Source of the DNA: Candidatus Gottesmanbacteria bacterium RIFCSPHIGHO2_02_FULL_39_11
GTDB taxonomy: Bacteria; Patescibacteriota; Microgenomatia; 2-02-FULL-39-11
Reading direction: 5' to 3'
Length of the DNA: 56,573 nucleotides
Assembly (NCBI GenBank): GCA_001779195.1
Contig: MFJL01000022.1
Location: 1 to 56,573 of the forward strand
Within the stretch, counting starts at the first letter, position 1, and each line of letters opens with the position of its first letter. Under the pieces are notes generated by a model, which did no database searches, was not told the origin of the DNA, and saw only the letters and a program-made list of their open reading frames with translations. This document shows, piece by piece, positions 1 to 56,573 of this stretch. The position numbers and the translations under genes are program-made.

Positions 1-57
1 CAGGAAGAAAATCCCGAAAGCCTTTGAGAGTTTGTGGAATGATCATATTAGATTAAA

Positions 58-1140
58 TTACTTAAGTATCTTAAGCAACTTAGGAGACTTAGACAACATC
101 TCAACTTCTTCTTTTTTTAATACTACCAGATCTTCAATCCGGACACCACAAAAACCAGGAATATAAATACCGGGCTCAACCGTTATGACGGAGTTTTGGG
201 GAAGTATCTGCGGATAATTTTCCTTCATCCGGGGAGACTCATGAATCTGTAGACCAACCCCGTGTCCCAGTCCGTGCGGATAGGACTCAAATCCGGCAGA
301 TACAATTACCTGTCGGGCTGCATAGTCAATATCCGCCCCATTAACTCCGGCTTTTATAAGAGAGAGAGCTTTTTTTTGAGATGCCAAAACCGTGTCGTAT
401 ACTTTTTTCATTTTAGCCGATGGGGTTCCCCAAAAAATAACCCGTGTCATATCAGAACAATATCCTGAAATTTTTGCCCCAAAATCAAGAAGAATTAAAC
501 TGTTACTGTTTAATTTTTTGTCTCCGGATAAGTGGTGGGGGATAGCAGAGTTTTCGTTAAACGCAACAATCGGGTCAAACGCATTTTCTCCTCCGTTTCT
601 TTTGGTGAAAAACTCAATTTCCAAAGCCAGTTCTTTTTCTGAAATTCCATTTTTAATTTTAGTTTTTACATACTCAAACGTTTTATCCGTCAAATCCGCA
701 GCTTTTGCAATCCATGCAATCTCCCTTATATCTTTTATTTTTCTTAATTCTTCGATAAGTCCGGCAGTTGCCGTTAATTTTTTCTGAAGTTTTTTTTCTA
801 AAGAATTCAATTCTGAAACCGTCAAATTTTCTTCCTCAAATCCGATGGTTTCAATTTTTTCCTTTTGTATTATATCTAACACATGATGATGAATTCTTTT
901 ATCCGAGGTAATATTTAAACTGACAAAATCCTTCCCTCCGTTTTTATACAGTTCGTAATAAGTCGGAAATGTCAGAAGGTAAGCATTATAAAGGGTTACA
1001 AATAAAAATCCCTCCCGTTCATCGGGGGAGAGCCCGTTAAACCCGGTCAGGTAAATTACATTCGGTTGAGAAGAAACGAAAAGAGAGTCGAGGTGATTTT
1101 CTAAGAGTTTTTCTTGAAGGGAGGCAATTCTCGCGTTCAT
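58..1140 (-). CDS. Xaa-Pro aminopeptidase/dipeptidase, peptidase family M24B
   Basis: 360-aa ORF with pita-bread metal-ligand motifs DFGAKISGYCSDMTR, HGLGHGVGLQIHE, VEPGIY and VRIEDLV. Confidence 0.85.
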   Translation of the reverse strand: MNARIASLQEKLLENHLDSLFVSSQPNVIYLTGFNGLSPDEREGFLFVTLYNAYLLTFPTYYELYKNGGKDFVSLNITSDKRIHHHVLDIIQKEKIETIGFEEENLTVSELNSLEKKLQKKLTATAGLIEELRKIKDIREIAWIAKAADLTDKTFEYVKTKIKNGISEKELALEIEFFTKRNGGENAFDPIVAFNENSAIPHHLSGDKKLNSNSLILLDFGAKISGYCSDMTRVIFWGTPSAKMKKVYDTVLASQKKALSLIKAGVNGADIDYAARQVIVSAGFESYPHGLGHGVGLQIHESPRMKENYPQILPQNSVITVEPGIYIPGFCGVRIEDLVVLKKEEVEMLSKSPKLLKILK

Positions 1141-1150
1141 ATAAGGATAG

Positions 1151-1240
1151 AGTATACAGTATTCAGAATACAGTATACAGAATAAAAAATTATAATTTTT
1201 ATGCTAAATGCTGTATTCTGCATACTGCATTCTGTATACT
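1151..1240. repeat. Inverted arrays of 7-nt units flanking a perfect 16-nt AT palindrome in a divergent promoter region
   Basis: The left arm 1151-1183 reads gtatacag/tattcag/aatacag/tatacag. The core aaaaattataattttt (1185-1200) is its own reverse complement. The right arm 1210-1240 is the inverted counterpart: 1164-1173 cagaatacag pairs with 1211-1220 ctgtattctg, and 1151-1159 pairs with 1232-1240. Confidence 0.8.
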
Positions 1241-1246
1241 AAATTC

Positions 1247-2047
1247 ATGGACTTTCCTCTCAATCTTGCCGAATGCGAAAATTTTCTCTCCTGTATTCTT
1301 CCCAAAGCCGGGGAAATTGCCAAGAGGTATTTTAAAAATCCCGATCTTCACTTTAAAAATAAATCCGAGCATGAGATTGTTACGGATGCTGACATCGCCA
1401 TAAACGATTACCTCTGTGCAGGTCTTACTCTTGAATATCCTGATTTCCCCATTTTCTCTGAGGAGAGTAACCGTATGGAAACGGAAAAATATAGGGAAAG
1501 TGATGCTTTTTGGGTTATTGACCCGATCGATGGTACAAACAATTTTGCCAGGGGTATGGACCTTTTTGCCATAAGTATAGCCCTCTGCCAAAAAGATAGA
1601 ACACTACAGGGCTCTGTCTATTCCCCGGTTCGAAATGAGTGGTATCAGGCGCGGGAGGATATAAAAGGCGCATTCAGAAACGGTGAGGAAATACACGCAG
1701 GATCTAAAAATACTCTTCAAAATATTAAAGTTGCAGTTGATTTTGGATATAGTCATGATGCCCGCAAAGAAGCTTCCTCATTCATTCAAAAAATGATTAA
1801 GCATACCAATTCCATCTATTCTCTCGGATGCGCAACTCTTGCACAGTGCCAGATAGCAGAGGGATCAGCAGATATCTACAGAAGTGTGGGACTTAAGCCC
1901 TGGGATCAGGCGGCAGCGGCTTTTATTGCACAAAAAGCAGGTGCTAAAGTGTTAAACGGACAGGGAGGAGAGTGGAATATATTCTCGGAAAGTATTTTGC
2001 TCGGAAAAGAGGGAATTATCAAAAAAGTAAAAAAAGAACTGGCGTAA
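1247..2047 (+). CDS. Inositol monophosphatase / SuhB family phosphatase
   Basis: Motifs FSEES, WVIDPIDGTNNF and WDQAAAAFIAQKAGA. The start was moved from 1208 to the ATG at 1247 because the first 13 codons of the track ORF lie inside the intergenic heptamer repeat. Confidence 0.8.
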   Translation: MDFPLNLAECENFLSCILPKAGEIAKRYFKNPDLHFKNKSEHEIVTDADIAINDYLCAGLTLEYPDFPIFSEESNRMETEKYRESDAFWVIDPIDGTNNFARGMDLFAISIALCQKDRTLQGSVYSPVRNEWYQAREDIKGAFRNGEEIHAGSKNTLQNIKVAVDFGYSHDARKEASSFIQKMIKHTNSIYSLGCATLAQCQIAEGSADIYRSVGLKPWDQAAAAFIAQKAGAKVLNGQGGEWNIFSESILLGKEGIIKKVKKELA

Positions 2048-2066
2048 TCGCATAACCTCCGTTTTT

Positions 2067-2921
2067 TTATGGTGTAGGACTCTGATTCAGTTTTTTGCTG
2101 GGAGTCGGAGTTAATTTCTTAGAAGGTGTCGGCGTTACTTTAGGTGTAACACTCGGTTTGACAATTTTAGAAGATGTGGGACCTGCTGAGGGGCTGGGTG
2201 TGGGAGTCAATTCCTCTTTTTGGTTAAGAAAGGGAAAAACATAGAGTCTTCCTCCGGTCACCTTGTTACTTTCCTTTAGCCGGGCAGTCCCCACTACATG
2301 AATGGGGTCTCCGACAGCAAGCTTTGAAAATCCTCCTTTTTCAATTTTCTTCAATGTTCCATAGGTGAAAATTCGGGTTGTTGTTTCGATATCCACTACT
2401 TCGTTTGCGTCTTTTGTCTTGACGGTGACTGTATAGTTGTCCCGGTCAATATCAACAATTTTTCCGAAAAATGTGATGCTTGCTTCTTCTATATAAATAA
2501 TTTTCCCTAAAATTACCGACTTATCTTCATTAAAAATACCAATTACCGAGATATAGCTCCCTTCTTTAATCTTGCTTATTTTTTGCTCAGTGCGTCCGTC
2601 TTTTATAAACTGGTACACCACCATATCATCTGAATAGGAGATTTTTTTCTCGCCTGACGGGGTTGTCAAAGTGATTGTTGCATTTTCAATTTTCTTAACG
2701 GTTCCGGATGTACCTGTCTTATCTTTTTCCCGAAGCTCTGCAACTTTTGTCGCAATCTTTTCTTTCAGTTTTTCAATTTGTTTTAATTTATTAATGGTTT
2801 CACTTTCGCTGACGGTCGGAGTTGCCGATTGAGTAGATGCTTTTGTCGCGGCCGCAACCGGAGAAAGTACGGCTCCGTTTAAAAGTATTACCGATAATAA
2901 AAGTATCCCGTATTTTTTCAT
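2067..2921 (-). CDS. Secreted protein of unknown function with a Pro/Thr/Lys-rich C-terminal tail
   Basis: N-terminal signal peptide MKKYGILLLSVILLNGAVLSPVAAA. The body has repeated beta-rich modules. The C-terminus carries a tandem TPTPSKKL-TPTPSKKL. Confidence 0.6.
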   Translation of the reverse strand: MKKYGILLLSVILLNGAVLSPVAAATKASTQSATPTVSESETINKLKQIEKLKEKIATKVAELREKDKTGTSGTVKKIENATITLTTPSGEKKISYSDDMVVYQFIKDGRTEQKISKIKEGSYISVIGIFNEDKSVILGKIIYIEEASITFFGKIVDIDRDNYTVTVKTKDANEVVDIETTTRIFTYGTLKKIEKGGFSKLAVGDPIHVVGTARLKESNKVTGGRLYVFPFLNQKEELTPTPSPSAGPTSSKIVKPSVTPKVTPTPSKKLTPTPSKKLNQSPTP

Positions 2922-3349
2922 ATTTTTTCAGGTGTATAGAAAAGCATAAAAGTTTTACTCGTTGAACCTCCTTTATCATCATATGCAACAATCGTAAATT
3001 TATTAGAGCCTTCTGTCAGGGTTAAATTTTGTTTAAAACTTCCGCTGTCAGAAGAACTGAGAATCGTTATATCGGAATCTGCATCCAGTAAAACCAGTTT
3101 GCTGTTTTTTACACTTCCCTCAAGAGTTACGGACTTTTGTGTAAATACGCTATCCGGAGGAGGGTTTTTAATATCAATTGTAATATTGGCTGTGTTATTT
3201 TCAGTCCGGGTTACCGCAGGACTTACCTTAGCGCTTATTTGTGTAGTGGGCTGGCGCTTGGTAATGGTTGGAAGAAAGATCACAATAAAAGCAGCGAGCA
3301 TCCCGAAAACAAGACCAATAAGAATAGCCAGCGCTATATCTTTTTTCAT
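2918..3349 (-). CDS. Membrane-anchored hypothetical protein
   Basis: Single N-terminal TM helix (IALAILIGLVFGMLAAFIVIFL). The stop overlaps the start of the downstream gene (ATGA at 2918-2921), suggesting an operon with 2067..2921. Confidence 0.55.
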   Translation of the reverse strand: MKKDIALAILIGLVFGMLAAFIVIFLPTITKRQPTTQISAKVSPAVTRTENNTANITIDIKNPPPDSVFTQKSVTLEGSVKNSKLVLLDADSDITILSSSDSGSFKQNLTLTEGSNKFTIVAYDDKGGSTSKTFMLFYTPEKI

Positions 3350-3493
3350 AGTCTACATTATACCATTCCTGATGAAGTTAGGCTAATTTCATCTGACTTT
3401 TTAGTATAAACCCTTGTAAAAGGAAAAAAACAATGATAAGCTAAAATCCGTTTATAAATGCATACCGGATGTTATCAGTTACAATACTAACTT

Positions 3494-4126
3494 ATGGATA
3501 TTTACTATTTAGGACTCTCAAGCTTTAGACTGAAAGGCAAATCCGCCACAGTTCTTTCAGATCCGTATAACTATAAAAGTGCCGGGGTAAAGCTGGGAAG
3601 CGGAGAAGTGAATATCATTTCTGTTTCAGGACCCAACGTCAAAAAAGAATTAAAAGGAATTGAAAGCCAAGCTATTGAGCTTCCGGGACCCGGAGAGTAT
3701 GAAATTCACGCAGTACAGGTAATTGGAATTTTAGGGGGCCGGGATGGTGAGCAGAATACCGTTTTTCATTTTGAGATAGACGGGATTAACATTTTACATG
3801 CCGGGTACTTAAACAAAAAACTTGATGAAAAGGAAATTGAAAAACTGGGGGTAGTTGATATCGTTTTAGTTCCGGTAGGAGGAGTAGCGGGGGTCTTATC
3901 TTCCTCTGAAATTTCTGACTTTGTTACCAAAGTTGAGCCCTCAATTGTTATTCCCATGCTCTATGCAAATTCTAAATTTGATCCAAAAGAGTATCCGAAT
4001 CTGGGTGATTTACGTGAATTTCTAAAACAAATGGGCAAGGACTCCGCAGAACCCTTGGTCAAGCTTTCCATAACTAAAGACAAGCTTCCCGAAGAAATGC
4101 AGGTAATAGTGTTACAAATAAGTTAA
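3494..4126 (+). CDS. Metallo-beta-lactamase-fold (UPF0173-like) hydrolase homologue
   Basis: Length and N-terminal pattern (YYLGLSSFRLKGKSATVLSDPY) resemble MBL-fold hydrolases, but I could not see the canonical HxHxDH motif. It abuts dnaB with a 2-nt gap. Confidence 0.45.
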   Translation: MDIYYLGLSSFRLKGKSATVLSDPYNYKSAGVKLGSGEVNIISVSGPNVKKELKGIESQAIELPGPGEYEIHAVQVIGILGGRDGEQNTVFHFEIDGINILHAGYLNKKLDEKEIEKLGVVDIVLVPVGGVAGVLSSSEISDFVTKVEPSIVIPMLYANSKFDPKEYPNLGDLREFLKQMGKDSAEPLVKLSITKDKLPEEMQVIVLQIS

Positions 4127-4128
4127 AT

Positions 4129-5481
4129 ATGGCATCTCCCCGTATCCCTCCCCATGATGAGCAGGCTGAGTCTTCCATTTTAGGAGCAATCCTTATTGAT
4201 CGGGAAGCAATTTCAGATATTGTTGATTTTCTTCGTCCCGAGTACTTTTACAAAGACATACACGCATATGTCTACTCTGCGATGCTTTCCCTGTATGAAA
4301 AACGAGAGCCGATCGATATCGTCACCGTTACAGCAGAACTTAAAAAAATGGGTAAATACAAAGATGTGGGAGGCGCTGCTTTTCTGACGGAACTTACCAA
4401 CGCGGTTCCGACTTCTGCCAATACCGAACACTACGGAAAAATAGTATCTGATCATTTCGTAAAACGAAAGCTTATTGAGGTATCCGGAAGTATTACGGAT
4501 TCGGCATTTGATGAACGAAAAGAAGCAAAAGAAGTATTAGATGATGCAGAATCTGAGGTTCTGGCAATTGCAGAGCACCGCTCGACTCATGATTTCATAC
4601 CGATTAAGGATGCACTTGCTGAAAGCTTTGAGAGACTGGATGAACTTCACAAACGGGGATCAACCATGCGGGGAGTTCCGACAGGTTTTTCAGATTTGGA
4701 TTTTAAACTGGCCGGACTTCAGGATGCAAATTTAATTATCCTGGCAGCTCGTCCAGGAACCGGAAAAACTGCGTTTGCCTTAAATATTGCTCAAAATATC
4801 TCCGTTCGCCAAAAAACGACCGTCGGCTTCTTTTCTCTTGAAATGAGTAAAGAGGAGTTGGTTGACCGGTTACTGGTTTCCCAGGCAGATGTAGATGCCT
4901 GGAGGCTAAAAACGGGGAAGCTAAATGAAGAAGATTTTGCCCGTCTTTCCCAGGCGATGGGGGAGCTTGCCGAGGCGCCTCTTTTTATAGATGACACGCC
5001 GGGGCTTAATATTTTTGAAATGCGCACCAAAGCCAGGCGTTTGGTTGCCGCCCAAAAATTAAAGCTTATAATCGTTGATTATCTTCAGCTTGTCGATGCC
5101 GGAACCAAACGGTATGAAAGCCGGGTACAGGAAGTATCGGCAATTTCCCAATCCCTGAAAAATTTAGCCCGGGAACTTAAAATTCCGGTCTTGGCCCTTT
5201 CTCAGTTATCCAGGGCTGTTGAGGCGAGGGGGAGTAAAGCACCGCAGCTGTCTGATCTTCGGGAGTCAGGAGCAATAGAGCAGGATGCTGATGTCGTCAT
5301 GTTTCTCTACCGGGAAGATCAGAATGTAGAAAACTGGGATCAGCAGATAATTAAGTTATCCATTGCCAAGCATAGAAATGGCCCGACAGGGGAGATTGAT
5401 CTGATATTTAAAGGAGATAGAGTACGGTTTTATAATGTGGATAAGAAGCGCGACGCCGAAGGCACTGAGGTGCCGTTCTAG
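4129..5481 (+). CDS. dnaB: Replicative DNA helicase DnaB
   Basis: Motifs PPHDEQAESSILGAIL, Walker A AARPGTGKTAF, Walker B IIVDYLQL, SQLSR and IAKHRNGPTG. At 450 aa there is no intein. Confidence 0.95.
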   Translation: MASPRIPPHDEQAESSILGAILIDREAISDIVDFLRPEYFYKDIHAYVYSAMLSLYEKREPIDIVTVTAELKKMGKYKDVGGAAFLTELTNAVPTSANTEHYGKIVSDHFVKRKLIEVSGSITDSAFDERKEAKEVLDDAESEVLAIAEHRSTHDFIPIKDALAESFERLDELHKRGSTMRGVPTGFSDLDFKLAGLQDANLIILAARPGTGKTAFALNIAQNISVRQKTTVGFFSLEMSKEELVDRLLVSQADVDAWRLKTGKLNEEDFARLSQAMGELAEAPLFIDDTPGLNIFEMRTKARRLVAAQKLKLIIVDYLQLVDAGTKRYESRVQEVSAISQSLKNLARELKIPVLALSQLSRAVEARGSKAPQLSDLRESGAIEQDADVVMFLYREDQNVENWDQQIIKLSIAKHRNGPTGEIDLIFKGDRVRFYNVDKKRDAEGTEVPF

Positions 5482-5762
5482 TAAGTTTCACCAGGTTTAC
5501 CCGCTATTGCCAGAATCCGATCTCCCAAAACTCTCAGGTTTGCAGGAACTTCAGAATCAAGAAAAAACTGATGAGGTATTTCACTTTTCTGAAGTTTTTT
5601 TATGCATACCGGTGAAAGCATTCCTATTTGGAAAGAGTGGGATCTAAGAGCAAAAGGGCAGCGGCATAACTCTTTCCTCTTTCAACCGTTTCTTTGACTC
5701 TGTGATCGATATCTGTCGGACTTGAAGTCTGTGTTTCGTCAAACATATTTTTCAAAATGAAG

Positions 5763-5845
5763 TGGGCAAGGAGGGAGTCGAACCCTCATAGCCTTGCGAC
5801 TATTAGTTTTTGAGACTAACGCGTATGCCATTCCGCCACTTGCCC
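5763..5845 (-). tRNA. tRNA-Leu (anticodon CAA), class II with long variable arm
   Basis: Hand-folded cloverleaf. Acceptor GGGCAAG/CTTGCCC with discriminator A. D stem GCG/CGC. Anticodon stem TTAGT/ACTAA with loop CTCAAAA. Variable arm closed by a GCAA loop. T arm GAGGG-TTCGACT-CCCTC. No CCA is encoded. Confidence 0.9.
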
Positions 5846-5938
5846 GATAGCACCACGGCAATTGCCCCATTATATCATTTGGTATACAATCTCTACATCC
5901 GCCATTCTATGTTATAAATTAGGCTAGGCGGGACACGT

Positions 5939-7429
5939 ATGAAAATTACTCTCAAACCTACGTCACCTAATAAAATTTCTTCAGATGTTGTAATCGTGTT
6001 TTCCTTTCAGGGTGAAGAGGTTAGCGCAATTACAGATAAATCTTTGTTGGAACTTATAAAAAAATCCATGCAAAGGGAACATTTTGAGGGAAAAGAAGGA
6101 GAAAAGATTACTATTTCTCCAGGTTCTTTAGCCGGAGCTTATAAAATACTAATAGTAGGTCTGGGAGATTCCAATAAATTCGAAAGCGAGGAAATAAGAA
6201 ATAGTATGGGTAAGGCTTTGTCTTTTGCGAAAAGTCTTTCTCCCCAAACCGTTTCCATTCTTCCTCCTGAGTCTTGGATGAAGAAAATGGACCTTGAGTA
6301 CCTTCTCTCTACTTTAACTGAAGCAGTGCACCTGTCATCTTATACATTTAATAAATATAAAAGTGAAGACCCAAAAAAGAAAAAAGATATTGAAGAAATA
6401 TCTTTTCTTATATCTCCCGGAAAACTTTCCATGGCAGAGAAGGGGATAACTGAGGGGACAATTCATGCACGGGCTACCCAGTTCACACGGGACTTAGTAA
6501 ATGAGCCTCCCGATCTGACTACACCAGCCTATTTGGCAAAAGTAGCAAAAGATATTGCGGATAAATCAGAAGGGACAATTAAGGCGACTATTTATGATCA
6601 GGTGGAAATCGAAAAAATAGGCATGAATGCATTTCTAGGAGTAGCCAAAGGAAGTAGTGAGCCGCCCAAATTTATCCATCTTTCCTATAGACCGAAAAAA
6701 TCAAAGAAAAAAGTTGTTCTTATCGGAAAAGGAATTACTTTTGATACCGGAGGCCTTTCATTAAAGCCCGCGCAGTCTATGGAAACGATGAAGCTGGATA
6801 TGGCCGGAGCCGCAGCCGTTTTGGGAGTTTTTAAAGCTTTAAAAGATGTCAGTCCGGACGTAAGTGTGGTTGGGCTTATTGCCGCATGTGAAAATATGCC
6901 CTCGGGAAGTGCTATGCGGCCCGGGGATATATTAAAAGCAATGAGTGGAAAGACAATTGAGGTATTAAATACGGATGCGGAAGGCAGATTAACACTTGCT
7001 GACGGGCTCTCCTATGCAGTTCTCAAAGAAAAGCCGGATGTAATTATTGATCTGGCAACTCTAACGGGCGCGTGCATAGTTGCGTTGGGGGAGGATATCA
7101 CGGGGCTTTTCTCAAATAATCCTGCACTTGCCCAGAGTATTGAGAAAGCCTCTCGGGAAACCGGTGAAAAGTTATGGCAATTGCCTCTTCCAAAAATATA
7201 TAAAGAACTTATTAAAAGTCACATCGCAGATATTAAAAATATCCAAACAGGCAAGTATGGGGGAGCAATTACCGCGGCTCTTTTTCTTGAAGAGTTTGTA
7301 GGGAATATTCCTTGGGCGCATTTGGATATTGCGGGTCCCTCCTATGCTGAAAAACCATCTTCCTTAACTCCGATTGGAGGGACGGGATATGGAGTAAGAC
7401 TTCTCTTGAAATATTTAAAAAATATATGA
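5939..7429 (+). CDS. pepA: Leucyl aminopeptidase, peptidase family M17
   Basis: Motifs VGKGITFDTGGLSLKP and NTDAEGRLTLAD (M17 signature), plus AGPS near the C-terminus. Confidence 0.9.
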   Translation: MKITLKPTSPNKISSDVVIVFSFQGEEVSAITDKSLLELIKKSMQREHFEGKEGEKITISPGSLAGAYKILIVGLGDSNKFESEEIRNSMGKALSFAKSLSPQTVSILPPESWMKKMDLEYLLSTLTEAVHLSSYTFNKYKSEDPKKKKDIEEISFLISPGKLSMAEKGITEGTIHARATQFTRDLVNEPPDLTTPAYLAKVAKDIADKSEGTIKATIYDQVEIEKIGMNAFLGVAKGSSEPPKFIHLSYRPKKSKKKVVLIGKGITFDTGGLSLKPAQSMETMKLDMAGAAAVLGVFKALKDVSPDVSVVGLIAACENMPSGSAMRPGDILKAMSGKTIEVLNTDAEGRLTLADGLSYAVLKEKPDVIIDLATLTGACIVALGEDITGLFSNNPALAQSIEKASRETGEKLWQLPLPKIYKELIKSHIADIKNIQTGKYGGAITAALFLEEFVGNIPWAHLDIAGPSYAEKPSSLTPIGGTGYGVRLLLKYLKNI

Positions 7430-7432
7430 GTG

Positions 7433-7456
7433 TTTACCCCGAACCACAATGCCCCG
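7433..7456. repeat. Left copy of a perfect 24-bp inverted repeat bracketing the MFS gene
   Basis: tttaccccgaaccacaatgccccg starts 4 nt after the pepA stop. Part of it (7436-7445) also pairs locally with 7471-7480 (ggttcggggt). Confidence 0.9.
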
Positions 7457-7567
7457 TTTGTAAGAACGTGGGTTCGGGGTTTACGAACGTGGACCTGCTT
7501 GCGCAGGCAGGAAATGGGTTCTTGAAAAATATCAAATCAGACAAATATCAAAATCAGAAGCCCCGTT

Positions 7568-8821
7568 ATGAATACTTTTTTCACTGTATTAAAAAATAAA
7601 AATTTTCGAAGTCTTTGGCTTGCACAGATCACCTCCCAGATTGCTCTTAACATGCTTATATTTGTTCTGGGGATTCAGGTGTATAGCCATACCCGGTCAA
7701 ATACAAGCGTATCCCTTATTCTTCTTTCTTTTGGACTTCCCTCTATTTTTTTCGGAATTCCTGCAGGCTCGATTGTCGACTTTTATGATAAGAAAAAAGT
7801 TCTTACCTACTGCAATTTATTCCGTGCGGTTCTTTTGTTTTTGTTTTTTTTGTTTTCCGATCAAATCCTCGTTTTATACCTTTTAGCAATTATTACCTCT
7901 ATTATTACTCAGTTTTTTATTCCTGCTGAAGCCCCTTCGATTCCAAGTCTGGTTAGTCCAAATGAGCTTCTTTCCGCGAATTCACTCTTTACGATCAGTC
8001 TTTATTTTTCCACAATTTTCGGATTTATATTGGCCGGTCCTGCAGTTTCACTTCTGGGAACCTCGGGGGTTTATATTTTTATGATGATTTTGATGCTTTT
8101 GGCAACTTACTTTGTAACTAAACTTCCTGAAATTACCGTTCCTAAACCAAAGCGTTCCTCACCGATCTCAGCAGTCGTTATTTTGGATTCAATTGTTGTG
8201 GGGCTTAAATTTATCAAACACCACAAAAGGGTGGGACAGAGTCTTGTAATCCTTACAGGATCCCAGGCACTTATCTCGGTTCTGGTTGTTCTTGCACCCG
8301 GATTTGCAGATAAAATTGTAAAAGTAGCTCTCACGGATGCTTCGTATCTTGTGATGGGTCCTGCGGCGTTGGGCCTGGTACTGGGGGCATACTGGGTAGG
8401 AAAATACGGGGAAAAGTATCTGAAAGGTAAAATTATAAGAACCGGAATATTATCCATAGGGACTATTCTTGTCATTCTTTCTTTTTTTGCCAGATTACAA
8501 AACCTACTCACTATTCCACCTATTGCTATCTTTTTTATACTCCTTATAGGAGTGGGTTTTTTTACCTCACTTTTAAATGTTCCGGCAAGCACCATTTTAC
8601 AACAGGAATCCGAATCAGATGTGAGGGGCAGAGTATACGGGATTTTAACCTCTCTAACGGGAGGAGTCTCTGTTCTTCCGGTTGTTCTTTCCGGAATTCT
8701 TGCCGATCTTACCTCTGTTACGGAGACGGTCCTCGTGATAGGATTTATTACACTCGCAGGAGGTATATATGAAATGATAAACAGTGGAAAGTCCAAATAT
8801 CAAATATCAAATGTCAAATAA
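7568..8821 (+). CDS. MFS transporter
   Basis: 417 aa, about 12 hydrophobic segments, with an N-terminus typical of MFS_3-type exporters (FRSLWLAQITSQIALNM). Confidence 0.75.
   Translation: MNTFFTVLKNKNFRSLWLAQITSQIALNMLIFVLGIQVYSHTRSNTSVSLILLSFGLPSIFFGIPAGSIVDFYDKKKVLTYCNLFRAVLLFLFFLFSDQILVLYLLAIITSIITQFFIPAEAPSIPSLVSPNELLSANSLFTISLYFSTIFGFILAGPAVSLLGTSGVYIFMMILMLLATYFVTKLPEITVPKPKRSSPISAVVILDSIVVGLKFIKHHKRVGQSLVILTGSQALISVLVVLAPGFADKIVKVALTDASYLVMGPAALGLVLGAYWVGKYGEKYLKGKIIRTGILSIGTILVILSFFARLQNLLTIPPIAIFFILLIGVGFFTSLLNVPASTILQQESESDVRGRVYGILTSLTGGVSVLPVVLSGILADLTSVTETVLVIGFITLAGGIYEMINSGKSKYQISNVK
8794..8821 (+). repeat. Heptanucleotide tandem repeat (caaatat x about 4) forming the 3' end of the MFS gene
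   Basis: caaatat caaatat caaatgt caaataa encodes ..KYQISNVK-stop. A related aaatatcaaa(t/a)tcag duplication lies upstream of the gene at 7527-7560. Confidence 0.8.
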
Positions 8822-8879
8822 AATCCAAATGTTTAAAGTAAACTCCGGTCAAATCGGAGTAAACCCGCGTTCTGAGTAG

Positions 8880-8903
8880 CGGGGCATTGTGGTTCGGGGT
8901 AAA
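8880..8903. repeat. Right copy of the perfect 24-bp inverted repeat bracketing the MFS gene
   Basis: cggggcattgtggttcggggtaaa is the exact reverse complement of 7433-7456. Confidence 0.9.
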
Positions 8904-8943
8904 TTGATTTGAAATTTGTCATTTGGATTTTGAAATTTTTTTT

Positions 8944-9717
8944 ATGCTACCCATTCTTTTTACCATCGGCAGGTTTAATGTATATTCATTTGGTTTTTTT
9001 CTTGCGCTTTCATTTCTTCTATCTACATTTATTGTCTGGAAATTCGCAAAAGAAGATCTAAAAGAGACGGAATACTTTGACGCATTTTTGTATACTAATA
9101 TCGTCGTTCTTGCTTTCGCCCGTATCTTCTATATTATTACTCATTTTAGCGACTTTGATTTTAATCCTCTGCGTCTTATCGTGGTTCGGGAGGCTCCGGG
9201 ATTATCACTTCTGGGCGGGCTAATAGGAGGCGCTGTTTTTCTTTTTTTCTATGCAAGGAGAAAGAAATATGATTTTTTGCATTTAGCCGATTTATTCAGC
9301 TTAGCTTTCTCTTTTGCTCTCATTTTTGCCAAAATCGGAGAGCAATTAGGGGGGGCAGGGTATGGGAGAGAGACCCGCTTTTTTTTGGGAGTCAAAGTGG
9401 TAGGGCTTACCGGAATCAGGCACCCCACAGAACTGTATGAAGCGCTTTTATATATTTTGCTTTCCATTATTCTTCTGGTTCTGTATAAAAAATCAGTCCG
9501 GAGAAAAATCCCCTCAGGAGTCGTTTCTTACCTCTTTGTGATACTGACTTGTTTTATCTTTTTCGGACTTGAATTTCTGAAGGAAAGAAGCGTATACTGG
9601 AGTATCTTAAGTGAGAGACAAATAGGATCTGTTCTTATTTTTCTGCTGATTTCAATTCCGGTTTTAAGAAAAATTATAATTGCTAAATGGTTATCTAAAA
9701 AGAAAAAAAACATATGA
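8944..9717 (+). CDS. lgt: Prolipoprotein diacylglyceryl transferase (Lgt)-like
   Basis: The multi-TM protein begins MLPILFTIGRFNVYSFGFFLALSFLL. HPTELYEAL matches the conserved Lgt HPtqLYE motif. The central motif is divergent (AKIGEQLGGAGYGRET). The start was chosen at the second ATG. Confidence 0.7.
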   Translation: MLPILFTIGRFNVYSFGFFLALSFLLSTFIVWKFAKEDLKETEYFDAFLYTNIVVLAFARIFYIITHFSDFDFNPLRLIVVREAPGLSLLGGLIGGAVFLFFYARRKKYDFLHLADLFSLAFSFALIFAKIGEQLGGAGYGRETRFFLGVKVVGLTGIRHPTELYEALLYILLSIILLVLYKKSVRRKIPSGVVSYLFVILTCFIFFGLEFLKERSVYWSILSERQIGSVLIFLLISIPVLRKIIIAKWLSKKKKNI

Positions 9718-10076
9718 ACTCCTTAAATGCCGACATTACCAAGCAAATGAAAAAAAGGCTTTTAGATGAAAAAGAAAAACTTTTGCAAACTCTTTCGTCT
9801 TTAAAAGCCCAGGATCCTTTTGCAAATACCGATAGATTAAATGATAATGCAGCCTCAGATACGGAAGCTAAAGAAGAAACAGATCATGAACGGTATGAGG
9901 CCATTATTAGCCAGCAAAGAAAAAGAATGTCAGAAATTGAGCTGGCGCTTAAAAGAATTGAGGATACAACCTATGGAATATGTCTTAATTGCGGCAAGCC
10001 AATTGAGCAAAAACGGCTCCTAGTAAACCCTGCAGCTGTGTACTGTTTAACCTGCGAAAAAAATCTTGAAAAATGA
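9714..10076 (+). CDS. DksA/TraR-family zinc-finger protein
   Basis: C-terminal four-cysteine finger CLNCGKPIEQKRLLVNPAAVYCLTCE after a coiled-coil region. Confidence 0.75.
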   Translation: MNSLNADITKQMKKRLLDEKEKLLQTLSSLKAQDPFANTDRLNDNAASDTEAKEETDHERYEAIISQQRKRMSEIELALKRIEDTTYGICLNCGKPIEQKRLLVNPAAVYCLTCEKNLEK

Positions 10077-10798
10077 TTTCTCCATCCGTACTTTTTGAAG
10101 ATGATAGTTATTTAGTAATAGATAAACCTTCAGGAATTTCAGTCAATCGCTCAATAAATGAAAAAGGGGAAACCATCCAGGATTTTGCCATCTCTTATCT
10201 TCATGTCCCTTTAACTCAGAAAAAAGAAGGAGAGGAGGATTCATTTTTAACCCGAAGCGGAATTGTACATAGAATAGATAAAGAAACATCAGGAATACTT
10301 CTTATTGCCAAGAATGAAAATTCTTTTAAAGCGTTACAATCCCAATTTCTGGACCGGACGGTTACGAAAAAATATATATGTCTTGTTCACGGTTTGTTGG
10401 GTTCTCCGGGCGGAACAATTAATGCACCAGTCGGAAGATTGCCCTGGAACAGGCGAAAATTCGGAGTCCTGCCGGAAGGAAGAGATGCAGTGACGGATTA
10501 TAAAACACTCTCTACATACAAAGGTACCTATGACAAATATCAAATGTTAGAAATGACTCCGCATACCGGGCGTACTCATCAAATTAGAATCCATCTTAAG
10601 CATATAAATCATCCAATTGTCTCAGACCCCTTATATGCGGGAAGAAAAGTATATCGGGATGATCTCACCTTTTGTCCCCGTCTTTTCCTGCATGCAAGCC
10701 AAATAACTATAAATCATCCGGTAAGTAATGAGTCATTAACTATTAAATGTTCGTTGCCAGCTGATTTGGAAAAAGTTCTAGAAAATTTTAAAGGTTAA
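10073..10798 (+). CDS. RluA-family pseudouridine synthase (no S4 domain)
   Basis: Catalytic motif HRIDKETSGILL, plus GRTHQIRIHL and LHA. The start overlaps the stop of the upstream gene. Confidence 0.85.
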   Translation: MISPSVLFEDDSYLVIDKPSGISVNRSINEKGETIQDFAISYLHVPLTQKKEGEEDSFLTRSGIVHRIDKETSGILLIAKNENSFKALQSQFLDRTVTKKYICLVHGLLGSPGGTINAPVGRLPWNRRKFGVLPEGRDAVTDYKTLSTYKGTYDKYQMLEMTPHTGRTHQIRIHLKHINHPIVSDPLYAGRKVYRDDLTFCPRLFLHASQITINHPVSNESLTIKCSLPADLEKVLENFKG

Positions 10799-10809
10799 TT
10801 TAGCAGTTC

Positions 10810-10839
10810 TTGACAGGTATTCACATTTTACGGTATAAC
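10810..10839 (+). promoter_or_regulatory. Sigma70-like promoter (TTGACA-18 nt-TATAAC)
   Basis: TTGACA at 10810-10815 and TATAAC at 10834-10839. The next ATG (10848) is 8 nt past the -10 box with no Shine-Dalgarno sequence. Confidence 0.45.
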
Positions 10840-10847
10840 AGCTACAT

Positions 10848-11000
10848 ATGGGATCATTTGGAGGATTTTATAAAGGAGAAAAAAGAAAACAAAAAAAATC
10901 TCTTCTTGAAAGAAAAGCGCAAAAGCTCTCAAGCTCAACGGGATCTTTTGTACTTCCACAAGTTGAAATCGTAAAAAAAGGCAAACGTGATGAAGAGTAA
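10848..11000 (+). CDS. Possible leaderless small basic protein (50 aa)
   Basis: ORF MGSFGGFYKGEKRKQKKSLLERKAQKLSSSTGSFVLPQVEIVKKGKRDEE, below the track length cut-off. It sits directly behind a strong promoter-like site, and its stop overlaps the start of the next gene. Function unknown. Confidence 0.25.
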   Translation: MGSFGGFYKGEKRKQKKSLLERKAQKLSSSTGSFVLPQVEIVKKGKRDEE

Positions 11001-12021
11001 GCAAGTTCGAAAAAAGAGAACGGCTCGCTTAATTCGATTGATCCTAACGTCTTTTTTTGTTATTCTTTTCATAATTGTAACCGGCATCATTTTATTTTTG
11101 TCTTTTTCTCCCTCTTCTTGGGACGGGAAAAGGCGTTTCACTATCATTGTTCAGGATGACTCTCCGACTTCAGAAGATCGCCAAAACCCCATCGGATTAT
11201 TTTCCATAGAGCCTGCACAGAACCGGGCAGTATACTTTATTTTGCCCGGTAATACTCTCTTAAATGTACCCTACGGATACGGTTCTTATCCGGCACGATC
11301 CATATATGCGTTAGGACTTTTAGACAAAAATCACGAAGCCGGAGAAATGGTTGCAAAAGCTGTCCAGTCCACTCTGGGTGTTTTTATAGACGGCTATATT
11401 ATTAACAAAGGAAAAGCACCCCTCACTCCTCACACTGAAGAAGAGATAGTTTCTTTTAAGAAAAAAACATTTTCACTCTTAACTGCCATTATCCATTTTC
11501 CTTCTTTTTTAAGAAATAATTCTTCTGTTTTGGATACTAATCTAAGTCTTCTAGAGCAAAATATGCTTTTTTGGAGAGTGCGGTCTCTTCGGGCGGATCA
11601 GATAAAATTCGTAAATTTGGAAGACTCATTTATTATAACTGAGGATAAATTCCCGGATGGACAAGCAGTAAAAACAATTGACCGGGACCTCTTTGAGCTT
11701 TTGGTATCCGGACTATTCCAGGACAGTGTAATCCGGAGCGAAAATCTAAGTGTAGAAGTCGTAAACGCAGCAGGAGTTGAAAAACTTGCTTCTTCCATGT
11801 CTCTCATTTTTGAACACCTGGGAGCAAATGTCATCAGTATGACAACATCTAAAAATGACCAAACAAAGGCTTGTCTTATGATTTGCGATCGGAAAGAATT
11901 ATACGGGTTTAAAACGGTCCAATTATTTACACGCCTTTTTAAATGCGATATACAGCAAAAAACTGACCAGGATTTACAAGGAGATGTTAGAATAATCTTA
12001 GGAAAGGATTTTATAAAGTAA
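10987..12021 (+). CDS. Membrane-anchored envelope protein, possibly LytR_C/LCP-related
   Basis: N-terminal basic region plus a TM helix (LILTSFFVILFIIVTGIILFL). The C-terminal segment SVEVVNAAGVEKLASSMSLIFEHLGANV resembles LytR C-terminal domains. Family assignment is tentative. Confidence 0.4.
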   Translation: MMKSKQVRKKRTARLIRLILTSFFVILFIIVTGIILFLSFSPSSWDGKRRFTIIVQDDSPTSEDRQNPIGLFSIEPAQNRAVYFILPGNTLLNVPYGYGSYPARSIYALGLLDKNHEAGEMVAKAVQSTLGVFIDGYIINKGKAPLTPHTEEEIVSFKKKTFSLLTAIIHFPSFLRNNSSVLDTNLSLLEQNMLFWRVRSLRADQIKFVNLEDSFIITEDKFPDGQAVKTIDRDLFELLVSGLFQDSVIRSENLSVEVVNAAGVEKLASSMSLIFEHLGANVISMTTSKNDQTKACLMICDRKELYGFKTVQLFTRLFKCDIQQKTDQDLQGDVRIILGKDFIK

Positions 12022-12189
12022 CATGCCTCTGCTTCCTTCAGCTATTATATTATTTCTCATCTCATTCATTTTAGCGGTGCATTCATCCTCAAAGGAACTG
12101 ACAACTCCTAAAGAATTGGTAAATCTCAAAATTAAAAAGAAAGAAGGGGTAGGAGGAGTTATTTTATTTCTTAAATCAAAAATTGTGCA

Positions 12190-12891
12190 TTACTCAAATT
12201 CATCTTCTGAGACTTGACATTTTTTCACTTCTTTAACGGGATCTGCAAATTCAATGGAATTGGGTAAAAACGACGGCTGATTTTTAAATCGTTTCCCCCG
12301 TTTATTCTCCCGCAGGAAAACACTCAAGCTTTTTTTATCCGTACTTTTGATAATAACCGTATAGGTATTTCCGGATTGCATAAGCCTAAGCAAACGAAAG
12401 GAAAGATCATCCGGCAGTACTCCTAAATATACTTTATTTTCATCCCTTACCTCAACGGAATGTCGCTTTATACACAAGTAGGCGTTGTCTCCGTTTTCAA
12501 GCTGTGAAAGAACGGAAATGGGAGCCACATTGATCAGATTTACTGATTTAGTTTTTCCCGGTTCCTCAAGAAAAAGATTGGGAGACATTTTAGTCTGCTT
12601 AACCGTACTTTTTTGGACTGTTTTTTTACTTCTTTTAGGAAGTGCGCTCAGTTTATTTAAATTTTTTTGGGCTACAAAGCAGTATTTATCCAAAAGAAGG
12701 ACCTTTCTATAGAGTTTTTTTGCTTTTTCAATGTTTTGCAGTTGTATATGGGCATAGGCAAGACGCAGCATTCCTTCGATGTTTGACGGGTCCATTTCTA
12801 TAATGGATTCATTTAAAGACACTGCGTCTTTCCAGTTATGGGATAGTGCTGATTCGATTGCGTTTTTACTTAAATTTGAGGTGGAAATCAT
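12190..12891 (-). CDS. TPR-like repeat protein, function unknown
   Basis: The N-terminal 100 aa have TPR character (WKDAVSLNESIIEMDPSNIEGMLRLAYAHIQLQNIEKAKKLYRKVL). The start was set at the ATG encoding MISTSNL. Confidence 0.5.
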   Translation of the reverse strand: MISTSNLSKNAIESALSHNWKDAVSLNESIIEMDPSNIEGMLRLAYAHIQLQNIEKAKKLYRKVLLLDKYCFVAQKNLNKLSALPKRSKKTVQKSTVKQTKMSPNLFLEEPGKTKSVNLINVAPISVLSQLENGDNAYLCIKRHSVEVRDENKVYLGVLPDDLSFRLLRLMQSGNTYTVIIKSTDKKSLSVFLRENKRGKRFKNQPSFLPNSIEFADPVKEVKKCQVSEDEFE

Positions 12892-12954
12892 GTGAAATAC
12901 ACAAGGAAGTGTAGAATTTAGCTTGAGAAAAGTCAAGAGGAGGAATATAATCTA

Positions 12955-13049
12955 AAGAGCGAAAAAGCGAAAAAGAGAGCAAGCGAAAAAGCGATTTTAA
13001 AATTTTTTCACTCTGTTTATCCTTTTCTCTCTTTCTCCTTTTCTCTTTC
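12955..13049. repeat. Purine-rich octamer repeats facing a pyrimidine-rich mirror arm in a divergent intergenic region
   Basis: gcgaaaaa occurs at 12959, 12967 and 12983. The opposing arm ccttttctctctttctccttttctctttc (13021-13049) is partly complementary. Confidence 0.6.
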
Positions 13050-13054
13050 AAATT

Positions 13055-13774
13055 ATGTCAGGACATTCTAAATGGTCGAAAGTAAAACATCAAAAAGAAA
13101 CAACAGATGCTGTCAAAGGTAAGATTTTTACCAAAATGTCATCGGCTATCATGATTGCGGTTAAAGAAGGGGGAGGGGGGGACCCTAACTCCAATTTTCG
13201 TCTGCGTCTTGCCATAGAAAAAGCAAAATCTCATAATATGCCCAAAGAAAATATTGAGCGGGCTATAGAGAAAGCGGTAAAAGCAGGAAGCGAAGGAGGG
13301 ATGGAACAGCATGTATATGAAGCCTTCGCGCCTGGGGGAGTGGGAATTATTATTGAAGCAACAACAGACAATAAACAAAGAACAGTTTCAGAGATTAAAA
13401 ATACCTTAGAAAGACACGGGGGAGTCCTGGCCTCTTCAGGATCTGTTTCTCATTTGTTTGATTATGTGGGGTTTATTGAAGTAACTAAAACCGGGAAAAC
13501 ATTTGACCAAATAATGGAAATTGCGTTGGATGCGGGGGCAATTGATTTATCCGACCAGGAGAAAGCAGTAGATATTTACACCTCTCATGACCATTTACAT
13601 AAGATTAAGGAAGAGCTGGTAAAAAAAGGCCTGACGGTTACAGAAAGCGAACTGATATATAAAGCGGTCAGCATTGTGTCCATTGAAAATCCAAACCAAA
13701 TGAAAAAAACAGAAGAACTGTTACAGATTCTGGAAGAAAGAGATGACGTTGCCGCAGTTTTTGCAAACCTATAA
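13055..13774 (+). CDS. yebC: YebC/PmpR-family transcriptional regulator
   Basis: Hallmark N-terminus MSGHSKWSKVKHQK; length and layout are typical of the family. Confidence 0.9.
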   Translation: MSGHSKWSKVKHQKETTDAVKGKIFTKMSSAIMIAVKEGGGGDPNSNFRLRLAIEKAKSHNMPKENIERAIEKAVKAGSEGGMEQHVYEAFAPGGVGIIIEATTDNKQRTVSEIKNTLERHGGVLASSGSVSHLFDYVGFIEVTKTGKTFDQIMEIALDAGAIDLSDQEKAVDIYTSHDHLHKIKEELVKKGLTVTESELIYKAVSIVSIENPNQMKKTEELLQILEERDDVAAVFANL

Positions 13775-13779
13775 CCTAC

Positions 13780-14604
13780 ATGCCGAAATTTCTTAAAAAA
13801 CTGGGCGTTCACAAACTAAGATTTCAATTGTTTCAGTTGGATAAACGTGAACGGTTTGCAATAGTTGTTCTTATTCTTACAGTGGGGATTTTTCTTTCTC
13901 AACTAATTCTCTCTGATATTCGTTTTTATCTGGTTATTGTGCTGTGCATAATGTCCTATGGTCTAACCCGTTGGGCGCTGCGGGAGGATATTAAAAAAAT
14001 AGAATGGATTACTCTTTTTATCCTTCCGGTTTTTTTCACGGGGTTTGTTTCATTTTTCTATTTTCTTCTCCCGGAGAGAATGATCAGCCGGATATTTACC
14101 TCTGTAGCATTCGCAGTTGGAATGTATGCTATTCTTTTGGTTGAAAATATATATAACGTTGCTTCTCAAAGAAGTATTCAGCTCCTTCGCGCCGCACACA
14201 GCGTAGGCTTTCTTCTCTCTCTTATAGTTTTATACCTCTGTGCAACAGTTATTTATTCTCTTCGCTTGCCATTCTTCGCAAACTTCATTATTTTTTTCTC
14301 TATTTCTTTTATTCTGTCACTTCAGTTCTTATGGTCAACACGCCTGGAATCTTTTATTTCTAAAAAAATTATTTTATATGCATTTATAACCGGGGTTGGA
14401 GTAGGGGAATTAGCCTTGGTATTGTCAATTTGGCCTATTCAGGCAGCCTCATTTTCTCTTCTTATAAGCTCAGGATTTTACGGTCTTGTGGGGGTATCCC
14501 AGCTGTATTTGTTAGAAAGACTCTTTAAACCCAATATCAGGGAATATATCATTGTATTTTTGTTTGTTTTTATTTTGTGTTATTTTACAACGAGCTGGGG
14601 ATAA
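13780..14604 (+). CDS. Polytopic membrane protein, function unknown
   Basis: 274 aa with at least seven hydrophobic segments and no recognisable motif. Confidence 0.55.
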   Translation: MPKFLKKLGVHKLRFQLFQLDKRERFAIVVLILTVGIFLSQLILSDIRFYLVIVLCIMSYGLTRWALREDIKKIEWITLFILPVFFTGFVSFFYFLLPERMISRIFTSVAFAVGMYAILLVENIYNVASQRSIQLLRAAHSVGFLLSLIVLYLCATVIYSLRLPFFANFIIFFSISFILSLQFLWSTRLESFISKKIILYAFITGVGVGELALVLSIWPIQAASFSLLISSGFYGLVGVSQLYLLERLFKPNIREYIIVFLFVFILCYFTTSWG

Positions 14605-14665
14605 CTATTTGAAAAAATGAGCTGAGAATCGGTGTGGGGGAGAGAAGTGTTTGCGAAGGTGCTTA

Positions 14666-14698
14666 CACTGTAATCCCGATTAAATCGGGATTACAGTG
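14666..14698. repeat. Perfect 15-bp stem / 3-nt loop hairpin
   Basis: cactgtaatcccgat-taa-atcgggattacagtg. No T-tract follows, so it is not a classical terminator. Confidence 0.85.
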
Positions 14699-14888
14699 AT
14701 ATACTATGATATAGTCCTATAGTAAGTATCCTATAGTATTGTGTATATCTTTTCACGTAACACTTTTCACGACAGACACTCAAGTTAGCACTCTCATCTG
14801 TCAACTGTGAATTATTCTCCTCTGATAAGTATATTTACTCACTTTACCTAAATAGAGAAGGTACCCGATGTTTGGACACAAAAACACG

Positions 14889-15096
14889 CTCAAAATTATA
14901 TAAATATATTGATATGAAGCTCCAAAACTAATTCCAAGCAGTTTTATTCTTACATACCTCTTTTAAGAGAGTAGAGGCCAACTCAAAAGTTATTAATTAT
15001 ATTGATATAAAGCTCTAAACTAATCCTGACAATTATTTTTATAAATTATTACACTCAAAAATATTAAAATATATTGATATGACAATCCAAATATAG
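14889..15096 (+). repeat. Three degenerate direct repeats of about 45 nt (iteron-like)
   Basis: Copies start at 14889, 14982 and 15054. They share ctcaaaa..(a/t)tatattgatat(g/a)a..c(c/t)aaa. Start-to-start spacings are 93 and 72 nt. Confidence 0.7.
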
Positions 15097-15185
15097 CAGT
15101 GGAAAATACCCGAAACACTTTTTAGCAGTGCATATAACTGCACTATACACCTATGCACATTAAGAACATAAGAGAGTCATTCATT

Positions 15186-15385
15186 AATAAGAAAGCGGAC
15201 TGCTCAAAGTAGGCTACCTCGCAAGAGGAAGGATTCCCCCCGGGAAGATACCGGCTATTTTCACGGTTTTGTGGTACCGCTTCTTTTTATGGTGTCCCGG
15301 CCCTGGGGAACACAAGACTATATAGTCGCACAATAACTCTTTTGCGACGTTGTGAGCGTAGATATGGAGAAGTGCTCCTTTTAAT
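15186..15385 (+). ncRNA. Candidate structured RNA (unassigned family)
   Basis: A locally GC-richer segment in an ORF-free gap, with nested helices by hand. aagcgg (15193-98) pairs with ccgctt (15277-82) and is followed by cttttta. Also present: cctc-GCAA-gagg (15217-28), ttccc/gggaa (15234-46), accg/cggt (15250-67), gtcgca/tgcgac, and ggag-aagtg-ctcc followed by ttttaatttt. Strand was guessed from the T-tracts. Confidence 0.2.
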
Positions 15386-15472
15386 TTTAAATTATAAATT
15401 ACCCATTTTAAATTAAATTAACCTCATTTATATGTTACTATAACGTAAATTAATTCCCTTCTAATCGGGTCT

Positions 15473-15867
15473 GTCATCCCGGGCCTGACCCGGGATCCAT
15501 CTTACAATACTCGCCTTTTGAGCTCAAAATGAGGCTAATTTGTCATCCCCGATCTAATCGGGGATCCATAGGTATGGATTCCCGCCTTCCCATAAAAACT
15601 CTAACGAGTTTTCAGGGTAAACGCGGGAATGACACATTACCAAGTTAAGTGAGAACTAACCCATCCTAGGGCACTACAGGGGCTTAAAAATGAGGCTAAA
15701 TAGTTGAGATGTCCTTCCAGGTTTTTAGAAAGAAACTTAATTAATTTTTTTTATGTAGAAGTAGTCTCGAAACTTTTACATCTCTGTCATGCTGAATTCA
15801 TTTCAGCATCTTCAGAAGATTCCTGAACCGAATTCAGGACAGGCTCTGAAACAAGTTCAGGATGACG
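15473..15867. repeat. Cluster of REP/MITE-like short hairpins (GTCATCC..GGATC family)
   Basis: Hairpins found: atcccggg-cctga-cccgggat (15476-96); atccccgat-cta-atcggggat (15545-65); attcccgc...gcgggaat (15578-15630) with inner aaaact/agtttt; atgctgaa-ttcat-ttcagcat (15789-15809); cctgaa-ccgaa-ttcagg (15822-38); and ctgaa-acaag-ttcag (15846-60). Confidence 0.75.
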
Positions 15868-15931
15868 GTTTAGAGATGACTTCTAGGTTACTCATGATAG
15901 TTTCTTCCCATACAACGGGCATTCTACGTAG

Positions 15932-15949
15932 TTGACAAGTATTTGTCAA
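15932..15949. promoter_or_regulatory. Perfect 7-bp inverted repeat abutting the recombinase start codon
   Basis: ttgacaa-gtat-ttgtcaa. It contains TTGACA and ends 1 nt before the ATG at 15950. Could be an operator or a promoter element. Confidence 0.3.
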
Positions 15950-16894
15950 ATGTCGCACAATGATGGTATGACTCTTCCTGAATCCGTACAGAAATTTTTT
16001 GAATATTTGGAAATCGAAAGAGGAAGCTCACGACTGACAATAAGGAATTATCGTCACTATATGGCCCGTTTTATGGACTTTTTGCAGGTAAATTACCCCA
16101 AAGTACTCTCCCCTACGGAAATAACAAATGACATCATTCGTTCTTACCGGTTATATCTTTCCCGTTTCACAGATGAGAGTGAAATGCCTTTAAAAAAAGT
16201 TACGCAAAATTATCATCTGATTGCCATACGGGCATATCTGAAATTTTTGCTGAAAACGGATCTGCCGGTATTATCTCCTGAAAAGATTGATTTGGGAAAA
16301 GCAGAAAGCAGGTCCCTAAAATTTTTAGACAGATCTCAGGTTGAACGTTTGATGAATATGCCCTCAATATCGGATGTTGCCGGTCTTCGGGATAAAGCCA
16401 TTATGGAATTACTCTTTAGTACCGGTCTTCGGGTGAGCGAATTGGTACGTCTCAATCGCGACTCGGTAAATTTTGAGACAAAAGAATTTGGAGTGATTGG
16501 AAAAGGAGGACGGGTACGCGTCGTTTTTATGTCTGATGCCTCAATTGAATGGTTAACTCGCTATCTCTCTGAAAGAGAGGATGCTTTTAAACCATTATTT
16601 ACCCGGGTTGGAGGAGCTAAACCCGATCCGACAACTCCGGATGAAAAAATGAGACTGACAACACGCTCAGTCCAGAGAATTGTAGAAAAATATGTAAAAA
16701 AAGCCCGACTGCCTATTAAAATTACTCCACATGGGATCCGTCATAGCTTTGCGACGGATCTGTTAAGGAGTGGAGCGGATATTAGAAGCATTCAAGAAAT
16801 GCTGGGACATAAAAACATTTCTACAACTCAGATATATACCCATGTTACCAATCCGCAACTTAAAGAGATCCACGAGAAATTTCATAGACGTTAG
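15950..16894 (+). CDS. Tyrosine site-specific recombinase, XerC/XerD type
   Basis: N-terminal SAM-like domain (FFEYLEIERGSSRLTIRNYRHYMARFMDFL). Catalytic motifs GLRVSEL (Arg), HGIRHSFAT (His-x-x-Arg) and LGHKNISTTQIYTHV (His...Tyr). The start was set at the first ATG; the track ORF begins at a TTG. Confidence 0.85.
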   Translation: MSHNDGMTLPESVQKFFEYLEIERGSSRLTIRNYRHYMARFMDFLQVNYPKVLSPTEITNDIIRSYRLYLSRFTDESEMPLKKVTQNYHLIAIRAYLKFLLKTDLPVLSPEKIDLGKAESRSLKFLDRSQVERLMNMPSISDVAGLRDKAIMELLFSTGLRVSELVRLNRDSVNFETKEFGVIGKGGRVRVVFMSDASIEWLTRYLSEREDAFKPLFTRVGGAKPDPTTPDEKMRLTTRSVQRIVEKYVKKARLPIKITPHGIRHSFATDLLRSGADIRSIQEMLGHKNISTTQIYTHVTNPQLKEIHEKFHRR

Positions 16895-17433
16895 CAGGAG
16901 TTACTTACAACCAGCATATGCCGGGATTGCCAGCGTTTTACCAGCTTAAAATGTTTTTTCCGGGATCCGAAGCAATACCGTTTTAAATCATATCCCAGCC
17001 AGCGCCTGAGAAAATCATTCCAGTCGTAAGATTTGCGTGTCCCCGAGACACTATCCAGAAGCTGAATTCGATTACGTTTAGCATCAAAAGTGCGAACTAC
17101 CGCCCAGTGTCCGGACTCAGGATTAGGTTCGCCGCTCTCATCCAGATCATATAAATAACTTACGAGAATTACACAGGGATAACTCATCTTATTTAGGAAA
17201 CGCTTGATATGGCTTAGAGTTGATTTTTTAAAGGACAGAACTTCCAAATGCAATTTTTCGATGGCGCGGATCATATGGTTCGTAGAGGTTCCATTTGAAT
17301 TGGTTTGGCAGAGGGAAATAAGCTGCGTTAAGGGTTTATCCTGTCCTAAAATTCGTAATGCAATTTTCAAAGAAACGGGGCCGCATGTCCGATTATTTGG
17401 CTGTTTAATAGGAGACACGCTCAATCTGGTCAT
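16891..17433 (-). CDS. Papain-like cysteine peptidase domain protein (peptidase C39-like)
   Basis: Candidate Cys/His dyad NRTCGPVSLKIALRIL ... SGHWAVV. No transporter domain is fused. Converges on the recombinase gene with a 4-nt overlap. Confidence 0.4.
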   Translation of the reverse strand: MTRLSVSPIKQPNNRTCGPVSLKIALRILGQDKPLTQLISLCQTNSNGTSTNHMIRAIEKLHLEVLSFKKSTLSHIKRFLNKMSYPCVILVSYLYDLDESGEPNPESGHWAVVRTFDAKRNRIQLLDSVSGTRKSYDWNDFLRRWLGYDLKRYCFGSRKKHFKLVKRWQSRHMLVVSNSC

Positions 17434-17477
17434 AGGACTGACATTATAATCCCAGAGGTTTACAGGTGGCAAGGGGG

Positions 17478-18356
17478 TTATTTTACCGTCTCAACAACGT
17501 TTTTGAGTAGACAAGCCACATTCACCGGTCCCACCCCTCCCGGGACTGGAGTGTAATAAGCTACACGGTCTTTAATTTCCCCGATGGTATAGTCAGGAGA
17601 AAACGTTAAGGAGGCTGGTGGGGTTTCTTCAGGATGCATTCCAACTCCTATCAAAACGGTTTTTTTTGAAACCATATCATGTCGCACAATATTTTCCTTC
17701 CCTACACAACTTATGATAATATCTGATGTTAAACACAACTTTTTAATATTTTCTGTTTTAGAATGAGCAATTATCGGATTAATCCCCATAGCAGTTAACA
17801 TTTTGGCAATCGGAATTCCCCCCGTCTCTCCCCTACCGATGATTAAAACTTTTTTTTGAGAGAGCCAATTATGAAAGAATTGTTCTTCGTTCTTCGTTTG
17901 TCGTTTTTCGATAGACGAATCACGAATAACGGGATTACGATTTTCTTGGTTGTAAACCCATTTTAAAATCTCCAAAATAGCCTCAGAGATGGGGGGCATA
18001 AACTTAGACTGAGGGTGAAACCCGTCCACGTCTTTTTCCGGCTTAACCAGAAGATCCAGTTCTTCTTTTCTTATAGGTAAGGGAACCGGACGTTGGATAA
18101 TAATTCCGTGGACTGTCTTGTCTTCGTTAAGTGACTTAAGTAACCTAAGTAACTTCTCTAAGGAAGATAGATGAAAAACAGTTACCTTGATTCCAATTTC
18201 TTCTCCCACTTTTTTCTTCCGGCTTATGTATTTTAGAGAGGAAGGGTCGTTTCCGACAATAACAACAGCAAGATGAGGAGGAATTGGTAAAGCGGAAACT
18301 TTTTTCTTTAACTTTTCTTTAATGGAGTTTGCAATTGTATTTCCGGGAATTACCAT
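17478..18356 (-). CDS. folD: Bifunctional methylene-THF dehydrogenase/cyclohydrolase FolD, with an extra internal segment
   Basis: Motifs PHLAVVIVGNDPSS, HGIIIQRPVPLP, DVDGFHP and YTPVPGGVGPVNVACLL. It has 33 aa between the ...EILKWV helix and the KKVLIIGRG nucleotide-binding loop, where the E. coli enzyme as I recall it has about 5. Confidence 0.85.
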   Translation of the reverse strand: MVIPGNTIANSIKEKLKKKVSALPIPPHLAVVIVGNDPSSLKYISRKKKVGEEIGIKVTVFHLSSLEKLLRLLKSLNEDKTVHGIIIQRPVPLPIRKEELDLLVKPEKDVDGFHPQSKFMPPISEAILEILKWVYNQENRNPVIRDSSIEKRQTKNEEQFFHNWLSQKKVLIIGRGETGGIPIAKMLTAMGINPIIAHSKTENIKKLCLTSDIIISCVGKENIVRHDMVSKKTVLIGVGMHPEETPPASLTFSPDYTIGEIKDRVAYYTPVPGGVGPVNVACLLKNVVETVK

Positions 18357-18359
18357 ATC

Positions 18360-20831
18360 TCATCCAATGCAGGTTGCTGCTGCAATTTTATCTGACTTAT
18401 CCATTCTCATAAGAATAACGCCGGATGTTGCCCGGGATAATCGGGGCAAACGGGCAAGAGGAAGTTTTACTACCTGACCTTTTTCAGATGTTAAAACTAA
18501 ATTCTGAGACTCAGGAGAAATTGCCTGTGCGGCGACTACTTTTCCTGTTTTGTCCGTTACCTGCGCCACTTTTACTCCCTGACCGCCCCGATGCTGTTTG
18601 GGAAATCCGGAAAAAGGAGTTTTTTTGCCGATTCCCCTTTCCATGACGGTTAAAAAGTCCAGTTTTGCAATGTCTGCGTTTATAATTTCCATCGCAACCA
18701 CAAAGTCATTCTCATCCATTAAAATTCCCCGCACTCCCATGGTGTCCCGGCCTGTCGAGCGGACTTCAGACTCTGCAAATTTAATCGATTTTCCTTCATA
18801 AGTAACCAGAAGCATCTCATCTTCTCCGCTTGAAAGTTTTGCCCAGGTAAGCTGATCCCCGGCATCAAGCTTTATCGCAACCAGTCCGCTTCGTCTTATG
18901 TTTTCAAATTCCTTCAGTTTTGTTTTTTTAATGGTTCCCTTTTTGGTGGCCATGGCTATATAGCTGTATTTTTTGCTTTCCTCTCCTTTAAGAGCATAGG
19001 TAAGGACGCTCGTTACAACTTCTGTTGAGTCAATATTAATAAGATTTACAATTGCTTGTCCCTTGCTTACCCGGCTTCCTTCAGGAATGTCCCAGACCCT
19101 AAGCTGGTACACTTTTCCTTTATTTGTAAAGAAAAGAATATTGTCATGAGTGTTTGCGGATATAAAATGCTCTATGGAATCTTCTTCCTTAGTGGTCATT
19201 CCGATAACCCCTTTACCACCTCTTTCCTGTGTTTTAAACGTAGCAATATTCATCCTTTTTACATATCCTGATTTTGTCAGAGTTATTACAGTAGGCTCGT
19301 TGGCTATAAGCTGCTCATCGGAGAATTCTCCGACTTTGGACTTGTAAACTTTAGTACGGCGCAGGTCTCCGTATTTTTCTTTAAGCTTTACAAGCTCTTC
19401 TTTGACTACTTTTAAAATTTTCTCAGGATGGGCAAGCAGATCAGTCAGGTATTGAATCGTTTCCCGAATCATAGAAAGCTCATCTTCAATTTTCTGCCGT
19501 TCAAGTGCTGCCAATCTCTTTAACTGCATGTCCAAAATTGCCTGGGACTGAAGGTCTGAGAGTTTAAACTTTTTTATAAGCTGAGCTTTTGCATCTTCTA
19601 CATCCGTTGCATTTCTTATAGTCCGTATAACTTCATCGATATGATCAACCGCAATTTTAAGTCCTTCTAAAATATGTTCACGTGCCCGGGCTTCTTTCAG
19701 TTCAAATTCACTTCTTTTTTTGATTACTAGATGCCGGTGTTTTACATACTCTTCGAGGATTTGCTTTAAAGTCAAAGTCTGAGGAGTTCCATCAACTAAA
19801 GCAACCATATTTACCGGAAAGGAGGTTTGGAGAGATGTATGCTTATACAGATTATTTAAAACTTTTTTGGGGACTGCATCGCGTTTTAATTCTACATATA
19901 CCCGGATGCCGTGCCGGTCTGACTCATCCCGAAGGTCTGAAATGCCCTCAAGCCTTTTATCTTTGACAAGCTGTGCGATATGAGCAATCATTAAAGCCTT
20001 GTTGACCTGATAGGGAAGCTCCGTAATAATAATTGCCGATTTACCGTTTCCTACTTCTTCAATTTCTGCTTTTCCCCGCATGATTATTTTCCCCCGCCCG
20101 GTCGCATACGCATTTTTAATTTCTGCGATATCATAAATTGCGCCGGCTGTCGGAAAATCAGGACCTTGAATAAATTCCATCAGTTCCTCAAGCGTGCCTG
20201 AAAATTCCATACGATTTTCACTTGTGAATTTGCTTTTTCCAATCATATAACCGACGGCATCGATAACCTCAGAAAGATTATGAGGAGGAATTTTGGTAGC
20301 CATACCAACCGCGATACCGTCAGACCCCATCAGAAGTAGATTTGGGAGTTTAGCAGCCAGAAAGACGGGTTCCTTGAGAGTATCGTCAAAATTTGAAAGC
20401 CAGGGAACGGTTTCTTTTTCCAAATCAGTCAGCATTTCCTCAGCAATTTTAGCGAGTTTTACCTCCGTGTACCGCATGGCAGCCGGAGGATCCCCGTCAA
20501 TGGAGCCGAAATTCCCCTGTCCGTGAATAAGAGGGTACCGCATCGAAAATTCCTGAGCGAGTCTGACAAGCGCGTCATATACCGGCATGTCTCCATGGGG
20601 GTGATATTTTCCGAGTACTTCTCCGACAACTTTTGCCGATTTAGTGTGTTTGCCCGAGTAGTGGAGACCGAGCTGATACATGGCGTATAGAATGCGCCGG
20701 TGAACGGGCTTTAGACCGTCTCTGACATCCGGGAGAGCACGGGAAACGATAACGCTCATCGCGTAGTCAAGATAACTCCTTTTCATTTCATCAACGATTT
20801 CGATCCGTTCTAGTTTTCCGATATCTGACAT
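18360..20831 (-). CDS. gyrA: DNA gyrase subunit A
   Basis: Motifs [24 protein letters not shown] and the active-site Tyr in AAMRYTE, with C-terminal beta-pinwheel repeats. Confidence 0.95.
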
Positions 20832-20837
20832 AGTTAA

Positions 20838-20874
20838 GTTAGGTGACCTAAGTTACTTAGGTTACTTAGGTGAC
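20838..20874. repeat. Short tandem/palindromic repeat (gttacttag x2, ttaggtgacctaa) between hppA and gyrA
   Basis: 20851-20874 agttacttaggttacttaggtgac matches the reverse complement of 18131-18154, inside folD, at 22 of 24 positions. Confidence 0.8.
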
Positions 20875-20885
20875 TTATGTTTGTT

Positions 20886-22916
20886 TTATCTTAAAAATCC
20901 TGCCAAAAGAAGAGCCACGATGTTGGCTACTTTAATCATGGGATTGATGGCTGGTCCTGCCGTATCTTTGTAAGGATCCCCGACCGTGTCTCCGGTAACG
21001 GCAGCCTGGTGGGCAAAGGATCCCTTTCCACCGAAGTGTCCGCCTTCAATATATTTCTTGGCATTATCCCATGCGGCTCCTCCTGTAGTCATCGAAATTC
21101 CGACAAAAAGCCCGGTGACGATAATTCCAACCAGAAATCCTCCCAAAGCAGAAGGTCCCAACAAGAATCCGACAAGTATAGGAGTTGCAATGGGTAAAAT
21201 TGCAGGAACAATCATCTCATGTAGAGCCGCTTTTGTTACTATGTCTACGCAGCGCCGATAATCCGGCTTCTCTTTTCCGCTCATAATTCCTTTTATTTCC
21301 TTAAATTGGCGTCTGACCTCAACGACAACTGCATTGGCAGCTTTTCCTACGGCCTCCATCGCAAAAGATGCAAATAGATACGGAAGTGCGGCCCCAATTA
21401 AAAGTCCGACCAATGTATACGGATCTGAAAGGGAAAATGTAAGTTTCTGAGCCTGTAAAGACAGGGAATTTTCAAGCTCTTTTGTATAGCTGGCAAAAAG
21501 CACCAAAGCGGCAAGTCCCGCTGATGCAATGGCGTATGCTTTTGTTACTGCTTTTGTCGTGTTACCTACAGCGTCGAGGGCATCCGTCACATTTCGCACT
21601 GACTCGGGAAGATTGCTCATTTCAGCAATTCCTCCCGCGTTATCGGTAATGGGCCCAAATGCATCGATTGCGACCACGATTCCGCACAGTGAAAGCATGG
21701 CCATGACTGCAATTGCCACTCCGTACAATCCGGCCAATTGGAAGCTTAGGAGTGTAGCTGCTGATATTACCAAAATGGGCGCAAGCGTTGATTTCATGGA
21801 AACGGCCAGTCCCGCAATCACATTCGTCCCGTGTCCCGTATTACTGGCGTTGGCAATATGCTGAACGGACGAATAATTTTTTGACGTATAATATTCTGTT
21901 ATAACAACCATAATGATGGTTACCGCAATTCCTATTAAACTCGCCAGATATAGATTAAAAGTTGAATACAGCCCGTTTTGTTCCATGACTGAAGAAGTCA
22001 GAAAATAGAATACGATGCACGATAATAGGGCGCTTGCGATTAGCCCTCTATATAATGCCGGCATAATTTTCTTATCTTTTCCGAGACGCACGAAGAATGT
22101 TCCTGCAATGGAGGTGACAATTGCACTTGCGCCAACTAGTAATGGAAAAACCAGAGCATTGGAAAAATTGGGAAGAGTCAGTTGTCCCAAGAGCATAACG
22201 GCAACGGCAGTGACGACGTATGTTTCAAAAAGATCGGCGGCCATTCCCGCATCATCCCCTACGTTATCTCCTACTAAATCCGCGATAACTCCGGGATTTC
22301 TGGGATCATCTTCCGGTATGCCTTTTTCAATTTTCCCGACCATATCGGTTCCTACATCCGCGCCTTTGGTGTAAATCCCTCCTCCTAAGCGGGCAAAAAC
22401 AGAGATAAGGGATCCTCCAAATCCTAGGGCAATAAGAGGTTTAAGATCAAGGGGTGTACCTCCTGAAAGGGATTCTACATACCAAAACACTCCCACAACA
22501 GACAAAAGGGCAAGGCCTGCAACCATCATTCCGGTCACCGATCCTCCGGAAAAAGCAACCGAGAGAGCTGGAGCAAGTCCTTTTGTAGCAGCTTGAGCGG
22601 TTCTTACATTTGCCCGTACCGAAATATTCATTCCTACAAATCCGGCAACTGCCGAGAAAAAGGCACCTACCACAAATCCGATTGCCGAAGGAATTCCCAT
22701 GGCAAAGGCCAAAATAACAGCAATAGCAATTGCGATTGCGGCAACGGTTTTATATTGCCGGGTCATAAATGCTTCTGCCCCCTCTTTGATGGCATCAGAA
22801 ATCTGATTCATGGTTTCATTTCCCTTGGGGAGTTTAAGAATTTTTGCACTTTGTAAAATTCCATAGGCAACTCCCAGAAGTGCTGCGATAGCGGAAATAA
22901 AAATAAAATTTGTCAT
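20886..22916 (-). CDS. hppA: Membrane-bound ion-translocating pyrophosphatase
   Basis: Motifs [33 protein letters not shown] and [17 protein letters not shown]. The start was set at the ATG preceded by AGGAG (gtgaaaggagaatttATG). Confidence 0.9.
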
Positions 22917-22940
22917 AAATTCTCCTTTCACGTAATAATA

Positions 22941-25900
22941 CTATACATCCAGATTTGCTGATTTTGCGTGCGTCTGGATAAATCGTTTTCTCGGCAGAAC
23001 TTCATCTCCCATAAGCATGGAAAAAACTTCATCCGCCTCGACGGCTTCGGCAACATTAATCTGCTTAAGGATTCTATTTGCAGGATTCATTGTAGTGTCC
23101 CAAAGCTGTTCCGGATTCATCTCTCCTAAACCTTTGTATCTTTGAAGACCCGGAATAAATTTTCCACCTTTCGCCTTTGCAAGAAGCGCATCCTTTTCTT
23201 CTTCTGAATATACATAATGAGACTCTTTTCCGATTTGAATTTTGTAAAGAGGGGGCTGAGCAACATACAAGTGGGAGTTTTGGACAACATACGGAAGATG
23301 CCTGAAGAAAAATGTTAAAAGTAAAGTTCTTATATGCTCTCCGTCGACATCCGCATCCGTCATGATAATGATTCGGTGATACCGGAGTTTTTCTGGGTTA
23401 AGGCTTTCCGCAATTCCCATACCAAGAGCTATAACTAAATCTTTAATTTCCGCAAATTCCAGAACTCGGTCCAGCCGGGCACGTTCTGTATTGAGAATTT
23501 TTCCCCGAAGAGGCAAGATAGCCTGGAACTTGCGGTCTCTCCCCTGCTTTGCGCTATTATGGACGAATATTCCTGAGGATAAAGCAAAATTATGTGTTTC
23601 GGGCACTTCAATATCATAAACATCGATCTTTTGCTGTAGAAGAATAACAGCTTTAACCCTATGATTGTAATAGGTTATTGCCGTGTGAAAATTTTGTTCG
23701 CTGTCATTAAAAAATCGGTGACAAATAGTATCATATTTAAGTAAGTTTTTGTCATTTGTTGTTTTTCGGATAAGGTTATATTGATCTTTGTTTATTTTAT
23801 GGGAGTTTATATAAATCTGGTGTAAGGTATTTAAGGCCTTATTAAGATAGGTTTTATTATAAGTAGCGTACCGTTTAGATCGGAATTCGGGGGTCCACTG
23901 CTCTTTTGTTTTTTGTTGGCGCCATTTACGTAATTCATAATTTTCCCATAATTGATTAGCCTGATTGCGAAGCGAAATCTTGATTTCCGGGTGATCATGA
24001 AAAAACTGACTAACGCGTTTTGACTGAGCAAGTCTGTTATGTTGACTACTCCAGTATCGCTTTTGATTGTAGTTTAAAAGTTGATTATTTTTTTTGCGAT
24101 ATTCTGAATTGGTATTATAGAATTCCAAAAATTTTTGCAGCATATATTTTTTATATTCCTGGTTTTGCCATTGTTTTCTGGCATTTTGGCGCAACTGTTG
24201 CCGTATTATTGGAGAAGACATAATCAATTTAATCTTTTCTTTATAGCGATCTGTTTGGTGAGCTTGTGCTGCTTTGATTTTACTATCTGGCCGATGAAGA
24301 GTTTTTTCGATGTGACTTTTGTGAAGATTGAGATGTTCTTCTTTGGTCAACCTGGTTAAATTATCCGGGTTATTATTATGCTTATTAAAATCGATGTGAT
24401 GGCGATACGCTCCCTTATTCAGAGTATAGTTACCTGAATCTAAATTATATTTATCCGCAATCATATGGGTAAATATCCAACGATGCTGGCCAGGATCAAA
24501 CACCATCTCATAGTCTTTGATCGTAATACGTCTACCTATTCTTGATAACTGTTTTCTTAGAGGCATTAAAGAGTCATCAGGAGTTAAGTTACTGGCCTGT
24601 TTATAGCTACCGTCGCGGAGCATGAATAGATGATCGGGTGTACAAATAATTTCTTCATCATTATCAAGTATGACTTTAATAATTTGAGTATTTTTTTTGG
24701 TAATACGAGGATTCTTAATCAGTGCAATACTAATTAGCCCACATGAATTAATTGAATAGCAATAGTTTCGTTTGCCGGCTTTATCCTCTGCGATTAATTC
24801 TTTAAAGCTTAGGTTTCTACCATCGGTTAAAGCTACTTTTGTATCACCGGAAAAGCAACCGCCTGCACTGTCGCCTTCTACTATATACAATTCTGATTGT
24901 TTTGGATCCCGGCTTTGACAGTCCGCGAGTTTTCCGGGAAGAGATGAGCCTTCAAGCGCTCCTTTTCTGATAATGGCATCTTTAGCAGCTTTGGCAGCAA
25001 GACGTGCTTTGGCGGCTAGGAATACTTTTTCCAGGATACGCCGGGCATCTGACGGGTGCTCTTCAAAAAACACATCCAGTGCTTCGTTGACGGTGGTTTG
25101 CACAAACGGTTGGATTTCGGCGTTTCCCAGTTTTGTTTTTGTCTGTCCTTCAAACTGAAGATTGGTGGCGGGCATTTTTATAAATACTACCGCGGTAAGC
25201 CCCTCCCGGGTATCTTCTCCGATGATTGCGTCATCTCCCTCTTTAATAGCGCCGATTTTTTTACCGTAGTCATTAATTGCGCGGGTAAGGGCCATTCTAA
25301 ATCCCGTCAGATGACTTCCTCCCTCTATGGTGTTGATGACGTTTACAAAACTTTCCACACTTTCTGAAAATCCGTCGTTGTATTGAAGTGCCGCCTGAAG
25401 CTGTACATCCCCTTCCTGTTTTTGGATAAATATGGGCGGATGCAACGGACTGCGGGTGCGGTTAACCGAAGCAACCAAAGATGTGATTCCCCCCTCAAAA
25501 TAATAGTGGTCTTCCTCATTTGACCTCTCGTCAAACAGATGGAAAAAAAGTTTGGACACCAAATACGCTCTTTCTTTTATCTGCCTCTTTATCGTGTCAT
25601 AGGTTGCCGCGATCCCCTCTTTAAATATTTCCTCGTCAAGTAGAAAGTTTGAGATCGTTCCGTTTTTTGACGTGTATTTAAAATGAGACGGAAGATTTTT
25701 TGTCAGATCCAGAAGGTTTTTTTTATACGGGGCAACTGGGGACATGACTGCCCCCCTTTCATATTTTTGGGAGAAACTTTTCCCGTCCCGGGTTACAATT
25801 ACTTCCATCCACTTAGAAAGTGCGTTTACAACCGACGCTCCGACTCCATGAAGACCTCCGGAGACTTTATACGCATCTCCTGAAAATTTTCCTCCCGCAT

Positions 25901-26195
25901 GAAGTTTGGTCATGACAATCTCAAGAGCTGATGTTTTATATTTAGGAACTATGTCAACCGGAATTCCTCTTCCGTCATCTGCAACAGTTACCGAGTTATC
26001 TTTATGGAGTATTATCCAGATATTTTGGGAAAATCCGGCAAGCGCCTCATCAACTGAATTATCGATTATCTCGGTAACGCAGTGGTGAACTCCGGTAAGA
26101 GAGGTTGATCCGATATACATTGCAGGGCGTTTTCGAACCGGCTCCAGCCCCTCAAGTACTACAATTTGTTCTCCTGAATACGTTTGCTTTGTCAT
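22941..26195 (-). CDS. gyrB: DNA gyrase subunit B, interrupted by an intein
   Basis: Extein motifs LEGLEPVRKRPAMYIG, DNSVDEA, DDGRGIPV, GGLHGVGASVVNA, EGDSAGG // SAKQGRDR, PLRGKILN and IMTDADVDGEHI. The exteins sum to about 650 aa. Confidence 0.95.
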   Translation of the reverse strand: MTKQTYSGEQIVVLEGLEPVRKRPAMYIGSTSLTGVHHCVTEIIDNSVDEALAGFSQNIWIILHKDNSVTVADDGRGIPVDIVPKYKTSALEIVMTKLHAGGKFSGDAYKVSGGLHGVGASVVNALSKWMEVIVTRDGKSFSQKYERGAVMSPVAPYKKNLLDLTKNLPSHFKYTSKNGTISNFLLDEEIFKEGIAATYDTIKRQIKERAYLVSKLFFHLFDERSNEEDHYYFEGGITSLVASVNRTRSPLHPPIFIQKQEGDVQLQAALQYNDGFSESVESFVNVINTIEGGSHLTGFRMALTRAINDYGKKIGAIKEGDDAIIGEDTREGLTAVVFIKMPATNLQFEGQTKTKLGNAEIQPFVQTTVNEALDVFFEEHPSDARRILEKVFLAAKARLAAKAAKDAIIRKGALEGSSLPGKLADCQSRDPKQSELYIVEGDSAGGCFSGDTKVALTDGRNLSFKELIAEDKAGKRNYCYSINSCGLISIALIKNPRITKKNTQIIKVILDNDEEIICTPDHLFMLRDGSYKQASNLTPDDSLMPLRKQLSRIGRRITIKDYEMVFDPGQHRWIFTHMIADKYNLDSGNYTLNKGAYRHHIDFNKHNNNPDNLTRLTKEEHLNLHKSHIEKTLHRPDSKIKAAQAHQTDRYKEKIKLIMSSPIIRQQLRQNARKQWQNQEYKKYMLQKFLEFYNTNSEYRKKNNQLLNYNQKRYWSSQHNRLAQSKRVSQFFHDHPEIKISLRNQANQLWENYELRKWRQQKTKEQWTPEFRSKRYATYNKTYLNKALNTLHQIYINSHKINKDQYNLIRKTTNDKNLLKYDTICHRFFNDSEQNFHTAITYYNHRVKAVILLQQKIDVYDIEVPETHNFALSSGIFVHNSAKQGRDRKFQAILPLRGKILNTERARLDRVLEFAEIKDLVIALGMGIAESLNPEKLRYHRIIIMTDADVDGEHIRTLLLTFFFRHLPYVVQNSHLYVAQPPLYKIQIGKESHYVYSEEEKDALLAKAKGGKFIPGLQRYKGLGEMNPEQLWDTTMNPANRILKQINVAEAVEADEVFSMLMGDEVLPRKRFIQTHAKSANLDV
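23556..24857 (-). mobile_element. Intein (434 aa) in GyrB at the DSAGG/SAKQGRD junction, with an HNH-type motif
   Basis: It starts CFSGDTKVALTDG (block A) and contains CTPDHLF (block B). It ends VYDIEVPETHNFALSSGIFVHN, followed by Ser as the first C-extein residue. The central part has YRHHIDFNKHNNNPDNLTRLTKEEHLNLH (HNH-like) and a long K/Q/N/W-rich repetitive stretch. Confidence 0.85.
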
Positions 26196-26230
26196 AGAAT
26201 TGTTACAGAATACCAGATATTGGGTAAAAA

Positions 26231-26908
26231 TCAAAGCCTCAGCAGTCCCAAAAAGAGAATATCCAAAACTCCTTTTGAAGAAACGTTGGCATCCAGATAA
26301 CTGCGCGCTGACTCAATTTTTGAAATTATTTCGCAAACCTGGCCGGATGTAAGAGTAGAGGGCGGTTGGAGGACAGATTGTTTAAGCAGCAAAATCTGAC
26401 GGTTTAAAAAATGGATTGCATCATTTTTATTTTTATTAAATTGCCCGGCAATTTGAAGACGTTTTCCTGGAGATGACTTTAAAATGGTGAGAAGGAGATC
26501 AAGACTCTCCTTACTTTCCAATTCATTTATCGGAACAAACTCTGTTTTAATAAGCTCGCATCGGGAATAAACGGTAGACAGAATTTTTTTACCGTTTTGG
26601 GCAACCAGGAGGATAAGGGTGTCCTGTGGAGGTTCTTCCAGAAGTTTTAAAAAAGCATTTTGAGCTTCATCTGTTGCGGTTTCGAATTTATGGACAATTA
26701 CCAGTCGGTATCCGGCTGCATTCATGTTAATAAGCTGTGATCTTATTTTTCTTACCAAATCAATCCCTACAGACGTTTCCGGTAAAAACTCAAACCGATT
26801 AAACGGCGTAATTGTGTATTTAGATTGAATACTATCTATTTCTTTTGTTATCTGTTTGCTGTTATCTGATATTAGTAAGTAGGAGCTGATCATAGTCTTC
26901 GTTGACAA
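26231..26908 (-). CDS. holB: DNA polymerase III delta-prime (HolB)-like clamp-loader subunit
   Basis: AQNAFLKLLEEPP motif followed by ...SRC. No clear P-loop, as is common for delta-prime. Confidence 0.7.
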   Translation of the reverse strand: MSTKTMISSYLLISDNSKQITKEIDSIQSKYTITPFNRFEFLPETSVGIDLVRKIRSQLINMNAAGYRLVIVHKFETATDEAQNAFLKLLEEPPQDTLILLVAQNGKKILSTVYSRCELIKTEFVPINELESKESLDLLLTILKSSPGKRLQIAGQFNKNKNDAIHFLNRQILLLKQSVLQPPSTLTSGQVCEIISKIESARSYLDANVSSKGVLDILFLGLLRL

Positions 26909-26951
26909 TTATAGCCAAGAATAGTGATAATGACTATAGGAAACACTGCCC

Positions 26952-28652
26952 ATGGATATTGATGCTCGGATACTTAACTATTTTGTAGAAAATAATCTAA
27001 TCTCTGGAGAAATTGCGGACCAAATTCGCATAAGCTCAATTAATAGCTCCGTGCCGGTTATAGATACCCTTCTTTCTAAACGAATTGTTTCAGAGGATGA
27101 TATTCTGAAGGCAAAATCCTCTATTTACCATATCCGCTCCGTGGCGCTTGAAGGAAGGGGAATTTCACCGGAAATTTTGACATTTATTCCGGAGCCGGTT
27201 GCCCGGAAATACGTCTTAATTCCTTTTGATTTAAATAAAGTAACCAGCGAATTAAGTGTTGCTATGGTTGATCCTATGGATTTGCCCCTTCTTGATTTTC
27301 TTGAACAAAAATCAGGAAAAAAGATACTGGCGTTTTTAGGAAAAAAAACGGAAATTATCCAAAAAATAGATGAAGAATATTCTCAGGGACTCTCAGTTGA
27401 GGTAAGCGAAGCAATTAAGGAAACAGCCCAGGAGGTAAAGACAGTTGATTCCAGTAGCATCTCTCAAATTATTAAAGAAGCACCTATTGCTAAAATAGTT
27501 TCAACGATTCTTGACTATGCGGTAAAAAGCCGGGCCTCGGATGTCCACATAGAACCACAGGAAACCCGCACACGCGTCCGGTACCGGATCGACGGAATTC
27601 TCCATGAAAAATTAGCCCTTCCCCAATCGGTACACGATGCGGTTGTTTCCCGTATAAAAATTCTTTCGGAAATGAAAATTGATGAAAAGCGTATTCCCCA
27701 AGACGGGCGGTTTAATTTCAAAATGGGTAACGATGAAGTAGATTTACGGGTTTCAACGTTGCCTACCGTTCATGGTGAAAAGGTAGTCATGAGACTTTTG
27801 AAAAAAACAGGCGGAATCCCTTCCCTTCAGGATCTGGGTTTTGCCGGTCCCTCCTTAAAAAACCTGGAGATGGCAATTACCCGTCCCCATGGAATTATTT
27901 TGGTAACCGGACCGACCGGCTCCGGAAAAACAACTACTCTGTATTCGATTTTATCCCGTCTTAATACCGCGAAAGTAAATATTGTGACCCTTGAGGATCC
28001 AGTCGAATATGAAATAATCGGAATTAACCAAGTACAGATTAATCCAATCGCGGGTCTTACCTTTGCCTCAGGACTTCGGTCATTCTTAAGACAAGATCCC
28101 AATATTATATTGGTTGGGGAAATCCGGGACTCAGAGACGACCAATTTGGCAATTCAGGCAGCTCTTACCGGACATTTGGTATTTTCAACCCTTCATACCA
28201 ACAACGCCTCAACCGCAATTCCTAGACTTTTAGATCTTGGCGCCGAACCGTTTCTTATCGTTTCGGTTCTCAATGCAGTTGAGGCTCAGCGTATTACCAG
28301 GAAAATTTGTGCGACATGTAAAGAGTCCTACACTCCCGCGCCTGAAGTAATTTTAGATTTTAAAAGTAAACTGGGTCCCCTTTTGACTAAAAAGGACAGC
28401 GAAATTGTTCTGTATAAAGGGAAGGGATGTAAAGAATGCAATTTGACAGGATATTTAGGCAGGACCGGAATTTATGAAACGATTATGATAACTCCTGCGA
28501 TTGCAAAACTTATTGTTGAAAGACAAGGCGCCGCTGCAATTGAAAAAAAGGCAGTAGAGGAGGGTATGATTACCATGATACAGGATGGATATCTTAAAGT
28601 ACTGAGTGGCATTACAACTATTGAGGAAGTATTAAGAGTAGCACAGGAGTAA
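26952..28652 (+). CDS. pilB: Type IV pilus assembly ATPase PilB (GspE family)
   Basis: N-terminal T2SSE_N-like domain, Walker A GPTGSGKTTT, LRQDPNIILVGEIRD, GHLVFSTLHTN and the tetracysteine motif CATCKE...CKEC. Confidence 0.9.
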   Translation: MDIDARILNYFVENNLISGEIADQIRISSINSSVPVIDTLLSKRIVSEDDILKAKSSIYHIRSVALEGRGISPEILTFIPEPVARKYVLIPFDLNKVTSELSVAMVDPMDLPLLDFLEQKSGKKILAFLGKKTEIIQKIDEEYSQGLSVEVSEAIKETAQEVKTVDSSSISQIIKEAPIAKIVSTILDYAVKSRASDVHIEPQETRTRVRYRIDGILHEKLALPQSVHDAVVSRIKILSEMKIDEKRIPQDGRFNFKMGNDEVDLRVSTLPTVHGEKVVMRLLKKTGGIPSLQDLGFAGPSLKNLEMAITRPHGIILVTGPTGSGKTTTLYSILSRLNTAKVNIVTLEDPVEYEIIGINQVQINPIAGLTFASGLRSFLRQDPNIILVGEIRDSETTNLAIQAALTGHLVFSTLHTNNASTAIPRLLDLGAEPFLIVSVLNAVEAQRITRKICATCKESYTPAPEVILDFKSKLGPLLTKKDSEIVLYKGKGCKECNLTGYLGRTGIYETIMITPAIAKLIVERQGAAAIEKKAVEEGMITMIQDGYLKVLSGITTIEEVLRVAQE

Positions 28653-28788
28653 AAACGAGATGTTTTGAAATGAGATGTGGGAAGTTGGTCTTTGATGTGA
28701 GAAGTTAGATTATTTAATCTAAGGATTCAAACAATCTCACTTCAGTACCTCACTTCACACTTCTAACATCAAAAAATCTAAATTTAAT

Positions 28789-29859
28789 ATGACCATTCAA
28801 GAACTTCTTATCTTAACCAACGTCCGTGAGGCATCTGATCTGCATCTTATCCCCGGACATTCACCTGCCGTTCGGATAAACGGAGAACTTAGACAACTTA
28901 ACACATTTCCGGAGTTAACCTCTAAAGAGGTAGAACAGATGACATATTCTCTGTTAAATCCGGTTCAGAAAGAAGTACTTTTAAGCAACAAGGAGATTGA
29001 TTTCTCAACCGTGGTAACTATCGAATCTGGAGAGCAAATCCGTTTCAGAAGCAATGCATATTATGAAAGAGGGGTTATCGCTTTAGCTTTTCGTCTCATA
29101 CCGGGAAAAATAAAATCAATTGAAGAGTTAGGTCTTCCTTACCTCTTGCATGATTTTGTAAAATTAAAATCAGGATTTGTACTCCTAACGGGCGCCTCCG
29201 GACAAGGCAAATCTACAACTTTAGCATCATTAATTAACGAGATTAACCAGAGCCGCAGTGTGCATATTGTCACGGTTGAAGACCCTATTGAGTATGTTTT
29301 TCCCAAAGCAAAAGCAATTGTTTCTCAGAGAGAACTGGAACAGGACACTCATTCATGGAATAATGCTCTTCGGGCTATGCTTCGTGAAGATCCGGATGTT
29401 GCATACATCGGTGAGATGAGAGATAGGGAGACTGTTTCTGCAGCTCTTACCCTTGCTGAAACCGGCCATTTAGTTTTCTCGACCATTCATACCAATTCAG
29501 CAAGTCAGAGTGTTGACAGAATCGTTGATATGTTTCCAGGTAATCAGCAGCAGCAAATCCGTATGCAGTTATCCATGGTTTTATCCGGAGTTATTACCCA
29601 GCGTCTCATACCGAATCTCATGGGGACCCGCTCCCCCGCATACGAAATTATGCTGGCCTCTCAATCTATAAAAAGTATTATTCGGGAAGGAAAAACGCAC
29701 CTTATTGATAATACGATTCAAACATCCGGAGAAATGGGCATGAAGCTTTTTGAAGATAGTCTAAAGGGTCTTATTGATGGCAACGTCATTTCTTTGGAAA
29801 CTGCACTCAGTTATGCATTTCGTCCGGACCGCTTATTAGAGCTTACTAAAAAACGATAA
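28789..29859 (+). CDS. pilT: Type IV pilus retraction ATPase PilT
   Basis: Motifs SDLHLIPGHSP, Walker A GASGQGKSTT, REDPDVAYIGEMRD and GHLVFSTIHT. 356 aa. Confidence 0.85.
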   Translation: MTIQELLILTNVREASDLHLIPGHSPAVRINGELRQLNTFPELTSKEVEQMTYSLLNPVQKEVLLSNKEIDFSTVVTIESGEQIRFRSNAYYERGVIALAFRLIPGKIKSIEELGLPYLLHDFVKLKSGFVLLTGASGQGKSTTLASLINEINQSRSVHIVTVEDPIEYVFPKAKAIVSQRELEQDTHSWNNALRAMLREDPDVAYIGEMRDRETVSAALTLAETGHLVFSTIHTNSASQSVDRIVDMFPGNQQQQIRMQLSMVLSGVITQRLIPNLMGTRSPAYEIMLASQSIKSIIREGKTHLIDNTIQTSGEMGMKLFEDSLKGLIDGNVISLETALSYAFRPDRLLELTKKR

Positions 29860-29869
29860 TTTATTTCTT

Positions 29870-31072
29870 ATGGCACGTTTTTCATATACCGGAAAAGACA
29901 AATCAGGAACATCTCAAAAAGGATTTGTTGAGGCAACCAATCTGAATTTAGCAGCAGCTCTTCTTCATGAACAGGGATCTTTTATCATTAACCTTAAAGA
30001 AGTCAAAAAGAAAGGCCCGGTTCTCACCTTTTTATCCGGAGGAGTTTCAGCCAATGAAATTATCAATTTTACCCGTCAGCTTTCCACTATGATTACGGCA
30101 GGTCTTACACTGGTTGAAGGACTTTCCATCCTTTCTAAACAAAATACCAAGCCGTCTCTTCATAAAATGATTGTGGATATTCGCGATGAAGTACAGGGAG
30201 GTTCCTCTTTTGCCAAGTCACTTGAGAAATATCCCAGGCTTTTTTCCAAAATTTATATAGCACTGGTTAAAGCCGGGGAAGCCTCCGGTAAGCTGGATGT
30301 AATTCTTATACGGTTGTCTGAAACTCTTGAAAAAAGCAGAGGTTTTAAAAGCAGGATTAAAGGTGCATTTATGTATCCGATTATTGTCGTTATCGGCATG
30401 GTGGCGGTTAGTGTCGTTGTAATGGTGGTTGTTGTACCCCGTATGACAGGACTCTATAAAGATTTTGGCGTTACATTGCCTCTTCCTACCCGGATTTTAA
30501 TTACCCTATCAGACGGGTTAATCAGGTGGGGATGGCTTTTAGGAATTATTTTAGTTCTTTTAATCGTTTTCTATGGCAGGTTTAGTAAAACAAGAATGGG
30601 AAGAACCATTATTACGAATATCATTCTTTCCCTGCCCATTATAGGACCCCTTATTAAAGAATCTATTTTAGTTGAAATTACGAGAACTCTTGCGATTTTA
30701 ATTGACGGAGGCGTGCCGATTCTTACTGCCTTGCAGATTGCCCGGGATGCAACAACCAACATCCGGTATCAGGACGCATTTACGGAAGCAACCAGACAAG
30801 TAGAAAAAGGATTCCCCTTATCCGATCCTTTTTTGGATACGGATCTTTTCCCCCCTATTCTGTCTCAGATGGTAGCAGTAGGTGAGCAGACGGGAAAATT
30901 AGGAGATTCTCTTATGAAGCTTTCCGTTTTTTTTGAGAGCGAGTCAGAAGTGGCAGTGAAATCTCTGACAACTCTTATTGAGCCCTTAATTATGGTTGTA
31001 CTGGGACTGGGGGTAGGATTTCTGGTCATTGCGGTTCTGTTGCCCATTTACTCCTTGACAAGTAAATTCTAA
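29870..31072 (+). CDS. pilC: Type IV pilus platform protein PilC (GspF family)
   Basis: 400 aa with two T2SSF-type repeats and three TM segments. Positioned directly after pilT. Confidence 0.85.
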   Translation: MARFSYTGKDKSGTSQKGFVEATNLNLAAALLHEQGSFIINLKEVKKKGPVLTFLSGGVSANEIINFTRQLSTMITAGLTLVEGLSILSKQNTKPSLHKMIVDIRDEVQGGSSFAKSLEKYPRLFSKIYIALVKAGEASGKLDVILIRLSETLEKSRGFKSRIKGAFMYPIIVVIGMVAVSVVVMVVVVPRMTGLYKDFGVTLPLPTRILITLSDGLIRWGWLLGIILVLLIVFYGRFSKTRMGRTIITNIILSLPIIGPLIKESILVEITRTLAILIDGGVPILTALQIARDATTNIRYQDAFTEATRQVEKGFPLSDPFLDTDLFPPILSQMVAVGEQTGKLGDSLMKLSVFFESESEVAVKSLTTLIEPLIMVVLGLGVGFLVIAVLLPIYSLTSKF

Positions 31073-31124
31073 CCCTGTAACACTTATATATAGCAATTAT
31101 TTATATTTTTTCTAAAAACTTATT

Positions 31125-31646
31125 ATGAACCAATTTTCTTCTTCATTAAAAAAAGGGTTTACCCTTATTGAAATTCTTATTGTCATCTCTCTGTTAGGCG
31201 TTTTGGCGGTTGCACTTCTGGCAACTATCGATCCTCTCGAGCAGATCCGAAAAGGACAGGATTCTAAAACTCAAAATTTAATTACTGAACTAAATGGAGC
31301 GATGGACAGATATTATGCTACACGACAAGAGTATACCTGGCAGGCTGCTAGCCCTTCTATAATACAATTAACCAGTGCAAATCAAACTACATATGTTGAT
31401 CCTCTTATAACGGCGGGAGAATTGAAAACCAATTTTACAACCGTTGCTGGAACTAATTTAACTACCATCTATTTATCCGGTACGCCTAGCTCAAAAGTAC
31501 TGTGTTTCCGTCCAACATCAAAAGCGATGCTTTTTGATAAAAATTCACATTATGCAGTTGATCATAGTGGTGCAGCAGGACCTGGAACCTGTAAGGGTGA
31601 TACTACTCCGGGTGCCACTGATTGTGATTGGTGTGTATCTTCATAA
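31125..31646 (+). CDS. Type IV pilin (probable major pilin)
   Basis: Class III signal KKG/FTLIEILIVISLLGVLA with Glu at +5. The C-terminal region contains Cys pairs. Confidence 0.8.
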   Translation: MNQFSSSLKKGFTLIEILIVISLLGVLAVALLATIDPLEQIRKGQDSKTQNLITELNGAMDRYYATRQEYTWQAASPSIIQLTSANQTTYVDPLITAGELKTNFTTVAGTNLTTIYLSGTPSSKVLCFRPTSKAMLFDKNSHYAVDHSGAAGPGTCKGDTTPGATDCDWCVSS

Positions 31647-31649
31647 GAC

Positions 31650-32429
31650 TTGATCTTTAATGTGGAGTTAATCCTACCGGCAATTATTTTAGGGTCTTGC
31701 ATCGGATCGTTCCTCAATGTAGTTATTGACAGGCTCAGTAGCGGGAAATCCATTGTCACTCCACAATCACACTGTGACAAATGCAAGAGATTTTTAACTC
31801 CGTTGGAACTGATTCCGGTACTCTCCTACATTTATTTAAAAGGCAGATGCAAGACGTGTCATACCAAACTTTCCATACAGTATCCCCTTTCTGAAATAGT
31901 TACCGGCCTTATCTTCGGATATTTAATGTGGTTTGTAATTAATACGGGATTATCATTTGTTTACTGGATTTATCTTTGCATTATTTTTTCCTGTCTTATT
32001 GTTGTTATTGGAACAGATTTAAAAAAAAGAATCATATTAGACGAGATAGTTTTCTTCGGGACTGTTGTTTCATTCCTATATATTCTTTTTTTTGATCCGG
32101 CCTCCCTTCTTTCTCACATCTTTTCTGCCTTTGTTTTTCTCGGATTTTTCTTATTTCTTTTTCTTATTACAAAGGGAAAAGGGATGGGATTTGGGGATGT
32201 GAAATTTTCATTTTTCATGGGACTGACTTTAGGATATCCTCAAATTATTGTCGGCTTTTATCTTGCTTTCTTGACAGGCGCACTGGTTTCTTTAATACTG
32301 GTAATAGGGAGGGTGAAATCGTTTAAGAGTACGGTTCCCTTTGGTCCGTATTTAGCTCTTGCGATGGGTATATCTTTGTTATTCGGTGATGTATTATGGC
32401 AAACTGCGCTTCGCGTTTTAAATCTTTGA
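31650..32429 (+). CDS. pilD: Prepilin peptidase (A24) PilD
   Basis: CxxC...CxxC (HCDKCK...GRCKTCH), plus catalytic Asp contexts GTDLKKRIILDE and GFGDVKF. TTG start as given in the track. Confidence 0.85.
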   Translation: MIFNVELILPAIILGSCIGSFLNVVIDRLSSGKSIVTPQSHCDKCKRFLTPLELIPVLSYIYLKGRCKTCHTKLSIQYPLSEIVTGLIFGYLMWFVINTGLSFVYWIYLCIIFSCLIVVIGTDLKKRIILDEIVFFGTVVSFLYILFFDPASLLSHIFSAFVFLGFFLFLFLITKGKGMGFGDVKFSFFMGLTLGYPQIIVGFYLAFLTGALVSLILVIGRVKSFKSTVPFGPYLALAMGISLLFGDVLWQTALRVLNL

Positions 32430-32854
32430 GTATAAAAAAATTTCGCACGGAAGGGTTTTCTCTTCTTGAGATTGTTATTGCAATTGCGTTAATTAGTATA
32501 ATGTCAGTTCCTATTATGGGGAGTTATATTAAAACTCAGCAAAGAGCCCGGGACAGTGTAAGAAAACATAATATTTCAGAAATTAGTAACGCTCTTGAGG
32601 AATATTACGGAATTTGCGGTTTTGCGTATCCGGCAGCCGGGGCTTATACAGGGATACTTTCCGGAACAAATAGTATTTCATGTGCGGCCGGCACTTTCAT
32701 GTCCAAGGTTCCTCAGGATCCTAAAAGCGGAAGCGGAAGTTATTATTGCGGCGTATCCAGTATATGTGATACTACTCAGTATCAGATCTGCGGAACTCTG
32801 GAGGCTGAAGTTGCTCCGGCTCCGACAGGTTTTTGCCTGAGCAACAGACAGTAA
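32396..32854 (+). CDS. Pilin-like protein (minor pilin/pseudopilin)
   Basis: Prepilin signal RTEG/FSLLEIVIAIALISIM. Overlaps the pilD 3' end. Confidence 0.7.
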   Translation: MANCASRFKSLSIKKFRTEGFSLLEIVIAIALISIMSVPIMGSYIKTQQRARDSVRKHNISEISNALEEYYGICGFAYPAAGAYTGILSGTNSISCAAGTFMSKVPQDPKSGSGSYYCGVSSICDTTQYQICGTLEAEVAPAPTGFCLSNRQ

Positions 32855-32855
32855 T

Positions 32856-33320
32856 ATGAAAATTTCAAATTTCAAATTTCAAATTTCAAATTATAAAAAG
32901 GGGTTTACCCTTATCGAACTTCTTGTTGTGGTGACGATTATTTCAATTCTTTCAACACTCGGATTCACAAGTTATACGGCAGTTACAAAAGGCGGCCGGG
33001 ATGCACTGCGAAAATCAAATCTCGAGCAGGTCAGGTCAGCTTTGGAAATTTTCAGAGCTCAAAATTCAGTCTATCCTGCTACTCCTGGTTCATGCGGGGC
33101 TCGTCCCGGGACGGCCCCGCTTATACTAGATGCTACCTATATAAATACATATCCTACTGATCCGGTAAGCGGAAACAATTATTGTTATGTCCAGACGGGA
33201 GGAGGATCCGGATATCAGTTATGTGCGTTTTTAGAAAACGGTGCGGCCTCCGGTAGTTCTTGCGGAGGAGCCACTTGCAAAGGCGGATCAGGATGCAACT
33301 ATCAAGTAGTCAATCCATAA
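32856..33320 (+). CDS. Pilin-like protein whose leader peptide is encoded by a heptanucleotide repeat
   Basis: MKISNFKFQISNYKKG/FTLIELLVVVTIISIL. Confidence 0.75.
   Translation: MKISNFKFQISNYKKGFTLIELLVVVTIISILSTLGFTSYTAVTKGGRDALRKSNLEQVRSALEIFRAQNSVYPATPGSCGARPGTAPLILDATYINTYPTDPVSGNNYCYVQTGGGSGYQLCAFLENGAASGSSCGGATCKGGSGCNYQVVNP
32860..32892 (+). repeat. Heptanucleotide tandem repeat (aaatttc x 4.7) inside the pilin leader coding region
   Basis: Four full aaatttc units at 32860-32887 plus the partial aaatt. It begins at codon 2 of the gene. Confidence 0.9.
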
Positions 33321-33874
33321 AAGGTTTTTCTTTTGTTGAAATCCTGGTAGTCACCGGAGTAATTTCCATTCTGGTTGGGGTATCTGTTGCCGGCTACAAG
33401 CAATTTAACGAGAGGCAGAAGCTCATTGCTGCCGGTCAAGAGATGAAGAATATCATTCGGGATGCTCAAAGCAGGGCGTATACCGGGGAAATCGACTGTT
33501 CCGATTTGGCATGCGGATGTATGTCTACATCTTTCGGATATGACCCATCCAGTTCGTATCTCACAGGATGGAGGGTTGACTTTAATGGACGCACGATTGA
33601 AGGGGTATGTACCAACGGAAATACGTTCTCCCAAAAAACATTTGACAGTTTTTCACTGTCTCCGGAAGTAACCATTGCTCAGCATCCGGGACCAAATCCG
33701 ACCGGAGTGCTTTTCAGACCTTTTCCATCTTCAGTAAGCAACGAAGCAACTGTCTGCATCCGTTCAGATGGACTTTCCGATCAGGAGTATGCAATTACGG
33801 TTCGAGATGGCGGAACTATTACTGATTCCGGCGGTCTGCGGAAAAAGGACGGGGCTTCCTGTATACTGCTATGA
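33293..33874 (+). CDS. Pilin-like protein (GspH/FimT-like minor pilin)
   Basis: Prepilin signal SIKG/FSFVEILVVTGVISIL. The start was set at the internal ATG at 33293 (MQLSSSQSIKG). Confidence 0.65.
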   Translation: MQLSSSQSIKGFSFVEILVVTGVISILVGVSVAGYKQFNERQKLIAAGQEMKNIIRDAQSRAYTGEIDCSDLACGCMSTSFGYDPSSSYLTGWRVDFNGRTIEGVCTNGNTFSQKTFDSFSLSPEVTIAQHPGPNPTGVLFRPFPSSVSNEATVCIRSDGLSDQEYAITVRDGGTITDSGGLRKKDGASCILL

Positions 33875-34344
33875 TTATGCATAACTTAAGACAAGGACAA
33901 ACTATTTTTGAGGTACTGGTCGGACTTACTCTGATTATGCTTTTTTTGACAGGAATTGTCACGATAGAACTTATAGCCTTAAAAAATACGAATTATGCTA
34001 AAAATAAAAGTTTAGCAACTACCTATGCCTCAGAACAGCTTGAGAGAATCCGGGTAGCACGGGATACCATAGGACTAAGTAACCTATATGAGTTATATTG
34101 CAGTGGTCCAAATGGATGCTACATAGATGATAACCTGACTCCGTTTCCCAATAAGTCGCCCGCTACTACTCCCTACGTGCAGCAGGTTCTATTCTCCGTC
34201 TCTGCCGATTGTCCGACACCTCCTTCAATTCCCAACTCTGAGTCTTATAAAGTTACCGCAACAAGCAGTTGGGCGGGTACTGCCACAGATATTACACCTG
34301 CCCCTGAAGTATCGGTATCATCATGTATGTCGGATTGGAGATAG
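33871..34344 (+). CDS. Pilin-like protein (atypical signal, PilV-like position)
   Basis: N-terminus MIMHNLRQGQTIFEVLVGLTLIMLFLTG has a hydrophobic helix with Glu. Start and stop overlap the neighbouring genes. Confidence 0.55.
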   Translation: MIMHNLRQGQTIFEVLVGLTLIMLFLTGIVTIELIALKNTNYAKNKSLATTYASEQLERIRVARDTIGLSNLYELYCSGPNGCYIDDNLTPFPNKSPATTPYVQQVLFSVSADCPTPPSIPNSESYKVTATSSWAGTATDITPAPEVSVSSCMSDWR

Positions 34345-34348
34345 TCCT

Positions 34349-34897
34349 ATGAAAAATCCAATTTCCAATTTCCAATTTCCAATTTCCAAAATAAGAGGAT
34401 TTTCCATGGTTGAGATGCTTGTAGTTATCGCGCTACTCGGGATTATAAGTACCATTGTTACTCAGGTTTTAGTAATATCAGTTCGTTCTAGTCTTAAAGC
34501 TGAAATTCAGAAAGAAGTAAAACAAAACGGAGATTATGCCATATCTATCATGGAAAGAGCTATAAGAAACGCAACGGATGTGGATGCAGCAGGGTGCAAT
34601 ATATCCAGAGACTTTGTAACTATTACCAATCGCGATACGACAACTACCACGTTTACCTGTAGTAGTTCGCCGAACAAAATTGTTTCATCGGCAGGAGTAG
34701 ACCTAGACCTAACCAATGATAAAGTAGCGTGGAGCGGGACATGTTATTTTCTTGTAGTGTGTCCTAATCCCCCTATAAGGCCCAAGTATGTATTTATCCA
34801 TTTCACCCTTGCACAAGCAGGAGGAGGTGGCGATCCCAATGCGTCTGCCACTCTCCCCTATCAGTCTACCATTGAACTAAGAACTAATAGCCCTTGA
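34349..34897 (+). CDS. Pilin-like protein whose leader peptide is encoded by a heptanucleotide repeat
   Basis: MKNPISNFQFPISKIRG/FSMVEMLVVIALLGII. Confidence 0.75.
   Translation: MKNPISNFQFPISKIRGFSMVEMLVVIALLGIISTIVTQVLVISVRSSLKAEIQKEVKQNGDYAISIMERAIRNATDVDAAGCNISRDFVTITNRDTTTTTFTCSSSPNKIVSSAGVDLDLTNDKVAWSGTCYFLVVCPNPPIRPKYVFIHFTLAQAGGGGDPNASATLPYQSTIELRTNSP
34357..34389 (+). repeat. Heptanucleotide tandem repeat (tccaatt x 4.7) inside the pilin leader coding region
   Basis: Four full tccaatt units at 34357-34384 plus a partial unit. After rotation the unit aatttcc differs by one base from the aatttca unit of 32860-32892. Confidence 0.9.
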
Positions 34898-34957
34898 TGA
34901 AATTAAGCTCATTTCTGTTTGGAAATATTATGACAGTATCCACCCTTCCGTTATAAT
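34844..34957 (+). repeat. Junction element copy 1 (pseudopilin 3' end, conserved spacer and promoter-like boxes)
   Basis: 34844-34929 aligns ungapped to 40757-40842 at 67 of 86 positions. It is followed by ATGACA (34930-35), 16 nt, TATAAT (34952-57), AGGAGG, and a 10-codon ORF. Confidence 0.8.
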
Positions 34958-35083
34958 AGGAGGTATTATGCTTAGCTTTAGATTATACGTGACAGTTTAG
35001 AACATAATATTGGATGCGCATAATTGAAAAAATCATTTTGCAGGACTACAATAAAAAAAGTACGAAACCATTTTTTTAATTTT

Positions 35084-35375
35084 ATGTCAGACAATCAATT
35101 AAAAATAATAGTAAAAAATTTAGTTTTAAGGACAGTTTCAACTCCTATTAGGGTGGGCTTGTATGGGTCACGAGCCAAGGGGGGTAGTCCCGGAAAATGG
35201 TCTGATATTGATGTAGTAGTCGCAGGAGATGAGCCACTTTGGGGGTGATAAGATTTCCGATCTACGGGAAGCCTTTGAAGAGTCTGATTTACCCTATTTT
35301 ACTGATGTGACAGATTTGCTCTCTACAAAAGGTCGATTTAAAGAACAGTTGTTAAAGGAGGTTGAATGGTTGTAG
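35084..35375 (+). pseudogene. Minimal nucleotidyltransferase (MNT-type antitoxin), frameshifted
   Basis: Frame 1 gives MSDNQLK..GLYGSRAKGGSPGKWSDIDVVVAGDEPLWG-stop. The family C-terminus (DKISDLREAFEESDLPYFTDVTDLL...EVEWL) continues in another frame. The break is at a G5 run (35241-35245). Confidence 0.65.
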
Positions 35376-35661
35376 AGGATCGACTTATATTGCGAGTGAA
35401 AGAGCTTCAGGATGCGCTCCTTACCCTTGAAGAGTCATTGGAAGAGGGGTTGAGGTATATAGCCCTAAATCCAGTATCAGGTCAGGAGCGCGCGAAGGAT
35501 TGATCGATGACCCGGAATTATGGTTTAAATTTCTAGAGGCCCGTAACTGGACAGTCCATATTTACGATATAAAAAAAGCAGATGAAACATACAATTGGGC
35601 TAAAAAATTTGTTCCTGAGGTAACAATATTATTGGAGAGAGTTACGAAGATTGAGATTTGA
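35366..35661 (+). pseudogene. HEPN (HI0074-like nucleotidyltransferase substrate-binding) toxin, disrupted
   Basis: The N-terminal part MVVEDRLILRVKELQDALLTLEESLEEGL stops early. The C-terminal part GLIDDPELWFKFLEARNWTVHIYD, carrying the R-x4-H motif, lies in another frame. The central region appears to be missing. Confidence 0.6.
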
Positions 35662-35700
35662 TAGGGTATGAAGATCGAAGATGTAGTTACATTTAGCCGA

Positions 35701-35782
35701 TTCCGTGATGAAATTACACTCATTTCCTCCTGAAAAACCTATTTCTTACAAAATTGACAAATCTTACAAAGGGGTATATAGT
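35701..35782 (+). repeat. Junction element copy 2, with promoter boxes
   Basis: ttccgtgatgaaattacactcatttcctcctgaaaaacc..., then TTGACA (35754-59), 17 nt, TATAGT (35777-82). Confidence 0.8.
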
Positions 35783-36103
35783 ATGCCTATGCTAAATAAC
35801 TCTGTATCCATCGATGACTTACGGACAAATCTTGCTGAATTTATTGGCAGAGTAATGTATGGTAAAGATCGAATTATCATTAAAAAATACAACCGGGATG
35901 CTGCAGTCCTTTTAAGCGTAGATGACTATGAAAAACTCCTTGATCCTACAAAACGCTTAAGTAAGTCTCAATGGGATGAAGAAGTACGTAAACTCGACAG
36001 CATACGGACAAATATTCCTGATGCCGATCCTACGGATATTGTAAAAGAGATTAATCAAGTCATCCGGGATGTGCGGGCAGAAAACAAAAATCAAAATGCA
36101 TGA
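35783..36103 (+). CDS. Phd/YefM-family antitoxin
   Basis: VSIDDLRTNLAEFIGRVMYGKDRIIIKKYNRDAAVLLSVDDYEKL. The track ORF start (35705) lies inside the repeat element. The true start is likely ATG 35783 or 35789; the latter is 6 nt after the -10 box, which would make the mRNA leaderless. Confidence 0.75.
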   Translation: MPMLNNSVSIDDLRTNLAEFIGRVMYGKDRIIIKKYNRDAAVLLSVDDYEKLLDPTKRLSKSQWDEEVRKLDSIRTNIPDADPTDIVKEINQVIRDVRAENKNQNA

Positions 36104-36528
36104 TTAGAGCGGTGTTAGATACCAATGTTTTAATTAGTGCACTTATTACAAAAAGACCATCTGCTCCGCTTGAGCTTTACAAAGCTTTTACCGCACAGCG
36201 TTTTCTTCTTATAACCTCCCCACCAATTCTTGAGGAGGTTGAAGATGTTCTTAATAGAGAAAAAATTGTGAAATACCACAAACTTACTCTGAAACAACGG
36301 AAAGCTATTATGGAACACCTGGTTATGCTCAGTTATGTGGCGTTGGAGTCAACAACTAATAAAGAAATCATTATTCAAAAAGATCCAAAAGATGATAAAT
36401 TTCTTTATGCAGCAAGAGAAACTCGTGCAGATTATATCGTGAGCGGTGATCATCATTTATTGGATTTGAAAGAATATGAAGATATTAAAATATATACGCC
36501 AAATGATTTTTTGGCAATTTTAGATTGA
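36100..36528 (+). CDS. PIN-domain toxin
   Basis: AVLDTNVLISALI at the N-terminus, acidic residues in ..EEVEDV.. and ..SGDHHLLDL.. . There is a 4-nt start/stop overlap with the antitoxin. Confidence 0.75.
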   Translation: MIRAVLDTNVLISALITKRPSAPLELYKAFTAQRFLLITSPPILEEVEDVLNREKIVKYHKLTLKQRKAIMEHLVMLSYVALESTTNKEIIIQKDPKDDKFLYAARETRADYIVSGDHHLLDLKEYEDIKIYTPNDFLAILD

Positions 36529-36542
36529 GTTACGGACATACC

Positions 36543-36614
36543 TTCCGCGATGAAATCAGGTTCATTTTAGCCTGGAAAACCAATCTTGACAAAACTATAG
36601 AGTAATGATACATC
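36543..36614 (+). repeat. Junction element copy 3, with -35 box
   Basis: ttccgcgatgaaatcaggttcattttagcctggaaaaccaatcTTGACAaaactatag. TTGACA is at 36586-91, and the -10 candidate is weak (tacatc). Confidence 0.75.
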
Positions 36615-36624
36615 CTATCCGTAT

Positions 36625-38313
36625 ATGCCAGGAACTCCGGATCAGAAGGAAATAGCTCAAGGTAAACCAGTAGAAAATACTAATAGCTATAAAGCAAGGG
36701 AACATTCCCGCAGAGCAGTATTAAGAGCTACTCTGTTCGGAGGACTGGGTACTCTTACATCAGGAGTACTGGGTGCCTGTTCTAGAAGTCCTGAAGTAAC
36801 TTCTCAACCTCAACCTGCAACTGCTCCGTCTACAGGAACACCAGAGGCAACCCTATTTCAAAATCCTAGAGGTACAGCAACAATCGTCTCTAGACCGAAG
36901 ATTGCCACTATTATACCTACTGCAACGTTGAATCCTCCGGAAGCTCTAACTCCTACCCCAGAATATGTACAAGGATTGACACATCTTCAGGAAGTTCCAA
37001 AACCTAATGAAGCTCTAAAAAAAACAACTATTGATATGTACGCAAAAACAATGGAAATTGATGCAAAGGAAGTAGAAGTAGGAATAAGCTTTAGTGAACT
37101 CAAAGATGAAAATGGCGATTATTTTGTTACAGCAGTTACACTAGACGAAACACCACTTTTAATTTATCATCCCATGAAAAACACATGGGTAGAGGCAGGA
37201 CCTAGAAATCTCGCTGATTTGCAAAACTTTACCATCCAAGTTCCAAGCAGAGTCGATTATTTGTCTTTACGTAATGTTCCTAATATTGAAAAAACTGCGA
37301 ATCAATTATTCAGCGCAAGCGAATTAAACACAAGTGTTGTATTTAGAAATTTTGAGACAGGCGACTGGAGGAAAATTATCGACACCTGGACTACCATCAA
37401 ATCAGATCTAGATCAAGGTATTATTCCTGAGGGATTTAATTTTAATTGGAACGATGCAAACAAATTTGTAGATTTCGCTACATCCCATCAAATGAAAGTT
37501 AGAGCATTACATTTACTCTGGGGTGGAGATGTTCCAGACTCCATTTACAACGGAGATTTTAGTCCGAAAGATGTTGAGAAAATTGTAGAATTTACCGTAA
37601 AAGCTAGAGTTTTAAGATATAACGGTACAGTTGATGGACGTACAATCAGTGAATGGCATGCTGCTGATGAAATTGCAGCCACTCATTTATATCATCATAA
37701 TGATAAATGGTCATTCTGGTTGGAAAAATTAGGATACCCTCAAGCAACAATTAAAGTTGCGAAGTGGGCAAAAGAAGCCAATCCTAACGCATCTTTAGTA
37801 ATTGCTGAAGATAGTATATTGCATTTACGACAAGACCGAGCCAATTGGAAAAGTAATTTTTTCAATTTACTGAAATTTATAAAAGACCGTGAGGTACCCA
37901 TAACTAAAGTTGATGTAGAAAATAATTTATGGATTTATGATCCTCCAAAGCTCGACGAAATGATATCTATCTTACGGAGAATTCAGGCAATGGGATTTGA
38001 AATCGGCGGATCTGAAGCGACAGTAGCAACTTCTGATACTTCGCCAGATTGGGTTTATCAGGATAAGATGAGGGATGTTAAGGATAAAACAATTGCACAA
38101 GCTGATGTTTATGGCGATATTTTAAGCGCATATCTTGCGGTTGGGGCAAAGGAGTGGGGTTTTGGCAGTCCCTCAGATCGAACAGAATATTTTGACGATA
38201 TTGGTTATCCTGATGCAAACTCAACAATATTTGATGATCAAGAATTGCCTAAAAAATCGTATTACAGAATTCTGAAAGTACTGTACCAAAACTTAAAAAG
38301 CTCCCAAGGATAA
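36625..38313 (+). CDS. Tat-signal lipoprotein with a glycoside-hydrolase-like (clan GH-A/GH10-like) C-terminal domain
   Basis: Twin-arginine signal SRRAVLRATLFGGLGTLTSGVLGAC with a lipobox Cys, then a Pro/Thr-rich linker. The strand-end pattern (VRALHLLWGG, SEWHAADE, VIAEDS, VDVENNLW, GFEIGGSEATV) is reminiscent of (beta/alpha)8 glycosidases. Family assignment is tentative. Confidence 0.4.
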   Translation: MPGTPDQKEIAQGKPVENTNSYKAREHSRRAVLRATLFGGLGTLTSGVLGACSRSPEVTSQPQPATAPSTGTPEATLFQNPRGTATIVSRPKIATIIPTATLNPPEALTPTPEYVQGLTHLQEVPKPNEALKKTTIDMYAKTMEIDAKEVEVGISFSELKDENGDYFVTAVTLDETPLLIYHPMKNTWVEAGPRNLADLQNFTIQVPSRVDYLSLRNVPNIEKTANQLFSASELNTSVVFRNFETGDWRKIIDTWTTIKSDLDQGIIPEGFNFNWNDANKFVDFATSHQMKVRALHLLWGGDVPDSIYNGDFSPKDVEKIVEFTVKARVLRYNGTVDGRTISEWHAADEIAATHLYHHNDKWSFWLEKLGYPQATIKVAKWAKEANPNASLVIAEDSILHLRQDRANWKSNFFNLLKFIKDREVPITKVDVENNLWIYDPPKLDEMISILRRIQAMGFEIGGSEATVATSDTSPDWVYQDKMRDVKDKTIAQADVYGDILSAYLAVGAKEWGFGSPSDRTEYFDDIGYPDANSTIFDDQELPKKSYYRILKVLYQNLKSSQG

Positions 38314-38468
38314 AAGCTTCCCTTGCTCACCCCTATTTAAATTTTGTTTATAATGGCACTATGCGATCTGTTATTTTGTCATTACTTGTCTTAATCCAAC
38401 TATCAGTTATTGTATTTCTCGGCATGCATATATATAGAATATAGAAAAGTACATAAGAATAATTTTAA

Positions 38469-38507
38469 TACTAGTACTAGATACTAAGTACTAGTACTAG
38501 GGGTACT
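38469..38507. repeat. Tandem tactag units containing two copies of the 10-bp palindrome ctagtactag
   Basis: ctagtactag at 38471-80 and 38491-500, immediately outside the left inverted repeat of the RayT-like gene. Confidence 0.8.
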
Positions 38508-39238
38508 AGGGGACGGTTCTCAAAGCTCAAATAGCCTCATGATTGATAGAAATAATTAAATATGATATCTTATCTTCCTGTATTCGTTATATCTTTGTTC
38601 TTTTGATCCCCATATCTTTTTCTTGTAGGTATTCCGAACAAGTTCATCAATGATTATCTCCTTATATATCATTTGCCTTTCCTTTCCGGTATTTCCCAAT
38701 TCCTGATAAAACATATCCCCGGTAATCAGTGGATCAGTTTTTCCTTCGGAATAAAACGTATAGCTTGAGTAGGTATAGTCTTTGGGATGTCTCACAATAG
38801 CTGCTCTCACGGGATTCAGTTCAATGTACTTTCCACATTGAATAAAATAGTTATCTTTTCCAATCGGCTGGCTTTTAAACCTGTCTTGCCAGAAATGTCC
38901 CACCCACCCATACTTTTTTTTGTAGTAGTAAAAATAGATGAGGTTTATCTTTTTCATAAACGATGAAAAGTCGCTTTCCTTGTTTGTTTTTATTAATAAA
39001 TAGACATGATTTGGCATGAGGCAATAATGGTACAGATCAAACGGGTGTATCTCTTTGAGGTCTCTTACTATTTTGAGGTATTTATCATAATCATCATTCT
39101 GTCTGAAGATTGTATTTAGATTATTTCCCCGAGTCATCACATGATAGAAGGACAAAGGAAGGAGAAGTCGGGGAGATCTTGGCATGATTGAAAAGTAATA
39201 TATCCGTCTATATCGTATTCATTTCAGAACCGTCCCCT
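38508..39238 (-). mobile_element. REPtron-like unit: Y1 transposase gene flanked by 13-bp perfect inverted repeats
   Basis: aggggacggttct (38508-20) and agaaccgtcccct (39226-38) bracket the gene 38556..39185. Confidence 0.6.
38556..39185 (-). CDS. IS200/RayT-like HUH (Y1) tyrosine transposase homologue
   Basis: Motifs FYHVMTRGNN, CLMPNHVYLLI (the HUH position reads H-V-Y), WQDRF and GKYIELNPVRAAIV (catalytic Tyr context). Confidence 0.75.
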   Translation of the reverse strand: MPRSPRLLLPLSFYHVMTRGNNLNTIFRQNDDYDKYLKIVRDLKEIHPFDLYHYCLMPNHVYLLIKTNKESDFSSFMKKINLIYFYYYKKKYGWVGHFWQDRFKSQPIGKDNYFIQCGKYIELNPVRAAIVRHPKDYTYSSYTFYSEGKTDPLITGDMFYQELGNTGKERQMIYKEIIIDELVRNTYKKKIWGSKEQRYNEYRKIRYHI

Positions 39239-39330
39239 ATGTCTTATTAATGACAAAGCATAGTAATAAAATATTGGGTTTGCTAACCTCCAGTGTAATT
39301 GGAGCTTTAGCCTATCCGTGTCAAATATAC

Positions 39331-39359
39331 TTGACACGAATGGTGTATTATTGTAGAAT
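39331..39359 (+). promoter_or_regulatory. Sigma70-like promoter (TTGACA-17 nt-TAGAAT) overlapped by an 8-bp-stem palindrome
   Basis: TTGACA at 39331-36 and TAGAAT at 39354-59, with the ATG 9 nt downstream and no SD sequence. The hairpin cgtgtcaa-atatac-ttgacacg (39317-38) covers the -35 box. Confidence 0.5.
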
Positions 39360-39368
39360 ACAATTTAT

Positions 39369-40748
39369 ATGGAAACATCTGAGATAGAATTACTTATAAA
39401 AAAGTGGAATCCTCACTTTGAAGATCCAACCAAGGGTGAATGGGTAGGCAAAATACCCCGTGAGAAGTACATGCAGCGCCTTTGGAAAGTCATGGATATA
39501 CGCCACATAGTGATACTTACGGGTGTTCGAAGGTCTGGAAAGTCTACCCTCATGCGTCAGCTGATGGGAAGATTAATACGGGAAGGTACAAAACCCACAA
39601 ACGTATTGTATTTATATTTTGAAGATCTTTTGGTACAAAAATATCTCTCCCAGGGCTCTGATCTTTTGGAGCAGTTTTACTCATTTTATATGGAAAAATA
39701 TAACCCTCAAGGGAAAGTGTATTTATTCCTGGATGAACTGCAGGGGATAAAAGACTTTAACCACTGGCTGCACACACATTATGAGTTTAATAAAAATATA
39801 AAATTTGTTGTGTCAGGTTCGCGAAGATCTCTTATAGACTCAGAAACGGCTACCCTTCTTACTGGCAGGAATGTCCAATTTGATATATATCCTTTCAACT
39901 TTTATGAGTATCTATTAGTTCATAATGTAGAAGTCAAAGGCAGCAACACCATAGAGAATATACGCGATGCTAATTTTAGCCAAACCACGAGCATACTGCA
40001 CCACTTAGGCAATTTCTTATACGAAGGAGGCTATCCGGAGATAGTGTTGGCAATAAATCAGGAAAGTAAAAGTGCCATAGCTAATGGTTATTATCGCGAC
40101 ACCCTTGCTAGAGATGTCATAAATCCCAACAATATACGCAATCCCAGAGAAATAGAAGTGTTAGGACTGCAAGTGCTTGCAGACTTTACTAAAACTCATA
40201 CTTATCGGAGCCTAGGGCAACCACAAGGACTCTCGGTAGATACAGTCAAAACATACTTAGAGTATTTTTATAAATCTTACCTTTTGTTTGAGAGTCGGCA
40301 TTTTTCTTACAAAACTAAAGAAACCCATGATGTACGCCGTCCCATAAAGTTGTACGTAGTAGATAATGGTCTAAGAAACTTTAATACATTAAACCTTCGT
40401 CCGGATTTAGGTCAGTGTGCCGAAAATATGGTCTATATGGAGCTTGCGAAAAATAATGCAGTTATACATTATTGGAAAAAAGAAAAAGAAATTGATTTTG
40501 TCGTATTTAATCCCAATCTTTCACTAGTTAATGTTTCGTATACAGATCAAGTACACGAACGAGAAGTCAAAAGTATAGTTGAGAGCTTGCGGGAGTTTAA
40601 TCTTAAAAAAGGAACAATTCTGACAAAAAACTACTTTGAAACAAAAGAAATTGAAGGAAAAATAGTTGAATTTATACCTCTCTGGGCTTGGCTTATTTTA
40701 AATGGAAGAGTCTTCTTCAAAGAAACAAACATACTTAGAGAAGCCTAA
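39369..40748 (+). CDS. AAA-family ATPase (AAA_14 / DUF4143 type)
   Basis: Walker A GVRRSGKST and Walker B LFLDELQ. The C-terminal part has the restriction-endonuclease-like tail typical of DUF4143 proteins (EIDFVV). Confidence 0.7.
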   Translation: METSEIELLIKKWNPHFEDPTKGEWVGKIPREKYMQRLWKVMDIRHIVILTGVRRSGKSTLMRQLMGRLIREGTKPTNVLYLYFEDLLVQKYLSQGSDLLEQFYSFYMEKYNPQGKVYLFLDELQGIKDFNHWLHTHYEFNKNIKFVVSGSRRSLIDSETATLLTGRNVQFDIYPFNFYEYLLVHNVEVKGSNTIENIRDANFSQTTSILHHLGNFLYEGGYPEIVLAINQESKSAIANGYYRDTLARDVINPNNIRNPREIEVLGLQVLADFTKTHTYRSLGQPQGLSVDTVKTYLEYFYKSYLLFESRHFSYKTKETHDVRRPIKLYVVDNGLRNFNTLNLRPDLGQCAENMVYMELAKNNAVIHYWKKEKEIDFVVFNPNLSLVNVSYTDQVHEREVKSIVESLREFNLKKGTILTKNYFETKEIEGKIVEFIPLWAWLILNGRVFFKETNILREA

Positions 40749-40756
40749 GTTCGATA

Positions 40757-40874
40757 TCTGCCAATCTCCCCTACCAATCAACAATTGAACTCAGAACAAA
40801 CACTCCGTGATGAAATTACACTCATTTTTGCCTGGAAAACCTATCTTGACAAAACTATAGGCTAGTGGTATAAC
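40757..40874 (+). repeat. Junction element copy 4, including a relic pseudopilin 3' end and a strong promoter
   Basis: 40757-40810 reads S-A-N-L-P-Y-Q-S-T-I-E-L-R-T-N-T-P-stop with no gene attached. Then comes ccgtgatgaaattacactcatttttgcctggaaaacc, then TTGACA (40846-51), 17 nt, TATAAC (40869-74). Confidence 0.8.
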
Positions 40875-40959
40875 TATGGCGCATATGAAAACGAATTTCA
40901 GCTTTTATTCCATTCCTGACGCTCTGTTTTTTATACTATTTACAAACGTTTCGTATACC

Positions 40960-40990
40960 AAATCCCGCATAAAGCGGGATTTTTCTTTTT
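40960..40990 (+). terminator. Intrinsic-terminator-like hairpin abutting the start codon of the next gene
   Basis: aaatcccgc-ataaa-gcgggattt (9-bp stem) followed by ttcttttt. The ATG of the 845-aa ORF is the next base. Confidence 0.6.
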
Positions 40991-43528
40991 ATGTCTAATC
41001 CGAATGAACAATTACACCAAGATCAGGGAAATGATATAGGATTTGATGGAAACAGACAGTCTCTGGAATTCGAAAAATGGATAGCAGGTGAAGGTCTTAA
41101 AAAAAATATTCCTCTTACTCTTATCAAAGTAAATTATTCACCCGGCAGCTTAAATAGATTATCATCCAGGAGAGATTTGCTTGCGCCATTTACGGTATTT
41201 GCAGGTGTAGTAGGCTCTGCTTTAAATGATGCGCCAACGCGGATTCCGAAAAACTCAGACTCATCAACACCAAGAAAAGTAACGAGTAGACGGAGTTTTT
41301 TAAAAGCTTCTGGATTGACTGCAGTTGCTGCTGGATTAGTTTCTTGTATGCCTAGTTCCAGTCCGCAACCGGTTAATAAAGAAGTTCAACCTAAACTAGT
41401 ACCCCCTACTCCACAAGTTGTTCCTGAAAAAGATCTGTTAGCATCTTTAACATCAGACTCAACATTTGTTGATGCACAGACATGGGGAAGAAATAACTTT
41501 ATACCTCAAATGGAAGCTCTGGCAATACAATTTCCTCCTGACACTGTACAAAATATGAAAATGAATATTTTTCAAGCACAAGGCGAGGATAATAAACCAG
41601 TAGGTTATATCTTTGAAGTTGTAGATGAGAAAAATAAAAAACATGTCTATTCTGGTGCTGATACTGATGGTAGTGGAGGAGTGTATATTACTATTTCTGA
41701 CGAACTTATAATAGAAAAAGATAGGAAGACTGGACTTAATAGAATAATTCCCATTAATCAAAAACAGGATCGTTATGTATATAGGTACTCTACTCCTGAT
41801 AGGGGTGATTACTTAGATCCAAGAATTGGTATGATGGTTGGTATTGGAATTGGTGTGACTGATAGTACTCAACTGAATAAAGGAAATGAGTTTCTAACAA
41901 AAATATCTCCTCTGCTGAGTAATTTTGTAAAAGATCAAGTATTAAATCAAAAGCAGGATCAAGCTGAATTTAGTTTTAAAGTAAACCAATCAAATGGAAA
42001 ATTTTATGGGACTTTTGAAGAAATAAATAACGAAAAAGAAACATCAATTTATGTAGTGTCTGAGAGTGCAGAGATTCATAAGCTGGATCAAGTTTCAGGC
42101 TACACGTACTCTTTAGATGAAATAACAGGCGAGATACTCCTGTATAAAGATGGAGAAAAGGCTGGACGAGTAAAAACCGTAAATTCAAAAGGCCAGGTTC
42201 TACAAATTGAAACGACACCGGACGCAACAGCTACAGCAGAACCAACCAATGTGCCAAAACCAACAGGTACACCAACATCAGTTGATACACCAATAGTAGT
42301 AGTTACACAGGGTGCGACAGCTGCAGCACAGCTAACAAGTATACCAACATCAGCTGATACAGCAACAGCAAATGCTGTAGCAACACAGGCTGCTACGTCT
42401 ACTCCGCAGCCAACTAATTCTGTAGCGAAGGTTGAAATTACCATTACAGCTAATGGACCTATTGCAACTTTAAGGCCTCCTACTGAAACACCCGATCCTA
42501 AAAAGGAAATTTTAACTCCTGATTCACCTCTTAAAGAACTACTACATAAAATAGGGATTCCCCAAGTAGGAGTTGCTTCTAATTTTTATGGAGATACAGA
42601 TGCAATTCATATCCTAAAAATGAATACAATTGCGCAAGAAGAAGACTTCTTTTATCCTTTCGGAGTTTTTTATTTGGAAAATACGCAAAAAAATTCACCA
42701 TGGATAGCTCAGGAAGATCAAAGCATCGCTGATTATGCGGTGTCACAGGCGCAAGCAAAGGGGTTAAAACTCTTCTTAGAGCCAGTTACATGGAATGAAG
42801 CCGCAATGAAGAAGTTTGAAACAGGCGCCGCTTGGTTAAATGATTCTATGTCAGCAGAAGACACAATTAAATCTGTCGAGGAAAGAGGAGCATATTTAGC
42901 AAAGAGGTATGCTGACAAAGGCTTAGATACTATAAGTGTTGCGGTTGAGCCGTACGAGTCCAGAGATGGAGTAAATTGGAAGATAGATAATAGGTGGGAT
43001 AAAGCGTATAAAAAAGTGGAGAAGCCATATGATTATATAGAAGGAATAGCACGAGCGATCCGGGAAGTAAATACGAATGTCCATATTTTAGGTATAAACC
43101 CATATGGCGCATTAGCTGGCGAAACAGTAGCAGATCTTGTATATGAAAAGTATAAACAGTACAAGGAACACAGAGCACCCATTGATACTGTAGGATTTCA
43201 GGGAGATATTAAAGCGAAAGACCTTCCTCTAAATATTTCAGCTATTCGAAAAAATATCCAGCGTTTTCAAGACTTAGGTTTCAGAGTCGATGTAAACTCT
43301 ATCAGAATTACCGGTACAAATGATGCTAAAGTATTGGCTAAAGCCTATTATGATCTTTCTGTCTTATGCGGAGAGATGGGCTGTCCGTTTTCTGTATGGG
43401 GTATCGTCCCTAAAGATGTAAATAACTTTGGAGGATATCCTATATTCTATGATGAGAATGTTGAGCAAACAGATCTCCTAATTGAATTCAAAAAACTTCT
43501 GGCAGGCAAAATTAACGGCACGGCATGA
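40991..43528 (+). CDS. Large exported protein with tandem Tat-like signals and a C-terminal domain distantly paralogous to 36625..38313
   Basis: RR motifs at residues 60-61 (SSRRDLLAPFTVFAGVVGSAL) and 100-101 (SRRSFLKASGLTAVAAGLVSC, with lipobox). A Thr/Ala/Pro-rich linker follows. The C-terminal strand-end pattern is LFLEPVTWNEA, VAVEPYES, GINPYG, VGFQGDI, GFRVDVNS. The start is uncertain. Confidence 0.45.
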   Translation: MSNPNEQLHQDQGNDIGFDGNRQSLEFEKWIAGEGLKKNIPLTLIKVNYSPGSLNRLSSRRDLLAPFTVFAGVVGSALNDAPTRIPKNSDSSTPRKVTSRRSFLKASGLTAVAAGLVSCMPSSSPQPVNKEVQPKLVPPTPQVVPEKDLLASLTSDSTFVDAQTWGRNNFIPQMEALAIQFPPDTVQNMKMNIFQAQGEDNKPVGYIFEVVDEKNKKHVYSGADTDGSGGVYITISDELIIEKDRKTGLNRIIPINQKQDRYVYRYSTPDRGDYLDPRIGMMVGIGIGVTDSTQLNKGNEFLTKISPLLSNFVKDQVLNQKQDQAEFSFKVNQSNGKFYGTFEEINNEKETSIYVVSESAEIHKLDQVSGYTYSLDEITGEILLYKDGEKAGRVKTVNSKGQVLQIETTPDATATAEPTNVPKPTGTPTSVDTPIVVVTQGATAAAQLTSIPTSADTATANAVATQAATSTPQPTNSVAKVEITITANGPIATLRPPTETPDPKKEILTPDSPLKELLHKIGIPQVGVASNFYGDTDAIHILKMNTIAQEEDFFYPFGVFYLENTQKNSPWIAQEDQSIADYAVSQAQAKGLKLFLEPVTWNEAAMKKFETGAAWLNDSMSAEDTIKSVEERGAYLAKRYADKGLDTISVAVEPYESRDGVNWKIDNRWDKAYKKVEKPYDYIEGIARAIREVNTNVHILGINPYGALAGETVADLVYEKYKQYKEHRAPIDTVGFQGDIKAKDLPLNISAIRKNIQRFQDLGFRVDVNSIRITGTNDAKVLAKAYYDLSVLCGEMGCPFSVWGIVPKDVNNFGGYPIFYDENVEQTDLLIEFKKLLAGKINGTA

Positions 43529-43587
43529 AGGTATAGATGACCAAGGTAGGAAATGATAGGATAAGATTATCCTTTCTCTAGGATTGA

Positions 43588-44586
43588 ATGAAATATTCCT
43601 CCTTCTTCCAAAAATTACTTTTTCCTTTTATCATAATGCAGCTTATTGTGGTAGTTTTTTTGGGATATAAAATCCTTCATAAAAAAAACAACGTCTTAGG
43701 TTCTTCCATAAAAGTAAATACCATTAACCGAAATGAGATCGTATATACTCCTGACCAAAAGTTACGGTATTTTTTTGAGCCTGTTCCAAAAAGCACTCAA
43801 ACTGATAAAAGAAACTGGATGGAGAAGGAGGTAAAATACACTATAAACCAGGCAGGGTTTAATGACCGGTTCGACTATCCTATTGTTAAACCCCCAAAAA
43901 CAATAAGAATTATGACTCTCGGTGACTCTTTTACCTTTGGAGTATATGTAAATACGGAAGATAATTGGACAGAGCTTCTCGAAGATAAACTTAACTCTAT
44001 AAAGAATATTTGTCCGAATACTGATCACTTTGAAGTAATAAATTTAGGAGTTGGAGGATATGATATTGAATATGCTGCAAAACGATATATAAACCGTGGC
44101 AAAGTATATAATCCTAACATCATTTTATGGTTTTTAAAATATGATGATATTAATGCCATAAATGAGTGGTTTTTTCCTCTTGAGAGAAAAATTAGCGAAG
44201 AAATGAAACTAGATCGTTCATCTGAAGAGTATGTCGTATCTAAAGATGGAGTTCCCTATCCTTCTTGGGTAAAGGGATTTGAGGAGTTTCATAAAAAGTA
44301 TGGTATGAATTCGATACTTTCCTATGAAAAAAATGTATTAAACAAATTTAATGAAAATTATCAAGGCAACTTAGCTATATTTACTTCTGATAATAGTGAT
44401 TCAGAGACTAAAAACGAAATTAAAAGCTTTTCTAGACTTTCTCCTAATGGTCATTATTTTGAGATCCCAGGCCTCTCCTCGGATGAAACATTTCCAGATA
44501 ATCATCCTAATCAGAAGGGACATAAGGTTATTTCAGATGCAATTTTAAACTATATGGTCAAAAATCCTGATATCTTTTGTCACTGA
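43588..44586 (+). CDS. SGNH/GDSL-family hydrolase, membrane-anchored
   Basis: N-terminal TM helix, block I IMTLGDSFTFG, block II NLGVGGY, and a C-terminal DNHPNQKGH (DxxH-like). Confidence 0.65.
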   Translation: MKYSSFFQKLLFPFIIMQLIVVVFLGYKILHKKNNVLGSSIKVNTINRNEIVYTPDQKLRYFFEPVPKSTQTDKRNWMEKEVKYTINQAGFNDRFDYPIVKPPKTIRIMTLGDSFTFGVYVNTEDNWTELLEDKLNSIKNICPNTDHFEVINLGVGGYDIEYAAKRYINRGKVYNPNIILWFLKYDDINAINEWFFPLERKISEEMKLDRSSEEYVVSKDGVPYPSWVKGFEEFHKKYGMNSILSYEKNVLNKFNENYQGNLAIFTSDNSDSETKNEIKSFSRLSPNGHYFEIPGLSSDETFPDNHPNQKGHKVISDAILNYMVKNPDIFCH

Positions 44587-46271
44587 GATTTAGTTAAGAC
44601 ATAGTTTTCAATTACCAAATATTTCATTTTTGTTTTTAAAAAATCCTCTACCGCCTGTTTAGGAGATTCTACCAATGGTTCATCTGACAAATTAAAACTT
44701 GTGTTTAGAAGGCAGGGAATTTTTGTTTTTTGGTAAAATAACTTGATAAGATCATAATATATGCCGTCTGTATGATTAATCGTTTGAATTCTGCAGCTGT
44801 TATCTTTGTGGATAATTGAAGGAATCTTATCTTTCCAGTCTTTTTTCACTTGAAAACAGAAATTCATATAAGGAAATGATGTTTGGCTTAAAGGTAAATC
44901 AAATAATTTATTTGCATGTTCCTCAAGAACAGATCCACCAAATGGTCTGAAGTCTTCTCTTTTTTTAATCTCATTAACTCTCTCTTTCATATTTTTATTT
45001 TTAGGGCTTGCAAGAATTGATCTGTTTCCCAGTGCTCTGGGGCCAAACTCCATTCTTCCCTGGAACCATCCGACTATACCCTCCTTAATAAGGATATCGA
45101 CAACTTTATTTAAAAGTTCTTTTTGCGATTTATATTTTTGAAAATGAAAAGACTTGTTTCTAACCAAAGGTAGTAGTTCTGATGCTTTATAAGAGTTGCC
45201 AAAATTTAAGTGACTTATCCTATATCTTTTTGGGTTATTCAGTATAGAATGATATATGTAAAGGGCTGCTCCAATTGCATTCCCGCTGTCCCCTGCAGCT
45301 CCCATAATATAAACTTTTTTAAAAGGAGTATTCTTAAATATTTTTCCATTCCCAAGAGCATTTAAGCCTACTCCCCCGCTTACACATACATTTTCATTTT
45401 TAGTTAATGAATAAAGGTGATTTAAAATTTTCAGATAAATTTTTTCTGTGACAAGCTGAATGCTTGATGCAATATCCATATGTTTTTGAGTTATCTGATC
45501 TTCTGGTTTTCGGGGAGATCCAAACAGTTTAGTAAATTTTTTAGACCACATAACAAATTTTTCCTGAAAACTGAAGTAATTCATATTTAACCTGAAGCTG
45601 CCATCATCTTTAATATCTATAACCTTAAAGATTTTGTTTATAAAATTAGGATTTCCATATGCTGAGAGTCCCATTACTTTGTATTCGTCGTTATTTACCT
45701 TGTAACCTAAAAAAGAAGTAAAAGTTGAGTAAAGTAATCCTAATGAGTGAGGGAAATTGATTGTTTTCAGCGGCAGTATTGCATTATTCTTGCCTTCCCA
45801 AAGAGCTGTTGTCTGATATTCCCCTACTCCGTCAATTGTCGCAATTGCAGAGGATTCAAAGGGAGAAGGATAAAAAACAGAGGATGCATGAGACAGATGG
45901 TGAGGAATAAAAAAAAGATCTTTTTTGAATTTAAGTTTTTTTCTGAGTGGTTGTTCAACTTTAATTTTGTGGTTCATCCAGTCGGGAATTGATTTTACGA
46001 ATGCTCTGGCTCCATAGGGATATGTTTTTACGAACGTTTCAAGAATACGCTCAAATTTTAAAAGTGGTTTTTCATAATAGGAGATATAGTCGATTTGATC
46101 AATGCTAACCTCAGCAAATGCTAAGCAAGCCCGGATGGCTTTAAATGGAAATGAATTATCGTGCTTAATGCGGGAGAATCCTTCCTCTTCAACTGCAAAG
46201 ATAACTTTTCCGTCTTTTATAAGAGTTGCTGCACTGTCATGGTAGTAAGCAGATATGCCTAAAATATACAC
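44580..46271 (-). CDS. Carbamoyltransferase (NodU/CmcH family)
   Basis: N-terminus MYILGISAYYHDSAATLIKDGKVIFAVEEEGFSRIKHD. Its 563 aa fit the two-domain family layout. Confidence 0.85.
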   Translation of the reverse strand: MYILGISAYYHDSAATLIKDGKVIFAVEEEGFSRIKHDNSFPFKAIRACLAFAEVSIDQIDYISYYEKPLLKFERILETFVKTYPYGARAFVKSIPDWMNHKIKVEQPLRKKLKFKKDLFFIPHHLSHASSVFYPSPFESSAIATIDGVGEYQTTALWEGKNNAILPLKTINFPHSLGLLYSTFTSFLGYKVNNDEYKVMGLSAYGNPNFINKIFKVIDIKDDGSFRLNMNYFSFQEKFVMWSKKFTKLFGSPRKPEDQITQKHMDIASSIQLVTEKIYLKILNHLYSLTKNENVCVSGGVGLNALGNGKIFKNTPFKKVYIMGAAGDSGNAIGAALYIYHSILNNPKRYRISHLNFGNSYKASELLPLVRNKSFHFQKYKSQKELLNKVVDILIKEGIVGWFQGRMEFGPRALGNRSILASPKNKNMKERVNEIKKREDFRPFGGSVLEEHANKLFDLPLSQTSFPYMNFCFQVKKDWKDKIPSIIHKDNSCRIQTINHTDGIYYDLIKLFYQKTKIPCLLNTSFNLSDEPLVESPKQAVEDFLKTKMKYLVIENYVLTKSQ

Positions 46272-46272
46272 A

Positions 46273-46464
46273 TTAATATGCAGATTTGAAGTGTTCTAAT
46301 GAGTGATCCAACTTAAAATTTTCCCAGTAAGTTGTTTCACTTTTATTTTTTTTCTTAATAAAGATATTGTAAAAAATATACATGATTCCCACTATTAGGT
46401 GATAAAATACAAAAAGAAACAATGAAGCAATTACGGCGTTTATTTTTTTGAAAATTTTTATCAT
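46273..46464 (-). CDS. Small membrane protein immediately upstream of the carbamoyltransferase gene
   Basis: MIKIFKKINAVIASLFLFVFYHLIVGIMYIFYNIFIKKK... The stop is 1 nt before the carbamoyltransferase start. The start was set at an internal ATG. Confidence 0.45.
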   Translation of the reverse strand: MIKIFKKINAVIASLFLFVFYHLIVGIMYIFYNIFIKKKNKSETTYWENFKLDHSLEHFKSAY

Positions 46465-46649
46465 ATAATCGGATAAAGAAAGACAGGCAAAGGTGAAATC
46501 TGGATATAAATAATTACTAAAGTTGCAATGATAAGAAATAAAAATAAAGGAATTAACCACTTTTTATCGGATTTTCTTGCCAGAATTAATATTTGTTTAA
46601 TTGCCTCAATCATTCCTTAATCATAGCAAATTGTACCCTTTTAATACAT

Positions 46650-47828
46650 GTGAAAATACTTCAACTGCATAATTACTATCAATACCGAGGCGGAGAAGAT
46701 GCGTATTTTGATTCTTTGACAGAATTATTGTCTGCAAACGGACACGAAGTAACTAAGTTTACGAAAAATAGCAAGGATATTTTGAATTCCTTTAAGGGTC
46801 AGTTCAGTTCTGCGCTTGGAATGTTTTGGAATACATCTGTTGAGCAGGAACTAGAAACCCTTATTCGTCTGAAAAAGCCTGATATTGCGCACTTTCACAA
46901 TATAAATCCCTTAATTACAAATACAGCTTATTTTGTATGTAAAAAATATAATATTCCCATTGTTCAAACCATTCATAATTACCGGTTTTTATGTCCTAAA
47001 GGAACTTTATTTAGAAACGGAAATATTTGTCAATTATGTGTGACTAAAAGGTTTAAGTATCCTTCTATTCTGTATAACTGCTATCATAATTCATTTCCAG
47101 CCTCTGCAGTATACGCTTCCACTTTTTTTCTTAATACTCTTAGTAACTCTTTTAATCTTATAGATATCTTTATTTTTTCTTCTCTTTTCTCAAAATCCTA
47201 TTTTTCTTCTTATACCAATTTTCCGGACAAAAAAAAGACCGTGATTCCCTATTTTGTTCCTGATTTTAGAGTTAAAAAAATAAATTTAGCTTATAAAGAC
47301 TACTTTTTGTTTGTCGGTAGATTATCTGAAGAAAAAGGAATTATTCAGCTTTTGGAGATACTTAAAAACATTCCTCTTAATTTAATTGTTATCGGAGATG
47401 GTCCTCTGAAAGATCAAGTCAGCAGCTACGGCAAATTTCCGAATATTCGCATATTAAATTATTGTAGCCGCCCGGAGGTTCTGCACTACATGAGTAATGC
47501 TTTTTGCAGTATTATTCCATCCAGATGGTTTGAAACAGGTCCCCTTGTGATGCTAGAGTCTTTATGTATGGGTACCCCTGTTATAGTACCTAATATAGGT
47601 TCATTTAAAGAGATAATAACTTCAGATGATTTTGGTTACAGATATAATCACAAAGACTTTTTGTCTCTAAAAAATAAAATTGAATTGATGTGGAGAAATA
47701 GAAAAATATGGAGTCAAAGAAAAAAAGAAATAAAAAAATATTTTTATGAAAAATATTCAGAGAAAAGTCATTACGATAACTTGATGGATGCCTATCACAA
47801 AGTACTATCAGTCAAAAACTCTAAATAG
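46650..47828 (+). CDS. Glycosyltransferase family 4 (GT-B fold)
   Basis: VKILQLHNYYQYRGGED at the N-terminus, GRLSEEKG, and PSRWFETGPLVMLESLCMGTPVI (E-x7-E). A GTG start is proposed at 46650. Confidence 0.75.
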   Translation: MKILQLHNYYQYRGGEDAYFDSLTELLSANGHEVTKFTKNSKDILNSFKGQFSSALGMFWNTSVEQELETLIRLKKPDIAHFHNINPLITNTAYFVCKKYNIPIVQTIHNYRFLCPKGTLFRNGNICQLCVTKRFKYPSILYNCYHNSFPASAVYASTFFLNTLSNSFNLIDIFIFSSLFSKSYFSSYTNFPDKKKTVIPYFVPDFRVKKINLAYKDYFLFVGRLSEEKGIIQLLEILKNIPLNLIVIGDGPLKDQVSSYGKFPNIRILNYCSRPEVLHYMSNAFCSIIPSRWFETGPLVMLESLCMGTPVIVPNIGSFKEIITSDDFGYRYNHKDFLSLKNKIELMWRNRKIWSQRKKEIKKYFYEKYSEKSHYDNLMDAYHKVLSVKNSK

Positions 47829-48797
47829 ATATAAAGGGTAGAGAAACATCTTTAGAATGTAATAAAAACCCAGTTGAATCAACATAAAATTTTTTTTGAA
47901 AACATTTTCTTTTAACTCAATAATTTTTTTAGCTTTAAGAAATAGTTTGCTTTTTGCTTTTAAATTTAATCTTTTAGATCTAAAAGAGTGATCCCTAATT
48001 TGAACTGATAAATATTGGAATAAATTTAAAGAATGTGAATGCAAAATAATACATCTAGGATCGTAGACCTTAGTTAGTCCTTTATCGATTATATTTTTCC
48101 CCATTAAAATGTCTTCTCCATAATTGGTTTTACTGAAAGGATTCTTTTTTAAATATTCGCTCTTGTAGCAGGAAAAAGTATTAAAAAGAGAGTACCAGAG
48201 TATTTTAGAATCCTCACTTAAGGGTGTAAAGGGATTAATGATATCCTGAAATAATGGTTCACTATTTGCGTAATAATCCAATTCCTCAAATCTGCATTGC
48301 TGCTCGATTTTTTGAATAATAGGCGTTTTAGGGTATGGGATATGTTTTCCAAATACAGCAACAGTTTTACTGTCCGATTTCAAATCGTTTCTGAAAAACT
48401 TGAAGAAAGAATCATTAACTAGACTAACATCCTGAGACATGAAAATAATATATTTCCCTTTTGCCAGCCTTACTCCATCATTTCTAGTTAAACCGTGATT
48501 AAAATCCTTCTTTCTGATTTTAACTAGTGTTATTCTTGAAAATTTCAACTGAAATGAATTAATAATAGGAATAGTCTGGTCAGTCGATTCTGAATCAATT
48601 AGAATTATCTCAATATTGTACTTTTTGGAATATGTGATAAGGTTGGATAATAAATTTTCAATTGATCTCCCTGCATTATGAGTTGGTATAATTATAGAAA
48701 ATTCAACACTTTTTTCTTCTTTTGTATAGCTTTTTTCCTTTTGAGAATCCCTCCTGTCGCTTTCCCCATGCCTGTATTTTCTTTTTTTAATTCTCAT
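47808..48797 (-). CDS. Glycosyltransferase family 2
   Basis: Motifs FSIIIPTHNAGRSIENLL and IDSESTDQT, with a DxD-like IFMSQDV. Confidence 0.75.
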   Translation of the reverse strand: MRIKKRKYRHGESDRRDSQKEKSYTKEEKSVEFSIIIPTHNAGRSIENLLSNLITYSKKYNIEIILIDSESTDQTIPIINSFQLKFSRITLVKIRKKDFNHGLTRNDGVRLAKGKYIIFMSQDVSLVNDSFFKFFRNDLKSDSKTVAVFGKHIPYPKTPIIQKIEQQCRFEELDYYANSEPLFQDIINPFTPLSEDSKILWYSLFNTFSCYKSEYLKKNPFSKTNYGEDILMGKNIIDKGLTKVYDPRCIILHSHSLNLFQYLSVQIRDHSFRSKRLNLKAKSKLFLKAKKIIELKENVFKKNFMLIQLGFYYILKMFLYPLYLFRVFD

Positions 48798-49955
48798 ACA
48801 ATTTCTCAGATTATCATTTTAATTTTATTCGTAATTATTATATCAAAACCTGACCTAAGATCTTCTCTTTTACCAATTAATAAAACTCTGAAAATACTGC
48901 TGTTTGTTTTTTTCCTATCTCAATCCTTATCAATTATTAATGCGGTCAATATCGATGAATTTTTATCCGTCTATAAAAATCTAACGGTTGGATTTATTTT
49001 CTTTATAGTGGCAATAGTTGAGATTAATTCGAGAGACCATATCAAAAAAATAATTCAAATCTTTGTTATATCCATTGTAGTAAATTTATCTGCCCAGCTT
49101 ATCTATTATTTTGGACAAGACAGTATGGTAAATGTTCTGCAAGTTTTTCTGTATCCTAAATACTGGGAAGTAGTTAAATTAAATCTAATAAGGGACAGAT
49201 TTTTTATTGAAATGCAGGAACCTGCGCTAATTCCGATCTTAATATATTTAGGAATAAAATCTCCATCTAAAAAATATACTTTTTTTTATTTTTTACTCTG
49301 GATCTTGGAAATATTCCTTTCTACTATATCAAATTTCAGAAGTTTATTTTTTATGGCAATAGTTTCCACCTATATATCTCTCTTTTATATGGTAAAAAAA
49401 ATAAAATACTCTTTATTTTTAACTTCACTACTGATTATGGTATTTATAATTACCGGTTACATATCTGCTTTTTATGCAAACAGAAATACCATTGATAGGA
49501 TAGTCTTTGCCACCAAAGAGGAGACACAAACACTAATTAGTAGAATTGATTTATGGAAATACTCTCTGGATTTAGGAAAAGCATTTTCTTTAACCGGGGT
49601 TGGATTGGGAAACTTTTATGAATATCTTCCCTTTAAATATCATCATACCGGGACAACCAATCCAAACCAAATTAAGCTAAATTTCCTAAGTTCTCACAAT
49701 CCTCATAACATTATATTTGAGTTGTTATCGGAAACAGGTTTCATCGGATTATGTTCTTATATATTTCTATTAATCTATTTTATTAGGACAGATAAGGATA
49801 TTTTCAGTAATAAAAAAAAAGAGATATATCCTTTTATAATTTCTTTTTGGACTTTGTTTTTATATGCAGCATGGAATCCGGCATTTACAACATCTTTTTG
49901 GATTCTTTTTTGGGTCTTAAGAGTTTTAATTATAAACTATAACAGAAATGAGTAA
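48768..49955 (+). CDS. O-antigen ligase/polymerase-like (Wzy_C) membrane protein
   Basis: Polytopic protein with the motif SHNPHNIIFELLSETGFIGL. The start is uncertain: ATG 48768 would overlap the divergent GT2 start by 30 nt. Confidence 0.6.
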   Translation: MPVFSFFNSHTISQIIILILFVIIISKPDLRSSLLPINKTLKILLFVFFLSQSLSIINAVNIDEFLSVYKNLTVGFIFFIVAIVEINSRDHIKKIIQIFVISIVVNLSAQLIYYFGQDSMVNVLQVFLYPKYWEVVKLNLIRDRFFIEMQEPALIPILIYLGIKSPSKKYTFFYFLLWILEIFLSTISNFRSLFFMAIVSTYISLFYMVKKIKYSLFLTSLLIMVFIITGYISAFYANRNTIDRIVFATKEETQTLISRIDLWKYSLDLGKAFSLTGVGLGNFYEYLPFKYHHTGTTNPNQIKLNFLSSHNPHNIIFELLSETGFIGLCSYIFLLIYFIRTDKDIFSNKKKEIYPFIISFWTLFLYAAWNPAFTTSFWILFWVLRVLIINYNRNE

Positions 49956-50751
49956 TCATAATCAGATTAAAAAAAATGTAGCCGGAATAATAATTGCAAA
50001 GAGTGATTATGAGGCCATAAAAAAAACTGTTGCTACAAATATAAAAGCAGGAAAAAAACTTCTTATCTCCCCTCTTGCTTCTCATACGATAGTCAAAGCT
50101 TTGTTTGACAAAAAACTTAGGAGTATATTGAATCACTACGACGCTCTCTATCCGGACAGCCAGTATGTACGATGGGCTTTGGGATTTCTTTACGGAAGCT
50201 GGTTGAAGGATCGAGTGTATGGACCAGAGCTTATGCTTCGGGTATGTGGTCTTGCTCAGGATAATAAATATAAAATAATATTATACGGAAATACGTTAAG
50301 TACACTGGAAAGATTAAAAAATAATGTATTGAAGAAGTTTCCCGATTTAAAAATTAACGCGGTAATTCCATCTGTTTTTAGAGATTTAACTCTGGAGGAA
50401 AAAGAAAGTCTTATTAAAGAGATCGAAAAAAGTAAAACAAATATTCTGATTATCGGGATGAGCAGCCCTTTAGAGCAAATTTTGGGGTATAAGCTTCTCC
50501 ATGAAAATCCATGTTTAAAAAAACCTATTGTTATTCTTCCCGTCGGAGCCGCATTTGATTTTATTGCGGGAGTCAGACTTCAAGCTCCTAAATGGATAGG
50601 AGATATGGGATTTGAATGGTTATTCAGGCTTCTTTCTGAGCCAAAACGGTTATGGAAAAGATATCTGGTATATGGTCCGTTATTTATTATTCTGGTGATC
50701 TTTCAAAAGATCAGGATGCTGGTTGGATATCAGAAACGATATATTCATTAA
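49948..50751 (+). CDS. WecG/TagA/CpsF-family glycosyltransferase
   Basis: Motifs GPELMLRVC, ILYGNT, LPVGAAFDF and PKWIGDMGFEWLFRLLSEPKRLWKRY. Confidence 0.8.
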   Translation: MSNHNQIKKNVAGIIIAKSDYEAIKKTVATNIKAGKKLLISPLASHTIVKALFDKKLRSILNHYDALYPDSQYVRWALGFLYGSWLKDRVYGPELMLRVCGLAQDNKYKIILYGNTLSTLERLKNNVLKKFPDLKINAVIPSVFRDLTLEEKESLIKEIEKSKTNILIIGMSSPLEQILGYKLLHENPCLKKPIVILPVGAAFDFIAGVRLQAPKWIGDMGFEWLFRLLSEPKRLWKRYLVYGPLFIILVIFQKIRMLVGYQKRYIH

Positions 50752-51526
50752 AGGTAAAATTGGACGTTGATATATTTATTCCTTTCCCTTTTTTGATAAG
50801 CTGTTCTTCCCCAAATACCATCTGGTTATCTTTCTCAACTACTTTTATCCGTGCTTTTACTTCTATATATCTTCTGGCTTCCGCTCCCGCAGGCAGGTTC
50901 GGTACAGACTCAATAGAATATTCGATGCTGTCTGAATATTTTTTATCCAGCACTTCAAATATGTTACTTTCTCCGTCAAAATAAGAGTCCCCTATTTGTA
51001 TTGCATCAAACTCCCACGGGAATGCCAATCTTTTTACCAGAGTAATAATTTTTTCTTTATTTTTTTCATCTAAAGGCTTTTCCGAAAGCTGTGTGACAGT
51101 TCCGGCGCTTGCAAATGTTGGAAAAGATAGATCGATAGGAGATCCGACAGCCAAAGTATCTCTATTGAATAAATAGTTTTTGGTTGTTTTTTGTTGGGAA
51201 ACTTTAAGTTTTAAACTAAGATAAGTATCGAACTGATCGCTTCCCCAGACCGGATAATGAGTGACAGAGAGAACTTCAACTATTTTTTTGCCGGTTAAAT
51301 CTTTTGCCGAATCTCCTTTTTTTATTTGGCTGATCATCCAAATATTGGGTTTTGCTACCTGTGCCCACCATAATCCCTGTCCCAGTTTTACCTTTGTATA
51401 GACATAGACAGGCTTTGAGATAAATAATTTATAAAAAGAAACTAGAGCTACAAAAAGAACACAGATGATAATTCCGATAATGAAATAATATCGTTTAACA
51501 AACCGGGAGATAGATTTAAGGTTCAC
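50711..51526 (-). CDS. Membrane-anchored hypothetical protein
   Basis: N-terminal TM helix (YYFIIGIIICVLFVALVSFY) with an extracytoplasmic body and no recognisable motif. Convergent 41-nt overlap with the TagA-like gene. Confidence 0.5.
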   Translation of the reverse strand: MNLKSISRFVKRYYFIIGIIICVLFVALVSFYKLFISKPVYVYTKVKLGQGLWWAQVAKPNIWMISQIKKGDSAKDLTGKKIVEVLSVTHYPVWGSDQFDTYLSLKLKVSQQKTTKNYLFNRDTLAVGSPIDLSFPTFASAGTVTQLSEKPLDEKNKEKIITLVKRLAFPWEFDAIQIGDSYFDGESNIFEVLDKKYSDSIEYSIESVPNLPAGAEARRYIEVKARIKVVEKDNQMVFGEEQLIKKGKGINISTSNFTFNEYIVSDIQPAS

Positions 51527-51563
51527 AGTGGTATTATATATGATTAGAAGTCATTTCAATACC

Positions 51564-51630
51564 GTCATCCTGAACCTGCCTGCACTGAACATAATCACTA
51601 AGTCAGATGCTGAAATAAATTCAGCATGAC
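51564..51630. repeat. REP/MITE-like hairpins of the same family as 15473-15867
   Basis: The reverse complement of gatgctgaaataaattcagcatgac (51606-51630) differs at 1 of 25 positions from 15786-15810 (gtcatgctgaattcatttcagcatc). A degenerate gtcatcctgaac.. unit lies at 51564. Confidence 0.75.
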
Positions 51631-51663
51631 AAATTAACTAAAGTTTTGTTATATATTCTAGAT

Positions 51664-52242
51664 ATGATTCGGCACCAGGCTTATAAAATTATTGCTTTTA
51701 TTCTTTTTATTCCGGCTATTTTTATATTTCTTATTCTGTATGTTCCAGTTGTTGCCGCAAGCCGCGGGAGTTTTTTCTTTAAACAAAAAAGAATTGGAAA
51801 AGACGAAAAACCATTTACCATGTATAAGATTAGGACTATGCAAGCGGACGCCGAATATATAAAACACACCTTATTAAAAAAAAATCAGGCGGATGGACCG
51901 GTATTTAAAATTAAAAATGATCCCAGATTTACCGGAATCGGCAGAGTATTGGCCCAATACGGAGTTGATGAATTGCCTCAGATATTTAATATTATAAAAG
52001 GAGAAATGAGTTTTGTGGGGCCCCGTCCCCTGCCGGTTGACGAAGCAAAAAAAATACCTCAAAAATATCAAATTCGGCAATCGGTACTTCCCGGAATTAC
52101 TTCTCTTTGGGTGGCAAAAGGGTCGCATTCACGGCTTAACTTTAAGGAGTGGATGGAAAGTGATCTAGAATATATTGAAAACAATTCTCTTTTTGAGGAC
52201 ATGAGGATTATTATTCTTACTATAAAGGGACTTCTGCTATAG
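51664..52242 (+). CDS. Undecaprenyl-phosphate sugar phosphotransferase (small PglC/WbaP-type initiating transferase)
   Basis: Motifs KRIGKDEKPFTMYKIRTM, GPVFKIKNDPR and DELPQIFNIIKGEMSFVGPRP. The start was set at ATG 51664. Confidence 0.85.
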   Translation: MIRHQAYKIIAFILFIPAIFIFLILYVPVVAASRGSFFFKQKRIGKDEKPFTMYKIRTMQADAEYIKHTLLKKNQADGPVFKIKNDPRFTGIGRVLAQYGVDELPQIFNIIKGEMSFVGPRPLPVDEAKKIPQKYQIRQSVLPGITSLWVAKGSHSRLNFKEWMESDLEYIENNSLFEDMRIIILTIKGLLL

Positions 52243-52268
52243 CGGAGATGACCCTATTTTTTATGTAC

Positions 52269-52296
52269 TTGACTACCGGAAAATCGGTACTAAAAT
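52269..52296 (+). promoter_or_regulatory. Sigma70-like promoter (TTGACT-16 nt-TAAAAT) 6 nt upstream of the ATG
   Basis: TTGACT at 52269-74, TAAAAT at 52291-96, ATG at 52303, and no SD sequence. Confidence 0.45.
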
Positions 52297-52302
52297 AGTA
52301 GT

Positions 52303-53565
52303 ATGATCAAAAGAGAAGTGCTATCCCAGCTTGAGAAACACCTTCCATCTGACCAGATGACGATAATTATTGGTCCGCGACAGGTTGGAAAGACATATCT
52401 CATGAATCAGTTGAAGGAACAACTTCAAGAAAAGGGCAGTAAGACGGTATGGCTCAATCTTGATAATGAAGAGGACAAACAAAGATTTGTCTCACAGGCG
52501 GATCTTCTTTCCTATATAGAACTGCAAGTTGGAAAGGAGAAAGCGGTGGTTTTTATCGATGAGATACAAAGGAAAGATGATGCCGGGCTTTTTTTGAAGG
52601 GAATTTTTGATATGAAAACTCCCTATAAGTTTGTTGTCTCCGGTTCAGGGAGCCTTGAGCTTCGGGCTAAAATTTCTGAATCCATGGCGGGAAGAAAACA
52701 GTTGTTTGCCGTTGACCCGATAAGCTTTAAAGAGTTTGTCAATTTTAAAACAAATTACCAATATGAAGATAAATTAGCAGATTTTTTTAAACTGGAAGCT
52801 CTTAAAACAGACCGGTTGCTTTCCGAATATATGGTATTCGGCGGCTATCCCCGTGTCATCCTGGCAGAAACTGCTGAAGAGAAACAGAGTCAAATGCAGG
52901 AAATATATCGAAGCTATGTGGATCGTGATATCCATGCACTTCTTCATCTTGAGAAAATCGATGCGTTTAATAATCTTCTGAAAATTATTGCTTCGCAAAT
53001 TGGACAACTCGTAAGTATAGCCGAGCTGACATCGACAATCGGAATTGACCAAAAAACAGTCAGACATTATCTGTTTTACCTGGAACAAACATTTCTCATA
53101 CGCAAGGTTACTCCCTATTTCAGAAATACGAGAAGCGAAGTTACCAAAGCACCTCTTTATTACTTTGTGGATGTTGGATTTCGTAACTGGCTTCTAGGGT
53201 TATTTGGCCTTCCGGAAATTCCCCAACCGCTCCGGGGACATTTATTTGAAAACGTTGTTTTTAACGTGTTGAAAAATCAGACTGAACTCACACCCACCCG
53301 AATTCATTTCTGGCGGACAAAAGATCAGGCTGAAGTTGATTTTATTTTGGAAAAAGGTTTAGGTGTTATTCCTATTGAGGTAAAGTATGCAAAGTTGTCA
53401 AAACTTGAATTACCCAGATCACTCAGAAACTTCCTGACACGGTATAAACCATCAAAGGGATTCATGATCCATATCGGATATGAAGGAACTGGTGAAATAG
53501 TAGAAACTACCTCTATGCGACTTTTACCATTCTACAAATTGATTCTTCAACCGTTAGAGCCTTAA
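52303..53565 (+). CDS. AAA-family ATPase (AAA_14 / DUF4143 type), second copy
   Basis: Walker A GPRQVGKTY and Walker B VFIDEIQ, with a C-terminal EVDFIL-type nuclease-like tail. Confidence 0.7.
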   Translation: MIKREVLSQLEKHLPSDQMTIIIGPRQVGKTYLMNQLKEQLQEKGSKTVWLNLDNEEDKQRFVSQADLLSYIELQVGKEKAVVFIDEIQRKDDAGLFLKGIFDMKTPYKFVVSGSGSLELRAKISESMAGRKQLFAVDPISFKEFVNFKTNYQYEDKLADFFKLEALKTDRLLSEYMVFGGYPRVILAETAEEKQSQMQEIYRSYVDRDIHALLHLEKIDAFNNLLKIIASQIGQLVSIAELTSTIGIDQKTVRHYLFYLEQTFLIRKVTPYFRNTRSEVTKAPLYYFVDVGFRNWLLGLFGLPEIPQPLRGHLFENVVFNVLKNQTELTPTRIHFWRTKDQAEVDFILEKGLGVIPIEVKYAKLSKLELPRSLRNFLTRYKPSKGFMIHIGYEGTGEIVETTSMRLLPFYKLILQPLEP

Positions 53566-53578
53566 CAAAAAATTACTG

Positions 53579-55285
53579 TTACCATCCGGTTTTGGCGCAT
53601 ATATCCGTCTCATTTTCTTTGCAGAAGTCAGTAATCTGCGTCTTTATTTCATCCGGCAGATTGGACATAGTATCCTGCTGTTTTAGCTTTGCGAAAGCAG
53701 ATTCCAGAAATTCTTTTGCTTTTTTTTCTTGCGACACCTCTTTTTTCAGGAGATATATTTTTTTTACCGTGACAAAACTGCTAAATCCTTCCATCTGATT
53801 TGCTTTCTCGAAAAGTTTTAAAGCTTTTTCTTTATTGTGATTTTCTTCATAAAAATGCCCCAGAAATTCAAGTGTTCTGATATCATAGGATCCCACCCAT
53901 TCATACATTCTTGCCAAACGAAATGCTCCGGAATTGTTTCCCACCCGATCTTCCGTAATAATCGCGGACTGGTATGCCTGTTTACTTAACGGATACGCAT
54001 AAACAGAAAGATGAGGCTTATCCGCGTGAAGAAATATTCTGCTTGTAATTACCAGTATTAGTGCGAGATGTAATATAAGAGAGGTTGTTCCATAGACAAA
54101 ACTGCCGTCCATTTCTTTTTCTTCTTTGTAGATTATTCCCGCAAGTATCATAAAGAGAATAAAGAGTGAGTATATCCGGTATGTATAGTCGGTTTGAAAG
54201 ACGAGGAGTAAATATATAAACAAAAGCGGATAAACTAAATTGGTTCCGCGGCCTGATTTTAAGATGAAAAAAATAAAAAGAGCAAAGCAAATAACTGCCG
54301 GTAATCCATTTTCTACGAGTACATCAAGAAATAAGTTATGTGACGTCTCTGACCACCATAAAGGATGGGAGAAATGTAAAGAGGAGGCATATCCGTAGTT
54401 ACCCGGTCCTACTCCGAAAAACGAATTGGCGTAAAAAGATTTTATGGACTGCATGATATATTCAGGGCGCTTGGAAAGCAGTTCTTTGTATCCGAGATTA
54501 AGATAAGATGAGAAAATATCATTAGTTGATTTTAATATAGGAATTGACCGGGACTCCCTAACGGTAAAAACGGAGAAAAACAGCAGAATAATACCCATTA
54601 CTCCGAAAACAAATGGTATTTTTTTACCTTTAATACTATTTTTTCTCCGGACTATACCGTAATAGAGTCCGGTTAACAGTAAAGCGTTATATGAAGACCT
54701 TGAGTAGGAAAGCAAAAAAAATGGCAGTACTAAAACGATGAAAATGCCGAAAACTTTTATTTTTTTTGTTATAGCCTGATAAATAAGGAAAATAATGAAG
54801 AGTCCCAGATAGTCTCCCAGATGATTATGGGAGCCGAAATTGGATACAACCAGTTGATATCCGCCGATTGGTTCTGCCAAAAAGGGAATTGTTTTTATAG
54901 GAGTTAAAAGTATCAGAAAATAGGTTACAAAAAAAACGCTTCCCCAAATAATAGAAGCATCTATAATCTGTTCTCCGTCCTTTTTATGGTTATAGAAAAA
55001 AATAAAGATTAAGAAAGAAGATATATAAAACAGAGTCAGTTCAAATGATCGTTGCACATCAGCGGAAAATCCAAAAGTGGAAACAAAACTGGAAGAGGCA
55101 AATAGACTAAAAAGCAGGGTTACCCTCTTTGGAAAATACAGTTTTTTCCTCTTAAGGAATGAAATAAAAAACAATACAGAAGGAAATAAAAAGTAAAGGT
55201 AATAGATAGTGTCATGGATACCGTTAAACCCGATTCCTTCAAGCAAAAGGGGGATTATGAAGATAAGTTGCAGGAAGAGCACCAT
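53579..55285 (-). CDS. O-antigen-ligase-like (Wzy_C) membrane protein with a C-terminal TPR-like domain
   Basis: Polytopic N-terminal 400 aa with SHNLFLDVLVENGLPAV. The soluble C-terminal tail has TPR-like helices (LEFLGHFYEENHNKEKALKLFEKANQ). Confidence 0.65.
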   Translation of the reverse strand: MVLFLQLIFIIPLLLEGIGFNGIHDTIYYLYFLFPSVLFFISFLKRKKLYFPKRVTLLFSLFASSSFVSTFGFSADVQRSFELTLFYISSFLIFIFFYNHKKDGEQIIDASIIWGSVFFVTYFLILLTPIKTIPFLAEPIGGYQLVVSNFGSHNHLGDYLGLFIIFLIYQAITKKIKVFGIFIVLVLPFFLLSYSRSSYNALLLTGLYYGIVRRKNSIKGKKIPFVFGVMGIILLFFSVFTVRESRSIPILKSTNDIFSSYLNLGYKELLSKRPEYIMQSIKSFYANSFFGVGPGNYGYASSLHFSHPLWWSETSHNLFLDVLVENGLPAVICFALFIFFILKSGRGTNLVYPLLFIYLLLVFQTDYTYRIYSLFILFMILAGIIYKEEKEMDGSFVYGTTSLILHLALILVITSRIFLHADKPHLSVYAYPLSKQAYQSAIITEDRVGNNSGAFRLARMYEWVGSYDIRTLEFLGHFYEENHNKEKALKLFEKANQMEGFSSFVTVKKIYLLKKEVSQEKKAKEFLESAFAKLKQQDTMSNLPDEIKTQITDFCKENETDICAKTGW

Positions 55286-55321
55286 ATTGTTCTGTTGATT
55301 TTTATTTTTTGGATCATTAAT

Positions 55322-56573
55322 ATGAGATTAATGGGATACAGGACGTATCGTTTTCTTCTTTTACCATTTATTCTTATTCTTCTGATGATAGCATATCATC
55401 TTCTTTTTTTGCCGAAAAAAGCTTTTGCTCAATATCACACAATCGGAGGAACCATCAGAAATTGCGCTACCAATGCAGCTCTTCCTGGAGCTTCTGTGTC
55501 TGTTTTTGATGGAACATTGGGGCAAACTATAAATCTGACTACGGATGGAACCGGGCGTTTTTCCCGAGCCGGATGGGCACGAATTGGAGACTTATATTCA
55601 GTCAACCCCCAACTTTCTGCCCCAAGTGGATATACCGGAGGGCCACGAACTACACAACTGGGTTGGACACTAAATACCTGCAGCGGAGCTGATACTCCGC
55701 TTGGGTCTGCCTCTTATGAATGTCAGCGGGCAAACGGGGGTGACTGTTCTGCAACTATACCCGGAAATAGGGGGCCGGAACAGTGTAATTTTTGTTATAA
55801 TCCGGCTCCCCGTAATTTATGTAGTGATTTGATAATTTCAGGAGTCATGCTCTCACCTAGTACTCCTCTTCAGATTACAGCTGTTGCAACTGTCCCTAAT
55901 GTTCCCAGATTTATCTACGGATTTTACAATATGAACAATCTATATGGTCCCGGTAACCCCAAACCTATCCGGTTTGTGAGCGGAGTTGACTACGTAGTTG
56001 CGGAAAATGCATCTCCTCCGGCCGGTAGTCATACGATTGGAATTACTTATAGTCAGTTTGACCGGCCGGATCTCAATAACGGAGGTATAAAGCCAACTTA
56101 TATCCAAGTAATCGGTTTTTTCATCGATCCCCTAACAAGTACGACTGCATCTCCTGATCCCGATTGTATTGTATGGTTTAATGTAGCTACTCCTACTCCT
56201 ACTCCAACCAGAACACCAACTCCAACCCCAACCAGAACTCCGACTCCTATCCCGGTACCTAACTGTTTAGATGTAACGGTTCCTGCCGGTAACCTCCTGA
56301 CTAATACCACCTATACGATTTCAGCGAGATATGCAAACGCAGCTGGCCCGGTAACGAACCGGGGACTGGCTGTAACCAACAATTTATGCTCAACTACCTA
56401 TTTCGGTCAGACTTCAGCCGGGGGTCCGGGGACAGTTAACTATAGCTGGAGGACACCAGCAACTCCCGGTACCTATTATGTATACTGTCGTGCTTGGAAT
56501 GCCATTATCGCTGAATGCCGAGGATATAACTCTTGTGTGACGGGGCCACCCATTTATCGCTGTACCGGGCCGA
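55322..56573 (+). CDS. Secreted Cys-rich protein, 3'-truncated by the window end
   Basis: The frame is open by hand translation from ATG 55322 to the window end. Signal/anchor RFLLLPFILILLMIAYHLLFL..AFA. A carboxypeptidase-regulatory-like start (GGTIRNCATNAALPGASVSVFDG). A TPTPTPTRTPTPTPTRTPTPIP linker. Confidence 0.6.
   Translation, partial: MRLMGYRTYRFLLLPFILILLMIAYHLLFLPKKAFAQYHTIGGTIRNCATNAALPGASVSVFDGTLGQTINLTTDGTGRFSRAGWARIGDLYSVNPQLSAPSGYTGGPRTTQLGWTLNTCSGADTPLGSASYECQRANGGDCSATIPGNRGPEQCNFCYNPAPRNLCSDLIISGVMLSPSTPLQITAVATVPNVPRFIYGFYNMNNLYGPGNPKPIRFVSGVDYVVAENASPPAGSHTIGITYSQFDRPDLNNGGIKPTYIQVIGFFIDPLTSTTASPDPDCIVWFNVATPTPTPTRTPTPTPTRTPTPIPVPNCLDVTVPAGNLLTNTTYTISARYANAAGPVTNRGLAVTNNLCSTTYFGQTSAGGPGTVNYSWRTPATPGTYYVYCRAWNAIIAECRGYNSCVTGPPIYRCTGP

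What the first reader, a model, noticed from the sequence alone, without database searches (positions are those of the whole stretch)
34844..40874. Repeat-bounded ~5.9 kb accessory island at the end of the pilin operon, with a displaced relic of the pseudopilin 3' end and four copies of a promoter-bearing junction element
Positions 34844-34929 cover the last 17 codons and stop of the pilin-like gene 34349..34897, plus 32 nt downstream. They align without gaps to 40757-40842 at 67 of 86 positions (hand count). In the 18-codon part both copies read (T/N)LPYQSTIELRTN(S/T)P and stop with TGA at the same place. Eight of the 11 nucleotide differences there are synonymous third-position changes. The distal copy is therefore a relic of a once-coding homologous 3' end with no gene attached, which is the classic signature of insertion or replacement at a gene 3' end. 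The non-coding half (CCGTGATGAAATTACACTCATTT..CCTGGAAAACC.ATCTTGACAAAACTATAG) also recurs at 35701 and 36543. Each copy sits directly after a stop codon and supplies a TTGACA box 16-17 nt upstream of a TATAAT-like box for the next unit. The element thus partitions the region into cassette-like units: a decayed MNT/HEPN pair; a Phd-PIN pair; a Tat lipoprotein with a RayT-like gene and an ATPase; and then the large Tat protein. The logic resembles an integron or shufflon-style cassette array: TA modules separated by a repeated junction. However, I see no IntI-type integrase, the element does not look like attC, and each cassette carries its own promoter. The responsible recombinase is unknown; the RayT-like gene inside and the Xer-type gene at 15.9 kb are the only candidates in the window.
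Basis: partly seen in the sequence, partly recalled or inferred. Interest (0 to 1): 0.72.

Follow-up and report, generated by a model that had tools for sequence, protein, structure and literature searches.

The report
Gene islet inserted behind a pilin gene
A 5.9 kb block of accessory genes (two toxin-antitoxin pairs, a spare glycosidase, a transposase and a candidate defence ATPase) has been inserted between the last pilin gene and a cell-surface sugar gene cluster of an uncultivated groundwater bacterium, and each insertion left a copy of the pilin gene's tail and its downstream promoter region, so the history can be read but no integron-like machinery is evident.

Summary
The 86-nt match (67/86) and its excess of synonymous differences reproduce. 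The junction core "J" occurs four times, at 34.89, 35.70, 36.54 and 40.80 kb. It occurs nowhere else in 66.5 kb of this genome.

A related genome (L047, pilin 74% identical) supplies the empty site. There the pilin stop is followed directly by J, a leader and a GH10 gene. Copy 4 plus its leader is the orthologue of that stretch (about 85-88% identity, against 72% for the pilin gene).

New points:
- Copy 3 also carries a pilin-tail relic, IELRTYLP, with synonymous Leu and Arg codon-family switches.
- Copy 3 fronts a second GH10 gene of the kind that heads this glycan cluster in other genomes.
- J is not attC-like, not dif-like and not a dispersed repeat.
- The island has no integrase.
- Seventeen contigs from several samples are collinear, so there is no sign of cassette shuffling.

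Best reading: the island grew by serial insertions of DNA from related lineages, anchored by homology in the conserved pilin tail and promoter. J is the native promoter region, duplicated as a by-product. Site-specific recombination at J is not excluded. Moderately interesting; a new variant of a known kind.

The parts
34349..34897 (+). Last (minor) prepilin gene of the type IV pilus operon, intact, 182 aa
   Evidence: Pfam N_methyl 2.1e-06. NCBIfam IV_pilin_GFxxxE. Orthologues P0003 (74%) and P0004 (64%) end ...LPYQSTIELRS(N/D).
34844..34929 (+). Copy 1: the live pilin 3' end (17 codons plus stop) and the J1 core
   Evidence: (D3, D6). In the three-way comparison with copy 4 and L047 it carries 14 of the 26 variable sites as private changes.
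34930..34957 (+). Promoter-like site of unit A (ATGACA-16-TATAAT), outside the shared core
   Evidence: 11/12. Homology to the other J copies ends at about 34929.
35024..35661 (+). Unit A: decayed MNT (nucleotidyltransferase)/HEPN toxin-antitoxin pair, four ORF fragments
   Evidence: NTP_transf_2 9.4e-05 on 35024-35248. NTase_sub_bind 3.5e-10 on 35500-35661. The frames are broken.
35686..35742 (+). Copy 2: a degraded trace upstream (AGATGTAGTTAC...TTCCG, resembling copy 3), then the J2 core from 35701
   Evidence: J2 shares a 24-nt identical run with J4, TCCGTGATGAAATTACACTCATTT.
35744..35782 (+). Unit-B-specific promoter (TTGACA-17-TATAGT) embedded in 3 x TCTTACAAA, a likely antitoxin operator
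35783..36528 (+). Unit B: Phd/YefM antitoxin (35783-36103) and PIN_3 toxin (36100-36528), intact
   Evidence: PhdYeFM_antitox 2.9e-14 and PIN_3 6.1e-20. TIGR01552 and TIGR00305.
36524..36627 (+). Copy 3: a second pilin-tail relic (36524-36553, reads I E L R T Y L P R stop), the J3 core, and the shared promoter up to the ATG of the GH10 gene
   Evidence: translation ...IELRTYLPR. D4 (104 nt, 74% to 40784-40887).. The PIN stop TGA (36526-36528) lies inside the ATTGA that begins the relic.
36625..38313 (+). Unit C gene 1: GH10-family protein with a Tat signal and lipobox, 562 aa. It is a second copy of the kind of gene that heads the glycan cluster.
   Evidence: Glyco_hydro_10 4.1e-20. Homologues at 41-45% identity sit directly upstream of GDSL-GT-Wzy-carbamoyltransferase clusters in L062 and L063.
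38507..39239 (-). Y1 (HUH) transposase unit: gene 38556-39185 bounded by 18-nt inverted repeats TAGGGGACGGTTCTCAAA
   Evidence: Y1_Tnp 3.8e-16. REP_Tyr_transpos 71 bits, below the cut-off of 80. The inverted repeat matches at 17/18 and has only these two copies in the window.
39369..40748 (+). AAA_14/DUF4143 ATPase, a candidate phage-defence gene
   Evidence: AAA_14 3.9e-31 and DUF4143 6.8e-18. PADLOC PDC-S01 7e-91.
40757..40887 (+). Copy 4: displaced relic of the ancestral pilin 3' end (40757-40810), the J4 core, and the native promoter (TTGACA 40846-40851, TATAAC 40869-40874)
   Evidence: Orthologous to L047 1056-1190. 47/54 identical to the live pilin tail of L047. Only 4 private changes.
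40885..40998 (+). Conserved leader of the downstream GH10 gene: a small ORF (MKTNFSFYSIPDALFFILFTNVSYT...) and a terminator-like hairpin at 40960-40982
   Evidence: Weak Rfam Trp_leader hit, E = 0.31.
40991..43528 (+). Resident GH10-family Tat protein, 845 aa, first gene of the surface-glycan cluster. It marks the right flank of the island.
   Evidence: Glyco_hydro_10 9.3e-12 and TAT_signal. It is followed by GDSL, carbamoyltransferase, glycosyltransferases and Wzy.

Best explanation
The region is a lineage-specific accretion islet of about 5.9 kb. It sits at the seam between the type IV pilus operon and a surface-glycan gene cluster.

The ancestral arrangement survives in the relative L047: last pilin gene, then J plus a leader, then a GH10 gene. 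J is the native and unusually conserved 5' regulatory region of that GH10 gene. It consists of an upstream core overlapping the pilin stop codon, a sigma-70-type promoter, and a leader with a small ORF and a hairpin.

The pilin tail plus J is the best-conserved DNA at this locus among related lineages. I infer that it served as the homology anchor when DNA from relatives that also carry 'pilin-J-something' was taken up. These bacteria are thought to be naturally competent.

Each insertion was one-sided. There was a homologous crossover in the pilin gene or J on the left. On the right there was an illegitimate join, or a Campbell-type join, inside the last 9-18 codons of the resident pilin gene. 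Each event gave the pilin gene a new tail and a new J, added the donor's cargo behind it, and pushed the previous tail and J downstream as a relic.

The result is: pilin-J1-[dead MNT/HEPN]-J2-[Phd-PIN]-relic-J3-[GH10-562, Y1 unit, defence-type ATPase]-relic-J4-leader-GH10-845.

The J copies are therefore by-products of insertion. They still put a promoter region in front of each unit, and J4 keeps the glycan cluster under its native control.

Shown: the repeats, the relics, the empty site, the orthology of copy 4, the absence of an attC or dif signature, and the fixed order in the population. Inferred: the donor lineages, the one-sided homologous mechanism, the order of events and the promoter activity.
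For: 1. Empty site. In L047 the pilin stop is followed by J, the leader and a GH10 gene, with nothing in between.

2. Copy 4 plus its leader is orthologous to that stretch: 84.5% over 238 nt by BLASTN and 88% column identity. The pilin gene itself is 72% identical, and the two GH10 proteins behind J cannot be aligned. So J plus the pilin tail is the most conserved DNA at the locus.

3. Three-way comparison over 86 nt. Copy 1 has 14 private changes, copy 4 has 4 and L047 has 7. The live tail is therefore the divergent one and the dead relic is the conservative one. That is the opposite of what in-situ duplication followed by decay predicts, and it fits a tail imported from a more distant lineage.

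4. Copy 3 is a second relic. ATT GAG TTA CGG ACA TAC CTT CCG reads IELRTYLP, against IELRTNTP in copy 4. Leu (TTA/CTC) and Arg (CGG/AGA) are kept through two-base codon-family switches. Its 'LRTY' is the state seen in more distant pilin orthologues. It therefore diverged while still coding, in another lineage.

5. Copy 3 fronts GH10-562. Its homologues occupy the head of the same glycan cluster in L062 and L063. So unit C looks like a foreign version of the same locus, not arbitrary cargo.

6. The relic lengths differ (54 nt and about 27 nt), and so do the right-hand limits of homology (about 34929, 35742, and the ATG at 36627). This argues against a fixed att site.

7. The join between PIN and relic 3 lies in a shared ATTGA, which is a microhomology.

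8. The island has no integrase, and its base composition matches its surroundings, as expected for donors that are close relatives.

9. From the literature: Patescibacteria carry many genomic islands and are thought to take up DNA through ComEC and pili (PMC12455944). One-sided homology with a microhomology join is the documented HFIR (homology-facilitated illegitimate recombination) route in transformable bacteria (PMC6382021).
Against: All three right-hand joins fall within the last 54 nt of a 549-nt pilin gene. That clustering is tighter than random illegitimate joins would give and hints at site preference.

The J core has a weak dyad (TCCGNGATGAAAT-N7-ATTTYNNNCTGGA) of the size of a tyrosine-recombinase core site.

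Unit A lies next to the pilin gene and so should be the youngest under leftward accretion, yet it is the most decayed unit.

No donor genome carrying 'pilin-J-Phd/PIN' or 'pilin-J-MNT/HEPN' was found. Only one relative with J exists in the searchable data.

The 24-nt identity between J2 and J4, and 34/35 identity between J3 and J4, show gene conversion or constraint. Either would blur any history read from the copies.

The branch-length asymmetry rests on 18 sites (binomial p about 0.03).
Confidence: 0.5

Rival explanations
1. Site-specific recombination at J. The J core (a weakly dyad-symmetric stretch of about 33 nt overlapping the pilin stop) is an att-like site used by a recombinase encoded elsewhere, for example the Xer-like gene at 15932-16894 or a gene outside the window. 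Small circular modules carrying a J-like site integrate one after another, as in tandem islands at tRNA genes or Xer-dependent modules.
For: There are four direct copies, all at one locus, each at a unit boundary. The three relic boundaries cluster within 54 nt. The arrangement is 13-7-13, with 7-9 of 13 arm positions symmetric in the four window copies and 6 of 13 in L047 (read). The halves look hybrid: the left half of J4 is identical to J2 over 24 nt, and its right half matches J3 at 34/35. A tyrosine recombinase is present in the window.
Against: Neither the island nor its edges carry a recombinase. The relic lengths and the right-hand limits of homology differ between copies. The central 7 nt differ between copies (TAAGCTC, TACACTC, CAGGTTC), which would block strand exchange by a tyrosine recombinase. 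The dyad is no stronger than chance by folding z-scores. There is no dif-like ATAA-N6-TTATG in J. J occurs nowhere else in 66.5 kb of this genome, nor in two large collections. There is no structural variation among 17 contigs.
Confidence: 0.2
2. An ancient in-situ array. The segment 'pilin tail-J-GH10' was duplicated in tandem long ago in the common ancestor, the copies diverged, and TA modules and other genes landed between them. L047 later lost the array by recombination between J copies, so its 'empty site' is secondary.
For: Unit C starts with a paralogous 'relic-J-GH10' segment (D4, 43-45). Recombination between direct J repeats would cleanly regenerate a single J. The central 7 nt of J in L047 (TAAGCTC) equal those of J1, while its right half resembles J4.
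Against: The pilin tail of L047 is closer to the dead relic of copy 4 (47/54) than to the live copy 1 (41/54). Copy 1 carries 14 private changes against 4 for copy 4, which is unexpected if the relic has drifted freely since an old duplication. Copy 3 keeps Leu and Arg through codon-family switches, so it diverged while still coding. The model still needs three breakpoints within the last 54 nt of the pilin gene.
Confidence: 0.15
3. An integron-like or shufflon-like cassette system. J would be the cassette recombination site, and the units would be excised, reordered or exchanged by a dedicated recombinase.
For: Small TA units are separated by a repeated junction. TA cassettes are typical of chromosomal integrons (PMC13108822).
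Against: J has no attC-like hairpin and no covariation. There is no integron integrase; the hits are far below cut-off. The units have their own promoters. All copies are direct, whereas shufflons need inverted sites. The relics cover only the conserved last 8-17 codons, so they cannot supply alternative pilin tips. The order is fixed in all contigs.
Confidence: 0.03
4. The Y1 (RayT-like) transposase inside unit C mobilised the units, with J as its REP-like substrate.
For: A Y1/HUH gene lies in the island. Such enzymes act on short structured DNA repeats.
Against: The Y1 gene is bounded by its own 18-nt inverted repeats, which are unrelated to J. J does not form a hairpin as single-stranded DNA. 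The Y1 unit is found only in this one context in all contigs. J also occurs in L047, and no Y1 gene lies in the 11 kb fetched there.
Confidence: 0.05

Closest known systems
Genomic islands integrated at the 3' end of a gene (tRNA, tmRNA or protein-coding targets), including tandem 'accretion' arrays
   Same: The island is flanked by direct repeats derived from the target gene's 3' end. The gene is kept intact by a replacement tail. The old tail is displaced as a relic at the far end. Several units are separated by repeat copies. A relative has the empty site.
   Different: There is no integrase at either edge and no identical core in the repeats (the longest shared run between J1 and J4 is 11 nt). 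The relic lengths differ. The target is a minor pilin gene plus the promoter of the next operon. The units are very small, about 0.8 kb for the TA pairs.
[quoted passage not shown] 2002; summarised in PMC6382021)
   Same: There is a one-sided homologous anchor and a join at a few bases of microhomology (ATTGA at the PIN/relic-3 join). Foreign DNA is added without any mobile-element machinery. The host phylum is thought to be competent (PMC12455944).
   Different: HFIR is known from laboratory crosses. Here it is inferred from one natural locus, repeated up to three times, with joins clustered in 54 nt and the anchor duplicated each time.
Integron cassette arrays and CALINs (clusters of attC sites lacking an integrase) (PMC4889954; TA cassettes: PMC13108822)
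   Same: It is an array of small units, including TA pairs, separated by a recurring element downstream of a fixed platform.
   Different: There is no attC structure and no IntI. The units carry their own promoters. The repeat contains coding relics of the neighbouring gene.
Acinetobacter dif modules and Xer-dependent integrating elements (PMC6449649)
   Same: They are small modules, often TA pairs, bounded by a short recurring site and moved without a module-encoded recombinase. A Xer-like gene is present in the window.
   Different: dif sites are 28 bp (11-6-11) with a conserved inner palindrome, and they flank modules in inverted orientation. J lacks that consensus and all its copies are direct.
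Variable regions at pilin loci: the R64 PilV shufflon; Neisseria pilE/pilS with the conserved Sma/Cla repeat; Pseudomonas aeruginosa pilA-accessory gene region (the last two from my own knowledge)
   Same: A conserved sequence at or after the pilin 3' end recurs, with partial pilin copies nearby. The region downstream of a pilin gene is a hotspot for strain-specific genes.
   Different: The relics here are only 8-17 codons of the conserved tail and are in direct orientation. They cannot diversify the pilin. The cargo is unrelated to pilus biology.

Membership tests
Integron / CALIN | attC sites: imperfect palindromes that fold as single-stranded hairpins (R''-L''...L'-R') | tested here: not met
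   Single-stranded DNA folds of all four J copies on both strands give MFE -1.8 to -7.2 kcal/mol and z-scores -0.87 to +1.92. The alifold consensus is -1.7 kcal/mol with 0 compensatory pairs. The IntegronFinder attC model itself was not available.
Integron / CALIN | An IntI-type integrase next to the array (not required for CALIN) | tested here: not met
   Island ORFs have no Phage_integrase hit. The only tyrosine recombinase lies 19 kb away and scores 130 bits against the 265 cut-off for integron integrase, but 239 bits for XerD.
Integron / CALIN | Promoterless cassettes expressed from a platform promoter | tested here: not met
   Consensus promoters (11/12) lie in unit-specific sequence ahead of units A and B. 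These are predictions only.
Shufflon (R64 type) | Inverted recombination sites flanking alternative pilin C-terminal segments, plus an Rci-type recombinase | tested here: not met
   All J copies and relics are direct. The relics are 8-17 codons of the conserved tail. There is no adjacent recombinase.
Integrase-mediated island at a gene 3' end | Direct repeats derived from the target 3' end bounding the island, and an empty site in relatives | tested here: met
   Copy 1 and copy 4 are 67/86 identical. L047 has the empty site.
Integrase-mediated island at a gene 3' end | An integrase gene at one edge and an identical crossover core in both repeats | tested here: not met
   There is no integrase in 34.9-40.9 kb. 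The longest identical run between J1 and J4 is 11 nt. The relic boundaries differ between copies.
dif module / Xer-dependent element | A 28-bp dif-like site (11-6-11 with a conserved inner palindrome), with sites in inverted orientation around modules | tested here: not met
   No ATAA-N6-TTATG lies in or near any J. The copies are direct. The definition is taken from PMC6449649. The dif site of this phylum is unknown, so the test uses the general bacterial consensus.
HFIR product | Homologous anchor on one side and a microhomology join on the other | tested here: inconclusive
   The anchor is plausible, since the pilin tail plus J is the best-conserved DNA. ATTGA is shared at the PIN/relic-3 join. 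The donor sequences are unknown, so the joins cannot be verified.
REP/RAYT system (REPtron) | A Y1 gene flanked by inverted REPs that are also dispersed through the genome | tested here: inconclusive
   The Y1 gene has 18-nt flanking inverted repeats, but no further copies occur in the window. The NCBIfam REP_Tyr_transpos score is 71, below the cut-off of 80. J is unrelated to these repeats.
   nhmmer with --max finds only the four copies in the 56.6 kb window plus a further 10 kb, and one copy in L047. Pattern scans of the genome and metagenome collections gave only chance hits. Those collections do not hold this organism.

The most novel reading that the evidence does not exclude
The pilin-tail/J core is a true recombination site for a recombinase encoded elsewhere in the genome. 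Under this reading, this group of CPR (Candidate Phyla Radiation) bacteria runs an integrase-free cassette platform. It would capture small self-expressed modules (TA pairs, defence genes, alternative surface glycosidases) at the end of the competence-pilus operon. It would also swap the hypervariable GH10 gene behind a fixed promoter and leader.
Probability: 0.12. Interest if true: 0.8.

Novelty: new variant of a known kind. Interest (0 to 1): 0.45.

Why it matters
CPR (Candidate Phyla Radiation)/Patescibacteria have tiny genomes and few recognisable mobile elements, yet they show many small islands. How these are acquired is unclear.

This locus preserves molecular fossils: two or three displaced pilin tails and four copies of a promoter region. 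Together with the empty site in a relative, they point to repeated insertion at one seam without any island-borne integrase, most simply by homology-anchored uptake of DNA from relatives.

If that is right, conserved regulatory DNA can act as a landing pad for accessory and defence genes in streamlined, naturally competent bacteria. Relic tails could then be used to find and order such events in metagenomes.

The locus also shows a hypervariable secreted GH10 enzyme behind an 88%-conserved promoter and leader. That boundary is sharp, testable, and possibly shaped by recombination.

Tried and rejected
1. Pattern scans for the J core in genome contigs and metagenome contigs. All 38 hits had flanks at chance identity.

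2. Homologue search with the 845-aa GH10 protein. It returned only the query itself. The search was wasted, probably swamped by low-complexity words.

3. Rfam at permissive and gathering thresholds. Nothing was found for J.

4. attC-like or any conserved secondary structure in J. None was found.

5. A dif-like motif in J. None was found.

6. Structural variants such as excision, reordering or circles among contigs carrying the exact PIN, Y1 or pilin proteins. All are collinear with the window. The only differences are SNPs, a tandem-repeat indel and a scaffold gap with an alternative 163-nt patch in L003.

7. A link between J and the Xer-adjacent inverted repeats at 15.8 and 51.6 kb. They share no motif.

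8. A link between J and the Y1 terminal repeats. None was found.

9. A compositional anomaly in the island. None was found.

10. Coding potential of the small ORF MKL(H/S)SF... that overlaps the pilin stop inside J. It has a premature stop in J3, and between J4 and L047 there are about as many replacement as silent changes. I rejected it as evidence of a gene.

11. Copy 2 as a clear pilin relic. Only a degraded trace resembling copy 3 is present. I do not count it as shown.

Full report
**Context**

The window comes from an uncultivated groundwater bacterium. Exact-protein look-ups place it on Rifle aquifer contigs (PRJNA268031, several samples), including a 92.7 kb contig.

Gene order around the finding runs as follows:
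- gyrA, H+-pyrophosphatase, gyrB (with an intein) and holB;
- pilB, pilT, pilC, a pilin, the prepilin peptidase and five minor pilins, the last at 34349-34897;
- the region in question;
- a surface-glycan cluster headed by a Tat-signal GH10-family gene (40991-43528), followed by a GDSL esterase, a carbamoyltransferase, glycosyltransferases, Wzy and a sugar transferase.

Yes. Positions 34844-34929 and 40757-40842 match at 67/86 without gaps (43/54 coding, 24/32 non-coding). The repeat finder reports the pair as 82 nt at 80% (D6). Both copies read SA(T/N)LPYQSTIELRTN(S/T)P-stop.

Ten codons differ, 8 synonymously. If about a quarter of random changes are silent, 8 or more of 10 has a probability of about 4e-4 (my calculation).

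The non-coding core, called J here, recurs at 35702 and 36544 (D3; alignments A1, A3, A4). Chance expectation is zero. A profile search with all filters off finds only these four copies in the window and none in 10 kb more of the same contig.

Independent assemblies span all four copies at 100% (L054) and 99.94% (L052) identity, so this is not an assembly artefact.

**The empty site**

A homologue search with the pilin found a 74%-identical orthologue on a contig from another study, L047. There the pilin gene is followed after 180 nt by a 763-aa GH10 gene, and further on by Wzy, glycosyltransferases, GDSL and carbamoyltransferase genes.

The last pilin codons of L047 and the intergenic region align with window copy 4 and its downstream leader. 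BLASTN gives 84.5% over 238 nt, and the pairwise alignment gives 88% column identity. By comparison:
- the pilin genes are 72% identical;
- the carbamoyltransferase genes are 65% identical;
- the two GH10 proteins behind J cannot be aligned beyond the Tat motif.

The relic at 40757-40810 is therefore the ancestral pilin tail, still attached to its native downstream DNA. Everything from about 34844 to 40756 is extra.

More distant relatives (L048-L051) have pilX-, pilM-, pilN- and pilO-like genes after this pilin and no J.

**Anatomy of the junction**

All five J copies share about 45 nt: TCCG(T/C)GATGAAAT-N7-ATTT(Y)-N3-CTG(G/A)AAAACC(T/A)AT. This core overlaps the pilin stop codon.

Beyond it the copies diverge:
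- J1 and J2 continue into unit-specific promoters: ATGACA-16-TATAAT at 34930-34957 and TTGACA-17-TATAGT at 35754-35782. The second is embedded in three TCTTACAAA repeats that look like an antitoxin operator.
- J3, J4 and L047 share the native promoter TTGACAAAACTATAG...TA(C/T)A(T/A)(C/A).
- J3 stays homologous to J4 exactly up to the ATG of GH10-562 (D4).

J4 and L047 carry about 110 nt more. This leader has a small conserved ORF (MKT.FSF.S.PD..FFILFTNVSYT), with 7 silent and 5 conservative codon differences between the two genomes. It is followed by a terminator-like hairpin just before the GH10 start.

J is therefore the regulatory region of the gene that heads the glycan cluster. The promoters of units A and B are their own and are not supplied by the shared element.

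**A second relic**

In the pilin frame, the 24 nt before the J3 core read ATT GAG TTA CGG ACA TAC CTT CCG, which is IELRTYLP. Copy 4 reads IELRTNTP. Leu and Arg are conserved through two-base switches between codon families.

A random sequence would encode IELRT in that register with a probability of about 1e-6 (my calculation). 'LRTY' is the C-terminal state of more distant orthologues.

This tail therefore evolved under protein-level selection in a different lineage before it was stranded here. The PIN stop codon lies inside the ATTGA that starts the relic.

Copy 2 shows only a degraded trace similar to copy 3. I do not count it as shown.

**Where did the units come from?**

GH10-562, which follows relic 3 and J3, has homologues at 41-45% identity. 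In L062 and L063 these sit at the head of the same GDSL-GT-Wzy-carbamoyltransferase cluster. Unit C therefore begins with a foreign version of this very locus: pilin tail, J, GH10.

Over the 86-nt repeat, copy 1 has 14 private changes, copy 4 has 4 and L047 has 7. The live tail is the odd one out. The dead relic is the closest to the relative.

That is hard to reconcile with in-situ duplication followed by decay of the relic (14 against 4, binomial p about 0.03). It fits replacement of the tail by imported DNA.

The island's base composition matches its surroundings, as expected if the donors are relatives.

**What it is not**

- Not attC-like. Single-strand folds are no better than shuffles, and there is no conserved or covarying helix.
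- Not dif-like (definition from PMC6449649).
- No match in Rfam.
- Not a dispersed repeat (collection scans gave only chance hits, although those collections lack this organism).
- No integrase in the island. The tyrosine recombinase at 15.9 kb is Xer-like.
- Not linked to the Y1 gene, which forms its own unit bounded by 18-nt inverted repeats unrelated to J.
- No sign of shuffling. All contigs carrying the exact PIN, Y1 or pilin proteins, from at least eight samples, are collinear with the window.

**Most likely mechanism (inferred)**

The pilin tail plus J is the best-conserved stretch at a seam where the flanking genes are diverging fast. DNA from relatives that share this stretch can therefore pair there.

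A homologous exchange on the left, combined with an illegitimate or Campbell-type join in the resident pilin tail on the right, has four effects:
- it adds the donor's tail, J and cargo;
- it keeps the pilin gene intact;
- it strands the old tail and J downstream;
- it leaves the glycan cluster under J4.

Repeating this, or importing an array already built this way, gives the present structure. This is the pattern of homology-facilitated illegitimate recombination (HFIR) known from transformable bacteria (PMC6382021). It also suits a phylum credited with pilus- and ComEC-dependent DNA uptake and many small islands (PMC12455944).

The weak points are these:
- all joins fall within 54 nt;
- the J core has a weak 13-7-13 dyad;
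- unit A is decayed although it should be the youngest;
- no donor genome was found.

I therefore keep site-specific recombination at J as a live alternative (0.2), and an ancient duplication with loss in L047 as another (0.15).

The 24-nt identity between J2 and J4, and the 34/35 identity between J3 and J4, show gene conversion or strong constraint among the copies.

**Function of the content**

- Unit A is a dead MNT (nucleotidyltransferase)/HEPN toxin-antitoxin pair.
- Unit B is an intact Phd-PIN pair.
- Unit C carries a spare secreted GH10 enzyme, a Y1 transposase unit, and an AAA_14/DUF4143 ATPase that matches the PADLOC candidate defence family PDC-S01 at 7e-91.

Taken together this is a small addiction and defence islet.

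**Verdict**

The island and relic reading is right. The integron or shufflon reading is not supported.

The locus is a clean and unusually legible example of integrase-free accretion at a conserved promoter in a CPR (Candidate Phyla Radiation) genome. It is a new variant of a known kind and moderately interesting. There is a minority chance that J is a real recombination site.

Noticed in passing
window 32860-32892 and 34357-34389: There are perfect 7-nt tandem repeats (AAATTTC x4.7 and TCCAATT x4.7) inside the leader-peptide codons of two prepilin genes. The 92.7 kb contig from another sample has exactly one AAATTTC unit fewer, which shifts the frame from the ATG. This is candidate slipped-strand phase variation of pilins.
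   Followed up: partly
window 40885-40998; L047 1184-1290: A leader lies upstream of the GH10 gene. It has a small Phe-rich ORF (MKT.FSF.S.PD..FFILFTNVSYT) conserved between the two genomes with mostly silent or conservative changes. A terminator-like hairpin follows at 40960-40982. There is a weak Rfam Trp_leader hit, E = 0.31. It may be a peptide-dependent attenuator.
   Followed up: partly
window 40991-43528 vs L047 1289-3580 vs window 36625-38313: Three GH10-family Tat proteins sit behind near-identical J regions, yet they cannot be aligned with one another by BLASTP, apart from a short N-terminal P(D/N)(E)Q motif seen by eye in the translations and the Tat region. Homology between the genomes stops at the start codon. 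This is either a hypervariable gene or one that is repeatedly replaced.
   Followed up: partly
window 15752-15885 and 51545-51664: Two inverted copies of an element of about 120-130 nt carry an internal 8-bp hairpin (ATGCTGAA...TTCAGCAT) and a GTTCAGGATGACGGT box (I1 and I5). One copy lies 47 nt upstream of the Xer-like recombinase gene. The other is a roughly 100-nt insertion relative to L047. The pair brackets 35.7 kb, including the whole pilus operon. It could be a MITE-like repeat or an inversion site.
   Followed up: partly
window 38341-39275: Several assemblies break just outside the Y1 unit, at 38341-38349 and 39260-39275. Two contigs show 15-17-nt indels relative to the window; I did not locate them, though the TACTAG tandem array at 38468-38512 is an obvious candidate. 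In three contigs the Y1 ORF was called as 115 aa instead of 209, although the DNA is identical.
   Followed up: partly
window 34926-35108; L003 3885-4057: Contigs from several samples end 29-32 nt after the pilin stop (three contigs, at the J1 core/unit A boundary) or at 35041 (three contigs). One scaffold has a gap at 35041 followed by 163 nt that differ from window 35042-35108 and give a longer MNT N-terminus. This may be strain-level heterogeneity in unit A.
   Followed up: partly
window 22941-26234 (-): The gyrB gene is interrupted by an intein (Pfam Intein_splicing 1.3e-16 between the GyrB and Toprim domains).
   Followed up: no
window 7433-7474 and 8862-8903: A 42-nt inverted repeat (88% complementary) flanks a single MFS-transporter gene at 7568-8821 (I2; Pfam). 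It is a possible mobile or invertible cassette.
   Followed up: no
window 14886-15091: Three direct copies of a 41-nt AT-rich element lie at spacings of 93 and 72 nt, in the intergenic region upstream of the recombinase gene (D7). They may be iteron-like.
   Followed up: no
window 18128-18155 and 20850-20877: A 28-nt inverted repeat (93% complementary), built from TAAGTNAC-like units, lies on either side of gyrA (I14).
   Followed up: no
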